From a bacterium (GTDB lineage Bacteria > Electryoneota > Electryoneia > Electryoneales > Electryoneaceae), in the NCBI GenBank assembly GCA_963669175.1, contig OY769902.1, positions 1,184,001 to 1,248,000 on the forward strand: a DNA stretch of 64,000 nucleotides, read 5' to 3'. Position 1 is the first letter of the stretch, and each line of letters opens with the position of its first letter. The notes beneath the pieces were generated by a model. It made no database searches. It saw only the letters and a program-made list of their open reading frames with translations, and was not told the origin of the DNA. This document shows, piece by piece, positions 1 to 64,000 of this stretch. The translations under genes and the position numbers were made by a program.

Positions 1-37
1 TCTATACAAACCAATTGGGTGTAAATTATACGTTATG

Positions 38-140
38 CAACCCTTCCAGGGTTGAGATAAGGTTTGATCTTTTTCGTAGGGTAGACGCTAAACAGACAGC
101 GTCAACCCTACGCTAAAATATACCACCCCCTCTGGGGTGG
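38..140. repeat. REP-like cluster of three palindromes
   Basis: CAACCCTTCCAGGGTTG (38-54), CGTAGGGTAGACGCT..AGCGTCAACCCTACG (75-112), CCACCCCCTCTGGGGTGG (123-140). Confidence 0.6.
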
Positions 141-376
141 CAGAAACACGAAGATGTGAGCAAGAGACAGTGCTTTAGCCGGGGTGTCCGTGGTGATTAA
201 AACTTGACGAGCGCCCTTCAGGGTGCTTTCCTGCATCGGGATATTTTTCTGGCAAGCCTGCTAAGCTTAGTATATCGCAGCTTTACAATTATATTGTGAT
301 TCCCATTTTTTATCCGTCATCTATTCATTTGCTGGATCAGTGAAAGATTCACTGTATGGTTATGGAAAGGCGATAA

Positions 377-673
377 CACGTTTCGTCAGGTCTTGATGTG
401 ATGCCTTTTTCTTGTTCTTCTCCGCAATTTCAGAAATCTGTCCGACTCCACACCTGCTATTTCGCATGACAGATCGTCATCAGGCATCACGTTGTGACCT
501 GACGACAGCGAGAATGCTGATACCGGTGGCAGGTCACAACGCGACAATAACAGGACGAGAGGAAATTTAAGATTCACCGTGCATTCAAGAAAACATTGCG
601 AAAGCCGAAAACGAAATGTCGCGTCAAGACCTGCCACAACTTTGCCCAGATGCTCTAATTCTTGTGAGGAACC
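377..673 (+). mobile_element. Left-truncated copy of the 333-bp MITE (family A)
   Basis: Colinear with 52384-52680; keeps the right end AATTCTTGTGAGGAACC, left TIR absent. Confidence 0.8.
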
Positions 674-692
674 ATACATTTGAAGCATTCTT

Positions 693-759
693 GGAAAAGG
701 AAACAGTCCTCTTTCCCGTGTACTTCCTGTCTGGTCTCAAGAAAAGGGTATAGTCACTT
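693..759 (-). repeat. Partial REP-like array (GGAAAAGG-ACAGT-CCTTTT type)
   Basis: Inverted match to units 2-3 of the array at 60554-60745. Confidence 0.75.
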
Positions 760-1720
760 ACATAACCGGTAACAGGCCTACAACATTCTTCAATACGGGC
801 AACACCCCGGCGCTCCAGAACAGTTTTTCCCCGGTCACGAACCATACACCGGCGAAACCGATGATGATACCGATCAGGCGTGGCAGGGTGATGCGTTCCT
901 TCAGCAGCAGCGCGGCAAAAATGAAGATGAAGACATTCGACATCTGGTTCAATGCGGATGCTGTTGAAGCCTGTGTGTATTTCATGCCGCCCAGCCAGAG
1001 AATGAGGGCCAGGTAGGTTCCCAGCAAGGTGCCGGGGACCATGAATTTCAGGTTGGCGGGTTTGGTGTAGGATAAAAGAATAGCTTTCCTGCGTTTATCG
1101 AAGAGGAGAATAATTCCGAGCACAAAGGCGGCGCCGACCAATCGCATTTCGATAGACCATAACAACGGGGAGCGTTCCAGCAATGGTTTGATCATTACAA
1201 CCCCGATACCCATCAGGGCTTGTGAAAACGCTCCCAGTCCGATACCGACCAGCAGTTGCTTGCGAGTAATGACACCGGTGTTCTTCTCCCAGCCGACCGC
1301 CAGCACTGCTGAAACGATGAAGATGACCCCGAAGACCTGGAGAGTGGTGAGGCTTTCCCCCAGCCAGGGAATGGAAATAACAATAATGAACGGGCTGTAC
1401 AGGCAGTCTACAATAGCCGAACGCGATGCGCCAAGCATGTTCAGGCTCTTGAAGAAAAGCGTATCCGCAATACCGATTCCCAGCGCACCACTGGCGAACA
1501 TGAGCAGGTACTCGGAAAAAGGCACATCACGTATGATTTCCATACCCAGCAGCATCATGGTAGGGGGAAAGAGGATCATGGCGAAGGAATTCTTAAACAG
1601 GTTCAGCGCCATTGGCCCAACTGTCTCCCCGCTCTTTTTGAACAGGATGACAGCAAATGCCCAGACGATAGCGCAAGCCAGGGCCAGGGATTCCCCAAGG
1701 TATGGAATTGGTGTTGACAT
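758..1720 (-). CDS. EamA/DMT family transporter
   Basis: 320 aa, about 10 hydrophobic segments in two repeats; PWLGESLT and LLLKERIT end-of-repeat motifs. Confidence 0.9.
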   Translation of the reverse strand: MSTPIPYLGESLALACAIVWAFAVILFKKSGETVGPMALNLFKNSFAMILFPPTMMLLGMEIIRDVPFSEYLLMFASGALGIGIADTLFFKSLNMLGASRSAIVDCLYSPFIIVISIPWLGESLTTLQVFGVIFIVSAVLAVGWEKNTGVITRKQLLVGIGLGAFSQALMGIGVVMIKPLLERSPLLWSIEMRLVGAAFVLGIILLFDKRRKAILLSYTKPANLKFMVPGTLLGTYLALILWLGGMKYTQASTASALNQMSNVFIFIFAALLLKERITLPRLIGIIIGFAGVWFVTGEKLFWSAGVLPVLKNVVGLLPVM

Positions 1721-1910
1721 GTTTTCACTTTTATGGTTAAAGGTCGATTGGATTCTAGGAGAATCATCCTGCTTGGCGCAATGGCAAATATGACAATTGA
1801 CTCCCTGACGCCAACTCCCTTTTTTGTAATTAGCCCGAATATTTCATGAACGAAACAAGAATTATGATTTCAACACAGTCCATATCGGCACCATAAAACT
1901 GAATCATACA

Positions 1911-2200
1911 GCACTTTTCAGGGTACAGTTTACTGCTGCATCCCTTTGCGTATCTATTCCCTGTTGCGCTGGCAACCTGAGGCTGAGTTCCGGAAACCGC
2001 CCCGGCAGGAGTAAACTGAATATTATCATGGATATATAGTTTGGATTCTTAGGCAACCCGCTGCCGGGGTTGGCAGGTAGTGTACACCCTTTTCCCACCG
2101 TGAGCGCCAAACATACGGCGCTGGACGGTGGGCTAACACAGGGAACCACTTCCGTGGTTCTTATCCTGCCCGTTCCATCAAGCATGACATGTAAAAGTGC
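1911..2200 (-). ncRNA. Candidate structured non-coding RNA, family unassigned
   Basis: Intergenic; closing stem GCACTTTT/AAAAGTGC, several internal stems, GGAA tetraloop hairpin on the minus strand. Confidence 0.3.
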
Positions 2201-2343
2201 CAGTCGTGAAATACCCGGGTTAGAATCACTTATTATCGCTGAACCTGTCCACCGAGTTTTCACATTCTGTTTTATCTGCATAAGTGCATACTCATTGGAT
2301 TATGCCTATATTGAGGCCATTGTTGGATAACCGAGGCCTGGAT

Positions 2344-2799
2344 GTGAAACGTGCCATCTACACCGATATTGAATTCGATGTTCCCCCGGAACGAGTCTGG
2401 CAAAAACTTGCAAACCTGGATCACTACTCTTCCTGGAATACCCTGTTTCAGATCGTCGGCGGTTCGATCAAGGAAAACGGATCTATCCAGATTCGTTTGA
2501 CTGCACCCGGTGTCTGGGCTTTGGTATTTGGTGGACGAATCACGAGATTCGAGCCTTACGGTGAGCTGCGCTGGCGGTTTTTCCTGGGGATTCCCGGATT
2601 ATTGGACGGAGTACACTCTTTCACGATTCAGCCGATAAATAATAATGGTAGCCTGTTGATCCAGAAAATGCGCTTTAAAGGCATGTTCGGTTCAGCGTTT
2701 GTGAAGAAATTCCACTACAACCTGGCTCGTGGCATGGAAAGCATGAACATGAGCTTGAAGGATCTGGCGGAGACAGAAGCGGAATCTTCTGAATCCTGA
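2344..2799 (+). CDS. SRPBCC (polyketide cyclase/START-like) domain protein
   Basis: IEFDVPPERVWQKLANLDHYSSWN motif; GTG start at 2344 preferred over the ORF-track start 2284. Confidence 0.85.
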   Translation: MKRAIYTDIEFDVPPERVWQKLANLDHYSSWNTLFQIVGGSIKENGSIQIRLTAPGVWALVFGGRITRFEPYGELRWRFFLGIPGLLDGVHSFTIQPINNNGSLLIQKMRFKGMFGSAFVKKFHYNLARGMESMNMSLKDLAETEAESSES

Positions 2800-2815
2800 G
2801 GTAAAGAAAACGCCC

Positions 2816-4240
2816 ATGGAAGGTCCGAGCAACAATATCCACCAACGCCTGGTCAACCGCGTCCGTAAAGATGCGGAGAAGTGGATACGTGCGTTCGAAC
2901 GAAAGAAAATCGAAAGCGGCATTCCGCCTGAAATCGTCAGCGAACTCGAGGCCACGGCAACCAGGTTACAACAGGATATCGACCATTTCATTGATGCGGT
3001 TGCCGACCCCTATACCTTGACTTTGCCCCGCCTGGAAAAACTTCTCGAATTGTTGCCGCCTGATCGTGCGCTGGCTCGTTATGACCTGGAACGCCTCACA
3101 AAAACCTATGATGAAATCTGCATGGATGTTACGGACAAGGCGGCGGACCTGTTTGCCCAGGCTGAAGCCGCGATTGACCGTGAAGATTATGATATCGGCC
3201 TCAATGTCCTGCGCCATACCATGAAACTGGCGCCACGGTATTTCCCCGGTTTCCTGGTGCTGGGATATAGTACGCTCGTTACCCAGAACCCCAAGGAGGG
3301 ATTGCAGCATCTTGAGCGTTCGCTTGGGTTTCTGCCCCATGAACATGGCGAACACTTCCGCCAGTTTGTGATCGAATTGATCGCCAAGGCGCACGAGATG
3401 GATAACAATCACTCGAACGCGGTGAAGAGTTATCGACGGTTGCAGAGCCTGGGAATGAACCAGCCGGCAATTGATTATGCGATGGCACGAAACCTGGTAC
3501 TGAACGGCCAGAAGTTCGACGCACTTCATATTATCCAAAGTACATTCCCGCAAAAACCGGAATTCTTCTCCTTCGCCCTTGTTGATCCGGGGTTTGCCAA
3601 TGTGCAGGCCGAACTGATTGCTTTGCTGAACGAGACGCGTAGCGAATGGAGCTCATCAGTAGAAGAGGTGTTTAATAAGCTGCTGTCCATCAATGAAATT
3701 GTGGTTTTTTACGGACTGGATGAACGCTTCGACGATATCAAAAAGTACCACGACCGTGTGATCGAACTACAAAGCTCACTTGGAAAGACCAGTAACTCGG
3801 ACATGCAGGCGTTGATGTCCCATACCATCCCCGAGCTGGTCCCCGATTATCCGAATCTGGTCGAACATGAGCTGGATGAACTTGCCAGTATACGGCGTGA
3901 AGAGATCAGCCAGCATAACAAGCAACTGCTGGAACAGGCGGAAGGCAAACAGCGTCGTGCAACCATGATCAGTATTTATGTATGGGTTGCGCTTACCGTT
4001 CTGCTGTTCCTGATTTTACTGCTTTCGGATGTGCCTTTTATCGTTGCCCTGATGGTGGTGATTGGCACCATGCCGTTCGGTTTTGTGCCGGTAGCTGCGG
4101 TGGGACGGGGTATACGGAACCGTGTGGCCAGCGAGTACATCAGCGCCTCGCCTGTACGGCAGATCAAGGGCGATTTCAACGATGTACACTGGACCAAGTC
4201 CGACATCCTGGGCAGGATTTCCAAGGAAGGGTGGACCTAA
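2816..4240 (+). CDS. TPR-repeat protein with C-terminal membrane hairpin
   Basis: 474 aa helical TPR-like segments, two hydrophobic helices near the C-terminus. Confidence 0.7.
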   Translation: MEGPSNNIHQRLVNRVRKDAEKWIRAFERKKIESGIPPEIVSELEATATRLQQDIDHFIDAVADPYTLTLPRLEKLLELLPPDRALARYDLERLTKTYDEICMDVTDKAADLFAQAEAAIDREDYDIGLNVLRHTMKLAPRYFPGFLVLGYSTLVTQNPKEGLQHLERSLGFLPHEHGEHFRQFVIELIAKAHEMDNNHSNAVKSYRRLQSLGMNQPAIDYAMARNLVLNGQKFDALHIIQSTFPQKPEFFSFALVDPGFANVQAELIALLNETRSEWSSSVEEVFNKLLSINEIVVFYGLDERFDDIKKYHDRVIELQSSLGKTSNSDMQALMSHTIPELVPDYPNLVEHELDELASIRREEISQHNKQLLEQAEGKQRRATMISIYVWVALTVLLFLILLLSDVPFIVALMVVIGTMPFGFVPVAAVGRGIRNRVASEYISASPVRQIKGDFNDVHWTKSDILGRISKEGWT

Positions 4241-4305
4241 GCATATACCTGCCTGTCCTGTGGTGACCTCGTCGGCAATATTCGGAACGTCAGGCTGGAG
4301 CTTTA

Positions 4306-4551
4306 ATGGCGTTTATCCTCTTTTACCTGCTTAGCGCGTATACTCTTGTCGTGTTTGCCGATTCCTGGGCGCATATGCTCGATCCATACCGTGAGTTTCC
4401 CATCTCACGGTTGCTGTATCGTCTTACCAGCGTGTTCCTTCGGCCCATCCGAAAGATCACCCCGAAAATCGGCCAGTTTGACGGTTCCCACTTTGTACTG
4501 ATTGCTATCCTGCTGGTGCTTACGACACTGACACGCTATATCCCGTTTTAG
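4306..4551 (+). CDS. YggT family membrane protein
   Basis: LYRLTSVFLRPIRKITPKIGQFDGS matches the YggT pattern. Confidence 0.8.
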   Translation: MAFILFYLLSAYTLVVFADSWAHMLDPYREFPISRLLYRLTSVFLRPIRKITPKIGQFDGSHFVLIAILLVLTTLTRYIPF

Positions 4552-4595
4552 TCATAGTAGTTCTGACTATTCCCTCTCTAACATAAACCCTGAAC

Positions 4596-4818
4596 GGGTG
4601 GTCCGACTTACCGGGTGTGCGGTATGACATTCTCGTATTGCCGACAACGTCAGTCAATTATTGTCCTGTGATGCGCGTGATGAGCAAGTCGGGAACTGGG
4701 CTGCAACCATGTAACTCTTATCTAACTCCTTCGGAGTAAACAACCCAACCCTTGTCGCCACAATGTGATTGTCCAATCGAGTAATCGGACCATCCGTACA
4801 GGGCAAAATCGGGCCACC
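4596..4818. repeat. Possible divergent relative of inverted-repeat element family B
   Basis: Ends GGTGGTCCGA...TCGGGCCACC, similar size, between convergent genes; interior similarity not evident. Confidence 0.35.
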
Positions 4819-4854
4819 AAACCTGATTACCCTACCCACCTTCTTTACCTTTTT

Positions 4855-6747
4855 TTACTTCAACAGAGTAACAGTTTGTGTTTGTTGTACATGTCCTGCC
4901 TGCAAATGAATAAAATAAACCCCTGAAGGCAGTCCATTTGCATCCCACGCCAGTTCATGTCGTCCGGCTGTGGGGTGTCCCGTGTAAAGGGTTGAGACTC
5001 TGCGTCCATCCAGCGAGTAAACTTCAAGCGAGGCAAACCTGTCGCCCGGCGTATCGAAAGTTACGAGGGTGGAACTGTTAAAGGGATTCGGAAAGCAGGG
5101 ATGCAGCGACAAAGTTGCAGGAATCACGGTCGGATCTTCGTCAACTCGCTCCCATTCAAATGTCAGGCTGGTATCGGCCATCCGAACCGGGAGGTTTGGA
5201 GTGGCCGTGTAAATGGACTCAAAAGTCGCAGCTTCAGAAGATTCGTGATCAATTAGATGCGCAGCAAACGAGGGACTGATAGTTTGATACAACACTTCTA
5301 TTTCAACACGAGTCGCGGGAGGCAGATGGAAATGAACAATATCCAGTCCTGATCCCTGTTGACCATTGTCTGTGTTAAAATCCTCGTCTTCCAGCGCTTC
5401 TCCGACAACTTCCATCCATTCGTAGTCTTCATGAGTATCGACAAAACCGACAGGTGGAATACGGTTATCCTTGGCGAGCGATCCGGCACGTAAAAGTGTC
5501 CAGGTTCGTGCCTCATCCACATCCTGCATCACGGCTTCGTAGATCTGGACCTGGTCCTCTAAAGTAATGATATCATAGTGCGGTTCATATTCTTCGTCTT
5601 CATCGAGAATAACGCCGGTATCGTCCCATTCACCTGACTCAAATATGACATCCTCATCAGCATCGTAGGCTGTCAGGTGAACCCACATTCTGCGTAAGGG
5701 AATACCTGTTGGCAGTTTGTGCCCGGTCAGGTTGGACAGGGATACATCCAGGAAAAGGGAATCGTCAGTTTGCTGTGAGGAAGCTTGCATGTTCAGAGAA
5801 TTCTGCTGAAGTTGCGCAAGATTCTTGTCACGGGTGGACTCGAGTTGATCGACCGATGACGTTATCCCCAGTTCCTCCTGATTATCCATCAGACGTTCCA
5901 CCATGTACACATTGGCCCCGGCAAAGTCATGCTTGAAAAAGGGCTCACGAGTGACTTCGTGCCAGAAGGGCATCTGGGCGATATCCTGCGCTTCATCCGC
6001 GACAGGCATATGGCAGCTCTGGCATTCACGATTATCTGCTGGATAATCCGAGTTCAGCCATTCCAGGTAGGGTGTCTGTTCCGGGAATGTCCCCGCCACA
6101 TTGCCCTCATTATCCACATAAGGGGTGAACAGGGTGTGGCAAGTGGCGCAGAGTTCTGAACCGTTCACATGTTCGCCATATTGCGGTGTGAAGCCGGACA
6201 TGTTGAACATGGGCGCGGCAAGAGGTTCCGTATACGGACCAAATACGATTTTACCCTCTTCAATGACATAATGCCCGGTATAGCTGTCGTCGGTTCCCAG
6301 GTTGTCCGGTTGTATCTGGTGGCAGAGGGTGCAGGAAACACCGTCGAGCGCCAGGGGAGAATTCAGCATATCGTTGAACGGATACGCATCTGCGCCGTCA
6401 TGGATGGCCTGGGTGTGTCCCAATGGAGCATGACAGGTGGTACACTTGTCCTCAATAACCGCTTGGAGATGAGGAACATCTTCCACTTCGGCCGTCACTT
6501 TCGCTTGCCACAGGGGGTCTTTGGCGGAATGGGCCATCATGGCTGAACGCCAGGTTGTGACCGGTGAAATATCCTCGCCGTTTTCCATCATGATGGAACC
6601 ATCCGATTCGTGGCAGGTCTGGCATATACCGGAACCGGCGAAAAGACTGGTAGAGTCAGTTGGTAACGCGGGTTGTGATAAGACCTCTTGAGCGGCAAAC
6701 AGGAACAGTATACTGGTCAGGTGACAAAGCTTTACCCATCTTGACAT
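4855..6747 (-). CDS. Pentaheme c-type cytochrome with C-terminal sorting domain
   Basis: Five CxxCH motifs (CQTCH, CTTCH, CTLCH, CATCH, CQSCH), signal peptide, FPNPFN...TVTLLK tail; start 6747 follows AAGGAGG. Confidence 0.9.
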   Translation of the reverse strand: MSRWVKLCHLTSILFLFAAQEVLSQPALPTDSTSLFAGSGICQTCHESDGSIMMENGEDISPVTTWRSAMMAHSAKDPLWQAKVTAEVEDVPHLQAVIEDKCTTCHAPLGHTQAIHDGADAYPFNDMLNSPLALDGVSCTLCHQIQPDNLGTDDSYTGHYVIEEGKIVFGPYTEPLAAPMFNMSGFTPQYGEHVNGSELCATCHTLFTPYVDNEGNVAGTFPEQTPYLEWLNSDYPADNRECQSCHMPVADEAQDIAQMPFWHEVTREPFFKHDFAGANVYMVERLMDNQEELGITSSVDQLESTRDKNLAQLQQNSLNMQASSQQTDDSLFLDVSLSNLTGHKLPTGIPLRRMWVHLTAYDADEDVIFESGEWDDTGVILDEDEEYEPHYDIITLEDQVQIYEAVMQDVDEARTWTLLRAGSLAKDNRIPPVGFVDTHEDYEWMEVVGEALEDEDFNTDNGQQGSGLDIVHFHLPPATRVEIEVLYQTISPSFAAHLIDHESSEAATFESIYTATPNLPVRMADTSLTFEWERVDEDPTVIPATLSLHPCFPNPFNSSTLVTFDTPGDRFASLEVYSLDGRRVSTLYTGHPTAGRHELAWDANGLPSGVYFIHLQAGHVQQTQTVTLLK

Positions 6748-7167
6748 ACTGTCCTCCTTTACACGGGATGAGTATTGTTTCATAACGTAGACAACAAACA
6801 ACGTGGATTTTTTCTGATTCTATCCGTAAATACCGTTAGGAGAGTTTATTTCTCGCAGAGGTTCTATGGGAAGGTTTCATATAGCAAAGATTGCGAACAA
6901 TATTGAACGTGTGTGTTGTACTCGCTTTACTCTCTATTAAACGATTATTTTATCATTTGTGCTCCGTGTCACCACTATATTATAAAGAAATGTTAGTTTA
7001 AATACGTTGCTGTGAAAATCGGGTGGCAAAAGCTTAGGACGATTTTTCATACCTGGTGCGGCTTTCACGTCCCTACCATTATCCGCTTTCATTACAAACC
7101 ATTAGCCAGCCTTATGGGTGACTCAGATATCAGCATGGTTTTTTGACCACGTTGAAGGGGGAACTGT

Positions 7168-10100
7168 ATGTGCGGAAAATGGACATGTTCCCTGGCTTGC
7201 CTTCTCTTTCTATTGGCAGGTTCAGCAGGATTCCTTGGGTGTGAAGATGCTGTAGAGGAGCTTCTTCCATCGCTGGAAATTGAGGCCCCGGGTAATGGGG
7301 ACCATTGGGAGGCGGGCTTGGACAGCAGCGGGGTTATCCGTTGGCAATACTCCGAGTTTGCAGGCAGCGTTCATATCGATCTGTACCGCAATGATGTATA
7401 CGTTCAGACCATTGCAGATTCCGTAAACATTTCCGATACCATCCTGATTTGGACACCTCCGTTCAACCTTGAAGCCGGGCAGGGGTACCAGGTATTCCTG
7501 GAAGCTTATACCAACGCTGAAGTATCTGATTTGAGCGATGCGTTTCATATGGATGCCCCCAGAAATCCGCCCGCTATTGAAGTGACTTCACCGCGTGGCG
7601 GCACCAAGTGGGAAGTCGGGTTGGAAGATGACGCGTTGATTGAGTGGGAGTATCAGCTTGTTGAGGGACTGATCCGGATTGATTTGTGTCGTAGCGATAC
7701 CGTTGTCACCATGATCGCGGATAGTGTTGCGCTGGAGGACAGCAGCTACACCTGGACTGTTCCCCAGGCTACCGACCCCGGCAGCCAGTACCAGGTTTGC
7801 ATTACCAGCCTGACCGATTCCACTGTTTTTGATTTCAGCACCAATTTCCAGATCCAGGAATATGACAGCACACAATCACTGGAGATCGTCAGTCCTTCCG
7901 GCGGCGACCGTTGGATGGTTGGCCTGGTCAATGGCGCAACCGTCGAGTGGGAAAACCACCATGTAGATGGTACTGTTACCCTTGAGCTGCACAACGGCAA
8001 TGATTTTGTCGCCCTGATTGGGGATGAAATCGAAGCATCGGCCCTGATGTTCAGTTGGACCGTTCCGGAAGAGGTTGAGCCTGGAAACGGTTATCGGATC
8101 TATATCGAGTCCAACGACAACCCGGATATCAATCATACAGGTCACAACTTCCAGATTGAACCGTATGATGACACGCCCATGCTGGAAGTCACCAGCCCCG
8201 GGCAGGGCGATAGCTGGCAGGTTGGTGTTGAAGATGGCGCCCCGATCGAATGGGCCTATGCGAACGTAACCGGAACAATCAAGGTAGAACTGTACCTGCA
8301 TAACGATTTCGTGCAGACGATTCTTGATACTATCCCGGTGGATTCCGGCGGTTATAGCTGGACTGTTCCCGGCGATATCGAGCCGGGGCATGGGTATCGT
8401 GTGTACGTGGAAAGTCATGACAACCCGGATGTGAACAACCTTGGCAGCAACTTCGAGATTGAACCCTATGGAAGTACCAGTTCCATCGAAGTTACCGAAC
8501 CCGGTTCGGGAACACGCTGGCCCCAGGTGGAGCCTGATGCCGCTGTCATCGAATGGGTCTACGAAAACCTGAACGGAACTGTCAACATCGACCTGTATTT
8601 CGACGGTGAGTTTGTCCTGAATATCGCGGATGAGGTTGCGGTTGATGAGCTTACCTATGCCTGGACAGTGCCGTTGAGTGTCAGCCCGGATCGAGGCTAC
8701 CAAGTCTATATCGAGAGCAACGAGGATGAATACGTCTCCGATATGGGCCGTGAGTTCCGGATTGATCCGCCTGCGGATGAAATGAGCCTGGATGTCACTG
8801 AACCCGGTGGCGGAACACGCTGGATGATTGGAGAAGAGAATGGCGCGATCATTGAATGGGAATCGGAGAACCTTGAAGGCACACTTCGTCTGGACCTGTA
8901 CGACCGTGATGGTTTCGTCGCCGAAATCGCATCGGAAGTGGATGTGACTTCCGGTACTTATTTCTGGACTGTACCAGGTACAGTACCGCCGGACAACGGA
9001 TACACAGTATATGCCGAAAGCAACCTGTACGATTACGTCAACGATGAAAGCAACAGCTTCCGTATTGACCCACCGGAAGATCCCGCGACCCTGGAAATTG
9101 CCAGCCCGGGACAGGGCGATACCTGGATCATTGGCGAAGAAAACGGCGCAGTCATCGAGTGGACTTCTGAAAACCTGACCGGGACACTCAAGTTTGATCT
9201 TTACCGTGCGAACAGCTTTGTCGTGACGATTACCGATTGTGTGGCTGTGGAAGCGGGGAGCTTCACCTGGACCGTGCCGAACAGCGTGGATGATGCCAAC
9301 AATTACCATATCTATGCTGAAAGCAACGAGCTGGCCTACGTCAATTGTGAAAGCCGCAATTTCCGTATCGATCCCAACCCGAACCCGATGGAGATCGAGG
9401 TGACCACTCCCGGCCCGGGCGACCGCTGGACTGTCAACGAGCAGGACGGCGCGTTGATCGAGTGGGAATACTCGGGCTTTGAAGGCACGGTGACCATTGA
9501 CCTGTACCAGGATGATGTCTTCGTCATGAACATCGCTACCGCGGTGCAGGTTGCAGATCTGAGTTACACCTGGACTGTACCCACGGCAGCGGGCAGCGGG
9601 CAGCATTTTGCCGTGTACGTGGCAAGTGATACGGAACCGGATGTTCACGACTTCAGCCGTGAATTCCGTATCGATCCGGCCGACGAGGACTGGGAGATCG
9701 AAGTCACGGCTCCCGGCCAGGGCGACAGTTGGTTGGTTGGTGAAGAAGGGGCCATTACCTGGACCTACGCAAATGTAACCGGGACTATATCGATAGACCT
9801 GTATCTCCACAATGGGTATGTACGTGATATCGTGGATGGGGTAAATGTTGCCAACGGCAGTTATACCTGGACCATGCCATTGGAGGTAGAGCCCTCCAAC
9901 GGTTATCGCATTTACATCATATGTGATGACAACGCTGAAGTGGATGACCTTGGCAGCAACTTCACTGTGGTTGGGGATGATGAACCAGGCGAGCTGGAAG
10001 TTACCGGACCGGGTCAGGGCGATGAGTGGGTAGTTGGTGAGGATGGTCAGATTACCTGGACCGCGCTGAATGTGGACGGCACCATTCACCTCGAACTCTA

Positions 10101-11175
10101 CCTGCATAACAGCTACCAGATGGATATAGCCGATGGCATAGACGCGAATGCTGGCGCATACACCTGGATCATGCCGGAAGAGGTTGAACCCGGTAATGGC
10201 TATCGCATTTACATCGAATCCGATGACGATGCCGATGTGAATGATCTGGGCGATAACTTCACCGTGGTCGGTGGAAACGAACCAGGCGAGCTGGAGGTTA
10301 CCGGACCGGGTCAGGGCGATGAGTGGGTAGTTGGTGAGGATGGTCAGATTACCTGGACCGCATTGAATGTGGACGGCACCATTCACCTCGAACTCTACCT
10401 GCATAACAGCTATGAAATGGATATCGCCAGCGGTGTGAATGCCGATGCGGGATCGTATACCTGGATCATGCCGGAAGAGGTTGAACCCGGTAATGGCTAT
10501 CGCATTTACATCGAATCCGATGACGATGCCGATGTGAATGATCTGGGCGATAACTTCACCGTGGTCGGTGGATACGAACCGGGCGAGCTGGAGGTTACCG
10601 GACCGGGTCAGGGCGATGAGTGGGTAGTTGGTGAGGATGGTCAGATTACCTGGACCGCGCTGAATGTGGACGGCACCATTCACCTCGAACTCTACCTGCA
10701 TAACAGCTATGAAATGGATATCGCCAGCGGTGTGAATGCCGATGCGGGATCGTATACCTGGATCATGCCGGAAGAGGTTGAACCCGGCAACGGTTATCGT
10801 ATTTACATCGAATCCGATGACGATGCCGATGTGAATGACCTGGGTGATAACTTCACCGTGGTCGCGGGTGGTGGCGGTGGGCCGACCAGCATCGAGGTGA
10901 CCAGTCCTTCCAACAACGACCATTGGTCCATCGGCGGTACGTATACCATCGAATGGGAATCGGAAGACCCGGTCGGTACGGTGCGTATCGACCTGTACCA
11001 TATCAACACGTTCGAGATGAGCATCACCGATGATATTGACATGGTAAACGGGCAGTACCAGTGGACCATTCCCGAGAATGCCCCGACGGGGAATGGGTAT
11101 CGGATTTACATCGAAAGCAATGTTGATCCAGACGTCAACGACCAGAGCAGCAACTTCTGGATCGATGAAGAATAG
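7168..11175 (+). CDS. Large acidic lipoprotein with 13 tandem ~100-aa Ig-like (Kre9/GPI-anchored-like) repeats
   Basis: Lipobox FLG-C; 13 repeats of EVTxPGxGDxW...IxW...LDLY...YTWTVP...GYRIY. Confidence 0.85.
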   Translation: MCGKWTCSLACLLFLLAGSAGFLGCEDAVEELLPSLEIEAPGNGDHWEAGLDSSGVIRWQYSEFAGSVHIDLYRNDVYVQTIADSVNISDTILIWTPPFNLEAGQGYQVFLEAYTNAEVSDLSDAFHMDAPRNPPAIEVTSPRGGTKWEVGLEDDALIEWEYQLVEGLIRIDLCRSDTVVTMIADSVALEDSSYTWTVPQATDPGSQYQVCITSLTDSTVFDFSTNFQIQEYDSTQSLEIVSPSGGDRWMVGLVNGATVEWENHHVDGTVTLELHNGNDFVALIGDEIEASALMFSWTVPEEVEPGNGYRIYIESNDNPDINHTGHNFQIEPYDDTPMLEVTSPGQGDSWQVGVEDGAPIEWAYANVTGTIKVELYLHNDFVQTILDTIPVDSGGYSWTVPGDIEPGHGYRVYVESHDNPDVNNLGSNFEIEPYGSTSSIEVTEPGSGTRWPQVEPDAAVIEWVYENLNGTVNIDLYFDGEFVLNIADEVAVDELTYAWTVPLSVSPDRGYQVYIESNEDEYVSDMGREFRIDPPADEMSLDVTEPGGGTRWMIGEENGAIIEWESENLEGTLRLDLYDRDGFVAEIASEVDVTSGTYFWTVPGTVPPDNGYTVYAESNLYDYVNDESNSFRIDPPEDPATLEIASPGQGDTWIIGEENGAVIEWTSENLTGTLKFDLYRANSFVVTITDCVAVEAGSFTWTVPNSVDDANNYHIYAESNELAYVNCESRNFRIDPNPNPMEIEVTTPGPGDRWTVNEQDGALIEWEYSGFEGTVTIDLYQDDVFVMNIATAVQVADLSYTWTVPTAAGSGQHFAVYVASDTEPDVHDFSREFRIDPADEDWEIEVTAPGQGDSWLVGEEGAITWTYANVTGTISIDLYLHNGYVRDIVDGVNVANGSYTWTMPLEVEPSNGYRIYIICDDNAEVDDLGSNFTVVGDDEPGELEVTGPGQGDEWVVGEDGQITWTALNVDGTIHLELYLHNSYQMDIADGIDANAGAYTWIMPEEVEPGNGYRIYIESDDDADVNDLGDNFTVVGGNEPGELEVTGPGQGDEWVVGEDGQITWTALNVDGTIHLELYLHNSYEMDIASGVNADAGSYTWIMPEEVEPGNGYRIYIESDDDADVNDLGDNFTVVGGYEPGELEVTGPGQGDEWVVGEDGQITWTALNVDGTIHLELYLHNSYEMDIASGVNADAGSYTWIMPEEVEPGNGYRIYIESDDDADVNDLGDNFTVVAGGGGGPTSIEVTSPSNNDHWSIGGTYTIEWESEDPVGTVRIDLYHINTFEMSITDDIDMVNGQYQWTIPENAPTGNGYRIYIESNVDPDVNDQSSNFWIDEE
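9982..10863 (+). repeat. Three near-identical 297-bp intragenic tandem repeats
   Basis: Units start at 9982, 10279 and 10576. Confidence 0.95.
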
Positions 11176-11217
11176 TTGAAGGGGGGAGTGGGCAAAGTTG
11201 AAAACTGCGGAGAGCCT

Positions 11218-11458
11218 GGGTGGCCCAATCCGCAAGTGACAAATTCTCGATCACAACTGAACCTGGAATACTCTAAAGAAATCGCAAAACAGGACGAATC
11301 TGTGAGCGCATCGGTACAAGTCTGGTCCTGGGAGCTTCAACAGGAAGATTCAACCTTTTCCCGATGCGCTAATTAATGTTGATTGAATAAGAGATGTCGT
11401 GAGAGTATTCTTGCTGACTCCAAAGCTGAAGTTGCATCACCTGCGGATCGGGCCACCC
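11218..11458. repeat. ~242-bp inverted-repeat element (family B, MITE/REPIN-like)
   Basis: Ends GGGTGGCCCAATCCGCA...TGCGGATCGGGCCACCC; inverted homologue at 40924-41165. Confidence 0.8.
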
Positions 11459-11550
11459 AGCTTTCTTTACGTTTTTTACCTTTTTTACTTTCTTTACCTC
11501 TATCACTTACTATTAGGAAATATTTCCGGTAGGTTTTCAGTTGATAGTGG

Positions 11551-12381
11551 TTACTTTTTCTTGTCCTTTTTCGTTGTATCTTTTTGTTTATCTTTAGGTT
11601 TAAGGTCAGGATGATACTGCATCACCAGTTTCTGATATTGGACCACTGTACTACGTCCGAGTCCGGTAGTACGCACAATTTCCATCAGATTAAGTTCTTT
11701 GACCATCAGGAACTTGATGTTTTTGTAAGATCGCAAGTAACGACCCACCGCTTCAAGGGTATGCGTGGTCAAGCGAGCGATATCCGGTTCCGGATAGCCC
11801 TGTTCGTACAGGTCAATGATTGCGGCCTTGTGTGTGGGACGGCTTCCCTGGTCCAACATGATTCCTTTCGTCGGCAGGATGTCATCATGCGTTTCGTGAT
11901 ACTGTTGGATGTACTTGCCAATGGTCGTCAGCGACCGGTTCAACAACACACTCAATTCCGCGCCGCTTAATAACCCGCCTTGTTCGTACGCGCTTTTCAC
12001 CAACCGCGCCAGCACTGCAATATCCCTGTCGCGCTGTTTGCCCGCACCGTCTTTTCCATAGTGGCGACGAATACGATCAACCACATCTTCTTCAGTGACA
12101 AGCGGAAGAATGACGGTCTTCACCTCATAGTCTTCTACCCGTGTCCCATAGCTGGGCTTGTGGCACTGTGCACCTGTCGTACGCCACACAATACTGCCAC
12201 CGCTGCGTTGCTCGATATCCGGATAGAACTCACGGTGCAGTTGCATGATGTCATCCGCCACCATGGCCAAGACCTTGTGGCTGCCAAGAATCTTGTACTG
12301 CTCTTCCAACAACCGGATGATCGCAGTGCGAAAGTTCCGCTTCGGCAGGGATTCATAACGGTTCCGTACCTCAGTTTTCAT
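11551..12381 (-). CDS. DUF1670-like HTH protein B (276 aa)
   Basis: AYEQGGLLSGAELSVLL...PTKG..LDQG..PTHK motif; ATG 12381 with GGAGG RBS, overlapping the stop of protein A. Confidence 0.85.
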   Translation of the reverse strand: MKTEVRNRYESLPKRNFRTAIIRLLEEQYKILGSHKVLAMVADDIMQLHREFYPDIEQRSGGSIVWRTTGAQCHKPSYGTRVEDYEVKTVILPLVTEEDVVDRIRRHYGKDGAGKQRDRDIAVLARLVKSAYEQGGLLSGAELSVLLNRSLTTIGKYIQQYHETHDDILPTKGIMLDQGSRPTHKAAIIDLYEQGYPEPDIARLTTHTLEAVGRYLRSYKNIKFLMVKELNLMEIVRTTGLGRSTVVQYQKLVMQYHPDLKPKDKQKDTTKKDKKK

Positions 12382-13204
12382 GGACGCCTCCGCCACCTTG
12401 TCCCGCTCTTTTTTTTGAGGGATACTGTGCTTGCAACTGCTCCAGAAGTTCGACATAGCTTGTCGGCCAGTGATCACCCTGTTTGTATTTTGCAAACAGA
12501 TCCAGGTACTCACCCGTCAACCGTTCGCTCTGTTGAAGCAGACGGCTCAGGTCGGTCAGCTCGGTAATGTCATGGCTAAGCAGAAGCAACAAGCGTCCAA
12601 ACGTACTCACATAGCGCTTGATCGCAAACGCGCTGTGACGTGTCAGACGGATGATCTCATCATAGGTCCGGCCACCCAGGTACAAATCAACGATCCGTGC
12701 CTTGTGCGATAACCCACGCCCAATGTCATGGTCGTAGCCACGCGTATGCACCGTATTCCCGTCAGCAAGCAGCAACGCAATATCCTTGCGGATGGTCCGA
12801 TCTGAAACGTGCAGCAGACGACTCAGATCCTCCTGTGTCAGCAACCCACCCTGCTGGTACGTCTCTTCGGTTAGCCGAAGAATCCGTTGCTGACGAAGCG
12901 ATGAAGCGCCCAGTTCGCGCAGAACATCCAAGTCCTCAACACCGTCATCCAGTGTCAGTTCGACACGAATCAGGTCTTGTTCGCGTAAGGGACGACCGTG
13001 ACGAGCTTTCTTGGACGCACATAAAAAACGAAGCTTGCCAAGCGTTGACGGCATCGTACCGAACAAACAACGCTTGGCAAGCTCCAATATCCCCGTACTC
13101 GCAGCCGGTGAAAGCTCAAACTCGCGACGAAGCGAGTTCACAAACACCTGCTCCGGCGTCTTCTCCATACACCGGTCATACAGGCTCGTTGAAGTATGTA
13201 ACAT
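12371..13204 (-). CDS. DUF1670-like HTH protein A (277 aa)
   Basis: YQQGGLLTQEDLSRLL.VS.RTI..DI...TRG..HDIG.G.SHK motif; ATG 13204 with GGAGGA RBS. Confidence 0.85.
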   Translation of the reverse strand: MLHTSTSLYDRCMEKTPEQVFVNSLRREFELSPAASTGILELAKRCLFGTMPSTLGKLRFLCASKKARHGRPLREQDLIRVELTLDDGVEDLDVLRELGASSLRQQRILRLTEETYQQGGLLTQEDLSRLLHVSDRTIRKDIALLLADGNTVHTRGYDHDIGRGLSHKARIVDLYLGGRTYDEIIRLTRHSAFAIKRYVSTFGRLLLLLSHDITELTDLSRLLQQSERLTGEYLDLFAKYKQGDHWPTSYVELLEQLQAQYPSKKRAGQGGGGVHEN

Positions 13205-13303
13205 CTTGTCCTCCAGCATGTTACGCGATCGCTTCCGATTGCCAACCCGAATACAAAGGTCGCAAACAAGAAGCAAATCGCCAAACCTACCGGAAGTATT
13301 TCC

Positions 13304-16300
13304 TTATTTCAGGAGTACCATTCTACGGGTCAAGCTGACATTTTCTCCTTCCAATCGTACAAAATATGTCCCCGAGGCGACCGGCATACCCTGATCGTTA
13401 CATCCCTGCCACATGACCTGTTGTTGCCCCGCCTGTACAACGCCATCCACCAGTGTAGCTACTTTCCGTCCCAGTACATCATAGACCGCAAGGCTGATCT
13501 CGCCGGTATGGGGCGCGGAAAAGCGAAGTGTCGTCGCCGGGTTAAACGGGTTGGGATACGCGGAATGCAGTTCCCAGGTTGCTGGAAGTGTGTTCTCTGC
13601 CAGGGACGCAACCCGTTCATAATTGTCATTGTAGCGCATGGCATAGACATTGGCTTGCGTGGGTTCTTCGCCATCACCGCCACGATAGTCCAGCCAAGTC
13701 GCAAGGACACCGCCCTGACCATCGGAAGTGACAGAGGGTTCCTTCTGACGGTAGATCGCATTTGTCAAAACCATCCCATGTTCTACATAATCGGCAAGAG
13801 CAAGGGTGCCGTCAGACAGAATATGGGTGTAATACATGTCCACGTCACCGGGCATATAACTGTAAAAGCAGAATGTGATATACATGCCATTGTCGTCATC
13901 TTCACAGAAGCGTGGCGTGTATACTCCGGAATAGATGGACGTGTCAACCGGTGTGGGAATAACCACGCCTTCATTCGGGAAGAATATTGGCAGTCCGCTA
14001 TCATCAAATTTCTGGAATCGCAGGTTGTTGTCCTCGTCCCTGCCTGTCAGCCAGATCCAGCCATCCGACGTTGATCCCAGGTCCAGGTCAGTCCAGCCAT
14101 AGCTCATCCAGCCGGTATACACGCCATAGGTATCCCACTGACAAATGCCATCCATGTTCACACGTTGCGCCATAAGATCGGCCGGCCCACTTTCCGACCA
14201 GGATTGCAGCCACATGACCACGACGCCATCGTTGACCGCAGCCATACGAGCGCCAGGCATTCTGAGGTCTTCATCATATACGTTTAACGGATTTGGCCAC
14301 AGCGGATTGCCTTCGGTATCCAGGGCAAGGAGATGAAATCCACGGTTTTCCCGTTCGATATCTTCCTGCATGAACAGGATAAAAGTTTCGCCATCGGGCA
14401 TCACCAGGATCTGTTGCAGTTCCATTCCGGCTTGTTCCCGCTCGAAAGAAAAGCCTTCCGTTCCGTTCCAGAGTCGCTGCCCTTCAGTGGTGATGCGTTG
14501 AGCCTGGATTGTTCCGGTATTGTTCATATTCGTGTTGTTGAACACGTATACCACGACGGCATCACCGTTCGGCATCGGAGCAACTTTAACTTGGTCTGCT
14601 TCAAAGGGTTGCTGCAACGGATCAATCAGGACAATATCATCGTTCCAGGCAGCATTGCCGTCTTCATACATGCGCTGAATGTGCAACCTGTTCACAATAT
14701 TCGGATAGGGCTGATTGTAGGTAAATACGGAATAGACACCTCCTATGTGGTCAGGCGCTATTCCCAGCAATTCACCATACCACCCCGATTCGGCTTCCAG
14801 GTCCGGCAGGGACTGAGTCGAAACATGGTTACCGTTGTCCTCCCACAGGTATTCTCCCGTTTCCATATCCAGCCGTTGCAGTAAAGGCCGGAAGAAGGCC
14901 GAAGACAGGTAACGGCTGTCGGTCCAGCCGATAAAAGCATTTTCACCAGACAAAACAATATCAGGCGCGTAGACATCCCCATCGATCCCGGTATGCAGGG
15001 AGTGCAAATCATTGTAAGCAGGTTCGCCAGTCGTGAGATCCAGGGACTGGAACCGAACTCCACAAGCTGCGGGATACTGGTCACGTAACACCAGTTTTAC
15101 GGTTCCATCAGCCACAACAGGCTGATAGGAATCAGTAGTCAGAATATTTCGTCCATTGCCATAATCGGTGTCATCGTTCAACCACATCTCTTCACCGTTG
15201 GCGTTGATACGCTCGAGAAGAATCCGGTCGTCCAGATCAGCATCCACGCGATCCGTATGGATACCCACGACTACGCCTCCGTCACCATCGTACGCCAGGT
15301 GGAAATTAGCCGGGTTGATGAAAATGTCATTGAATAGTGTGATCCCGTTTCTGTCGTTGCCCCAGCATAGTTCGGCAACGCCGTCAGCATCCCTGACTTT
15401 TTGCACGACATTGAGCAGTGTCGGGCCGACCTCATCATGGATACGTGCTAGGAAAAACTCATTTTCTCCGCCCGGGATAAGGTCAAATTCGAAATAATGC
15501 GGGTACATGGAATCAATGGTCTCAGAAACAGGCACACCGCCATATTCCCATACGTTGCTGCCATCCGTATCGATATGTTGAGCGCGTATCTCCAGGTCCG
15601 CCATGTCCTTCCAGACTATGAACATTCCCCCCAGACCATCCAGGGTCATGTAGAAATGATAAGCGTACAGGTTTTCCGGGAATGAATAGACAATGGTTCC
15701 GGGCCACAACTGAACCCCGGTTTCATTCCACTTATGCGCGAAGATGGTTCGAGACTGGAAATCCATAGAGACGCTTAAGATGGAGCCATCGTCATCCAAT
15801 GCGACCTTTGCATTGCCTAGTGCGTTTTCCAAGGCATAGCCACTTGCGCCCCAGGTGTAATTCCCCTGGTTGTCGATGTACTGCACGTATGTCTGACTTG
15901 CGGCTTCCCAGGCGAACATGGCGCCGTCATCATTGGTGCCGGTCATCTGCAGGTCCAATCCGGGCCATTGAGTGGTGTCCTGGGTTACGATCAAGCCGTT
16001 ATCTTCCCACATGGGTTCGCCGTTGCTATTCAAACGCTGAACCACAAAATCCCATCGTCCCTGCTTGTGGACATCCCGCCGGAAATCACGCCAGCCAATC
16101 AACCAGTCACCGTTAGCGCATGCCTGGACAACGGGGTCTTGCTGGGCGGCGTGGAGGGTGGTAACCGCGATGCCATCTGCGTCCCATTGCGCTTCATCGC
16201 TGCTGTTGTATAGCTGCACAAATACGTTCTGGGATCCACCGCTGGCATCCGACCATGCTACCAGCCAGTATCCATCACCGTCAGCCGCTACGCCATGATG

Positions 16301-16441
16301 ATTCCACATGACATGATCGCCCTGACGCACAGCCACTCCATTCTCAGGTTCCCAGATGTTGAAACGTGCAAAAGCGAGCGAAGTAAAGACCGCGGGCAGC
16401 AGTAGTGAAAAAAGGATGACAATATGTAACCGTGAACGCAT
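13304..16441 (-). CDS. Secreted beta-propeller-like repeat protein with C-terminal sorting domain (array paralog 6)
   Basis: Signal peptide; repeated W.D.R...QR....G...W motifs; YPNPFNP...MVLLK; stop codon supplied by the element. Confidence 0.85.
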   Translation of the reverse strand: MRSRLHIVILFSLLLPAVFTSLAFARFNIWEPENGVAVRQGDHVMWNHHGVAADGDGYWLVAWSDASGGSQNVFVQLYNSSDEAQWDADGIAVTTLHAAQQDPVVQACANGDWLIGWRDFRRDVHKQGRWDFVVQRLNSNGEPMWEDNGLIVTQDTTQWPGLDLQMTGTNDDGAMFAWEAASQTYVQYIDNQGNYTWGASGYALENALGNAKVALDDDGSILSVSMDFQSRTIFAHKWNETGVQLWPGTIVYSFPENLYAYHFYMTLDGLGGMFIVWKDMADLEIRAQHIDTDGSNVWEYGGVPVSETIDSMYPHYFEFDLIPGGENEFFLARIHDEVGPTLLNVVQKVRDADGVAELCWGNDRNGITLFNDIFINPANFHLAYDGDGGVVVGIHTDRVDADLDDRILLERINANGEEMWLNDDTDYGNGRNILTTDSYQPVVADGTVKLVLRDQYPAACGVRFQSLDLTTGEPAYNDLHSLHTGIDGDVYAPDIVLSGENAFIGWTDSRYLSSAFFRPLLQRLDMETGEYLWEDNGNHVSTQSLPDLEAESGWYGELLGIAPDHIGGVYSVFTYNQPYPNIVNRLHIQRMYEDGNAAWNDDIVLIDPLQQPFEADQVKVAPMPNGDAVVVYVFNNTNMNNTGTIQAQRITTEGQRLWNGTEGFSFEREQAGMELQQILVMPDGETFILFMQEDIERENRGFHLLALDTEGNPLWPNPLNVYDEDLRMPGARMAAVNDGVVVMWLQSWSESGPADLMAQRVNMDGICQWDTYGVYTGWMSYGWTDLDLGSTSDGWIWLTGRDEDNNLRFQKFDDSGLPIFFPNEGVVIPTPVDTSIYSGVYTPRFCEDDDNGMYITFCFYSYMPGDVDMYYTHILSDGTLALADYVEHGMVLTNAIYRQKEPSVTSDGQGGVLATWLDYRGGDGEEPTQANVYAMRYNDNYERVASLAENTLPATWELHSAYPNPFNPATTLRFSAPHTGEISLAVYDVLGRKVATLVDGVVQAGQQQVMWQGCNDQGMPVASGTYFVRLEGENVSLTRRMVLLK

Positions 16442-16636
16442 CTTCCGTGCCTCCTGTCTGGGTAACCAAGATACTGTTGTTTTGTTCGCTAGTGGACCAT
16501 ATCAGGTGCAATGGTCCACTAGTATTGCCTCGTTCTGTCATCCCCATGCAACAGGTTGTAATGCAGCGGGCTGTTGCGCAATAAGTTTAAAGGCAACAGG
16601 TTGTAACAGAATAGGCAATACGCTTATCCCAACGTT

Positions 16637-16855
16637 GCAGACTGTATCAGAATAGAAAATATTCTCATCCCAGCGAAGCAGACTGTATCAGAATAGAAAA
16701 TATTCTCATCCCAGCGAAGGCTGGGATCCAGGCAAGTATCTACAAAATAACAATTTGGACACTTGAACGGCTCTCAATATACCGCGTTTCTTGACAACAC
16801 TTAACCTCTTGTAATATCGCAACATGACTGGATCCCAGCCTTCGCTGGGATGAGA
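16637..16855. repeat. 41-bp tandem duplication plus inverted REP doublet
   Basis: 16637-16677 equals 16678-16718; TCTCATCCCAGCGAAGGCTGGGATCCAG (16704-16731) is inverted at 16828-16855. Confidence 0.85.
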
Positions 16856-16913
16856 GCATCAGTGATTCTGAGACACCTTGATAGATTGGGATTCAGACAT
16901 ATAACTATCACCT

Positions 16914-16960
16914 GTTTCGTCAGGTCTTGCGCACATGATTTTCGTGCGTGTGACCTGACG
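16914..16960. repeat. Solo hairpin related to the internal unit of MITE A
   Basis: GTTTCGTCAGGTCTTG...TGTGACCTGACG. Confidence 0.6.
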
Positions 16961-17192
16961 CGATCAGCAAGTCAATTTCAAGCTGACGCAAGTCCGTGTG
17001 TCGTGTAAAGAACACAAAAACAATTTTTTACAACAGAATATCCGGCTCTTGACAAACAAACGCACGCGCTGCTCTCGGCTGGTACCGGAAACAGCGCGTG
17101 TCGGGTGTTGACTATGTACAGCAGTCGATTGGCAGCCTGTCTTCCACGCGTTTCCCCCCTTTGGGAAGCAGACCAACGCAACAACTGTCAAA

Positions 17193-20100
17193 TCACTTCA
17201 ATAATACAATTTTTTCTGTCAGATGTACACTGTTCCCGCTCAGTTTTACGAAGTAGGTTCCGGACGCTACCGGCATGCCTTTATCGCTGTGTCCCTGCCA
17301 GATCACCTGCTGCCGTCCCGCCTGAACCACACCATCGACAAGCGTCGCAACTTTACGTCCCAGCACATCATAGACTGCCAGGGTCACTTCGGACGTGCGT
17401 GGCGCGGTGAAACTCAGCGTGGTTGACGGGTTGAACGGGTTCGGATAGGCGCCATGCAGTTCCCAGGAAACCGGGTGCAGGTTTTCCGCGTTCCCATCCA
17501 CATGGAAAGGATCATTTGTGATTCGCATGGCGTAAATGTCATCCACCGGATCGTCTACCGGTTGTCCACGGAAGTCTGTCCAGGATGCCAGCACACCTCC
17601 CTCACCGTCCGATGTGACTGCCAGTTCACATTGCGTGAAGTGCATTTCGCTAAGGTAAGCGTCGCCCTGCTCGAAAATCTCCCCGGTAAAATTGCCGTGG
17701 GCGTCCATATGGCTGTATCCCAGATCCGGATCTGAACAGACGTGGTGATTGTGAACCGTGTACAAGATGTAAATTCCATTTTGACCATCGGTTACTATCT
17801 TGGAGTCGCTAAAGCTGATAACGCTTTCTTGTGTCTGCCCGGGAAGAACGATACCGCCTTCCGGTTCAAGTGAGGGTTCTCCTTCACTATCGAAAAGTTG
17901 ACAGAAAATGACATTCCTGTTGTATTCTTCCGGATAATCATACCAGGTCAGCCAGAAAGAATCGTCATCATTCAGCACGACTTCCGCCTCTTCCAGCCAG
18001 ACTTTGGCTTCCCTGATATCCATGATGATTCTGCCGGAGATTTCCCATTGTGCTTCTCCATCCATGCTGACAGATTGTCCCAGCAATTGCGTGTTGTCGT
18101 TGAGATGTGTCCAAAGCACCAGGATATCATTACTTCGCGGGATTACATGGGAAGCGATACACGTACGCATGTTGCCATTCACTATCTGCGATTCCCAAGC
18201 AGGTACACCGTTTGAATCAAGCAGTGTCATGTACACATCTTCCCCCAACGTATACATGATGACAAGCTCGCCATTTTCCAGAACAGTCATGCTGCGCAGG
18301 ATGCAATTCTGTCCGGAAGCGGTAACGCCCGCATCTCCCCAGAGCAAATTTCCGGAATCGTCCACACAATTGCAGGTGATTGCGCCGGAGTATGACTCCC
18401 ACACCATGTAGTAATGGCCGTTGGGACCGGTTTGGAAAAGCTGGTATGGGTTTGATGTTCCATCAGGAAGCGCGTACTCGTCTGGAGTGATTAAAATCGA
18501 GTTTTCCCAAACCCGTTCAAGGTTGGCGTTATAACGGTCAAGGTTCAGGGTCCGCCCCATTCCATTCACCATGGAAGACAACAGGACCATTCCCCCTTCA
18601 TTATCCGGAACGGGATAAACTCGATCCAGATCGACCGCCCCTCTGGCCGGGTCACCCGGCTCCAGTAAAACGCCATTCTGTTCAAGGAGCGGTTCCCCAG
18701 TATCAAAATCCAGCCGTTGTGCATACAGGTCATGATAATCTCGATAGTCATGCCACAGGATAAATACATTGTTATTTGAGCAGACGATTTTAGATTCTTT
18801 TCCGTCGCCAATCATTCCGGTAACCAGGGGAAACGGCTCTTCAAACAACTCATTGCCGTTTTCAGCATCGAATGCACTGAATTGAACACAAGCGAAATTA
18901 TTTCCTTCTGTGTAGATATCTGGCCAGAAAACCCGAACCTGGTCATCTTGGATGAAAGAAGCAAACGACAACCAACAGGGTAAGCCGTCGATTTCAATCT
19001 TACCGGGAACACCATCATTCCAGGCGTAATCACCATTTTCATCAAAACGCATCACGAAGATTTCAGAACCCCTGCCTTTTCCGGCAGCATCGGAAGTGGT
19101 CAGGATAAACCCGCCTTCATCGTCATGACTCAGCCTGATACAACGATAGGTCAGGGTTTCATCAGGGAAAAGGACAGTGCCCTGTACCTCTTCCGGATCC
19201 GGATTTTCGTTGCTGACAGCATCGAAAAAACGCATGCGCAGTTCACGAATCGTAGAATCGCCCATGACACTCCAGGCAAGGATACAAGTGCCGTCATGGT
19301 GGTGCATGATCCGGTACATGTCGTCGTTGTATATGTAATTGCAATGGCCGGTCAGGTTCACCGGTTCATCCCACAACAGAGCCCCATCAACGGAAACATA
19401 TTGACCGTAAATGCATCTGCGATCGTAGTCCAGCCAGGTAACAAAGACGTTTTCCTGGTGATCGGTTATTATTCTGATATCGTTGGAGTATTCATCCAAA
19501 TCTATAGGCGCTCCCTCATTCCAGACGGGATTTCCTGATGAATCAAAATGTTGCAGGGAAACAGCAGTCCCGAAAGCAACGGTAAATGATCCGTCTTCCA
19601 ACACGGCAGGGTGAATAAACCTGCAACTATCCTGTAATACGATTCCACCTTCTTCCCAGAGAGGATTGCCGTTGCTGTCCAGCTTTTGCACAAGCCCAGT
19701 ATGGTCATCTTTCCAGAACACCAGGGTTGTATGATCCGGGAGAGGATTCAAGGAACACAGTACAGATTCCACTTCCGGTTCCTGACTCAGCAAAACCCCA
19801 TTATCGGTCCATTGCAACTGACCATTCGATGAAATCTTCTGGATGGCAAAATCAGCTCTACTATCATGGGGATAGCCGCGATAATCCTCCCATGCGACCA
19901 GCCAGTTGCCATCACCGGCGTATACGACGAGCGGTTGCTGCTGGGGTGTGGGTAGGTTGGTAATCTGCAAGCCACCCGCTTCCCACTGCTCCTGGTTGTT
20001 CGAGTCGTATAATTGAACATAGATGTTCTGAGCGCCGCTTTTTCCATCCGACCATGCCGCGCACCAGTATTCCTCGCCGTCATTGGCAACACCATCGCCT

Positions 20101-20243
20101 ATCCATGTGAAATGGTTGGCTTGACGGACCATCACACCTTCTTCCGGTTCCCAGTATTGTTGCTGAGCATGTGCGGAAAGGAAAGGGAGGAGAAGAGCAC
20201 AACAGACACAAAAGCCGGCAGTTCGCCTGACCAGATCACTCAT
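17193..20243 (-). CDS. Secreted repeat protein with C-terminal sorting domain (paralog 5)
   Basis: Same architecture; start at AAGGAGTCGGAC-ATG; ends IVLLK. Confidence 0.85.
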   Translation of the reverse strand: MSDLVRRTAGFCVCCALLLPFLSAHAQQQYWEPEEGVMVRQANHFTWIGDGVANDGEEYWCAAWSDGKSGAQNIYVQLYDSNNQEQWEAGGLQITNLPTPQQQPLVVYAGDGNWLVAWEDYRGYPHDSRADFAIQKISSNGQLQWTDNGVLLSQEPEVESVLCSLNPLPDHTTLVFWKDDHTGLVQKLDSNGNPLWEEGGIVLQDSCRFIHPAVLEDGSFTVAFGTAVSLQHFDSSGNPVWNEGAPIDLDEYSNDIRIITDHQENVFVTWLDYDRRCIYGQYVSVDGALLWDEPVNLTGHCNYIYNDDMYRIMHHHDGTCILAWSVMGDSTIRELRMRFFDAVSNENPDPEEVQGTVLFPDETLTYRCIRLSHDDEGGFILTTSDAAGKGRGSEIFVMRFDENGDYAWNDGVPGKIEIDGLPCWLSFASFIQDDQVRVFWPDIYTEGNNFACVQFSAFDAENGNELFEEPFPLVTGMIGDGKESKIVCSNNNVFILWHDYRDYHDLYAQRLDFDTGEPLLEQNGVLLEPGDPARGAVDLDRVYPVPDNEGGMVLLSSMVNGMGRTLNLDRYNANLERVWENSILITPDEYALPDGTSNPYQLFQTGPNGHYYMVWESYSGAITCNCVDDSGNLLWGDAGVTASGQNCILRSMTVLENGELVIMYTLGEDVYMTLLDSNGVPAWESQIVNGNMRTCIASHVIPRSNDILVLWTHLNDNTQLLGQSVSMDGEAQWEISGRIIMDIREAKVWLEEAEVVLNDDDSFWLTWYDYPEEYNRNVIFCQLFDSEGEPSLEPEGGIVLPGQTQESVISFSDSKIVTDGQNGIYILYTVHNHHVCSDPDLGYSHMDAHGNFTGEIFEQGDAYLSEMHFTQCELAVTSDGEGGVLASWTDFRGQPVDDPVDDIYAMRITNDPFHVDGNAENLHPVSWELHGAYPNPFNPSTTLSFTAPRTSEVTLAVYDVLGRKVATLVDGVVQAGRQQVIWQGHSDKGMPVASGTYFVKLSGNSVHLTEKIVLLK

Positions 20244-20308
20244 GTCCGACTCCTTCGGTTGAAAATCATTAAAGTGACTGATGAAAACAATCAATACGTT
20301 GTGAATCG

Positions 20309-20345
20309 CCCGACCTTCCCCGCCATAACAGGAGGGAAGGTCGGG
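20309..20345. terminator. Intergenic stem-loop
   Basis: CCCGACCTTCCC/GGGAAGGTCGGG 12-bp stem. Confidence 0.55.
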
Positions 20346-20410
20346 TAACAATTGTCTGACATCTATTTACTATTAGGAAATATTTCCGGTAGGTTTTCAG
20401 TTGATAGTGG

Positions 20411-21241
20411 TTACTTTTTCTTGTCCTTTTTCGTTGTATCTTTTTGTTTATCTTTAGGTTTAAGGTCAGGATGATACTGCATCACCAGTTTCTGATATTG
20501 GACCACTGTACTACGTCCGAGTCCGGTAGTACGCACAATTTCCATCAGATTAAGTTCTTTGACCATCAGGAACTTGATGTTTTTGTAAGATCGCAAGTAA
20601 CGACCCACCGCTTCAAGGGTATGCGTGGTCAAGCGAGCGATATCCGGTTCCGGATAGCCCTGTTCGTACAGGTCAATGATTGCGGCCTTGTGTGTGGGAC
20701 GGCTCCCCTGGTCCAACATGATTCCTTTCGTCGGCAGGATGTCATCATGCGTTTCGTGATACTGTTGGATGTACTTGCCAATGGTCGTCAGCGACCGGTT
20801 CAACAACACACTCAATTCCGCGCCGCTTAATAACCCGCCTTGTTCGTACGCGCTTTTCACCAACCGCGCCAGCACTGCAATATCCCTGTCGCGCTGTTTG
20901 CACGCACCGTCTTTTCCATAGTGGCGACGAATACGATCAACCACATCTTCTTCTGTGACAAGCGGAAGAATGACGGTCTTCACCTCATAGTCTTCTACCC
21001 GTGTCCCATAGCTGGGCTTGTGGCACTGTGCACCTGTCGTACGCCACACAATACTGCCACCGCTGCGTTGCTCGATATCCGGATAGAACTCACGGTGCAG
21101 TTGCATGATGTCATCCGCCACCATGGCCAAGACCTTGTGGCTGCCAAGAATCTTGTACTGCTCTTCCAACAACCGGATGATCGCAGTGCGAAAGTTCCGC
21201 TTCGGCAGGGATTCATAACGGTTCCGTACCTCAGTTTTCAT
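20411..21241 (-). CDS. DUF1670-like HTH protein B, copy 2
   Basis: Identical to copy 1 except one Gly/Cys change. Confidence 0.85.
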   Translation of the reverse strand: MKTEVRNRYESLPKRNFRTAIIRLLEEQYKILGSHKVLAMVADDIMQLHREFYPDIEQRSGGSIVWRTTGAQCHKPSYGTRVEDYEVKTVILPLVTEEDVVDRIRRHYGKDGACKQRDRDIAVLARLVKSAYEQGGLLSGAELSVLLNRSLTTIGKYIQQYHETHDDILPTKGIMLDQGSRPTHKAAIIDLYEQGYPEPDIARLTTHTLEAVGRYLRSYKNIKFLMVKELNLMEIVRTTGLGRSTVVQYQKLVMQYHPDLKPKDKQKDTTKKDKKK

Positions 21242-22064
21242 GGACGCCTCCGCCACCTTGTCCCGCTCTTTTTTTTGAGGGATACTGTGCTTGCAACTGC
21301 TCCAGAAGTTCGACATAGCTTGTCGGCCAGTGATCACCCTGTTTGTATTTTGCAAACAGATCCAGGTACTCACCCGTCAACCGTTCGCTCTGTTGAAGCA
21401 GACGGCTCAGGTCGGTCAGCTCGGTAATGTCATGGCTAAGCAGAAGCAACAAGCGTCCAAACGTACTCACATAGCGCTTGATCGCAAACGCGCTGTGACG
21501 TGTCAGACGGATGATCTCATCATAGGTCCGGCCACCCAGGTACAAATCAACGATCCGTGCCTTGTGCGATAACCCACGCCCAATGTCATGGTCGTAGCCA
21601 CGCGTATGCACCGTATTCCCGTCAGCAAGCAGCAACGCAATATCCTTGCGGATGGTCCGATCTGAAACGTGCAGCAGACGACTCAGATCCTCCTGTGTCA
21701 GCAACCCACCCTGCTGGTACGTCTCTTCGGTTAGCCGAAGAATCCGTTGCTGACGAAGCGATGAAGCGCCCAGTTCGCGCAGAACATCCAAGTCCTCAAC
21801 ACCGTCATCCAGTGTCAGTTCGACACGAATCAGGTCTTGTTCGCGTAAGGGACGACCGTGACGAGCTTTCTTGGACGCACATAAAAAACGAAGCTTGCCA
21901 AGCGTTGACGGCATCGTACCGAACAAACAACGCTTGGCAAGCTCCAATATCCCCGTACTCGCAGCCGGTGAAAGCTCAAACTCGCGACGAAGCGAGTTCA
22001 CAAACACCTGCTCCGGCGTCTTCTCCATACACCGGTCATACAGGCTCGTTGAAGTATGTAACAT
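21231..22064 (-). CDS. DUF1670-like HTH protein A, copy 2
   Basis: Protein identical to copy 1. Confidence 0.85.
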   Translation of the reverse strand: MLHTSTSLYDRCMEKTPEQVFVNSLRREFELSPAASTGILELAKRCLFGTMPSTLGKLRFLCASKKARHGRPLREQDLIRVELTLDDGVEDLDVLRELGASSLRQQRILRLTEETYQQGGLLTQEDLSRLLHVSDRTIRKDIALLLADGNTVHTRGYDHDIGRGLSHKARIVDLYLGGRTYDEIIRLTRHSAFAIKRYVSTFGRLLLLLSHDITELTDLSRLLQQSERLTGEYLDLFAKYKQGDHWPTSYVELLEQLQAQYPSKKRAGQGGGGVHEN

Positions 22065-22163
22065 CTTGTCCTCCAGCATGTTACGCGATCGCTTCCGATT
22101 GCCAACCCGAATACAAAGGTCGCAAACAAGAAGCAAATCGCCAAACCTACCGGAAGTATTTCC

Positions 22164-25100
22164 TTATTTCAACAATACCATCTTGCTGGTCAGGTTGACA
22201 CCATCGCTTTCAAGGCGTACAAAATAAGTTCCCGACGCTACCGGCATCCCCTGGTCGCTGTGCCCCTGCCAGATCACCTGCTGCCGTCCCGCCTGAACCA
22301 CACCATCGACAAGCGTCGCAACCTTACGTCCCAGTACATCATAGACCGACAGGGTCACTTCGGACGTGCGTGGCGCGGTGAAACTCAATGTGGTTGACGG
22401 GTTGAACGGGTTGGGATAGGCGCCATGCAGTTCCCAGGAAACCGGGTGCAGGTTTTCACGGGGTTCGTTGGCGCCGTATGGGTATTCATAGATGCGCATG
22501 GCATAAACATCATCCCCCTCATCTTCGATATTCATGCCACGGTAGTCGGTCCAGGAAACCAGCGCGCCTCCTTCGCCATCCGGAATCGCAAAAAGCTCTT
22601 CCTGTACGAACATCGCATCGGTCAGGATCAGGCCGCCCTCCTCGTAGTACGGGTCGAAAAGATCACCGTCCGCATTGATATGCGAGAAGCCAAGATTGCT
22701 GTAATCACAATCTGAAAGAATCTGGTAAAACACAAAGAAACCGTTGTTCCCATCCGGCACAGTATAAAGTGTATTGTATTCCTTGACAACATCGTTGTAC
22801 GCTGTTGGCAGTAAAATCCCATGCTCCACATCGTACAGCGGTTCTCCCTGGGCGTTGAATTTCTGATAACGCGGGCTTCTGTATCGTTCCTCATCCTGTC
22901 GGTCCAGCCAGGCAATCCAGAAAGTGTTATCCTCATTGATCACAACGGTTTCATCAATAAAAACGGGTAAAGCATTCATACAGGAAATGATTTCACGGCC
23001 ATTGGTGTCCCAGAGAATAGAGCCGTCGGCAGCATCAACCAACTGGCCGTAAAGGCACATGCGGTCTTCCGTGAGCCACAATACAAGAATATCGTCACCC
23101 AGTTGACGAACGACAGGCGCATAGGATCGTGGCATCATCCCGTCAGTTACCTGCGCACGTGGAGTTTCCCAGATCGCTTCGCCTTCCTCGTCCAGGAGGG
23201 TCAGGTAAACCAGATCCCTGTTCTGGAAAAGAACACCATAATTGTTGTTGTCCAGCAGCACAGCGCCCTTCAGAACGTAACTTTCCGCGGTCAGACTGCT
23301 TCCATCCTCGCCCCACAGCAGCTCACCAGTCTGGCTGATACGGTTGCAGGCGACAACACCGTTCCCACGACGCACCCAGGAGACATAGTAACAGCCATTT
23401 GAGCCGCGAAGGAACTGATATTTGTTTTGGGTTTTTGAACGGAAGAACGTCTGCTCGCTGGTTGTCAGGCAGGTAGGGGAGTCCCAGACCGGTTCCAGCT
23501 CGCTGTCGTAGGTCTGGATAAATACTTCATAGGGGTCGCCATAACCTCCATCTCGACGCAGGGTAAGCAGTGCGAAGCCACCATCCTCCGTGCCAAGCGC
23601 CTGGAAATTATTCATTCCCCAGGCCACTCCTTCATAGGAAATAGCCAACGGTACGCCATGATCCTCAAACAGGGTTTCGCCAGTCTGGATGTCAAGTTTC
23701 TGGAAATACACATCAGACGAGTCTCGAAAATCTACCCACCCGATCAGGACATCATCCTGGGATTTTAGAACCTGGGAGAGCCTTCCGTTGTTCATAATAC
23801 CGCTAACCAGGGGATAGGGCTGTTCAAAAACCGATTCCCCGGAAGCCAACTCGAGCTGTTGGAATTGAACACCAATCCCATCACCGGAAGAATACACTCC
23901 CGGCCAGAAAAGGCGCACATAGTCGTCAAGTTCGAAAAGATCAAAAGCGTATGGGCAGGGAAGACCATCAATTTCAAACTGTACCGGGCTGCCATCGTTC
24001 CAGAGGCTGACGCCCTGATCACTGAAACGCATGGCCAGGATTGCGCTACCTGAATACTTGCCGTAGGAATTCGAAGTGGCGAGTATGAAACCATCTTCGC
24101 CATCCGGGAAAAGCCTCACACAGTAAAACACCATGTTTTCGTCGGGGAAAACTCTGAACTGGCAGATATCATCCTGCTCTTCCTGGTCTGAAGAGTAATC
24201 AAACAGTCTCATCTGGAGGTTATAGCCATCATCGTTTGCCTGTGGCCATGCCAGGGCGCAGACCCCGTCATGGAGATGGCATAACCGGAAGAAATCATCA
24301 TTGGAAATGTAGTTGCACGGTGCAGAGAGCTGGACACATTCTTCCCACAACGGTTCACCTTCAGCACTGATATATTGCCCGAAAATACCATCGCGCTCTT
24401 CACAGAGCCAGACCAGGCAATACCCGTTCTGGTCATCCTTTACCAGCTCCATATCCGTTGAATTCATCTCCTCTTCAGGGCAAAGCGCGATGGGTTGGCC
24501 GTCGTTCCATTGTGCTTCACCATTCCCATCATACAATTGGATCTCAACAGGTGTGCCCGTTGCGATCATAAAAGTACCATCATCATTCACGATAGCATTG
24601 ATGGCTTCTCTGTATTCTGTCACAGCTAACGGCTCATCCCAACACGGATTGCCGTCATGGTCAAACTTTTCGATATAGTTTCCCGTAACAGACTCCCAGA
24701 CAACGAGAGTAGCTTGATCCGGCATCGGTAGAAACGTATTTAAAAACGTCCAGGACACACCATCCGGGTTCAGCAAAACTCCGTTTTCCTGCCACAAAGC
24801 TTCGCCTTCTGATGACAATCGTTGAAGCGCGAAATTGATCAATGATGCATTCCCATTATTCCGGTACTCCTCCCATGCCACCAGCCATTCACCATCACCG
24901 GCATAACGGATCATGGGTTGTTGCTGTGGGGTGGGCAAATCGGTGAGTTGTATACCGCCTTCCGTCCACTGCTGCTCGTTGGCGGAGTTGTATAGCTGGA
25001 CATACACATTTTGAGCGCCCTCTTTTCCGTCCGACCAGGCAGCCAGCCAGGAGCCGGAATCGTCTGTGGCAGCTCCGCCGCCTGTCCAGGTAAAATGGTT

Positions 25101-25226
25101 GCCCTGACGGACCATAACACCATCTTCGGGCGCCCAGGCTTTGAACTGGGCATTGGCCGCAAAACAAACCAGGAGCAATGTCAACACAACGAGGGAGCAA
25201 ACTGTACGCTTTTTCAAGTAAACCAT
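22164..25226 (-). CDS. Secreted repeat protein with C-terminal sorting domain (paralog 4)
   Basis: Same architecture; ends MVLLK with the stop supplied by the element. Confidence 0.85.
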   Translation of the reverse strand: MVYLKKRTVCSLVVLTLLLVCFAANAQFKAWAPEDGVMVRQGNHFTWTGGGAATDDSGSWLAAWSDGKEGAQNVYVQLYNSANEQQWTEGGIQLTDLPTPQQQPMIRYAGDGEWLVAWEEYRNNGNASLINFALQRLSSEGEALWQENGVLLNPDGVSWTFLNTFLPMPDQATLVVWESVTGNYIEKFDHDGNPCWDEPLAVTEYREAINAIVNDDGTFMIATGTPVEIQLYDGNGEAQWNDGQPIALCPEEEMNSTDMELVKDDQNGYCLVWLCEERDGIFGQYISAEGEPLWEECVQLSAPCNYISNDDFFRLCHLHDGVCALAWPQANDDGYNLQMRLFDYSSDQEEQDDICQFRVFPDENMVFYCVRLFPDGEDGFILATSNSYGKYSGSAILAMRFSDQGVSLWNDGSPVQFEIDGLPCPYAFDLFELDDYVRLFWPGVYSSGDGIGVQFQQLELASGESVFEQPYPLVSGIMNNGRLSQVLKSQDDVLIGWVDFRDSSDVYFQKLDIQTGETLFEDHGVPLAISYEGVAWGMNNFQALGTEDGGFALLTLRRDGGYGDPYEVFIQTYDSELEPVWDSPTCLTTSEQTFFRSKTQNKYQFLRGSNGCYYVSWVRRGNGVVACNRISQTGELLWGEDGSSLTAESYVLKGAVLLDNNNYGVLFQNRDLVYLTLLDEEGEAIWETPRAQVTDGMMPRSYAPVVRQLGDDILVLWLTEDRMCLYGQLVDAADGSILWDTNGREIISCMNALPVFIDETVVINEDNTFWIAWLDRQDEERYRSPRYQKFNAQGEPLYDVEHGILLPTAYNDVVKEYNTLYTVPDGNNGFFVFYQILSDCDYSNLGFSHINADGDLFDPYYEEGGLILTDAMFVQEELFAIPDGEGGALVSWTDYRGMNIEDEGDDVYAMRIYEYPYGANEPRENLHPVSWELHGAYPNPFNPSTTLSFTAPRTSEVTLSVYDVLGRKVATLVDGVVQAGRQQVIWQGHSDQGMPVASGTYFVRLESDGVNLTSKMVLLK

Positions 25227-25352
25227 AACCGACTCCTTCCCTGTCTGAACAAAGACAGAGTGGCTTGATGAATAAAAGACAATCGTGTCTTCTTATCCAG
25301 AATTTCTTCTAAATGTAAGAAACTCAGGGGTGTTGTCAATTGTAACGGGTAG

Positions 25353-28300
25353 TTATTTCAGCAATACCATCTTGCTGGTCAGGTTGACACCATCGCCTTC
25401 CAGACGCACAAAATAAGTTCCCGACGCTACCGGCATGCCCTGATCGCTGTGCCCCTGCCAGATTACCTGCTGCCGTCCCGCCTGCACCATACCATCCACC
25501 AAGGTGGCTACTTTCCGGCCCAAGACGTCGTAAACCGAAAGCGTTACTTCGCTGCTGTGTGGGGTGGTGAAACTCAGCGTGGTTGAGGGATTGAACGGGT
25601 TGGGATAGGCGTTGTGCAGTTCCCAGGAAACCGGGTGCAGGTTTTCACGCTTGTCGTGAACGCCAAAGGGATTGTCATTGACACGCATGACGTAAATATC
25701 ATCGACAGGATCATCTACCGGTTGTCCACGGTAGTCTGTCCATGAGGCCAAAACGCCGCCAAATCCATCTGGAATAATGGAAATATCTTCCTGTCCGAAT
25801 TGGGCATCGACCAGATAAGCGGTACCGTTCTCAAATTCACTCTGCGTGAAGTTTCCATCGGCGTCGATATGGGTATAGCCAATGTCATCCCCGTAGTCAT
25901 TGTTCACTTCGTAGAATATGTACATACCATCCTGGTCATCTGTTACGGCACGGTATTCCCTGAAAGAGTTAATCTCAGCTTCGTTTTGCCCCGGCAAAAT
26001 AATACTGTTTTCCTGGTTAAGAAGTGGTTGTCCTTCACTGGAGAATAACTGGCATTGAACGGCATAGGCATTGTCCAGCTCCAAACGATCACGCCATGTA
26101 AGCCAGAAGGAATCATCACTGTTAAGCACCAGATTTTTGCACGCAGAGTAAGCAGAACTTGACTCTTTATCAATCAATACTCTGCCGTCCTCTTCCCATT
26201 GTACCTCACCGTTGAGGTTGACGGATTGGCCCATGAGTTGGGTATTGTCAGCGGCATTAACCCAGGTCAGGAGAATGTCGTCATTTCGGGGGTAGATTGC
26301 CGGTCCCCTGAAGTAGGCCACATCAAAGTCGAAGATTTCAACATTCCAGACAATCTCACCCTCACTGTTAAGACGCGCCAGGTATGAATCGTTCTGGTAG
26401 TTATACCATACAACAAAATTGCCATCGTCCAGGATTGCAGTTGCCGCAGGCTCGCTGTGCTGTCCTGCCAATGCGACACCTGTATCACCCCAGAGAAGGT
26501 TTCCGGATGCATCCACACAGTTACATACAACATGGTTGAGCAGCTCTTCCCATGCTATAAAGCAGTTCCCGTCCTGATCGTATCTGACCATGCTTTTCTG
26601 GAAATCTGTTTCGTCGTAATAAGAGAACATTCCACGTTCTGTAAATTTCACACTTTGGTCCCAAACGGGGTCAAGGTTGGCGCTAAAGCGGTCCAGGCTG
26701 AAAGTCCAATTGTAGTTGTTATCAACAGACGAATGAAGCATCGTAAGTCCGCCTTCATTGTTCGGTATGAAGATTGTCCGCTCATAACTTTGAAATTGAT
26801 CCACATAACACCGGCAAGGAAGCCGCTTCCCATCTTGTTGAAACGCTTGTTCACCATTTTCAGCATCAAGTTTCTGCACATAAATGTCCAGCGAATCACG
26901 ACAGTCTTTCCAGAGGACAAAAATATTGTCCCCGGAACGAATGATCCGTGATTCCCTGCCGTTTCCGAGCATACCGGTAGCAAGTGGAAAAGGTTCTTCG
27001 AAGACAGCGTTACCGTTATGCAGTTCATACTGCAGGAACTGAACGGCGGCCTCATCACCAACCCCGGGATCATGGTCCGGCCAGAAAACACGGACTGTAT
27101 TCTCCTGGATAAATGTCGAAAAGGTCAGTGTACAGGGTAGTCCATCCATGGGGATTCGAAGTGGCTCACCATCATTCCAGAGATAGTCACCGTTCTCGTC
27201 GAAGCGCATTGCATGTATTTCAGACCCCGTTCCCTTTCCATGAGCATCAGAACTGGTGATAATGAAACCGTCCTCATTGTCCGGACAAAGTTTTACGCCG
27301 CAATACTCGAGAGATTCTTCCGGGAACAGGACGGTTCCCTGAAGTTCGCCAGGATTGCCGTTTTCAGTCGATGAGTCGAAAAGACGCATTCGCAAGCTAT
27401 AGTTGCCGTCTTGGTCGGTAGCTCCCCAGGCCAGAACACAGTTGTCATCATTGAGATGCATGGCACTGTAATTACCTTCATCAAAGACACGATGGAATAA
27501 CCCGGTCAGGTTGACCGGTTCATCCCAAAGAGGTGTCCCTTCTGCGGAGACATGTTGAGCACTAATGGACTGGCAGTGACTATTGACCCACGTAAGGAAA
27601 TAGTTCCCTTGGTCATCCATGATCAACCGGACATCGGAAGATGTACTATCCAGGGATACGGGTTCGCCCTCATTCCAAACCGGATTACCGGAAGCATCAT
27701 AATGTTGCATTGAGACCAGTCCATCGAAGGCAACCGTAAAGGAGCCGTCATCAAATACGACCACGTCAATATGATGCCAATTATCCTCAAGTAGACGGCC
27801 GCCTTCTTCCCAGACCGGGTTTCCATTGCTGTCGAATTTCTGAACCAGGTCCCCCTGATGGGAGCGCCAGAAAACCAGGGTTGACTGGTCTGGAAGGGAA
27901 TAAAACTTCTCCAGTGAAGTCCATTCTCCGGCTTCCTCTATAAGGACACCGTTGCTTGTCCACAGAATCGTACCATCCGATGAGATTTTTTGGATCGCTA
28001 TGCCTTGTTCGCCACCGGAGGGAATGCCACGATAATCTTCCCAGGCAACCAGCCAATTTCCGTAGCCGGCATAGGCTACGAGCGGTTGCTGCTGGGGGAC
28101 AGAGAGGTCAGTGATCTGAAGACCACCGGTTGCCCATTGTTCATGGTTGTTGGAATCGTACAATTGCACAATGATGTTTTGAGCGCCGCTTTTCCCGTCT
28201 GACCATGCGGCGCACCAGTATTCTTCGCCATCACAAGCGACACCGTCACCGGTCCAGGTGAAATGATTCGCCTGACGGACCATAACACCATCTTCCGGTT

Positions 28301-28394
28301 CCCAGAGGTTGTACTGGGCATGTGCTGGATGGATAACAAGACAGAGAAAGCCAATAGAAAGGATGCAGGCAATGCGTCGAAGAAGGTTTCCCAT
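25353..28394 (-). CDS. Secreted repeat protein with C-terminal sorting domain (paralog 3)
   Basis: Same architecture; AAGGAG RBS before ATG 28394; ends MVLLK. Confidence 0.85.
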   Translation of the reverse strand: MGNLLRRIACILSIGFLCLVIHPAHAQYNLWEPEDGVMVRQANHFTWTGDGVACDGEEYWCAAWSDGKSGAQNIIVQLYDSNNHEQWATGGLQITDLSVPQQQPLVAYAGYGNWLVAWEDYRGIPSGGEQGIAIQKISSDGTILWTSNGVLIEEAGEWTSLEKFYSLPDQSTLVFWRSHQGDLVQKFDSNGNPVWEEGGRLLEDNWHHIDVVVFDDGSFTVAFDGLVSMQHYDASGNPVWNEGEPVSLDSTSSDVRLIMDDQGNYFLTWVNSHCQSISAQHVSAEGTPLWDEPVNLTGLFHRVFDEGNYSAMHLNDDNCVLAWGATDQDGNYSLRMRLFDSSTENGNPGELQGTVLFPEESLEYCGVKLCPDNEDGFIITSSDAHGKGTGSEIHAMRFDENGDYLWNDGEPLRIPMDGLPCTLTFSTFIQENTVRVFWPDHDPGVGDEAAVQFLQYELHNGNAVFEEPFPLATGMLGNGRESRIIRSGDNIFVLWKDCRDSLDIYVQKLDAENGEQAFQQDGKRLPCRCYVDQFQSYERTIFIPNNEGGLTMLHSSVDNNYNWTFSLDRFSANLDPVWDQSVKFTERGMFSYYDETDFQKSMVRYDQDGNCFIAWEELLNHVVCNCVDASGNLLWGDTGVALAGQHSEPAATAILDDGNFVVWYNYQNDSYLARLNSEGEIVWNVEIFDFDVAYFRGPAIYPRNDDILLTWVNAADNTQLMGQSVNLNGEVQWEEDGRVLIDKESSSAYSACKNLVLNSDDSFWLTWRDRLELDNAYAVQCQLFSSEGQPLLNQENSIILPGQNEAEINSFREYRAVTDDQDGMYIFYEVNNDYGDDIGYTHIDADGNFTQSEFENGTAYLVDAQFGQEDISIIPDGFGGVLASWTDYRGQPVDDPVDDIYVMRVNDNPFGVHDKRENLHPVSWELHNAYPNPFNPSTTLSFTTPHSSEVTLSVYDVLGRKVATLVDGMVQAGRQQVIWQGHSDQGMPVASGTYFVRLEGDGVNLTSKMVLLK

Positions 28395-28455
28395 GTCCGA
28401 CTCCTTTGTATACATTTTGTCGTGCTCCAGACAATCACTATCGCTTCGTAACATA

Positions 28456-28489
28456 CAGGCTTGCCCCGTGCTTTGGCGAGGCAAGCCTG
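28456..28489. terminator. Intergenic stem-loop
   Basis: CAGGCTTGCC/GGCAAGCCTG stem. Confidence 0.5.
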
Positions 28490-28507
28490 AAAAAGTCAAA
28501 CTAACAT

Positions 28508-31500
28508 CTATTTCAGCATGATCATCTTTCTGGTCAGGTTGACTCCATCGCCTTCAAGACGCACAAAATAAGTTCCCGACGCTACCGGCATCCCCTGATC
28601 GCTGTGCCCCTGCCAGATCACCTGCTGCCGTCCCGCCTGAACCACACCATCCATCAGTGTTGCCACTTTTCGTCCCAGAACATCATAGATCGCCAGGGTC
28701 ACTTCGGACGTGCGTGGTGCGGTGAAACTCAGCGTGGTTGAGGGATTGAACGGGTTGGGATAGGCGTTGTGCAGCTCCCAACTCAGGGGCTGTTCAATGG
28801 TTTTATCCGTCATACCGCTGAACTGGTAGTCGCAGACACGCATGGCGTAGACATCATCGCCTTCCTGTATACCGCCGGAGCCACGGTAGTCGGTCCAGGC
28901 GGTCAGCACGCCGCCTTCGCCATCAGGGACGGTTGCCAGGTCGGTCTGCCAGAATATGGCATCGGTAAGGCATGCACCATAGCCGATGTAATCCTCTGTT
29001 GCGAATGAACCGTCGGCCAGCAGATGTACATACCCCAGGTCGGAAGGGGAATTCTGGTAGTTTTCCGTCCAGAACAGGTACATACCTCCAGCTTCATCGG
29101 ATACTCCCTGAAAATCATACCGATAATAGTCTTCGGGAGTCTCGAGTTCGAGAAGTTGTCCCTCATACGGTTCAAGCAAGGCTGCGCCTTCAAAGGTGAA
29201 TTGCTGATAATAGATCTCGTTTTCAGTATCCAACTGCCAGCAAAGCCAGAATTCACCATCCCATTTATCCACCAGGACAAGCTCATTGATACCATAGTCA
29301 ACGGCGATTTCAACAGGGTTCTCCCAGGCTGGAGTACCATCATACTGGTAGGCAACAGCTCGGATCACATCGCTATCGGTGCATTCATGCCATGCACAGA
29401 TGATGCGATCTTCCCTTTGTGACAAACTTATATCGTAATAATGATAACTGGCTTCACTGTTCAAGGCGACTGGTTCATCCCAGAGGGCTTCACCATTTGT
29501 ATTAAAGAGTTGCAGGTTAAACGATCTGGTAACGCCTTGATGCAAAATGAAAGCAATGGCAATCGTCTCGTTGTCGAGCATCAGAATATCCCCGACAAGC
29601 ACATCAGCGTCGTCATACGCTATCATTGTCACTGGTACTCCATCATTAAGCAGCAGGTCGCCATCCTGGTTGAACTGTTGAGCAACAAGTTCCAGGTACC
29701 AGTCAAAACTTGATGCTTTCGAGAAGATATTCAGAACGGTCCCATCCTCAAGCAGGAAGGGGTTCGATTGACGGTATTCATTTGCTTCTTCAAAACTGGC
29801 ATCAGCAATTGTTACAGCGTCTTCTCCCCATACCATGTTCCCTGATTCATCGATGCGTCTTACAACAAGGTCACCGCAGTAATATTCATCCATAAGGGAA
29901 TAGAAAACATAGGCTCCCCCGTTCCCATCCGGACATATTTCTGTCTTGGTGTCATAGATGTCAACGTCTGCATAAACGTCGCCGGGCTCGGATACATTGA
30001 TGCCATTGGCTTCCCACATCGATTCCCCGCTAGCAAAATCCAGGCGTTGCATACAGACGCGCAGTCCGTTATCGCTATAGCGCCAGTCCACCCAACTGAC
30101 ATAGGCAGATTCACCGGACCTGACGATGCAATTGCCATAGGTGTGGTGATCAATGCCAGAGATAACGGTAACCGGTTCATCGCGTTCAATATTCCCGTTG
30201 GCAGGATCGAGAGAATTAAAGAATATCCCTCCGGCGTTCGGGCGCATATCTCTCCAGAAGATGTACGGGGTTCCGTTGACCAGTACCGGTTCTTGTGAAT
30301 TTGCGCACGGTGGATCGTCGGTTTCGAACATGATCGGATTGGAACCTTCCCATGCATAGCCCCCATCCTCATCGAGGTTGAAAATGGCTATGCTATAAGG
30401 ATTGTCTTGCGACCAGTCCTGAATGATAGTTGTGAAAAGAATTCCGGCATTGCTGTTCAACGTAACGTGTGGAAGGCCGAAGAAGTCGCCTGACTCCAAT
30501 TCAAAGGTAATACCACATTCATCCTCGCCCCATTGCGCGACAGGTAGCCCTTCTTCGATCGTATATCGTTGGCAACCTGTGTAGTTGTTGGTGTAATGCC
30601 AGGCTTTGTAGACTACAAACAGATCGCCATCAGGGGATACAATACAACAGGGATCAAAGCTTATCGGTACATCGGCTATAAGAACAGCGCCTTCATCCCC
30701 CCAGAGGACGTTGCCCTCACTGTCAATATGTTGACCAACAAAGGAATCGTCTGAATCTAATTCCAGGGTGATATATACACCGCTGTTTTCATCCGAAACC
30801 ACAGAAGTTATAGGGTCATAATTGATAGCATCCTCAGCGAGTAGGACAGGTTCTCCTTCGTTCCAAAGGGCGTTGCCTTCCGGGGAAAACGACTGGTAAT
30901 AGATGCGTGCATCAGCTTTTTGCCAGGCAATCACCAGGTTGTCGTCTGTTGTAATGTCCGCGCTGAACGAATAAGCGGTGTCCATAACAACTTCGTTGTT
31001 TTCCCAGGCAAACTCGCCGGCAGGAGTAATACGGTCGGCTCGAAGTTCACGATACCCGTTGTGCTGCGATAGAATGATCACATCACCATCTTCACATGTC
31101 AGCACGATTTCATTGAAATAGTCGTACCCGTTTTCTGTAACCAGGATGTCTTCATTCCAAAGTGTTGAGCCAATCGCATCGAGGCGTTGAATGGCAAACT
31201 GGTATCTCCCCCATTTATTTTCGTCGTTCCGATGATCCTGCCAGGCGATTAACCATTGATCATCACCGACATAAAAAACAGAGGGGTTTTGCTGGGCGAA
31301 TTCTCCGCTGGAAACGACAACCGGTTCGTCCCCCCACAGGGTGTTGCCGTCTTCGTCGTATTTCTGGGCGTAGATGTTTTGAGCGCCTGTGTGTGCATCA
31401 GACCAGGTAACCACAAAGTTACCGTCGTCATCCGTTGCAACTCCTGACATCATCCAGAAAATATGATGTCCCTGTCGTACCATAACCCCGTCTTCCGGTT

Positions 31501-31594
31501 CCCAAAGGTTGTACTGGGCGTTCGCTGACAGAGTAAGCAGGAGGAGTAACAGGAATAATGTAGAGTAGAAAAATCGTTTCGTCGGACCATTCAT
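28508..31594 (-). CDS. Secreted repeat protein with C-terminal sorting domain (paralog 2)
   Basis: Same architecture; AAGGAG RBS before ATG 31594; ends MIMLK. Confidence 0.85.
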   Translation of the reverse strand: MNGPTKRFFYSTLFLLLLLLTLSANAQYNLWEPEDGVMVRQGHHIFWMMSGVATDDDGNFVVTWSDAHTGAQNIYAQKYDEDGNTLWGDEPVVVSSGEFAQQNPSVFYVGDDQWLIAWQDHRNDENKWGRYQFAIQRLDAIGSTLWNEDILVTENGYDYFNEIVLTCEDGDVIILSQHNGYRELRADRITPAGEFAWENNEVVMDTAYSFSADITTDDNLVIAWQKADARIYYQSFSPEGNALWNEGEPVLLAEDAINYDPITSVVSDENSGVYITLELDSDDSFVGQHIDSEGNVLWGDEGAVLIADVPISFDPCCIVSPDGDLFVVYKAWHYTNNYTGCQRYTIEEGLPVAQWGEDECGITFELESGDFFGLPHVTLNSNAGILFTTIIQDWSQDNPYSIAIFNLDEDGGYAWEGSNPIMFETDDPPCANSQEPVLVNGTPYIFWRDMRPNAGGIFFNSLDPANGNIERDEPVTVISGIDHHTYGNCIVRSGESAYVSWVDWRYSDNGLRVCMQRLDFASGESMWEANGINVSEPGDVYADVDIYDTKTEICPDGNGGAYVFYSLMDEYYCGDLVVRRIDESGNMVWGEDAVTIADASFEEANEYRQSNPFLLEDGTVLNIFSKASSFDWYLELVAQQFNQDGDLLLNDGVPVTMIAYDDADVLVGDILMLDNETIAIAFILHQGVTRSFNLQLFNTNGEALWDEPVALNSEASYHYYDISLSQREDRIICAWHECTDSDVIRAVAYQYDGTPAWENPVEIAVDYGINELVLVDKWDGEFWLCWQLDTENEIYYQQFTFEGAALLEPYEGQLLELETPEDYYRYDFQGVSDEAGGMYLFWTENYQNSPSDLGYVHLLADGSFATEDYIGYGACLTDAIFWQTDLATVPDGEGGVLTAWTDYRGSGGIQEGDDVYAMRVCDYQFSGMTDKTIEQPLSWELHNAYPNPFNPSTTLSFTAPRTSEVTLAIYDVLGRKVATLMDGVVQAGRQQVIWQGHSDQGMPVASGTYFVRLEGDGVNLTRKMIMLK

Positions 31595-31665
31595 AACAGA
31601 CTCCTTCCGTATACAAACCGGTTCTCTTCGTTGCAGATTATGATGTTTTTTTATTGGGATATGTC

Positions 31666-31693
31666 GGTATGCCCTGCAAAAGCAGGGCATACC
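31666..31693. terminator. Intergenic stem-loop
   Basis: GGTATGCCCTGC-AAAA-GCAGGGCATACC perfect 12-bp stem. Confidence 0.55.
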
Positions 31694-31717
31694 AGTGAAT
31701 GTTATCTTGCGAAAAAG

Positions 31718-34700
31718 TTACTTCAGCAACACCATCTTTCTGGTCAGGTTGACACCGTCACCTTCCAGACGCACAAAATAAGTTCCGGACGCTACCGGCA
31801 TACCTTGATCACTGTGTCCCTGCCAGATCACCTGCTGCCGTCCCGCCTGCACCACACCGTCCATAAGTGTCGCCACTTTACGGCCCAACACATCATAGAC
31901 CGCGAGGGTCACTTCGGACGTGCGTGGCGCGGTGAAACTCAGCGTGGTTGAAGGATTGAACGGGTTCGGATACGCTCCGTGCAATTCCCAGGAAACAGGC
32001 TGAATTGTCTGTTTATCCGAAACGCCGCTGAACTGGTAGTCGCAGATACGCATGGCGTAAACATCATCGCCATCCTGGAGGCCGCCGGAACCACGATAAT
32101 CAGTCCAGGCCGCAAGGACACCTCCCTCACCGTCCGGGATGGTAACCAGGTCTGTTTGCATGAAAATAGCGTCGGTCAGGTAGACACCGTAACCGATATA
32201 CTCATCCATGGCCAACTCGCCGTCTGCAAGCAGATGGGTATACCCATAATCGCTTGGCCCGGAATTGTCGCCTTCATACCAGAACAGGTAGAGGCCGCCT
32301 GATCCATCCGAAACACCTTGCAGATCATTCCGGCTGTAATCCTCCGGAGTTTCCAGCTCGAGAAGCTTGCCATTAAGCGGGAAGAGCTGTGGAGTACATT
32401 CATAGTTATACTGTTGGTAATAGATCTCTGCAGAGGAATACTCCTTCCAGACAATCCAGAATTCACTGTCCCACTTGTCTACAAGAGTGTAATCATAAAG
32501 AATATCTCCACGTGCACATTCAATCTCATCTTCCCAGACAGGTGTGCCATCCGCGTAGAAGGCTTTAGCCAGGATGACGTCCGCGTTACCGTGATCATCC
32601 GTCCAAGTGCAGATAATCCTGTCTTCTCGCCAGGTCAGCGACGCACTACCGGCAAGACGTTCATCGGATATTAATACCGGCTCATCCCAAAGCGGATTGC
32701 CATCAGCGTCGAACAGCGCCAGGTATGTGTACTTCGTCATATCGTTTCGAGATGAATAGACGATCGCGATGGTCTGGTTTTCAAGCAGCAGGATGTCGTC
32801 AATGAGGGCATCGGCATCGTCATATGCAATCAGTGTTACCGGTTCGCCTTCATTCAAAAGCAACTCGCCATTCTGGTTAAACCGTTGTGCGACAATGTGG
32901 GCATACCAGTTAACCGGATCATATTTGGTGAAGATGGTAAACACAGTTCCATCATCAAGCAGGTACGGATTTGCGCCATGGTATTCAAATGTGACGTCAT
33001 ACTCAGCATCACCAAGTATGATAGCATCCTCTCCCCATACCAAATTGCCGGATTCATCGACCCGTCTCAAGAGCATATCGACCAGGGTTGTTGATGGATC
33101 CATCAAGGAATAGAAAACATACGCGCCCCCGTTACCATCCGGACAAATGTCAGTAAAGTTGTCGTAGATAGAGATATTCGCATCTTCATCGCCTGGCTCT
33201 GATACGTTGATGCCCTGGGTCTCCCACATGGCCATGCCGTTTTCAGGATTCAGGCGTTGCATGAACAAACGATCTCCGAATTCAGAATAGCGCCAATCCA
33301 TCCAACTGATGTAAATGGATTCACCGGAACGGATGATGTTGTTGGCGTAGGTCCGGTTGTCCAGGCCGGATACGACAGTTGTCGCTTCATCGTGTTGAAT
33401 ATTCCCGGAGGCGGGATCAAGAGAATTGAAGAGAATACTGCCTGCACCGGGACCCATTTCCCGCCAGAAAATGTATGGCCTACCGTTGACCAGTTCAGGT
33501 TCCTGCGAGTTGGAACAGGGCGGCATCGCGGTTTCCAGTATAACCGGATTGGAGCCTTCCCAAACCGGGTTGCCATCTTCATCCAGATTATAAATTGCAA
33601 CATCGTATGGGGTTTCATCCGACCAATCTGCGGTAAACGCGGAGAATAGTATCCCATCATTCTCGTTCAGCAATACATGCGGGGGGGCATCGAAACCGCC
33701 GGATTCCAGCTCGTAAATGATGCCATAATTGTTATCACCCCATTGGGCGACAAGATCTCCTTCTTCCAGGATGAACCGTTGGCAACCGGTATAGGTGGAA
33801 GAGTTGGCGTAAGCTCGATAGGCGAGGAACAGGTCGCCGTCAGGCGCCTGAAGCCAACTGGGCTCAAAACTGGAAGGCAAGTCGGCGAACAACACAGCGC
33901 CATTGTCTCCCCACTGGGGATTGCCATCACTGTCAAGATGCTGGCCGTAATAGTGATTGTCGATATGCCTTTCCCACATGACATACGCACCACCGTTCAC
34001 ATCGGTAACGGCCGATACATGAGCATGATAATATGTGTTGTCATTCGAGATAAGAACGGGTTCGCCTTCATTCCACAGGGCGTTACCCTCGGGGGAAAAT
34101 GCCTGGCAGAAGATTCTTGCTGCCTGCTTTTGCCAGGCCAAAACAAGGTGGTCATCCGTTGTCAATGATGCGCTGTAGGTAATAGCTGAGTCAATTGTAG
34201 CAGCCTGCTCTCCCCAGGCAAAAACGCCTTCAGGAGTAATTCGAGTGGCAACCAGTTCAAAATTATCCATGGGTCTGTATACTATGATCACGTCTCCATT
34301 GGCGCAGGGAAGAACAGTTTCGTAGAAATAATCACTGCCGGTTGGAGTGACAATGATATCTTCATCCCAACAGTGGGCGCCGTTGGAATCCAGACGCTGG
34401 ATGGTATATTTGTAATACCCCCATTTAAACTCATCATCACGATGATCCTGCCATCCGAAAACCCACTCGCCGTCTCCGGCATAAAAAACCGATGGGTTTT
34501 GCTGGGCGAAATCGCCGCTGGATACGACAACCGGTTCATCGCCCCACAAGGCGCTACCGTTAGCATCGTATTTCTGGGCGTAGATGTTTTGCGCGCCCGT
34601 GTGTGCATCTGACCAGGTTACGACAAAGTTGCCCGCGTCATCCGTCGCTACACCGGACATCATCCAGAAAATGTGATGTCCCTGGCGTACCATTACGCCA

Positions 34701-34801
34701 TTTTCCGGCTCCCAGACATTAAAACGCGCCTGTCCGGTCGCAACCAGAACAAGCGCGGCAATAGTCGAGAGCAGAACCTTCTTACCTAGTTTCCCGTGCA
34801 T
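31718..34801 (-). CDS. Secreted repeat protein with C-terminal sorting domain (paralog 1)
   Basis: Same architecture; AAGGAGG RBS; ends MVLLK. Confidence 0.85.
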   Translation of the reverse strand: MHGKLGKKVLLSTIAALVLVATGQARFNVWEPENGVMVRQGHHIFWMMSGVATDDAGNFVVTWSDAHTGAQNIYAQKYDANGSALWGDEPVVVSSGDFAQQNPSVFYAGDGEWVFGWQDHRDDEFKWGYYKYTIQRLDSNGAHCWDEDIIVTPTGSDYFYETVLPCANGDVIIVYRPMDNFELVATRITPEGVFAWGEQAATIDSAITYSASLTTDDHLVLAWQKQAARIFCQAFSPEGNALWNEGEPVLISNDNTYYHAHVSAVTDVNGGAYVMWERHIDNHYYGQHLDSDGNPQWGDNGAVLFADLPSSFEPSWLQAPDGDLFLAYRAYANSSTYTGCQRFILEEGDLVAQWGDNNYGIIYELESGGFDAPPHVLLNENDGILFSAFTADWSDETPYDVAIYNLDEDGNPVWEGSNPVILETAMPPCSNSQEPELVNGRPYIFWREMGPGAGSILFNSLDPASGNIQHDEATTVVSGLDNRTYANNIIRSGESIYISWMDWRYSEFGDRLFMQRLNPENGMAMWETQGINVSEPGDEDANISIYDNFTDICPDGNGGAYVFYSLMDPSTTLVDMLLRRVDESGNLVWGEDAIILGDAEYDVTFEYHGANPYLLDDGTVFTIFTKYDPVNWYAHIVAQRFNQNGELLLNEGEPVTLIAYDDADALIDDILLLENQTIAIVYSSRNDMTKYTYLALFDADGNPLWDEPVLISDERLAGSASLTWREDRIICTWTDDHGNADVILAKAFYADGTPVWEDEIECARGDILYDYTLVDKWDSEFWIVWKEYSSAEIYYQQYNYECTPQLFPLNGKLLELETPEDYSRNDLQGVSDGSGGLYLFWYEGDNSGPSDYGYTHLLADGELAMDEYIGYGVYLTDAIFMQTDLVTIPDGEGGVLAAWTDYRGSGGLQDGDDVYAMRICDYQFSGVSDKQTIQPVSWELHGAYPNPFNPSTTLSFTAPRTSEVTLAVYDVLGRKVATLMDGVVQAGRQQVIWQGHSDQGMPVASGTYFVRLEGDGVNLTRKMVLLK

Positions 34802-35278
34802 GGTGGCCTCCTTGTTGCTACTCAGATTAGGTATTCTGATCGGTTCCCTAAAAAACGATAGCTCTCAACATTGAAATAAAGCAAGTAAAAGATTGAAATT
34901 GATAAAGTTTCTCAAGATCAGCCCCAATAATTGGCTCTCCTGTATGTTATTGATATTTATAATGTAATAATATTTTCCGGTCAATACATCTTTGACAGGT
35001 GACCGGACGGCCAGTTTTTCCGGCTTGATTCTCCCGGTAGTTGAGTGTTCTTGTTAAGCTCCCCTTATTCATTGACTTTATGATTGTTGAGACCTATCCT
35101 TTGCCGTGAAGTGGGGGCTCGACGAGGGTCGCCGGGACGTCCGGAACGGCGATATTCGGCGAGCCTTTTCTATCGTGTTTGCATGTGAAGGAAAGCACAA
35201 GGGGGGCGTGTCGTCCGTGGCTTTCCAACGGGCGGCAACCCATGTTTTCCTGAACATCCACAGAACGAGGGTACAGAG

Positions 35279-35587
35279 ATGGAAGAGACGAACGGGGCAG
35301 GAGCCGGCGCCAACGAGGCCAACGCAACAGAACGCCCTGTCTGCAAGCACTGCGGCAAGCCGATGATGAAGTGGCGCACACCGCAACTCACCAACTGGGA
35401 AACGGAATGGTTCTGGGTCTGTTTCGAGGATGACTGCGACTATTTCAAGCGCGGCTGGGCCTGGATGGAGGAACGATTCAACCAGCACTCATCCTATCGT
35501 TACCATATCGATCCCGCTTCCGGTAACGCTGGACCGTTACCCGTATGGTCCGTGCAGGCTTTGAAAAACGGCATCATTGAGGAGTAA
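35279..35587 (+). CDS. Small zinc-ribbon-like protein
   Basis: CKHCG...CFEDDC four-cysteine pattern, Trp-rich. Confidence 0.75.
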   Translation: MEETNGAGAGANEANATERPVCKHCGKPMMKWRTPQLTNWETEWFWVCFEDDCDYFKRGWAWMEERFNQHSSYRYHIDPASGNAGPLPVWSVQALKNGIIEE

Positions 35588-35591
35588 TACT

Positions 35592-36443
35592 ATGGGCAAG
35601 CCCACCAAGGAAGATCTGAAAGAACAGTTTACACCGTTTGATCACTTCAAAAAGAAGGTGTTCGACAATGCCGAACGGCTGACTCCGGATCACAAGTTCA
35701 AGTTTGGTTGCCATCCTGGCGTGCCGTGCTTCAACAAGTGCTGCACCGATGTGAACATCTTCCTGACTCCTTACGATATTCTCAAGCTCAAGAATCGCCT
35801 GGATATGGACAGCGAGGAATTCCTGCTTCGCTACACGATCATGCCGATCGATCCACGTCAGTCCTACCCGATTGTACACCTGAAGATGATGGATGACGAA
35901 GACAAGAGCTGCCCATTCCTGGATAAGGAAAAGGGATGTTCGGTTTATGAAGATCGTCCCTGGCCCTGCCGCATGTTCCCGATAGGCAAGGCTTCTCCGA
36001 AGAATCCCGATGCGCAGCCTTTCTATTTCTTCATGCACGAAGATGTCTGCCGTGGCTGGGAAGAGACTACCGAGTGGACCATCGGGCAGTACATGGAAGA
36101 CCAGAAGGTTGAAGAATTTGACAAGGCCGGTGAAGAATTCAAGAAAATCGCCCTGCACAGCTTCTTCGGCAAAGGCCAGCGTCTCACCCCGCCATTGATG
36201 GAAATGTTCCACATGGTGGCGTATAACATCGACAAGTTCCGCATTTTTGTTTTCGAGAGTTCGTTCCTTGACCGGTTTGACGTTCCGGAAGAACGCCTTG
36301 CGAAGATGCGCGAGAGCGACTATGAATTGCAGAGCTTCGGGTATGAATGGTTGCGTTTCTCGCTGTTCCAGGAACCGACCATGAAGATCAAGGAAGATGC
36401 AAAGCAGAAAGTGGCCAACAAGGGCAAAGAGGACAAGGAATAA
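35592..36443 (+). CDS. YkgJ-family cysteine-cluster (putative Fe-S/Zn) protein
   Basis: FGC...CFNKCC, CPFL...GCSVYEDRPWPCRMFP motifs. Confidence 0.88.
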   Translation: MGKPTKEDLKEQFTPFDHFKKKVFDNAERLTPDHKFKFGCHPGVPCFNKCCTDVNIFLTPYDILKLKNRLDMDSEEFLLRYTIMPIDPRQSYPIVHLKMMDDEDKSCPFLDKEKGCSVYEDRPWPCRMFPIGKASPKNPDAQPFYFFMHEDVCRGWEETTEWTIGQYMEDQKVEEFDKAGEEFKKIALHSFFGKGQRLTPPLMEMFHMVAYNIDKFRIFVFESSFLDRFDVPEERLAKMRESDYELQSFGYEWLRFSLFQEPTMKIKEDAKQKVANKGKEDKE

Positions 36444-36448
36444 TAAGG

Positions 36449-36481
36449 AACGGGATACCCCGCATTGGGGCCATCCCGGTT
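36449..36481 (+). terminator. Probable terminator hairpin
   Basis: AACGGGATACCCC-GCATT-GGGGCCATCCCGGTT right after the stop codon. Confidence 0.5.
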
Positions 36482-36579
36482 ATTCTCCTGTCGAGCTATC
36501 GTGTTGATTTTCAAAGCGGCGTAAGCCGCTTTTTCTTATCTTCACTTTCTGGTTGGAAACAGTGCTGAAAGAAAGTGTC

Positions 36580-37614
36580 ATGTTTGATAAACGAAGCGAC
36601 TATCTCTACGATCTTCCGGAAGAGCTGATCGCGCAGCAGCCCGCAGAAAAGCGAGATGCTTCACGTCTTCTGGTAGTGGATCGCAGCAAAGACAGCCTGA
36701 AGCACAAGGTATTCAGTGACCTGCCGGGATATCTGCGTGAAGGGGATATTCTGGTTATGAATGATACCCGAGTGATTCCCGCACGCTTGATCGGGAAGCG
36801 TCCGACCGGAGGCGAAGTCGAACTGTTCCTGCTGCATCCTGTTGACGCTACGACCTGGGTATGCCTGGCCAAACCGGCAAAACGGTTGAAGCCCGGCGGA
36901 AAAGTGCTGTTCGACGGGGGTGTTGAGGCAGAAATACTGGCCTATGGTGAAGAGGGGCGCCGTACCGTATCGTTCCAGGTGCCGTATGGTGAGTTTCGTG
37001 CATTTTTGGACGATGTGGGCAAAACACCCTTACCGCCGTATATCCAACGTGAACCGGAAAAGAAAGATCGTGACCGGTATCAGACAGTCTATGCTCACCA
37101 TGATGGCGCTGTAGCCGCTCCCACGGCAGGATTGCATTTCACGCCTGAATTGCTGGCTGGACTGGAAGAGAAAGGGATTCAAACGGCACGCTTGACGCTG
37201 CATGTGGGGATCGGAACCTTCCGACCGGTTTCGGTGGAGAACCTGGAAGATCATGTGATGGATCGTGAACGGTATATCGTGACAACGGAAACCGCAGATC
37301 AGATCAACCAGGCACGCGCCAATGGTGGCAGGATTGTCGCTGTGGGAACGACATCGGTGCGCACGCTGGAAACGATCACCGATGACAAGGGTATTGTACA
37401 TCCGGGAGAAGGTGAAGCCGGCCTGTTTATCCGGCCGCCTTACCGTTTCAAGGCGGTAGATGCCCTGTTGACCAATTTCCATCTGCCGGGATCTACATTG
37501 CTAATGCTGGTCAGCGCTTTGGCCGGGCGGGATCGTATTCTTGTGGCTTACCAGGAGGCTGTGCGTCAACAATACAGGTTCTTCTCCTATGGTGATGCCA
37601 TGTTTATTCAGTAA
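36580..37614 (+). CDS. queA: S-adenosylmethionine:tRNA ribosyltransferase-isomerase
   Basis: LPEELIAQ, NDTRVIPARL, PLPPYI, AAPTAGLHFT, LTNFHLP, YRFFSYGDAM motifs. Confidence 0.98.
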   Translation: MFDKRSDYLYDLPEELIAQQPAEKRDASRLLVVDRSKDSLKHKVFSDLPGYLREGDILVMNDTRVIPARLIGKRPTGGEVELFLLHPVDATTWVCLAKPAKRLKPGGKVLFDGGVEAEILAYGEEGRRTVSFQVPYGEFRAFLDDVGKTPLPPYIQREPEKKDRDRYQTVYAHHDGAVAAPTAGLHFTPELLAGLEEKGIQTARLTLHVGIGTFRPVSVENLEDHVMDRERYIVTTETADQINQARANGGRIVAVGTTSVRTLETITDDKGIVHPGEGEAGLFIRPPYRFKAVDALLTNFHLPGSTLLMLVSALAGRDRILVAYQEAVRQQYRFFSYGDAMFIQ

Positions 37615-37880
37615 TATTACTTGTTCAGGCGCACATTATAACCGTGATTATCCTCACGGTTTTTTAGTTTTTCGGGCTGTATAATTACAAAGAATCCCAA
37701 ATAGGTGGATTCTGCAAAAAACATTTCCGAATAGCCTGGGCTTGCTTGACAGATGTGTATCAATCGTCTACCTTCAGAATGCAGGGGATTCTATGGTGGC
37801 GAATGATTGTCAATGACTTGGTCAGGGCGTTTGACTGCAATCGCAAAATAGGGTGGTACAGTTAACAAGCGAGGAGAGCC

Positions 37881-38162
37881 ATGAGTGACGAGATGAACGA
37901 TCAAGTACAGGATGAACAGCCTGTAACAGAAAAGAAGCCAGCCAGCGGTGAGTTCTCACAGTACAAGAAGAAGAACTTCATGTACATCGCATTTTTCCTG
38001 GGGAGTTTTGGTGTTGACCGTTTCCTGCTGGGATACACTTTGCTGGGTGTCCTCAAACTGCTCACGTTGGGTGGATGCGGAATCTGGACCCTGATTGAAT
38101 TCTTCATGTACCTGAACGACAAGATTACAGATTCTGAAGGACGTCCGCTGGATCCGAGCTGA
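37881..38162 (+). CDS. TM2-domain protein
   Basis: [13 protein letters not shown]...[11 protein letters not shown]. Confidence 0.9.
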
Positions 38163-38194
38163 TCCGTAGCGATTGATTAAAATGTAAGAAATTC

Positions 38195-38223
38195 AGACAG
38201 GCCCATATAGGTCTGTCTTTTTT
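38195..38223 (+). terminator. Rho-independent terminator
   Basis: AGACAGGCC-CATATA-GGTCTGTCT followed by a T run. Confidence 0.7.
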
Positions 38224-38364
38224 GTTATTGGAGAGTGCCTTTGGGCTTGCAAGGCTGTGTCGTTTTCCTGTACTCTATGGTTGACGGGGACGTGAAAACA
38301 GAGCGCTGGACACAGGTGGAATCCAAGGATCAAGTCTTGCCTGGAATATCGCGGAGGGGGAAAC

Positions 38365-38838
38365 ATGCAGGATGAAAAAGAGTACCAGGAAGAAACTGTA
38401 GATCCTACGGAAGATTCGACAGCAATCCCGGAGGAAAACGTCGAATCTGCTGAACCAGCGTCAGAACCGGAACCTGCGCAAGAACCCGAGGTGGAGCCAG
38501 AGCCCAAGCCAGAACCGGAACCGGAACCGGAACCAGAAACTTCTGAAGCGCGGCAACAGTATGCACCCCCGCCTCCACCGCCACCCCCGCCCCCGTCATA
38601 CTCTGAGGAAATGGATAAGGATTATTCGGACAAGGACTGGACGACGACCATTCTTTTTACGGTATTCCTGGGAACTCTTGGTGTGGACCGGTTTTATCTT
38701 GGTTATACCGGGTTGGGGCTGGTCAAATTGTTTACCCTGGGCGGTTGTGGTATCTGGTGGTTGATTGATCTGATTATGATCATCACAAACCAGCTTCCCG
38801 ATGCACAGGGGAAGCCGTTAAAAAATTCCCAGATGTAG
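38365..38838 (+). CDS. TM2-domain protein with acidic PE-repeat and polyproline N-terminus
   Basis: EPEPEP and [10 protein letters not shown] tracts, then [13 protein letters not shown]...TLGGCGIW. Confidence 0.9.
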
Positions 38839-38852
38839 TATTGGAACAGACC

Positions 38853-39239
38853 ATGCAAGACAGTTGGCAAACAGAAGATAGATACTACTTATATCGGCAT
38901 GATTCTCAAGAGGGACCGTATACTCTCTACGAAATCCGCCGGATGATTCACCACGGTCACCTGAAACGTAGCGACCGTGCCTGCAACGAACATGGCGGTG
39001 TCTGGATTTCCGTGGGTGAAATACCTCACCTTTATTCAAACAGAAGCCGCCTGGCTGCACTGATTCTGTCCTTTTTCCTCGGGGTGTTCGGATTGGACAG
39101 ACTGTACCTGGGCTATTACTGGAGCAGTTTCTTCAAGGGGCTTACCTGCGGTCTGTGTGGTGTGTGGTTGATCGTGGATTTCGTCATGATTCTGCTGGAT
39201 GAACTCTGGGATGCTTCCGGACGTCCCTTGCGTCCGTAA
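38853..39239 (+). CDS. GYF_2-like plus TM2-domain protein
   Basis: YY....QEGPYTL.EI...W N-terminal domain; FLGVFGLDRLYLG. Confidence 0.85.
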   Translation: MQDSWQTEDRYYLYRHDSQEGPYTLYEIRRMIHHGHLKRSDRACNEHGGVWISVGEIPHLYSNRSRLAALILSFFLGVFGLDRLYLGYYWSSFFKGLTCGLCGVWLIVDFVMILLDELWDASGRPLRP

Positions 39240-39252
39240 GGTTGTCGCCTCC

Positions 39253-39735
39253 ATGAGCATTCCTGCTATCGGTACACCACGTAAACAAGTCCAAACACCG
39301 GAGTCGAACCAGGCTTTTCACGGTGAAGGGACTTTTTTTGCCATTTTGGCTGGCATTTACGGATTCAGCTTCATGGTTCCCGTTCGCTGGATCGATGCAC
39401 ATCCATCACCCTGCCTTTTTCGATCCGTAACCGGATTGCCCTGCCCGGGGTGTGGTTTGTCCCGGTCTTTTGTGCATACCTCACACCGCGATGTTGCCGG
39501 TGCGATCAAATACCATTTTTTCGGTCCGCTTCTGTTCGTGGTCGGTCTGCTGCTGCTGGCCATGAGGGGGATAGACCTTCTCTTCGGCAAGCAACTGGTG
39601 CTGCGATTGGAACTGGGGCTGAAACGATCAAAAAAATGGTGGGCGGCAGCCGCTTTATGGTGGGTATACGCGCTGGGACGTTTTTACCATGTATTCAGGA
39701 TGAAACGTGCCGGACAGCATACCGTCTGGAGCTGA
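39253..39735 (+). CDS. DUF2752 family membrane protein
   Basis: PCLFRSVTGLPCPGCGLSRS motif. Confidence 0.9.
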   Translation: MSIPAIGTPRKQVQTPESNQAFHGEGTFFAILAGIYGFSFMVPVRWIDAHPSPCLFRSVTGLPCPGCGLSRSFVHTSHRDVAGAIKYHFFGPLLFVVGLLLLAMRGIDLLFGKQLVLRLELGLKRSKKWWAAAALWWVYALGRFYHVFRMKRAGQHTVWS

Positions 39736-39775
39736 AACATCATAGCCGGTGCAATGGTCCACAGAGGAGCCTGTC

Positions 39776-40687
39776 ATGTGCCACAGAAAATCGAGTTTTA
39801 ACAACGTCTTACTCATACTGTCATTCATCCTGCCTGCAATCGCATTTGCTCAGGACAAGCGCCTGGTTTCACTCTCTTCCGCTGATGAACTGAGCGCCTA
39901 TACCCGCTGGCATATTGACCTTGAGCCACGTATCAGCGCGCATCGTGGCGGGCCTGAGCCGGGATGGCCGGAAAACGCCATTGAGACCTTCGACAACGCC
40001 CTGACGTATGCCCCCTGCATCATCGAGTGTGATGTCAGCATGACCAAAGACAGCGTGCTGGTGATGATGCATGACAATACGCTGGACCGCACAACCACCG
40101 GGTCGGGGCCGGTTTCGGAGGCGACCTGGGAAGAGTTGCAAGGGCTGTACTTGATCGATAATGACGGCGACACGACCGACTTTCGGATTCCGCTGTTCGA
40201 AGACGTGCTGACCTGGGCGGTTGGACGCGCTGTGTTGACAGTCGATGTGAAGCGTGGCGTTCCGCCAGAACGTATCGTTTTCGCTGTCCAGAACGCCAAC
40301 GCACAGGGACATTCGGTCATTATTACCTATAACAAGGGCCAGGCGGCAACGTACAACGCGCTGGATCCTTCGCTGGTACTGTCTGTCGGTATCTATGACT
40401 ATGAAGATTACGAGCAGCTTCGCGCTGAGGGCATCCCGGATGATCGTATGGTTGCTTTTGTCGGGGTGGGGACCAATGATCCGGAAACCATGGCTTTCCT
40501 GCACGATCACGGCATTTCCTGCATCCTTGGCACGATGGGCGATGTGGATAAACTGGCCCGTCGGGAAGGGGCATCGGTGTACGTGGAACTTTATGAAGCC
40601 GGTCTGGATATTTTGTCGACTGATGAAGTTCCGATTGCGTCGAAAGCGTTGCACATGCTGAAAGACATGGAAGAGATGGAGAAGTAG
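39776..40687 (+). CDS. Glycerophosphodiester phosphodiesterase (secreted)
   Basis: SAHRGG, PEN, IECDV..TKD..LVMMHD.TLDRTT motifs; signal peptide. Confidence 0.93.
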   Translation: MCHRKSSFNNVLLILSFILPAIAFAQDKRLVSLSSADELSAYTRWHIDLEPRISAHRGGPEPGWPENAIETFDNALTYAPCIIECDVSMTKDSVLVMMHDNTLDRTTTGSGPVSEATWEELQGLYLIDNDGDTTDFRIPLFEDVLTWAVGRAVLTVDVKRGVPPERIVFAVQNANAQGHSVIITYNKGQAATYNALDPSLVLSVGIYDYEDYEQLRAEGIPDDRMVAFVGVGTNDPETMAFLHDHGISCILGTMGDVDKLARREGASVYVELYEAGLDILSTDEVPIASKALHMLKDMEEMEK

Positions 40688-40813
40688 TCTGAGATAATCA
40701 TTCGGGGAATGTGGGCAATATCAGCATGTTCCAGTTTATTGGTAAAACCGCGTGGCCCGGTGTGCTTGCACCCGGACAGTGATACGGGCGGTGATACACT
40801 TGCCACTTCTGAT

Positions 40814-41258
40814 TGAATCCCGACAGCAAGCAGTCGGGCCAATCGTACTCAAAATTCTTAAAAAGCGTGTCCCAGGCTGAAGTAATCTTGATCTAAGGAA
40901 ATTGCCTAAACGAAACACAGCTTGGGTGGCCCGATCCGCAGGTGATGCAACTTCCACCATCGTTTCAGCAGGCATACTCTCATTACATCCTACATTCAAT
41001 CAATGCTTTTGAGCGCATCGGGAAAATGTCAAGTATTCCAAGAATAGACTTTACGCTCCATCTCTGTCCCGATGCGCTCATAGATTCATCCTGTTCAGCG
41101 ATTTCCTCAGAATATTACAGGTTCAGTTTTAATAGCAACATTGTCACTTGCGGATCGGGCCACCCGTCCAGCCACTCCTGATTGACTGAATCCCGACAGC
41201 AAGCAGTCGGGCCAATCGTACTCAAAATTCTTAAAAAGCGTGTCCCAGGCTGAAGTAA
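40814..41258. repeat. 72-bp direct repeat of the tamA-like 3' end and downstream DNA
   Basis: 40814-40885 equals 41187-41258. Confidence 0.9.
40924..41165. repeat. ~242-bp inverted-repeat element (family B), second copy
   Basis: GGGTGGCCCGATCCGCA...TGCGGATCGGGCCACCC; inverted homologue of 11218-11458. Confidence 0.8.
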
Positions 41259-43051
41259 ATCTTGTATAACGGTTCACCGTGAATAGGCTGCGGATTGAAG
41301 CCAAGATCAAGCCGCATCATGCCGATGAAGGTGTTGGCTCGAAGTCCCAGACCCGGCGACCAGCGCATGGAGAAAGGATCAATGTGGCGAGGTGAGGACC
41401 AGATACCACCGACGTCCAGAAAACCGACCGCTCCGAACATCTTGTAGATAGACTGACGCACTTCGAGGACATTCCAGACAATCTTCAGACGTCCACCCTT
41501 TGGCTTGCCGTTCGAACTGATCGGGCCGATACTCTGGTAGTTGAAGCCGCGCACCGAATTGGGGCCGCCGGCGTAAAATCGTTCCTGCAGTGGGATACCA
41601 CCGATACCATCCGGGCTGTCCATCAGGCCGACATTGACTCGAGTGGCGAGAATGGTCCAGGGAGATGAGGAGTAATAGAAACGGAGGTCATAGCTGGTCC
41701 TGGTGAATGAATTTGTTCCACCGAGGAAATATCCGACAAATTCATTCTTTGTTTCTGCGTAAATGCCATGGGTCGGGTTGAAGAAGTTGTCACGCGTATC
41801 GAAGACGATAGACTGGAAAACGGAACTGATATCAGTTGTAACGTCATCCGGGATTTCACCTTCAGTCGGCTTCAGGTTTTTCAAAAACGCTTTTTCATAT
41901 TGATAACCCAGGGTCAGGGAAGATTGTTGCCAGAAGGAGTGAGCAAAGGAAACAGTCCCTGTGTAACTCTGAACATCATAACTGGGTTCAATCTGGTACT
42001 GTGCCTGTATACGGTTATCCCAGCGCCAGGGGCTATTGAAGGCCCAGGGTTCTGTTGCGAATCCCTCAACGCTATACCCTACAAACGACCCCTTGGTGAT
42101 GAGGCCGATTTTTCGCGCAGTGCCCAACCAGTTTATGTTGGTCGCTTCGAAACGTCCACGGAGCTTTTCAATCGAACCATACCCGAGTGCTACCTGGATT
42201 TCCTTGTTGTCGCGTTCTTTGATGTTGATCCAGATCGATTTCTGCGTAGAGTCCTCATTGGTCGCGGGGTGAATATCCACGGACACGCTTGAGTACAAAC
42301 CAGTCATGTACAACTGCATCTGGGACTGGCGGATTTTGCTGTAATTGGCGACTTCATTCAAGTCATAGTCAAGTTTACGGCGCACAATACGGGGGCGGGT
42401 GAAATCAATCCCAATCACCCGGATCTTTTCAATAGTGTATTGTATCCCTTCCGTTACCTTGAACTCAATCTGAACCAGGTCCGCGGTATCAATCTCGACA
42501 ATTTTCGGGGTAATGGCAGCTTCCAGGTAGCCACGATCCCAGTAAAAGCGCATCATCCGTTTTGTTGCCTGTTCGAGTTCAAGACGACGGAATGGATCGC
42601 CCGGCTTGAATGTCACCAGATTCATGAGTGAATCACTGCTGATGATTTCATTTCCGCTGATGGCGAGATCATCAATGTGGGTTCGAGCGCCTTCAAACAC
42701 TTCCACAGAAAGGCGCGCTTCCTCTCGGGCGCTGTCCAGTTTGACCTCATAGTAAGCAATGCCAGCCTGCTTGAAGCCCTGGTTGTTATAAAAATCAACG
42801 ATAAACTGCAGATCCTGTTTGAAGTTTTCCGGGTAATAATAGTGGTGCCGATACCACTTGGATTTCTTGGATACCATAATTCCCTTGATCTTGGTGTCAC
42901 TGAAAGTTTTATTCCCGGAAATGGTGACTTTTTTGATTTTGAATTTTATTTCTTCGTTAGCGGCAAATCCCGGCAGAGCAAGGAGAAACAGCATCATCAC
43001 GATCAGGATGCCGGTTAACAGGGGGGCAATATGTATGGAAAGTCGCCTCAT
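41231..43051 (-). CDS. Omp85 family outer-membrane protein (TamA/BamA-like, about 3 POTRA domains)
   Basis: RFYAGGPNSVRGF motif, C-terminal FSLGHAF, 606 aa, overlaps the stop of the tamB-like gene. Confidence 0.9.
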   Translation of the reverse strand: MRRLSIHIAPLLTGILIVMMLFLLALPGFAANEEIKFKIKKVTISGNKTFSDTKIKGIMVSKKSKWYRHHYYYPENFKQDLQFIVDFYNNQGFKQAGIAYYEVKLDSAREEARLSVEVFEGARTHIDDLAISGNEIISSDSLMNLVTFKPGDPFRRLELEQATKRMMRFYWDRGYLEAAITPKIVEIDTADLVQIEFKVTEGIQYTIEKIRVIGIDFTRPRIVRRKLDYDLNEVANYSKIRQSQMQLYMTGLYSSVSVDIHPATNEDSTQKSIWINIKERDNKEIQVALGYGSIEKLRGRFEATNINWLGTARKIGLITKGSFVGYSVEGFATEPWAFNSPWRWDNRIQAQYQIEPSYDVQSYTGTVSFAHSFWQQSSLTLGYQYEKAFLKNLKPTEGEIPDDVTTDISSVFQSIVFDTRDNFFNPTHGIYAETKNEFVGYFLGGTNSFTRTSYDLRFYYSSSPWTILATRVNVGLMDSPDGIGGIPLQERFYAGGPNSVRGFNYQSIGPISSNGKPKGGRLKIVWNVLEVRQSIYKMFGAVGFLDVGGIWSSPRHIDPFSMRWSPGLGLRANTFIGMMRLDLGFNPQPIHGEPLYKIYFSLGHAF

Positions 43052-46000
43052 TTGAATTGCACCCTGTATTTTACATCCACACCGGATTCGCCGTTCTGAT
43101 GAGTTTCTCCTTCCAGTGAAAAGTGTTTGGTCAATTTATAACTGACCCGTATGCCCTGATCGTCCAAGTATCCCAGGCGGGTGATATAGGTGATCGTGAC
43201 CTTATCGCTGACTCGTTTTGATGCTGCGATGGTTGGCATGGATTCCGCATCTTCAGTATCCATCCGGAACAGGTTGCCTTCGATCTCAAGACCATCCAAC
43301 CCGATGGCGTTGCCGACTTTCCGGTCTACATACCCGCTGATGGCCTGGGAGGTGATTTCCTCGGCGCGGCGTTCCAGTACGCCGCCACTGGAGGTGCCGG
43401 ACCCAGATCCATCGGATGAGGATCCAGTCAACTGGGCGCGAGTCATGCCGACTGTTACAAGTGTGACAATGTCAGCCTCGTCCAGTGACGGATCACTGGT
43501 GAGGGTTACTGTCGGGCTAAGGATTTCACCGTTGATAGCCAGCTCAATTTCGTAGGTGCTGGCTTCCATGGATTTATAGCTCTTGACGGTTGTTTCCGCA
43601 ATCAGGTTCAGCGCACCGGAAACACTATCCTGCATCACGAATGTGACACCACCTGAGATAATGTTGAATTTTCGAGCCAGGTAATTGATCGTACCCTGTT
43701 CTACAACTACGTTTCCGGTAATACTGGGTTCTATGGCGCGTCCGGTGACAGCCGCTTCCATTTCCAGGTTCAGGCTGGCCAGGTTGTTGTCTACCCAGAT
43801 GTTGTCAGATTTGAATATTTGCAGGTTGACATTGGTGTCGCGCAGTATAGGATTGGGTTCCCCTGTAGTATGGACCACTTCGGGGGAATCCAGCATGGCC
43901 AGAAGGGCGGCAATGGACAGGGTTTGCGTATATCGTGCTTCTTCAATGCCAAGGGAGCCGATAAGATTGTATGTGTTGCCCATTTTGCTGTAGCTGATGT
44001 CGGCTGTTTCAATGTCCGCTTCGAACATTTTTTCGCCAGCCAGCTCGATGTTTCGCAATCCACCGGTGAAATTCAGGTCTGTAATGCCCGTTTCATCAAA
44101 AGAAACAGTTCCGGAACCGAAGATCCTGCCTTTTTTGTTCTGCTCTATTTCCAGTGTTTCCAGGGTCACCTTGTCCTGATCATACTTCATCTTGATTACG
44201 CCGTTTTTCAACGGATCTTCGAAGAACATCGGCTGCAAGGATAAATTCTTTACCGATAATTGTCCCTCGACACGTGGCTGTGTCGTGGTTCCGCTGATCA
44301 GCATGGTTGTCGTTAATGAACCATCCAGATTCGCGATGTCCTGACTTAGCGCCTGCAGGGAAATCAGGGAAAAATCCGTTATACTGAACCCGAAGTCGAG
44401 GCTGTCTTTTGACAGGGTTCCAATTCCTACGATAGCGTCTTTTTCGTTGATCGCAACATGCATACGGGCGTCGATATGTTGCAGATCATGGACAATGACA
44501 ACTGATTTGAGTTTAAAATCAGTATCCATGATATGAGCTGTAAGCGCCTTGAGCGTGACCACTGAATCTTCCAGCATCATGGCCATATTAATGCCGGTGA
44601 TCGGGGGTGATAAGGGGTCAGTCTGGTAAACCGCATCGGCAATACGCAATTCTCCTGAAACGTGCGGTGTTTCCATCGTTCCCGAAAGTATAAAATTATA
44701 ATTTCCAAGACCGGTCAGGGACTGCTGTTCGGGGAGGAAGGGGTTGACCATGCGCAGGTCCAGGCCGAATCCCGATGCATTAAAGTCGACCGGGGCCTCT
44801 CGATTCGGAGTTAATCCACCCTTGGAATCACGTGTGAACAGCACTTTCCCGCTGGAATGATTCGTGATTTGCCCTTCCTGGAAAACCTGCCAGCGTGACA
44901 ATTCAAATGCGGAGGTGTCCATGTGGGCGACAGCTACAATCGTATCGGAATAAACTTGTCCGATTCGGGGATGCTGCAGGCGAAAGACAATATCGGCAAC
45001 CGGGTTATGAACAGTGCCCTCGAGCCCGAGATTGAAGGTCAGGGCTCCCTCGATATCCTTGGGCTCCGGGAGGAAGGTATTCACCTGTTCCAGGTCAAAC
45101 CCGATGCCCTGGACAGTGATATTCATTACGCTGTCAATCTGGTCATACATGCCGACAATGCGGCCCATGCGCTGATCCGGATTGTCGTTGTTGATGAAGT
45201 TGATGCGCCCGCGCCCGCTGCCGGTTCGCAGGTCATAACGTCCATCCCCTTTTACTTTCAGGCGGTTCCAGTTCAGTTCCAGTTCACTCAGTCGGACCGC
45301 ATTTTCGTCTGCTTTCACCAGTACAGTGGCATCGTCAATCAGGAACGTGTCATATCCCACTGAAACCAGGTCCACTTTGAGCTGTGCATCCATACTGTCC
45401 GGCGACCAGGACGCGGTGCCGTCATAGGTCAGGTTGCCGACCAGGCCTTTTACCCCAAACAGGGCTTTTGATGTGTCAATGGACGTCAGGGTTCCTCGTA
45501 AATGCCCCCCCTGAAGGCTGGGTTTCCCCTTCTGATAAAGGAAGCGAGCTGTCAATGAATCAAGCGGGAAATCCCAATACCGGACATTGCTGACAGAAAG
45601 AGCTGCGTCAATATCCGGTTGCTCGTATGGTCCCTCAATGCTTCCGGCCAGTTCAACCTTTCCACTGGCATTCATGGTGTCAAACATGGCCACATAGGGC
45701 TGGATATCGGGTATCGCAAGGGAAAAATCACCGGACATGCCGGACTGAGTCAGGTCGAGTTCCGCTGAGATTGTCGTTGGTAACTGGGTGATTTGAAGAT
45801 CTGCTCTGCCCATCAGGAATGAGGCGCGGGCCATGATGTATTCCACAGAGAGCGTGTCATAGGTCGGATTGTCAACACGCAAATCCAGGGTCGCGCTGAT
45901 TCCTTCCGGGAAAACCAGCTCGCCACGTGAGTGGAGCAACGCTCCGACCGAACCGCTCACCGGGAGAGAATCCTGTTCCAGGCTTTGCATGAGTCGGGTT

Positions 46001-47253
46001 AATTGTATCGAAGCCAGCCGCAGTTCCAACTCGTGGTTCATGGGTTCCTGAAGCGTTAGCCAGCCGCTGGCTTCCGCAGTGCCCCCCAAGGCGGATAGGT
46101 TCAGCTTGTGCAATGTTACTTTGTCGGGAGTATAGGTTACATCGAGGTAACCTTTAGGCAATCTCCAATGCGGAACACTCAGGTTTGAGACATCCAGGGT
46201 AGCCTCGGCCTGAAGCGCGTCCACCGGGCCGCTGACCCTGCCCTGGAGCGCAATATTTCCACGGATGGGACGAAATTCGGACGGGATAAACGAGGCATAC
46301 GCTTTTGTCAAAGGATTGACATCACCTTCCAGCCAGGCATTTCCATCCATGGTGAAAACGCTGTCCCAGTCCAGTTTTGTGTTCGAGAGGTCCAGCGACA
46401 GTCCGGGCAAGGTCAGATGCAGCGTGTCCACATCAGTCCCGGTTCCGGCATAGACAGCACGCAACAGCCAGTCATTCACAAATGCACGATTGCCGTCAAA
46501 ATCGGTAAAACTGGAATCCACAGTCAGCTCAACCGCATAACTGTCCGGTTCCGGCATCGTAGCGGTGATGTTCAGGTCATGTACGCTTGATTCCAGGGGA
46601 ATCGCATCATCTTTATAGTGCAGGAAAGCGTGATTGATGGTTGCACGTCCCAATTTGAATACAAAGCCTGAGCTGGCGCTGTCTGTGGGAGATTCCGCGT
46701 TTTCTGTCGTGGTGTCAGTTGTGGCCGAGTCTATTTCGGTAGCGCCAAAGTTCGGTATGACCAGGTTGCCCGCAGCGTCACGTCGCAGAAACGCGGTCAG
46801 GTTGTCCACTTCAACCGTGTTTACCACAATCGTCTTTTTCAACAGGGGAAGCAGACTGTAGGTCGCTTTAACCCGTCCGACAGTGGCGAGGTATTCCATC
46901 GTACTGTCATCGGGTTGCGGTACTACAACGCCGGAAATACTGATACGTGACACCAGGTTGGTCTCAATCGCATCAATTCTAACAGGCAGGTTCAATCGTT
47001 GTTGTATCTGTGATTCCGCGATGCTCGCGACGAGATGTTCACCCGGCGGAAGAGTGATGAAGATCAAAATTCCGGCGATCAGCAGGAAGAGAGCGAGGAC
47101 ACACCAGAGAACGACGGCTGTCATTCTCCTAAGGAGAGACCGTTTATTGGGCTTCTTCTCTACGGTCTTGGGAATGCTGTTGTCTGTATCTTCCACCTTC
47201 TTCAAAAAATCTACCCGTACGACGTATGAACGACTTCCCCGGAATAAGTACAA
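43048..47253 (-). CDS. TamB-like translocation/assembly module protein
   Basis: N-terminal TM anchor, long beta-rich body, C-terminal GVDVKYRVQFK; exact start uncertain. Confidence 0.85.
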   Translation of the reverse strand: MYLFRGSRSYVVRVDFLKKVEDTDNSIPKTVEKKPNKRSLLRRMTAVVLWCVLALFLLIAGILIFITLPPGEHLVASIAESQIQQRLNLPVRIDAIETNLVSRISISGVVVPQPDDSTMEYLATVGRVKATYSLLPLLKKTIVVNTVEVDNLTAFLRRDAAGNLVIPNFGATEIDSATTDTTTENAESPTDSASSGFVFKLGRATINHAFLHYKDDAIPLESSVHDLNITATMPEPDSYAVELTVDSSFTDFDGNRAFVNDWLLRAVYAGTGTDVDTLHLTLPGLSLDLSNTKLDWDSVFTMDGNAWLEGDVNPLTKAYASFIPSEFRPIRGNIALQGRVSGPVDALQAEATLDVSNLSVPHWRLPKGYLDVTYTPDKVTLHKLNLSALGGTAEASGWLTLQEPMNHELELRLASIQLTRLMQSLEQDSLPVSGSVGALLHSRGELVFPEGISATLDLRVDNPTYDTLSVEYIMARASFLMGRADLQITQLPTTISAELDLTQSGMSGDFSLAIPDIQPYVAMFDTMNASGKVELAGSIEGPYEQPDIDAALSVSNVRYWDFPLDSLTARFLYQKGKPSLQGGHLRGTLTSIDTSKALFGVKGLVGNLTYDGTASWSPDSMDAQLKVDLVSVGYDTFLIDDATVLVKADENAVRLSELELNWNRLKVKGDGRYDLRTGSGRGRINFINNDNPDQRMGRIVGMYDQIDSVMNITVQGIGFDLEQVNTFLPEPKDIEGALTFNLGLEGTVHNPVADIVFRLQHPRIGQVYSDTIVAVAHMDTSAFELSRWQVFQEGQITNHSSGKVLFTRDSKGGLTPNREAPVDFNASGFGLDLRMVNPFLPEQQSLTGLGNYNFILSGTMETPHVSGELRIADAVYQTDPLSPPITGINMAMMLEDSVVTLKALTAHIMDTDFKLKSVVIVHDLQHIDARMHVAINEKDAIVGIGTLSKDSLDFGFSITDFSLISLQALSQDIANLDGSLTTTMLISGTTTQPRVEGQLSVKNLSLQPMFFEDPLKNGVIKMKYDQDKVTLETLEIEQNKKGRIFGSGTVSFDETGITDLNFTGGLRNIELAGEKMFEADIETADISYSKMGNTYNLIGSLGIEEARYTQTLSIAALLAMLDSPEVVHTTGEPNPILRDTNVNLQIFKSDNIWVDNNLASLNLEMEAAVTGRAIEPSITGNVVVEQGTINYLARKFNIISGGVTFVMQDSVSGALNLIAETTVKSYKSMEASTYEIELAINGEILSPTVTLTSDPSLDEADIVTLVTVGMTRAQLTGSSSDGSGSGTSSGGVLERRAEEITSQAISGYVDRKVGNAIGLDGLEIEGNLFRMDTEDAESMPTIAASKRVSDKVTITYITRLGYLDDQGIRVSYKLTKHFSLEGETHQNGESGVDVKYRVQFK

Positions 47254-47783
47254 TGAATCCGAGAAGGTACGAGTTCTCGCCAGCTCTGCGAAATAACTTT
47301 TTCATTAACAAGCTGCAAGAGGTTAAAGTCATTTTCTTGTTCCGGCCCACCCTCAAAATGATAAGCAAATTTCTTCTGCGCATATTACATGCCAGCAGAA
47401 AGATCAGTATTTTTATATGATACCTGAAGTTTGGGCTGTTGTTTCGATGATTCAGGATATGATTATCCGGGAGGCATGGTTTCCCTCCTGAATAGTGTCT
47501 TGTGAGACTCGTCAACTCATACCGTTTTTTCAATCGATAAAATACCTAAAAGCATGATAAACGCAAACGTATACTCTTGTTTTTCTAAGAGTTTTTTCAA
47601 AGAGCGAGAGCCTATATTGGGTTGAAAATACAGTGTGAAACGTCTCTTCTAAATGTATATTTGAAGATGTTTTCGCGTTTTATCATATTGATATTATTCT
47701 TGTTGTGACATTTTTTGACCTACAGTAAATGTGAGAAATACGAACAGACGAAGTTGCTTACATTTGCTGCGAAGGAGCGCATC

Positions 47784-50700
47784 ATGCGACATATTGGTAT
47801 TCTGATTGTTCTACTGCTTGGGTTTGGCTGTGCTGCGAACGCGGGTGATTACTACGTGACTGCTGACGGTTCCGATGGCAACACCGGAACGAGTATCGAA
47901 CAGGCCTGGGCGACGATCACTCACGCGGTGGACAACGTGTTCGGAACCGAAGAGGATCCGGCGGTTATTCACCTGATGATGAGCACATTCAGCCGGGAGA
48001 GCGGAGAAGATTTCCCCATTACCGTGGGAAATGTCGGCTATATCGAGATCATTGGTCTGGCAGCCAACTATTCCATCATTGACGGTTCCGGGGCGCAGTC
48101 GTGGGAAGATTATTACATCTTCGAAGTCGATGGTCCAACCAGCTTTACCATGGACATGATGGGGATTCAGGGGTATCGCGGTGGTATTGAGGTTACCGGG
48201 AATACCGGTGATGTCGTGCTACGGAATCTAAGGTTTCATGATATCTCGCTGAATTCGAGCGGAAATGGCGATCCGGCAATTTACCTGCATGATTTTTCCG
48301 GCGATGTCCGGCTTGACAGCATCTATGTGGACGGCAGTCTTTCCGAAAACGACGGTGGTGTTGTCAATATTGAAAACGTGACCGGTGATGTTTATGTCAC
48401 GTACAATTTCTACGAAGACAACCTGGCTCGCTGGGGCAACGGCGGTGCGTTTTATGTTGAAGACCTGCATGGATCTTTCACGGTGGAAGACTGTGAATTC
48501 ACCGAGTCGCAGGCCCAGGATGACGGCGGCGCGTTTTACTTCGACACAGTGGACGACTCCATCGCCTTCAGCCGGGTAACCTTCCTGAATTCCTATGCCG
48601 AATTCGGCGATGGTGGCGACTGTTACATCGTTGGCGCAGAAGGAAGCGTAACCTTTACCGATATCGATACTGATTCCGCGTTTGCTTTCCACGGCGGCAG
48701 CTCCATCTACATGTCCAATAATGCCGGTGATGTTACGATTGACGGCTACGACGCAGTCTATACCGGCGCCAATGAAGGCAGCGGGAACTACGATGATGGC
48801 GGCACGATTTATATCAAGAACAACGGTCACGACGAGCAGGAAATTGCGGTAACGCTGAATAATATTACAATTGACAAGACAACGGCACGAAACTCCGGCG
48901 GCGCGATTTACCTGAAAAACATCGGTGATCCGGGTAATGGTACCTCCGGGGTGACCCTGAGCGGGATATCCATCAACGATGCGACGGCTGTGTGGAATGA
49001 TGGCGGCGCGATTGCTATTGAAAATGTGGATGGTCCGGTCAGCCTAATCCAGATCGATGTTGCCGATGCTTATGCACACGACAACGGCGGCGCGTTTTAC
49101 CTGAAAGATATTACCGGGCTGTTGACCCTGGCTGATATTACAGTGGAAAACTCCTACAACGAATGGAACAAGGGCGGCGCGTTTTACATCAACGATATCG
49201 GCAACGGTATAGAATCGACCAATGTCACAGTAGATGTGGCGCGATCCTACCATCAGGGCGGTGGTGTCTATATTCTGGACGTTGAGCCCTATGCCACATT
49301 CGACGGCCTCTACATCAACAACTGTGAAACCGTATGGGGTGAAGGAGGCGGAATCTATTTCTACACCAACCCCCAGGTGGACAGCCTGCATTTCAACAAC
49401 CTGGCCCTCTGCGCCAATGTGTCCGGCGATGAAGACGGCGGCGGGATGTACCTGTATACCAATGCCAACAACGTCGAGTTGCTGCTTCTGACCAACTTCA
49501 GCGTGATCGAAAACGAAGCGGGGACCTGGGGTCATGGCGGCGGTCTGTACGTGGATAAGGCTGACACGGTCATCATGAAAAACGGCACCCTGTCGATGAA
49601 TGTATCCGGCAACACCGATCAGTGGTCCGAGTATGACGGTGGCGGGATGTGCGCAAAACGCATTACCAGCCTGCAGATGGATAATGTCGTATTCTGGAAC
49701 AACACCGCCAACGGGAACGGCGGCGGTTTGCTGGCCTATGACATCTACGACGAAATGCACTTGGACAACGTCATTTTCTACGGCAATACTGCAGTTCGTG
49801 AAAGCCAGTGGAGTGAAGGCGAAGGCGGCGGGATTTATTTCGAACGCAACAACGCAGAAGGTCCGGACTATTATATCCGTAACGGTCTTTTCGCGGAGAA
49901 TACAGCACAGCGTAACGGCGGCGCGATTTACATGCGCAAAGGCCAGATTGATATGGTTAGCTGTACCGTGGCCTGGAACAACGCCTGGATCGATTACCCG
50001 TCACTGGGTATGAACAACGCCGGTGAAATTGACGCTTTCAACACCATCATCTGGGGCAATAACGATAGCCACGACGGTGAGGATATCACCTACCGTGAAA
50101 ACCGGATGACGTTCAACTATTGTGATGTGGAACGTAACACCGGCACAGTCAGTGGTCCGGGGAACTTCAATGCTGATCCGCTGTATACCGATACCGGCGA
50201 TTATGATTTCACCATTCAATCCGGAAGTCCCTGTTTTGATACCGGAATGCCCTATGATGCGGGCGATCCCTGGACCGATTACAGCCATGAGCCGGAACCC
50301 AACGGCAACCGTATCAATGTTGGCTACTGGGGCGGCGTGGTTGGCGCGGGCGACTGCTATCACTGCGGTGGTACAGGCACCTGGCCCGGTGGCGGCGGGG
50401 GAAGCGGCGGGTCTGAATCGAAGAAAATCGTGTTGAAAGACAAGTACATCTTCATCGGCACACCCGTAGCCCCGTTTGCGGAAGACTCGCAGGAAAACCC
50501 GGATTCGGCATGGGGAGATGATGTCAACTACACCGATCCCGGATGGCAGGATCAGACCTGGCGCTGGAGCCGTTACACCAACGGCACCGAAAGCGACGAA
50601 GGCACCTTTGTCGGGTACCTGCGTTACGATGAGCCGGACGAAATCGGCCACAGCGGCACCTATGTGGACGCCGGGAATCCACCGGCCATCACTCCTGGCC

Positions 50701-51986
50701 TCGGCTACTGGTTTGTCTGGAATTACGGTATCATCCCGGACGGGCAGACTGTGCCGCCGTTCATCTATATCGATATTCACAAGTACGCGCTGCCACGTGA
50801 ACCCTATGCAGTGCAACTGATCGGTGCAACGGAAGAAGGCGGCTATGGCCTGAACCAGATGGCGAACCCGTTCACCTTCCCGATCAACTGGTCGGACGTG
50901 CTGTTCTCCGATGATCAGCAGACCTGGATCAGCCTGGAAGAAGCCTCGGCAGAACCCTATAACTGGGTGAACCGTTACGCCTATACCTGGAACCACCCCA
51001 ACGGTTATTACGAAGTCCGCTCCGACCGGATTGATCCGTGGGAAGGCTTCTGGGTGGTGACCACATCGACCGATTCCGTCTGGATGCAATTCCAGCCGGA
51101 AGTGTCCGAAGAGTCATTGGATGACAACCTGGATGAACTGGACGAGGTGCTGGACTGGAGCCTGACTCTCACCGCACGCCGTACCGATGCCTTGCAAGTT
51201 GACTACTACAACTGGATCGGGGTTGGGGAAGATGTGGAGAATGGGCTGGACAAGTATGACGCTTTCGAGTTTGCCCCGGTTTCCAGTGAAGCGATTTTCC
51301 TGCGCAGCCGTCTGCTGGATGAAAACAACAACCCGACCGATCGCCTGACCTTCGACTTCCGTGAGAATGATCTGGAAGACGTGGACTACAAGGCATGGCT
51401 GATGGAAGGCTGGTTCTGGCATGATACGTCCATACCGGATGCCGGTCCGGCTTACCCGGTGGATGTGCGCCTGCAATGGCCGACGATCAGCTCAGTGCCG
51501 GAGAATGTGACGCTTCGTCTGTACGACTTTACCGGTGCGCCGTTTGAACCGTCACCGGAAAATGTGCTGGTCGATGATTTGCGTGATGAAAACGAGTACA
51601 TCATCACTTTCGATACGCCGTACCAGAGTAAATATTATTATACCCGTTTCTGGGTTGTCGCCACGACCAACCCGGCCTTGCTGGACGCACCGGAAGAGAA
51701 TGTGAGCGAGCTGCCGTTGACAACTACCCTGAAAGCGGTCAGCCCAAACCCGTTCAACCCGAGCACAACCATTCGCTTCGATGTTGCCCACGCGACTGAT
51801 GTACGGCTGGAAGTGTTCAACCTGCTGGGGCAGCGTGTGGCGGTTCTGGCGGATCGTTCCATGCAGGCAGGACGTCACGAGATCACCTGGAACGCCATGG
51901 ATTATTCCAGCGGCGCCTACTTCATCCGGTTCAACGCACCCCTGGCGGGAGTGAACCAGACGCAGAAGGTTATCCTGATGAAGTAG
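47784..51986 (+). CDS. Large secreted right-handed beta-helix protein with C-terminal sorting domain
   Basis: YYV..DGSDGN.G.S.EQAWATI N-terminus, many GGAIY/GGAFY repeats, SPNPFNP...VILMK. Confidence 0.85.
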   Translation: MRHIGILIVLLLGFGCAANAGDYYVTADGSDGNTGTSIEQAWATITHAVDNVFGTEEDPAVIHLMMSTFSRESGEDFPITVGNVGYIEIIGLAANYSIIDGSGAQSWEDYYIFEVDGPTSFTMDMMGIQGYRGGIEVTGNTGDVVLRNLRFHDISLNSSGNGDPAIYLHDFSGDVRLDSIYVDGSLSENDGGVVNIENVTGDVYVTYNFYEDNLARWGNGGAFYVEDLHGSFTVEDCEFTESQAQDDGGAFYFDTVDDSIAFSRVTFLNSYAEFGDGGDCYIVGAEGSVTFTDIDTDSAFAFHGGSSIYMSNNAGDVTIDGYDAVYTGANEGSGNYDDGGTIYIKNNGHDEQEIAVTLNNITIDKTTARNSGGAIYLKNIGDPGNGTSGVTLSGISINDATAVWNDGGAIAIENVDGPVSLIQIDVADAYAHDNGGAFYLKDITGLLTLADITVENSYNEWNKGGAFYINDIGNGIESTNVTVDVARSYHQGGGVYILDVEPYATFDGLYINNCETVWGEGGGIYFYTNPQVDSLHFNNLALCANVSGDEDGGGMYLYTNANNVELLLLTNFSVIENEAGTWGHGGGLYVDKADTVIMKNGTLSMNVSGNTDQWSEYDGGGMCAKRITSLQMDNVVFWNNTANGNGGGLLAYDIYDEMHLDNVIFYGNTAVRESQWSEGEGGGIYFERNNAEGPDYYIRNGLFAENTAQRNGGAIYMRKGQIDMVSCTVAWNNAWIDYPSLGMNNAGEIDAFNTIIWGNNDSHDGEDITYRENRMTFNYCDVERNTGTVSGPGNFNADPLYTDTGDYDFTIQSGSPCFDTGMPYDAGDPWTDYSHEPEPNGNRINVGYWGGVVGAGDCYHCGGTGTWPGGGGGSGGSESKKIVLKDKYIFIGTPVAPFAEDSQENPDSAWGDDVNYTDPGWQDQTWRWSRYTNGTESDEGTFVGYLRYDEPDEIGHSGTYVDAGNPPAITPGLGYWFVWNYGIIPDGQTVPPFIYIDIHKYALPREPYAVQLIGATEEGGYGLNQMANPFTFPINWSDVLFSDDQQTWISLEEASAEPYNWVNRYAYTWNHPNGYYEVRSDRIDPWEGFWVVTTSTDSVWMQFQPEVSEESLDDNLDELDEVLDWSLTLTARRTDALQVDYYNWIGVGEDVENGLDKYDAFEFAPVSSEAIFLRSRLLDENNNPTDRLTFDFRENDLEDVDYKAWLMEGWFWHDTSIPDAGPAYPVDVRLQWPTISSVPENVTLRLYDFTGAPFEPSPENVLVDDLRDENEYIITFDTPYQSKYYYTRFWVVATTNPALLDAPEENVSELPLTTTLKAVSPNPFNPSTTIRFDVAHATDVRLEVFNLLGQRVAVLADRSMQAGRHEITWNAMDYSSGAYFIRFNAPLAGVNQTQKVILMK

Positions 51987-52045
51987 GAAGTGGACGAAGT
52001 GAAAAAAGCAGGCAGTGAAAAAGGTGAAAAAAGTGTAGATTGTCT

Positions 52046-52076
52046 GGCCCGGGTAATTCATCCGGGTCTTTTCTTT
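52046..52076 (+). terminator. Rho-independent terminator
   Basis: GGCCCGGGT-AATTC-ATCCGGGTC followed by TTTTCTTT. Confidence 0.65.
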
Positions 52077-52280
52077 CCTGTTTAAAAAAGCAAACAGAAG
52101 CAAAATAGAAATATAGCAGTACTCGAAAAAATGTTGCATTATGTCATCCCCTCCCCGAATGTTGTAGTCGGGAATCAACCGGGGATCTCGACGTTTTGCT
52201 GTCCTATGCAACATTTATGCAACCCACTATAATATTTGTAAATCAGGAGGAAAACAACGATGTCAAAGGAAAATGGGAAG

Positions 52281-52868
52281 GGAAAATGGGGACTGCTACA
52301 CTTTTTCGCTTGTGAATATATCGAATATCGTTGACAATATATCATATGGCTGCGCACAAGAATTTTTGCATATTATCGACGAGCACGTTTCGTCAGGTCT
52401 TGACGTGATGCCTTTTTCTTGTTTTTCTCCGTAATTTCAGACATCTGTCCGACTTCACACCTGCTATTTCGCATGATAGATCATCGTCAGGCGTCACGTT
52501 GTGACTTGACGACAGTGAGAGTACCGATACCGGTGGCAGGTCACAACGCGACAATAACAGCACGAGAGGTGGTTTCAGTATCATCGTGTATTCGGGAAAA
52601 CATCGCGAAAGCCGAAAACGGAATGTCGCGTCAAGACCTGCCACAACTTTGCCCGAATGCACAAATTCTTGTGAGGAACCTATCATATTAAGGTAAGAGT
52701 GTTAATTTCCGGGAAAGATGTTGCGAAAAGGTAGCTGTCCCAACATTTTCCCATTCATACGCATGATTCTTCCATATATGGCGAAAAATCTGGTACAGTT
52801 ACCTTTTATTCCAGCATTGGTTCATGTGTTCTACGTTTGTATGATAAAAGGTAACAGTCCCATTTTTC
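52281..52868 (-). repeat. Four-unit REP-like array interrupted by MITE A
   Basis: Inverted homologue of 59282-59519; one unit left of the MITE, three right of it. Confidence 0.8.
52348..52680 (+). mobile_element. 333-bp MITE (family A) with 8-bp TSD
   Basis: TIRs GGCTGCGCACAAGAATTTTTGCA / TGCACAAATTCTTGTGAGGAACC; TATCATAT at 52340-47 and 52681-88. Confidence 0.92.
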
Positions 52869-52877
52869 GCTTCCATA

Positions 52878-53900
52878 CTACTTCTTAAACCGCTTCCGTT
52901 TCACATTCCTGCGTTTCCACCACTTCTTCCGTGCGAGGTCAATTCGTTCGGCAAAAGTGGTCACTACCGGCACCGCCCAGGTCAGAGACAGGCCGACCAT
53001 GGTGCCCGCTAACGCTGCTGCAGCGGTGCTTTCACGCTTCAACAGGGGGCGTGTGGCAAAACCGGTTCCCAGCAGGATAGCGGTGCCCAGCAGGCCACGT
53101 GCGGTCCGTTTTTTCTTGCTGACCGGTTGGTCCAGGTTCAGGCGGAAACGTCCGGACGCATCCGAGCCGACCGCGAGTCCGCCAGCCAGTCCTAACGGGA
53201 ACGCTGCCAAGGGATTTCCGGACAACATTCCGACAATACTGCACGTGTATAGGACGGCAAAACTACGCGCCCCACGTGGTTCACTCGCCCACCATTCACG
53301 GAATTCCGGCTCCACAACAGCTACAGCGGCGGCAGTGGTTGCGCCGATAAGAGCGCCTGCCAGCACATCACGAGGGTAATGCACCCCGAGCTGCCAGCGT
53401 GACCACGGGACAAGAATGGCGAAACTAATCCCGACAACACGCACCCACTGCCGTTTTGCCATCATAGCCAGGTATACCCCGAGGGCAACCGCGTTCTGGG
53501 CGTGACCGCTGGGGAAGGTAAAATCACCCGGCGCAACAAAAGCCAGGCGGTGCATGGCTTCGCGTGGGGGACGGGAATACTTGAACCGTCCTTTGACAAA
53601 CTGGTTGATTACCGTACTGGGGATGATTACCCCGGCAATGGATAGGGCATAATCACGGTCGTAGGAACTGAACACGCCGCCCAGCAGGGAAAAATACATG
53701 ATCTCACTGCCCAGTGCGGCGAAACCCAGGCTGGCGCCATCAAGGAAAGCGTTCCGTTTACGTGATCGTTCAATAATCGATTGCGGGTCCGCCAGCCAGG
53801 GAATAATGTCCCGGCCTTCACGGCGTCCCAACCGAAGCGGATCCTCATCCCATTCGAGAGGCTCGGTACGATCCGAGATATGTAACAGTGGTAGATGCAT
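52878..53900 (-). CDS. PAP2 family phosphatase
   Basis: K......RP, FPSGH, SR..LGVHYP.DV.AG motifs. Confidence 0.93.
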   Translation of the reverse strand: MHLPLLHISDRTEPLEWDEDPLRLGRREGRDIIPWLADPQSIIERSRKRNAFLDGASLGFAALGSEIMYFSLLGGVFSSYDRDYALSIAGVIIPSTVINQFVKGRFKYSRPPREAMHRLAFVAPGDFTFPSGHAQNAVALGVYLAMMAKRQWVRVVGISFAILVPWSRWQLGVHYPRDVLAGALIGATTAAAVAVVEPEFREWWASEPRGARSFAVLYTCSIVGMLSGNPLAAFPLGLAGGLAVGSDASGRFRLNLDQPVSKKKRTARGLLGTAILLGTGFATRPLLKRESTAAAALAGTMVGLSLTWAVPVVTTFAERIDLARKKWWKRRNVKRKRFKK

Positions 53901-54063
53901 GGCACTCGTCAGTCGTTCAACTCGATTGAATATTCAGTATACAAGCGAAATGGGGGTGCAATCAACTCGGGAGGTTTCGCTTCAAGGGAGACTATGAGGG
54001 ACTGGCCGGTCCGTTTGTAAGGTTTATCCTGCACAGGCAAATCAGATTCCACAAGAGGAATTC

Positions 54064-54492
54064 ACAGGATGAACAGGATCAAGAAGGATAAGACAGGATA
54101 AAAGCATGTGTCAGGGAAGAAATAGCGATTCCCATTATTAGTCCGTCATATGGTCATGTGCCATATCAGTGAAATGCCAACTATATTGTTGGAATATAAG
54201 GATATGGAAAAAGGGGACTGCCTCCTTTCCCTGGGGTAAAGCCTTCCTGTTGTGAGCATGGACCGGGAAAGGTGGCTGTACCCTTTTTCTTGTGAGCAGG
54301 CAGGAATTACTCGGAAAAGGGGACAGTTTCCTTTTCCAAAAGCGAGGCGACGGAGTTCAGGTTATGGCGAGAGGAAAAGGATCCCGTCCCCTTTTCCCGG
54401 CAATCTCTATTATGACGGAATAAAATCGAAAACAGCTACATCAAAACAGTTTTGTTTTATCCTTGTAATCCTTTGTATCCTTGGCATCCTGT
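54064..54492. repeat. Composite repeat: inverted (A)GGAT short repeats flanking a four-unit REP-like array
   Basis: AGGAT x4 at 54064-54103, ATCCT x4 at 54455-54492; array 54206-54398 homologous to 60554-60745. Confidence 0.75.
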
Positions 54493-54601
54493 AAATACTT
54501 GCTGAGTGGTTGGGAATGCAGAAGTCGAGAATGCTGAAGAGAAAAGGCCAATCTGCCGATGAGAGATACGAGGCAACAGGCGAAATCGAAACGGAATAGT
54601 C

Positions 54602-55411
54602 ATGCAGCCACTCAGCACCTTCAACATGGTGAACGTGATCGGGACCGCATCACCGGGCGGGCTCTCGTTGAGTACGGATTCTCAACGGAAGTCGCTCGAA
54701 GTGCGTATTGCTGCAGACGAGTATTTTGGATCATCGAAAAATGATGATACCTTGACTGCTGACATCGCCAGCATTTCCGACCAGGCCAAAGAAATGGCAG
54801 CTCGTGCAGAAAGCGCAGGTCTGTCTTCCGAAGAGTTGGAGGAATACGCTGAGATCGCCCAGCAGGTCGAGGATGATGAGGATATCCAGCAGGCACGGAA
54901 GAACCTGGCGACCATCAGGATCGGGGAGAAGGTCTCCCAGGATTTGATGGATAATACGGACAAAGAGCGGATACGTGATCTCGAAGAACGTGACCGCAAG
55001 GTTCGCCAGCGTGAAGAAGCACATGTCCGTGCGGCCGGGTTGCTGGCGTCAGGCGGGCCGAAATACCGTTACGAGATCGGCCCGGACGGCAAACGATACG
55101 CAGTTGAGGGGCATACGGATATCAAGGTGAAAGAGGGCAATACTCCGGAAGAACGTCTCAAGAACGCCAAGCAGGCCGAACGTGCCGCGCAGCAGGGTGG
55201 CGCTGTCACGCCGCAATCCGCAAAAGTACTGGCTGAAGCGCGTGGTGAAGCTCAGAAAGCTCAGCAGGAAATCGAGACGGAACAGAAAGGCGAAGAGCAG
55301 GAATCGTCAAGCTCGCAGCCATTAGTGGATCGTTTCGCGCAGAAAGTCGCCGATACCTACCGTCAACAGGATGACATTCCCTTCCACAAGCAGACCCTGA
55401 AACTGGATTGA
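54602..55411 (+). CDS. SprA-related family protein
   Basis: RDRKVR..EEAH..AAG....GP.Y.Y..GPDGKRYAV.G motif. Confidence 0.8.
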   Translation: MQPLSTFNMVNVIGTASPGGLSLSTDSQRKSLEVRIAADEYFGSSKNDDTLTADIASISDQAKEMAARAESAGLSSEELEEYAEIAQQVEDDEDIQQARKNLATIRIGEKVSQDLMDNTDKERIRDLEERDRKVRQREEAHVRAAGLLASGGPKYRYEIGPDGKRYAVEGHTDIKVKEGNTPEERLKNAKQAERAAQQGGAVTPQSAKVLAEARGEAQKAQQEIETEQKGEEQESSSSQPLVDRFAQKVADTYRQQDDIPFHKQTLKLD

Positions 55412-55415
55412 TCTG

Positions 55416-56051
55416 TCAGCTCTTTCGTTTTAAAACCGCACGCACCGGCGCCCCACAAGCGCCCGCCACTTTCCACGGCAGGCAAATCAAATCGTACCAC
55501 CCCGGTGCTACTTCGCCAAGGTTCAGTCCTTCGACAACAAGAACGTCATTGGAAAGAAGTTTGTAATGCGTTTCGGTTCCTTCATTCTCGTAGAGTTGAA
55601 TGGAGAGATAATCGATTCCCACCAGCTTGATTCCTCGCTCGACAACCCAAGCTGCGCCATCAAGCGTGAGTGCGGCATAGGTGATATCAAAATCCTCGGA
55701 ATCGTTCTGCCATAAGCCTGAATTTGACGTCTTAAAAAGGAGCCGGGTAACTGACGCAGGGATATTAAGCGATTCTAACACTTTCTGATCAATTTTTGTG
55801 ACAGCGGCGGGTATGCCTGCAACAAATGTCTTTCCGATCAGACGGTCCGGTTGAACCTGGTCAATTGTTGTTCCGCCGGGAATGACATGGGCGGGTGCGT
55901 CCATGTGTGTGCCGACATGCAAAGAAGTTGAAATTACAGAGTTTCCAAAATCCTTAGTAGGAGACTCAACGGTTAGTTCCACTCTGTGATCGCCGGGCCA
56001 GACGGGCAAACGGTTGTCAACAGGAACACTGATATCAATCCAACTCGGCAT
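55416..56051 (-). CDS. Cyclase family protein (kynurenine formamidase-like)
   Basis: HVGTHMDAPAH and GIDYLS motifs. Confidence 0.92.
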   Translation of the reverse strand: MPSWIDISVPVDNRLPVWPGDHRVELTVESPTKDFGNSVISTSLHVGTHMDAPAHVIPGGTTIDQVQPDRLIGKTFVAGIPAAVTKIDQKVLESLNIPASVTRLLFKTSNSGLWQNDSEDFDITYAALTLDGAAWVVERGIKLVGIDYLSIQLYENEGTETHYKLLSNDVLVVEGLNLGEVAPGWYDLICLPWKVAGACGAPVRAVLKRKS

Positions 56052-56318
56052 AAACAAGCTCCTTTTCTCTCGAGTGTACCTGAATTCACCTGAAATCGCA
56101 AGCATGTGTAAACAGTCAGGTTTAGCCAGAAAACCAAGTATACTAACCAATAAGGCGATTAGCAAAATCTTGACACGTTATACCCTTGTGCTTATCTTCA
56201 CAAAGTTGTTAAACAGGGTTAACCGTTGGGTTACTGAAAGAATGGACAGATAATAGCAGCAAATGTGTTATCTGATCCAGACTTGGGTATGCAGCTTTCC
56301 ACTCTTCTGGAGGTTTCC

Positions 56319-56942
56319 ATGGCTACGAAACGCGCGGGGGAAATCATGATCCCCCTGGGGGAGTATCCTCATATTCCTCTCCGGTATACGATCAAACAAG
56401 CCGTTGAAGAGATGGAAGCCGCCATGATTGTAAAAAACGGCCGTCATTCTCTTCCCCGAGCCCTCCTGGTGTTTGACCGCGATTATGATCTGGTTGGAAC
56501 CGTACGCCGACGTGATCTGCTACGTACCCTGGAACCCCAATTCCTTCGAAGCCTTCCGGTGCATCATCAGCGGAAACTTTTTGATGTCGAAGCTGATGTG
56601 AACCTGATTGATATCAGTGCGGGACGTATTGCAGATGCAATGCGAGCCAATAGTGAATTGCCTGTGGCAAACTGCGTTCGCCCCATTACGGGAACCTGTA
56701 AGGTCGATGAACACCTTGCCAAGGTCATTTACAAGATGTTCACCTTTGACTTAAACCTGTTGCCTGTTCTGGACAACAAGAACAACGTGATGGGTGTTGT
56801 GCGAAGCGTCGACGTTTTTCATGAAATCGCCAGCATTATCCTTGACGAGATGCCTGAACCTCACTTGCCTCCTTTTTCGAACGAAAAAGGGACTGAGCTT
56901 ACACTCTCCGGTGGCGGTCAACAGGACATAGCCGACGAATAG
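56319..56942 (+). CDS. CBS-domain protein
   Basis: AGEIMIP..EYP, LVG.V.RRDLL, LPVLD....GVVR..DVF; GGAGG RBS. Confidence 0.85.
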   Translation: MATKRAGEIMIPLGEYPHIPLRYTIKQAVEEMEAAMIVKNGRHSLPRALLVFDRDYDLVGTVRRRDLLRTLEPQFLRSLPVHHQRKLFDVEADVNLIDISAGRIADAMRANSELPVANCVRPITGTCKVDEHLAKVIYKMFTFDLNLLPVLDNKNNVMGVVRSVDVFHEIASIILDEMPEPHLPPFSNEKGTELTLSGGGQQDIADE

Positions 56943-56981
56943 TGTTCATAGCACAGATTGCCCGTAACTCCAGGACAGAAC

Positions 56982-58859
56982 ATGGCTAACAACCCGTCGC
57001 ACGATGTGCAGTACCATCCGAGGAAGTTGAAGTTTGACTACAGGCGTTTGTTCTTTATGCTGCTCGGTGTGGTTCTTTTTCTGGTCGTTTATTATTCCCC
57101 TGCCTGGCCGGACGCTGTGGACACCGAAGGCACTCATTATGCCCTGCCACATGAAGGCAAAGCGGCAATCGGGCTGTTTTTCTGGGCTGCAACCTGGTGG
57201 GTTTTTGAAGTTGTGCCCATTGGTGTAACGGCTATCCTGATTGGTGTTATCCAGGCGCTTTTCCTGATCCGGGAACCGAAAACAGCGTTTACCGATTTTA
57301 TGGACCCATCCGTATGGTTCATTTTCGGTTCTGTTGTAATCGGGATGTCCTTTTCTCGTACCGGGTTAACCAAACGGATGGCTTATAAGATGCTCATGCT
57401 GGTCGGTGAAAGAACCAGCATGATCTACCTTGGTTGTTTTGTCATGACAGCCGCGTTGACGCTGATTATGGCACATACGGCTGTTGCGGCGGCGGTTTTC
57501 CCGCTGCTGATGGCGATCTACCAGCTCTATGATCCCAGTGAACGTCCCACCAAATTCGGGAAAGGCCTGTTTATCGGCATGGCCTTTGTCGCAGGCGCCG
57601 GGTCGATTATCACCCTGCTTGGCGCGGCGCGTGGCGCGGTAGCGATCGGGTTTTATGAAGAAATCACCTCGACCATGAACCTGCAGGGACCGGCCAAGAT
57701 ACAGGTAGTGGATATCCTGGAGCCGGAGACATTTGTCACCGATATTAAAACCGGCAGCAATCCCATGGCCTTGAGGATTCAGACTGAGTTGTCGCCCTCT
57801 ACGATTGCCATGTTGAACAACTGGCCCGATGGTACAGAACCTTCAGATACCCTGTTGCAGGGATTGCTCTATGATGTGAACCTGCTTACGAAAAAGGTAA
57901 TCTGCTGTGATTCCCTGTTGTTGACCGGTGAAATGGATTTTGAGCCTGGACTTCTACGGTTGGCAACCATGGGCCATGACGGCCAGGATCTGGTGCGTGT
58001 CAATCGTTTGCTGGTCGAACAATCTTTCCCCGGCGTGATCAAGAGTACCTATACCAAGGTTACTGAAATAACTTTCTTTACCCTGTCGAAGTTCATGTTC
58101 CCGGTTGGTGCGCTCATGACAGTGCTGCTCTGGGTGTACATCATGTTCTATTTCAAACCGGAGCAGAAGACCATCCCGGGGCTTCGAAAACGTGTTGCTG
58201 TGTTGAATGAAAGCCTTGGCCCGATGAGCAGGCAGGAGATTCTGACGCTGATTATCGTAGCGTCTACAATTATCCTGATGAGTTCACGTCAGTTTGTGCC
58301 GGGATTGGACCAGCTTCATAAATCCGGGATTATCCTCTGTTCAACAATCCTGTTCTTCGTATTCAAAATCCTGACCATAGAAGATCTCGAGAATATTCCC
58401 TGGAATATTGTGCTGCTCTTCGGTGGCGCCATGTGTATCGGTTTCTGTTTGTGGCAGACCGAAGCCGCGCAGTGGATCGCTATCAACTGGCTGATCCTGT
58501 TCAAGAGTGCGAGCTGGTTTGTGTTTGTGCTTGGGGTGGCGTTCTTTGTGCTGGTGATGACCAACTTTATAATGAACGTGGCGGCGATTGCGATTGTGCT
58601 TCCGGTGGCGTTGTTCCTGGCGCCGCGTCTGGGCGTTTCTCCGGAAGTGATCATGTTCTCTTCCCTGGTTGCCGCAGGCATGCCGTTCCTGCTGCTGGTG
58701 GGCGCTGCGCCAAACGCGATTGCCTATGAATCCAAACAGTTCACGACCGGTGAGTTCTTTATCGCGGGTGTACCGGCCTCAATTCTGCTGATGGTTGTCA
58801 TCGGCCTGTTTGTCTGGCTGATCTGGCCAATGATGGGAATGCCGGTAACGGTTCCGTGA
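56982..58859 (+). CDS. SLC13/DASS family anion transporter with internal insert
   Basis: WWVFEVVPIGVT, IPWNIVLLFGGA, TNFI.N.AA, GAAPNAIAY motifs. Confidence 0.92.
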   Translation: MANNPSHDVQYHPRKLKFDYRRLFFMLLGVVLFLVVYYSPAWPDAVDTEGTHYALPHEGKAAIGLFFWAATWWVFEVVPIGVTAILIGVIQALFLIREPKTAFTDFMDPSVWFIFGSVVIGMSFSRTGLTKRMAYKMLMLVGERTSMIYLGCFVMTAALTLIMAHTAVAAAVFPLLMAIYQLYDPSERPTKFGKGLFIGMAFVAGAGSIITLLGAARGAVAIGFYEEITSTMNLQGPAKIQVVDILEPETFVTDIKTGSNPMALRIQTELSPSTIAMLNNWPDGTEPSDTLLQGLLYDVNLLTKKVICCDSLLLTGEMDFEPGLLRLATMGHDGQDLVRVNRLLVEQSFPGVIKSTYTKVTEITFFTLSKFMFPVGALMTVLLWVYIMFYFKPEQKTIPGLRKRVAVLNESLGPMSRQEILTLIIVASTIILMSSRQFVPGLDQLHKSGIILCSTILFFVFKILTIEDLENIPWNIVLLFGGAMCIGFCLWQTEAAQWIAINWLILFKSASWFVFVLGVAFFVLVMTNFIMNVAAIAIVLPVALFLAPRLGVSPEVIMFSSLVAAGMPFLLLVGAAPNAIAYESKQFTTGEFFIAGVPASILLMVVIGLFVWLIWPMMGMPVTVP

Positions 58860-59281
58860 TGCTTGACTTGAAGTGGAAGTCTTTCGACCCGGTGATTATC
58901 ACCGGGTTTACTTTTTTCGGCGAGAACGAAACGCCCGATGGTGGGACCGGGCGTTTCCTGCAGGGACAGACGCTCAAAAGATGAGCGGTACCTCGTTACC
59001 CCGTGTAGGGTAACAGGAAGATAGCGAGGCCTTTTTAACAAAACAAGACAAACAATGACGAAAAATCATTTTATGAACTTCTGGAATTCTCTCATGGCGG
59101 GAGTGTTGCGGTCAATTTATAAGGTTCCAGTCCGGATAAAAGGATTTCACCTGCGGAACTCAATGAAAGGAAAGGCAGACCTGGCACTTCGCTATTTGGA
59201 ATGTGAAGAATTGTTTTCGAAAAGTGGGATTACCCGTATTACGCTTATAAAATACCTCGAAAAGTGGATAAGCAGGCGCAT

Positions 59282-59519
59282 AATGGGACTGTTACCTTTT
59301 CATGCTCTCAAATGCTGGAATGTCAAACCAGTACAGATGAAAAGGTAACTGTACCAGATTTTTCGCCTGCAACAACAGGAGGCTTTCCTACTGGAAAATG
59401 TTGGGACAGCCACCTTTTCGCAATATTTTTTTTCGAAGACATAGTTATGTATATAAATAATAAATAGTTTGCAATGATCGGGCATTCGCACACGAAAAGA
59501 GTGGCAGTCCCCATTTCCC
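59282..59519 (+). repeat. Four-unit REP-like array (no MITE)
   Basis: AATGGGACTGTTACCTTTT, AAAAGGTAACTGTACC, GGGACAGCCACCTTTT, GTGGCAGTCCCCATTTCC. Confidence 0.8.
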
Positions 59520-59564
59520 ACCTGCTATTCCCCGTTTCATCACAATAGCGAAGCACCAGGACTT

Positions 59565-60401
59565 TCAATCTCTGTGTTCGTCAAACCACTGCTGCGGGGT
59601 TTTGGCCTTTTCCCAGAAGACATCGAACAGGATCACAAAAGCGTTGGCAAACGCCGGGTCCTGCACAGCGATCATGGAAAAGTCTGTACCGGATGCGCCG
59701 GGGATGGAGGGAAGGGCGATGAGGGTTTTGCTGCGGTCAAAAACAAACATCTTCAAAGGCAGCTCATCAATCAGGCGCGCTTCTTCGCCACGGCTGCCCA
59801 GTTCATGTAAATCCCGTTCCATAAAATCCCACCATTCGGGGTCTACCATATAAATCGAATGGTGATGCACCCCACGTTCAATCGAGGCCAGTTCGGCCGC
59901 ATTTTGTTTATCGGCTTCATCCGGGTCCACAGAAGCAAAGGGCGGACGCACGAAAGCATGGATTTCTGATTTGGTCTCAGAAACCATCGTGACATAACGA
60001 TGGCTGATCTGGGCTTTGTTTCGAATAACCTCGATGAAGTCGATTCCTTTGCGGTGATACTGGTAGTGCTCGGTCAACTGGTGCAACTGGTCAAAGACTT
60101 TACGCGCCAGGTCAGTACGTCCCTGGCGTTCCGCATCCCAGCGACGTTGTAGTTCCTCGTGAACTTCCTTTGGCGGTACCGCACGGTAATACCGTTTCCG
60201 GCCTTCAATGCGTTCAAAGCAGTAGCCGGCGCTGGTCAAGCGTTCCAGGGTCTCATACACCTTGGTGCGTGGAACACCGGACATACGGTGCAGATCAGAA
60301 GGAGCTGCTTCGTCCACCTGAAGCAATGAATAATAGAGTTTTGCTTCACGTTCGTTCAGGCCAAGCGAGACCAATTGACGGGTTAACGTCGCAGAATCCA
60401 T
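59565..60401 (-). CDS. TrmB family transcriptional regulator
   Basis: LGLNEREAKLY..LL...SGVPRTKVYETL..L wHTH; C-terminal PLKMFVFD. Confidence 0.92.
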   Translation of the reverse strand: MDSATLTRQLVSLGLNEREAKLYYSLLQVDEAAPSDLHRMSGVPRTKVYETLERLTSAGYCFERIEGRKRYYRAVPPKEVHEELQRRWDAERQGRTDLARKVFDQLHQLTEHYQYHRKGIDFIEVIRNKAQISHRYVTMVSETKSEIHAFVRPPFASVDPDEADKQNAAELASIERGVHHHSIYMVDPEWWDFMERDLHELGSRGEEARLIDELPLKMFVFDRSKTLIALPSIPGASGTDFSMIAVQDPAFANAFVILFDVFWEKAKTPQQWFDEHRD

Positions 60402-60553
60402 GAGGGGGTTCCCAGTTTACGTTTTTTCCAGATGAAAACTCGTGCCAGCAAGCAAGTGACAATGTAGAATTACAAAATTAAATACACAAGATTCAATATT
60501 CCTGTGATAAAAGTCAGCCGGGGGAGTACTATAGTGAAAGGGAAAAAGCATAT

Positions 60554-60745
60554 GGAAAAAGGGGACAGTTTCCTTTCCCTGGAATCAAGTCGTTCCGCAG
60601 TGTTTATCGTTCGGGAAAGGTGACTGTACCCTTTTTCTTGCGAGCAGGCAGGAAGTACACGGAAAAGGAGACAGTTTCCTTTTCCAGGAATGCTTCACGA
60701 ATATTTTGCATAAGCGCGAGGAAAAGGATCCCGTCCCCTTTTCCC
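60554..60745 (+). repeat. Four-unit REP-like array
   Basis: GGAAAA(A)GG.GAC(A/T)GT..CCTTT(T)CC units, homologous to 54206-54398. Confidence 0.8.
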
Positions 60746-60767
60746 GGCAAGCTCAGTTATGACATAA

Positions 60768-61100
60768 GGTTCCACACAAGAATTTGTGCAACCGGGCAAT
60801 GTTGTGGCAGGTCTTGACGCGACGGTCCGTTTTCGGCTTTCGCGATGTTTTCCCGAATACACGATGATACTGAAACCACCTCTCGTCCTGTTATTGTCGC
60901 GTTGTGACCTGCCACCGGTATCAGCACTCTCGGTGTCGTCAGGTCACAACGTGATGCCTGATGATGATCTATCATGCGAAATGGCATGTGTGAAGTCAGA
61001 TAGATGTCTGAAATTGCGGAGAAGAACAAGAAAAAGGCATCACGTCAAGACCTGACGAAACGTGCTCGTCGATAATATGCACAAATTCTTGTGAGCAGCC
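60768..61100 (-). mobile_element. 333-bp MITE (family A) with 8-bp TSD
   Basis: TIRs GGTTCCACACAAGAATTTGTGCA / TGCACAAATTCTTGTGAGCAGCC; TGACATAA at 60760-67 and 61101-08. Confidence 0.92.
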
Positions 61101-61404
61101 TGACATAATAAAATCGAGAACAGCTTTAGCTGCAATAATCGATGAAAGTTTCCATGGGGAGATAGTTTTGTGAGAACAACTACTCGCCCTGGTGAAGTAT
61201 TGGAACCCATTAAAAACTGCAAAGACTCTCGAGAAATCTCAAAGTCAACTGTCATCATGTCTAAAAATGAACAACCATGTCCAGAAATGAAAAGTTACAT
61301 CAGAAGATATAGTGCTATTTGCGTGATTATAAACACCTTACATTATTACTCAATCTGGCGCGATCTTTGTTATATACAACTCTCAACTACGAATGGGGGA
61401 GATT

Positions 61405-63804
61405 ATGCTAAAGAACCAGATACTCATTGCATGGCGAAACCTGCTACGCGACAAAGGATATGCAGTGATCAACCTGGTTGGGCTTTCCATAGGATTGGCC
61501 TGCTGTCTGCTTATGCTGTTGTATGTTCTGGACGAGCTATCCTATGATCGTTGGCATGAGAATCCACAGGAATTATATCGTCTCTATTTTCACTATGTCA
61601 CTCCCGAAGAAGAGGGAGCTTGGGCATGTGTTCCGCCTGGTTTTGGCCCCAAGATAGATAATCATTTTACCGATATTACTGCGACAACCCGTATCATGCG
61701 TTCCTGGCGAACAAACACGGTACGTTACCAGGACAATGTCTTCCTTGAAGACAATATTGTATATGCCGATTCCAATGTGTTTTCCATTTTCGGGTATCAC
61801 CTGATCAATGGCGATGAGGCTACTGCACTGAACCGCCCCTTTACCGTCATGATAACCCGTTCCACTGCCGAGAAGTACTTTGGCAATGACGACCCGATCG
61901 GAAAATCGCTTAGCACCGGCACTGATCGGACGTATGAGGTGACTGCGGTTATCGAGGACATTCCACCGCAATCCCATATGCACGCTGACCTGTTTATTTC
62001 CATGGTCACCCTCCGTGAAATCATTGGGGCCGAGTTCCTGGAAAATGATAACCGTTCCAATTTCTATACCTATTTCCGGCTCCGAGACGGGACAGATGTT
62101 AAAGATATGGAGCAACGTATTTACACTTTCCTTGATGATTTGCACCCTGACGAGGAAGGGGATGAAGAACAGGAAGGTCTATACGAATTTCCCTTGCAAC
62201 CGGTTGTTGATATCCACCTTTATTCGACTCTTGAAAAGGAGTTTGAACCTAATGGCAAGGCGGAATATGTCTATGTCTTTTCGGCCGCGGCCCTGCTGGT
62301 TCTGCTGATTGCTACGTTGAACTATATCAACCTTTCAACGGCCCGTTCTTTGCGCCGTGCAAGGGAAATCGGTGTACGAAAGGTGCTGGGGGCAGGGAAG
62401 AGTCGGCTCATTGGACAATTCCTGATTGAATCGCTTCAGTACACGCTGACAGCCATGCTGTTTTCCATTCCGCTTATTCTGTTCGCATTACCCTGGTTTG
62501 ACCGCTTGGCTGGGAAGTCATTTGATGCTCACATCCTGCTGAGTCCACATATTCTCCTTTCGCTGCTGGGTATGACCCTGCTAGTTGGATTGCTCGCTGG
62601 CGTTTACCCTGCGTTGATTCTATCCTCGTTCAGTCCTTCAGAGGTGTTTGGTTCAGTGAGTCGTGGAAGGAAGAAATCACGATTCCGTCAAACCATGGTC
62701 GTGTTGCAGTTCACTCTTTCTGTGGCTTTGATCGCAGCTACCCTGATTGTGCATGAGCAGTTGAACTACATGCGCAGCAAGCCGCTTGGTTTCAACAAGG
62801 AGCAGTTGCTCCTGATTCCTCTTCAGCCTCAAGTCAATCGACAGCTTGAAGTGTTTAAATGCGAGCTTTGCGCTCTTGCAGGAGTAACCGATGCCGGCGC
62901 CAGCATTTCTGTTCCCGGGGTTCGTTTTGAATACTGGCCATTCAGCTTTGAATCACGTGGAGAAAACGTGGCTGTTTCGGGACGCTCGATAACCGTAGAT
63001 CACGACTTTCTACGTACCCTGGGCGTTCATTTTCTTGAGGGACGCGATTTTTCACGAGATTATCCAACTGACATGACATCCGCCATGATTGTCAATAAGG
63101 CGGCAGTAGAACAATATGGCTGGGAAAACCCGATCGGGATGACCATTTCACGCAATATTATCGATGCCGTGCAGGAAAACACGGTTATCGGGGTTATCGA
63201 TAATTTTCATTATGCAACTCTGCATACCTCCATTGAGCCCCTGTTTGTTCAAATCGTGGAGGGACGGTACCGTTTTGTTATCGCCCGCCTTACCGGGCAG
63301 GATATTCCGGGCACGATCGCGCAGATTCAAGATGTATGGGAGAAGTTTGCCCCTGAATCCCCCTTCGATTACAGTTTCGTTGACCAGGATTTTGATACAC
63401 TTTACAAGGGTGAAGAACGTCTGGCACAGGTATTTGGCACTTTCAGCGGGATCGGTATCCTGCTGGCTTACCTGGGTGTTGTTGGCTTGGTGGCCTATTC
63501 ATCCCAGCAACGGTTCAAGGAATTTGCCATCCGGAAGGTACTTGGTGCGGAAGTGACGAACCTGGTGTACCTGATATCACGTGAAACGGTTATTCTTGTC
63601 CTGATTGCGAATGTTATAGCTATCGGGCCGGTTGTCTACTCCATGCAACACTGGCTGAACGGGTTCGCGTATCGTACCGGACTGGCAGCAGGACCGTTCC
63701 TTCTGTCCGGTAGCCTTGCGCTCCTGATCGCATTGATTACGGTGAGCCTGATGGCGCTACGGACGGCAGATCTGAACCCGGTTGAGGCGCTGAGGAATGA
63801 ATAG
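61405..63804 (+). CDS. ABC transporter permease, MacB/FtsX family (duplicated)
   Basis: NYINLSTARS.RRAREIGVRKVLGA and NPVEALRNE motifs. Confidence 0.95.
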   Translation: MLKNQILIAWRNLLRDKGYAVINLVGLSIGLACCLLMLLYVLDELSYDRWHENPQELYRLYFHYVTPEEEGAWACVPPGFGPKIDNHFTDITATTRIMRSWRTNTVRYQDNVFLEDNIVYADSNVFSIFGYHLINGDEATALNRPFTVMITRSTAEKYFGNDDPIGKSLSTGTDRTYEVTAVIEDIPPQSHMHADLFISMVTLREIIGAEFLENDNRSNFYTYFRLRDGTDVKDMEQRIYTFLDDLHPDEEGDEEQEGLYEFPLQPVVDIHLYSTLEKEFEPNGKAEYVYVFSAAALLVLLIATLNYINLSTARSLRRAREIGVRKVLGAGKSRLIGQFLIESLQYTLTAMLFSIPLILFALPWFDRLAGKSFDAHILLSPHILLSLLGMTLLVGLLAGVYPALILSSFSPSEVFGSVSRGRKKSRFRQTMVVLQFTLSVALIAATLIVHEQLNYMRSKPLGFNKEQLLLIPLQPQVNRQLEVFKCELCALAGVTDAGASISVPGVRFEYWPFSFESRGENVAVSGRSITVDHDFLRTLGVHFLEGRDFSRDYPTDMTSAMIVNKAAVEQYGWENPIGMTISRNIIDAVQENTVIGVIDNFHYATLHTSIEPLFVQIVEGRYRFVIARLTGQDIPGTIAQIQDVWEKFAPESPFDYSFVDQDFDTLYKGEERLAQVFGTFSGIGILLAYLGVVGLVAYSSQQRFKEFAIRKVLGAEVTNLVYLISRETVILVLIANVIAIGPVVYSMQHWLNGFAYRTGLAAGPFLLSGSLALLIALITVSLMALRTADLNPVEALRNE

Positions 63805-64000
63805 ATAATTGATGTTTTCCTTATTTCAGTTAGTGTAATGCTTTGTCCTGAAATTAGTATAAACCCTGTTTGACGAGCAAACAGGGGCAGTCAAACAGAG
63901 GTATTCATCCAGGGCAGTCAGTCAGAGGTAGTCAGTCAGTAAAAGTCCACCGAAGGTGGACAACTTGAATAGCGCGGTGCGTAAGCGCTGTCTCTTACCC

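Follow-up and report, generated by a model that had tools for sequence, protein, structure and literature searches.

Tn7 uses a single site per genome, downstream of glmS; it generates a 5-bp duplication and requires TnsABC+D. IS630/Tc1-mariner elements encode a DDE_3 domain and duplicate TA within an NTAN target, and the large-serine-recombinase transposons (Tn4451, Tn5397) and IS607 have a dinucleotide at both junctions, insert in one orientation and use sites that resemble their joined ends. Integrative elements at the 3' ends of tRNA genes carry a replacement for the gene end, share tens of bases of identity with the target and use tyrosine or serine integrases. IS110/IS1111 elements combine a DEDD transposase with a guide RNA that derives from a long stretch of non-coding DNA, and they make no duplication. 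They are reported to be highly site-specific, to have subterminal repeats and to target repeated genomic sequences (bioRxiv 10.1101/2024.04.26.591405).

We compared these systems with an element found twice in the window, the 64,000-nt stretch of assembly GCA_963669175.1 that was analysed (contig OY769902.1, positions 1,184,001-1,248,000, forward strand); coordinates below are window positions. Like Tn7 directed by TnsD to attTn7, this element uses a conserved coding 3' end as its signal, inserts in one orientation and leaves the gene product unharmed, but its insertion point falls within the last codon, which it repairs; each genome offers hundreds of potential sites, the duplication is 2 bp long, and two DUF1670 genes are all that the element carries. 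With IS630/Tc1-mariner it shares a 2-bp duplication, terminal or subterminal repeats, and the Pfam HTH models (HTH_23, HTH_28, HTH_29) that match its proteins as well as the DNA-binding parts of that family; however, it has no DDE_3 domain, duplicates AA, AG or CG instead of TA, and has a target motif of ~20 bp. It resembles Tn4451, Tn5397 and IS607 in the dinucleotide at both junctions and in orientation-specific insertion at sites that are like its own joined ends, and differs from them in lacking a resolvase catalytic domain, with only the HTH_7 model weakly matched, in having inverted repeats and in a dinucleotide that varies with the target. The element also supplies the sequence that it displaces and leaves the host product unchanged, as the tRNA-end elements do, although it replaces just one base and a stop, and its target is a protein-coding gene family. 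High site specificity, subterminal repeats and repeated targets are shared with IS110/IS1111; in contrast, the element's non-coding DNA is short (about 105 nt plus 45 nt) and gave no match in an Rfam search, and a 2-bp duplication is present. The element is most likely a member of an undescribed, highly site-specific IS family, and our literature search found no account of the element. We put at roughly 60% the probability that it is an autonomous, site- and orientation-specific IS of such a family whose sole genes encode two paralogous DUF1670 proteins.

Structure and copies of the element

The element is 1,799 bp long, with subterminal inverted repeats of 21 bp and a pair of paralogous genes of the DUF1670 family (PF07900). 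The 5.45-Mb genome contains eight complete copies: seven, located in different host genes, are near-identical (0-5 differences per 1,800 nt), and one is a relative with 67% identity. The ORF1 and ORF2 frames are open in all eight. The two window copies, both on the minus strand, differ at 3 of 1,800 positions (at least 99.7% identity). Copy 1 (11509..13307) starts with ATAAGG and ends with CCTAATAGT, the bases at which identity between copies stops. Its left repeat, GGAAATACTTCCGGTAGGTTT (13283..13303), lies 4 nt from the element end, and its right repeat, AAACCTACCGGAAATATTTCC (11516..11536), lies 7 nt (TAATAGT) from the other; the repeats are complementary at 20 of 21 bases. Within the left repeat is a near-palindrome of 12 bp, the two halves of which co-vary in the relatives, and ATAA stands before the repeat at every left end found. 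In copy 1 this ATAA (13304..13307) gives host gene 1 the third base of its Lys codon and a new stop, TAA. All parts of copy 2 (20369..22167) lie at the copy 1 coordinates plus 8,860, with the repeats at 22143-22163 and 20376-20396, ORF1 at 21234-22064 and ORF2 at 20414-21241. Three generic features of an IS, namely several near-identical copies at separate loci, inverted repeats at the ends and a target-derived duplication, are found here, and the ~1.8-kb unit is mobile as a whole.

Insertion at the ends of sorting-domain genes

From the sequence-only reading it had been proposed that both window copies split the last Lys codon of a sorting-domain gene and rebuild Lys plus stop, and the minus strand bears this out. 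Copy 1 reads ATG GTA CTC CTG AA/ATAAGGAAAT...TTTCCTAATAGT/AA G TGA and copy 2 reads ATG GTA TTG TTG AA/ATAAGG...TAATAGT/AA A TAG (slashes mark the junctions). At copy 1 the left AA of the duplication (13308..13309) supplies positions 1 and 2 of the last Lys codon of the host, and the right AA (11507..11508) is followed by what the insertion displaced from host gene 1, namely that codon's third base G and the original stop TGA (11503..11506), such that removing the element with one AA restores CTG AAG TGA. Host gene 1 (13304..16441; 1,045 aa, C-terminus ...RRMVLLK) matches Por_Secre_tail and TIGR04183. At copy 2 the left and right AA lie at 22168..22169 and 20367..20368, and the displaced A and original stop TAG (20363..20366) of host gene 2 (22164..25226; 1,020 aa, C-terminus ...SKMVLLK, with a sorting domain) precede ATGTCAG.

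The window copies sit within a tandem paralog array. Unoccupied paralogs, also on the minus strand, end TTG AAG TGA (17193..20351), CTG AAA TAA (25353..28499) and CTG AAA TAG ATGTTAG (28508..31690), and the ends quoted earlier for the first and last of these are correct. The last, AAA TAG ATGTTAG, compares with AAA TAG ATGTCAG at the restored copy 2 site. In a same-genus genome an orthologous site, the only empty one found (about 70% DNA identity), reads GTG AGG TAG against a restored GTC AAG TAG, and in both ortholog and paralog the stop lies immediately 3' of the last sense codon. Checked against the observations named beforehand as contrary to it (other copies at unrelated sites, or empty alleles reading AAATAATAGTAA), the proposal was not refuted.

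When all genomic copies were tabulated, 8/8 proved to split the last Lys codon of a T9SS type A sorting-domain gene behind its second base, in the orientation of that gene and with the 2-bp duplication at the two junctions; the C-termini of the host genes score 29.6-54 bits with TIGR04183 (cut-off 23). The chance that a random insertion takes such a position and orientation is about 3e-5 per insertion. The genome has 335 terminal sorting domains, of which 257 have Lys as the last residue, in agreement with the suggestion that a large gene family serves as a safe harbour.

We then considered 29 loci in other genomes. In 25 of them, from other phyla, both junctions are present and the left flank measures at least 30 nt ("two-sided"). 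The same site and orientation were found at 24 of the 25, where a purine and the displaced stop come next (TAA 14, TAG 9, TGA 1), and every upstream ORF of at least 40 aa (23/23) matches TIGR04183 at E <= 1e-3. The dinucleotide is identical on both sides in all 25 (22 AA, 2 AG, 1 CG), the non-AA cases being L060 (AG/AG), L069 (CG/CG) and L070 (AG/AG). Own and foreign two-sided sites together thus give matching dinucleotides in 33/33 and the same base position and orientation in 32/33. Genome OY843751 has 7 copies, with AA in all, and the distant relative L098, whose repeats are different, has the same ATAA...TAATAGT ends in the arrangement CG/.../CG G TGA. The exceptions are L065, which is not at a gene end; L077 (genome G001), about 100 nt downstream of a tRNA-Leu gene; L066, whose left dinucleotide is CG and right dinucleotide AG, a one-sided counter-example to a matching duplication; and L009, a 154-nt remnant after an ORF without a sorting domain.

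The element enters T9SS type A sorting-domain genes, co-oriented, between the second and third bases of the last sense codon (Lys AAR, Arg AGR/CGN), and both target bases are present on either side of it. The host protein is unchanged, as the sequence-only reading had held, because the 5' ATAA turns AA, AG or CG into a synonymous Lys or Arg codon followed by TAA; the original third base, stop and downstream DNA are displaced by 1.8 kb. That reading had further proposed a 2-bp core. The 2-bp unit survives comparison with the AG and CG sites, L098 included. Because the dinucleotide varies with the target, the repeat resembles a genuine target-site duplication more than a fixed recombination core, with a 2-bp crossover as the less probable origin.

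Two other accounts of this pattern are very improbable. A 3-bp TAA could have been duplicated beside the inverted repeats if the native genes had ended AAA TAA, and both repeats do adjoin TAA in the window copies. However, the diverged copy of this genome has GAAACGT after its right repeat, TAA is absent from the required right-hand position of L060, L069 and L070, and the stops of the ortholog and the paralog adjoin the last sense codon; the AG and CG cases show that the dinucleotide comes from the target and refute a TAA duplication. It is just as hard to credit an absence of targeting, with either random insertion followed by survival of the harmless events or spread by duplication or gene conversion among paralogs, as the location of the window copies in a tandem array might suggest. 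Against this, a single base position and orientation recur in 32/33 two-sided sites from many genomes, the right flanks of the copies are unrelated to one another, identity is at least 99.7% between the window elements but 72-85% between their host genes (last 300 nt), and intergenic DNA, which would be just as harmless, is almost never used.

Target recognition was evaluated with a 21-nt weight matrix built from the foreign sites only. At a threshold of at least 20 bits it matched this genome 63 times, and 61 of these matches are ends of sorting-domain genes, so that recognition at the DNA level is sufficient; two of the eight own sites score low (1.0 and 6.7 bits).

Encoded proteins and the proposed integration reaction

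In copy 1, ORF1 (12374..13204, stop 12371-12373, minus strand; 277 aa), whose start was picked by homology with 15 relatives, matches PF07900 with E 2.3e-45 (155 bits), and ORF2 (11554..12381, stop 11551-11553, minus strand; 276 aa; P0003), a full-length DUF1670 protein, does so with E 1.4e-48 (166 bits), both above the gathering cut-off of 25 bits. The two are full-length paralogs (hhalign probability 99.95%). The ORF2 start overlaps the end of ORF1 and has GGAGG 6 nt 5' of its ATG, and an A8 run (12409..12416, minus strand) lies close to the ORF1 end. An A8-A9 run is found in 21/21 loci analysed, with a variable ORF2 frame offset; ORF1 and ORF2 are fused in frame in two family members, and relatives comprise two or three fused DUF1670 units without any other domain. 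The DUF1670 superfamily numbers 754 representative clusters (Chloroflexota, Planctomycetota, Methanosarcina and others).

Each DUF1670 protein is predicted to consist of an N-terminal alpha/beta domain and three HTH or winged-HTH domains. The ORF2 model (pLDDT 88.7) shows an N-terminal domain without a structural match, then three HTH domains. Foldseek returned nothing for it at E <= 1e-3, and the best VIA fold matches (Z 5-6.3) covered HTH domains alone, with Tn3 resolvase listed through its HTH only. DUF1670 genes are the whole coding capacity of the element, and Pfam and NCBIfam gave DUF1670 and HTH matches only, with no known transposase or recombinase domain in ORF1 or ORF2. Among 86 diverse relatives, the only polar residues conserved in at least 90% are R126, D177, H184, K185, H207, Y215 and Y249. 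A DDE active site is unlikely because only one acidic residue is conserved family-wide; DDE_3 was not matched in Pfam at E <= 0.1, nor the IS630 model NF033545 in NCBIfam. The resolvase catalytic domain PF00239 is absent from the Pfam matches at E <= 0.1, and no Ser is among the conserved residues. There was no Pfam match to Phage_integrase, and R126, H184, K185, H207 and Y215 lie within HTH domains in an order unlike the R-K-H-R-H/W-Y of tyrosine recombinases. NCBIfam gave no match to an IS110/IS1111 DEDD transposase, and Pfam and NCBIfam none to the HUH Y1 transposase of IS200/IS605, from which the element also differs in having repeats and a duplication.

We propose that the two DUF1670 proteins, probably joined in a hetero-oligomer, bind the subterminal repeats and read as DNA the target motif AAR-NTN-NTN-YTN-NTN-AAR-TAR, which encodes K-h-h-h-h-K-stop. 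The pair would cut the target with a 2-nt stagger and join the element ends to it, and repair would yield the 2-bp duplication; the element may be transcribed by read-through from its host gene. We advance tentatively, at somewhat less than even odds, the stronger proposal that DUF1670 represents a new transposase/integrase class that is built as HTH arrays and has none of the DDE, DEDD, HUH, serine recombinase or tyrosine recombinase folds. Its candidate active-site residues would be D177, H184, K185, H207 and Y215, and the paralog pair would recognise, as DNA, a protein-coding motif of 15-20 bp and integrate at a precise base and codon phase.

The DUF1670 proteins might instead only bind DNA, for target choice and end recognition in the manner of TnsD or a directionality factor, while an unlinked enzyme of the host or of another mobile element cuts and joins. 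The ORF2 model, with its HTH domains, a small domain without conserved acidic residues and no recognised catalytic fold, is compatible with this division of labour, which we nevertheless consider unlikely. The same ~1.8-kb two-gene unit, and nothing more, is conserved in Ignavibacteria, Bacteroidota, KSB1, Marinimicrobia, Calditrichota-like bacteria, Lentisphaeria and unclassified MAGs, so a partner acting in trans would have to be common to these hosts; the only other multi-copy IS checked here belongs to the IS630 family, with a TA/CTAG target and CTAG ends unrelated to those of the element. Conservative site-specific recombination is a distinctly doubtful alternative, in which a circle carrying one dinucleotide would recombine at the same target over a 2-bp crossover, with DUF1670 as a new recombinase, as in the large-serine-recombinase transposons. 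A 2-bp staggered crossover would leave a 2-bp repeat, insertion is strictly orientation-specific, and the ATAA of the element resembles the R-T-R-R of the target directly right of the crossover. AA in all 8 own copies and in all 7 of OY843751 would also be expected if the dinucleotide of the circle had to equal that of the target; however, AA is the commonest target anyway (257/335 ends), and these AA-only genomes are for that reason weak evidence. Matched AG and CG sites would require AG or CG donors, neither the resolvase catalytic domain nor a conserved Ser was found, and no circle junction was seen. We retain integration by the DUF1670 pair itself, with target-site duplication, as the working model.

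Biological significance

The element avoids host harm in an unusual way. Rather than shunning genes, it targets the few most conserved codons of a family that numbers hundreds of genes, and four carried bases (ATAA) restore the end of the reading frame. Hundreds of neutral landing sites per genome are thereby available in every T9SS-bearing lineage, probably with free transcription from well-expressed secreted-protein genes. Solo-end remnants show that sorting-domain genes in some cases owe their stop codon and 3' flank to relics of these elements. The sequence comparisons also point to a function, mobility, for the widespread domain of unknown function DUF1670; the NCBI annotation pipeline does not call DUF1670 a transposase, and genome annotation at present overlooks such elements as a result. 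If two small proteins suffice for integration, they would constitute a compact, sequence-reading integrase, and if DUF1670 is a new transposase/integrase class, the wider DUF1670 group would amount to a large IS superfamily that has gone unrecognised, with "repair-what-you-break" targets of other kinds.

Insertion sites in the window and across the genome

The two copies of the element in the window, both on the minus strand, span 11509-13307 and 20369-22167 (1,799 bp each) and differ at 3 positions. Each begins with ATAA followed by GGAAATACTTCCGGTAGGTTT and closes with the inverted repeat AAACCTACCGGAAATATTTCC followed by TAATAGT. With slashes marking the junctions, copy 1 reads CTG AA/A TAA GG.. 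on the left and ..TAATAGT/AA/G TGA on the right, and copy 2 reads TTG AA/A TAA GG.. and ..TAATAGT/AA/A TAG. The sequence-only reading had placed both insertions inside the last Lys codon of sorting-domain genes, and this was borne out: at both copies the codon is split after its second base, in host genes of ~1,000 aa ending ...MVLLK, and a Por_Secre_tail / TIGR04183 sorting domain lies at the extreme C-terminus of both host proteins. The ends of three tandem paralogs that lack the element are AAG TGA, AAA TAA and AAA TAG ATGTTAG, and the last of these agrees, as that reading also held, with the A TAG ATGTCAG that remains at copy 2 after deletion of the element and one AA.

The tandem array (13304-31690, minus strand) comprises five paralogs of ~1,020-1,060 aa with sorting domains, two of which hold the element, and the spacer between two paralogs (16597-16892) contains a 41-nt unit repeated three times in tandem and an inverted repeat of 71 nt whose arms are 75% complementary. 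A 297-nt repeat in 4-5 tandem units (9862-11157) lies inside a 1,335-aa ORF on the plus strand (7168-11175), and short repeats of the GTAAAGAAAG type stand directly 3' of sorting-domain gene stops, both at 11460-11500 in the window and at G001:C5:35470-35550 (locus L040) in G001, a genome of the same genus.

A search of the genome, a single 5.45-Mb contig, with the element DNA recovered 7 full copies, one complete 67%-identical relative and one 154-nt fragment. The 7 copies are 0-5 substitutions apart, and both frames are open in all of them. These copies and the diverged one share the left flank ..NTN AA/ATAAGG; the right end is ..TAATAGT followed by AA in the 7 copies and ..GAAACGT followed by AA in the diverged copy, after which the eight sequences continue with G TGA (2), G TAG (2) or A TAG (4). 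The C-termini of all 8 hosts passed the TIGR04183 cut-off, and the tabulated targets of all genomic copies, 8 of 8 at Lys-stop ends of TIGR04183 genes, upheld the proposal that the end of this gene family is the target. A sorting-domain HMM, built from the 8 host C-termini and iterated on the last 110 aa of each of the genome's 16,199 stop-to-stop ORFs (minimum length 90 aa), detected 337 sorting domains, 335 of them at the very end of the ORF. Because Lys is the last residue in 257 of these 335 and Arg in 64, the target family is very large, and the insertion of 8 of 8 copies at one codon position cannot be chance.

Target sites in other genomes and the recognition motif

Relatives of ORF2 numbered at least 1,040 in a collection of 5.8 billion proteins, with names that go no further than 'DUF1670' or 'hypothetical'. 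An alignment of 22 ORF2 relatives led to 29 loci from species-representative genomes, the sources being MAGs labelled Ignavibacteriaceae, Melioribacteraceae, Bacteroidota/Cytophagia, KSB1, Neomarinimicrobiota, Caldithrix, Lentisphaeria and Fibrobacteres, as well as unclassified ones. At all 25 of the 29 loci with both junctions and a left flank of at least 30 nt (two-sided sites), the same dinucleotide stands on both sides of the element (22 AA, 2 AG, 1 CG), and in 24 of the 25 a purine and a stop codon come next (TAA 14, TAG 9, TGA 1). TIGR04183 was matched by all 23 upstream ORFs of at least 40 aa at these sites; L044 has 17 aa before the contig end, in a stretch ending KKMLLVK, and L065 is a two-sided site away from any gene end. 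Among the other four loci, L045, with a left flank of just 2 nt, is consistent, L049 has the right junction only (AA G TAG), the element ends of L071, a 45% relative, were looked for and not located, and L066 (left flank 5 nt) provides the sole disagreement, with CG on the left versus AG on the right.

Because the repeated dinucleotide varies with the target codon, reading GTA AG/../AG A TAA at L060, ATG CG/../CG A TAG at L069 and TTG AG/../AG G TAG at L070 (Arg codons AGA, CGA and AGG), it is target DNA. At the AG and CG sites the A of the element makes AGA or CGA, and Arg is still encoded. A far more distant relative on a metagenome contig (L098) has other repeats, GGACATTTGTCC, and retains ATAA at the left end and TAATAGT at the right end, with the junction CG/../CG G TGA. 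Junctions at contig ends in G001 and two other genomes (G010 and G043) were likewise consistent at three right ends and two left ends. An off-target left end in G001 (contig C93; L077:1318-1560), ~100 nt downstream of a tRNA-Leu(CAA) gene, reads ..AAGGTAATGTGGTCGAA/ATAAGG and resembles the consensus only partly.

In a logo of 31 sites, from which L065 was excluded, the information was codon-structured, with AA at -16/-15, T at -12, -9, -6 and -3, Y at -7, AA at -1/0, R at +1 and T-A-R at +2 to +4, a motif that is the DNA for K-x-h-h-h-K-stop. A 21-nt weight matrix derived from 23 foreign sites only was then scanned over both strands of this genome; sorting-domain gene ends made up 61 of the 63 hits at 20 bits or more and 126 of the 167 hits at 16 bits or more. 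Since a matrix from foreign sites picks sorting-domain gene ends here, a protein that binds this motif as DNA would be enough for specificity. The true recognition code is not fully captured by the matrix, because only 6 of the genome's own 8 sites score 14-26 bits, the other two scoring 6.7 and 1.0, and L065 scores -13.7. The strict co-orientation of element and host fits an asymmetric target, and read-through expression of the element genes, which lie downstream of the host promoter, is possible.

Duplication length, empty sites and remnants

The alternative set against a 2-bp duplication in the sequence-only reading was a 3-bp duplication of TAA, with native gene ends reading AAA TAA. This account fails at the AG and CG sites, which lack TAA at the required position, and at the genome's own diverged copy, where GAAACGT adjoins the right repeat. 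It also fails at the one orthologous empty site recovered, where a sense codon is directly followed by TAG. This site, one empty allele of the kind that the sequence-only reading had looked to other strains for, is the G001 ortholog of the L003 site: the element is absent, and the syntenic gene, ~70% identical, ends ..ATG CTG GTG AGG TAG. The occupied L003 gene, restored under the 2-bp duplication, reads GTC AAG TAG and matches the arrangement of sense codon and TAG in G001.

For the L001 and L005 sites, G001 has the downstream gene alone, with no sorting-domain gene nearby; its matches to L004 are not syntenic, no match to the L007 site was found in it, and the L008 search returned element ends at contig ends instead of an empty site. 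A sequence of ~70 nt near the insertion site of L001 (L001:1051-1129; ~4365137-4365215 of the genome contig, C1) recurs dozens of times in two other genera of the family, with 44 matches in G001 and 47 in G003, some at 96-100% identity, and is possibly a small dispersed repeat.

Empty alleles were also sought in 3 sequencing runs of one study, whose Logan contigs were placed on positions 10800-14000 of the window. In the run assemblies the element is a separate contig of 1,803 nt, with flanks of other copies as its loose ends, and no contig of these 3 runs bridged a clean empty site in that interval. In two runs of one sample, a joint from 11488 to 13290 skips 1,801 nt, equal to the element plus one duplicate; it is shifted ~19 nt from the element ends, is anchored on one side by just 22 nt, and does not occur in joined form in the assembled genome. 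The break follows ..ACTTCCGG, the same point as in a remnant at C1:800634.

In that remnant (C1:800516-800655), a sorting-domain gene end, AAA TAA, carries 18/18 bases of the left end (ATAAGGAAATACTTCCGG) and then unrelated DNA, and at C1:2946988 another such gene end, AAA TAA, carries 16/17 bases (ATAAGGAAATACTTCCGG) and then unrelated DNA. Read as solo-end remnants, these two loci show elements lost by deletion from hosts that retain the element-derived stop, so that some host stop codons derive from the element. GG follows the stop in 17 of 63 NNA-TAA gene ends, and several further gene ends reading AAA TAA GG.. may be relics of older date. At L051 (3936-3960), the flank after the right duplication begins ATAAGGAAGATC, 12 bases of the left end of a related element, which points to a second insertion at the regenerated site and subsequent loss; the right flanks of L064 and L048 begin ATAAGGAAGA and ATAAGG. 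The solo ends together suggest that the regenerated AA/A TAA site is reusable. The 154-nt left-end remnant L009 (C1:2071034-2071187), 78% identical, follows an ORF that ends ..QQLAMNK, AAG TAA GG and is not sorting-domain-like. DUF1670 was detected in only 3 of 79 genomes of the phylum, but most of the 79 are fragmented MAGs, which often lack repeats; G001 is an example, with no DUF1670 match in spite of the element ends that lie at its contig ends.

Element proteins and their relation to known systems

Each window copy carries ORF1 (277 aa) and ORF2 (276 aa), overlapping and in the same direction, with the start of ORF2 preceded by its own GGAGG (GGAGG-ATG). A Pfam search identified both as DUF1670 with several HTH sub-hits and found no domains besides DUF1670 and HTH. 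NCBIfam, which includes models for named IS transposase families, gave no transposase match for either, only a weak IS21 HTH entry (E 0.05). The two proteins are full-length paralogs (hhalign probability 99.95%, 239 columns, 23% identity). No meaningful match was obtained in Rfam for an RNA guide, nor any match to the element in a plasmid collection. A run of A8-A9 near the end of ORF1 (12409-12416 and 21269-21276 in the window) is kept in 21 of 21 loci analysed; ORF2 has a frame offset of +1 at 10 of them, of +2 at 9 and of 0 (fused) at 2, and a stop stands between the run and the ORF2 start in 5. The run could be a slippage site, transcriptional or translational, that yields an ORF1-ORF2 fusion, or merely a mutable homopolymer. 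Because longer relatives consist of two or three fused DUF1670 units without another domain, and ORF1 and ORF2 are fused in frame in two family members, the two proteins probably act together, with no other domain needed in cis. A predicted ORF1-ORF2 complex scored 0.31 against a mark of 0.32, a score that weighs in neither direction on binding.

With 22 close sequences as input, a first model of ORF2 was poor (pLDDT 65.9); 86 diverse relatives gave a confident one (pLDDT 88.7, pTM 0.73). In this predicted structure, residues 1-110 form an N-terminal domain with three helices plus a beta-hairpin, and a winged helix spans 113-179; the other parts are the conserved loop LPxRGxxxDxGxxxTHK and two more HTH domains of three helices each (181-230 and 232-256). 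Foldseek found no match to the ORF2 model in the PDB at E <= 1e-3, and a Foldseek-independent wide structure search (VIA) gave HTH-type matches only (Z 5-6.3). The sole match in a PDB sequence search was 8vd6, a 'CAP repeat', which we take to be a designed protein, as the code occurs within a protein-design paper (PMC12339374). An Atlas search with the N-terminal part of ORF2 gave no usable match. A DDE or DEDD site seems unlikely, because only seven polar positions are at least 90% conserved among the 86 sequences (R126, D177, H184, K185, H207, Y215 and Y249); HUH, serine and tyrosine recombinase signatures were not found. H207...RY215 was rejected as a tyrosine-recombinase motif, the stretch being the turn and recognition helix of a canonical HTH.

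The DUF1670 family comprises 754 representative clusters at E <= 1e-3; its Atlas clusters fall chiefly in Chloroflexota, Bacteroidota, Planctomycetota and Methanobacteriota, and Methanosarcina acetivorans, the control genome, was positive. A resident IS630-family IS (1,165 bp, 5 identical copies with CTAG ends, split into two ORFs, at C1:3627765-3628681 and four other places) is an unlikely helper, because its termini are unrelated to those of the element.

The closest functional analogue of the element is Tn7, which through TnsD finds its safe harbour by the conserved coding end of a host gene. Integrative elements that target tRNA genes restore what their insertion displaces, and it is in this replacement of displaced sequence that the likeness lies; the 2-bp repeat has parallels in IS630/Tc1-mariner, or in the 2-bp crossover that serine-recombinase transposons use. 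None of the proteins that define these systems was found in the element. In titles and abstract openings we found no literature on DUF1670/PF07900 or on insertion at sorting-domain gene ends, and an ISfinder entry is possible.

According to a T9SS review, the 22 residues that secretion requires correspond to the final two beta-strands of the C-terminal domain, and for this reason an insertion that altered or extended the C-terminus would probably block secretion. The sequence-only reading was confirmed in what it observed and supported in its interpretation, and the element most likely represents a widespread, precisely targeted IS family with uncharacterised protein machinery.
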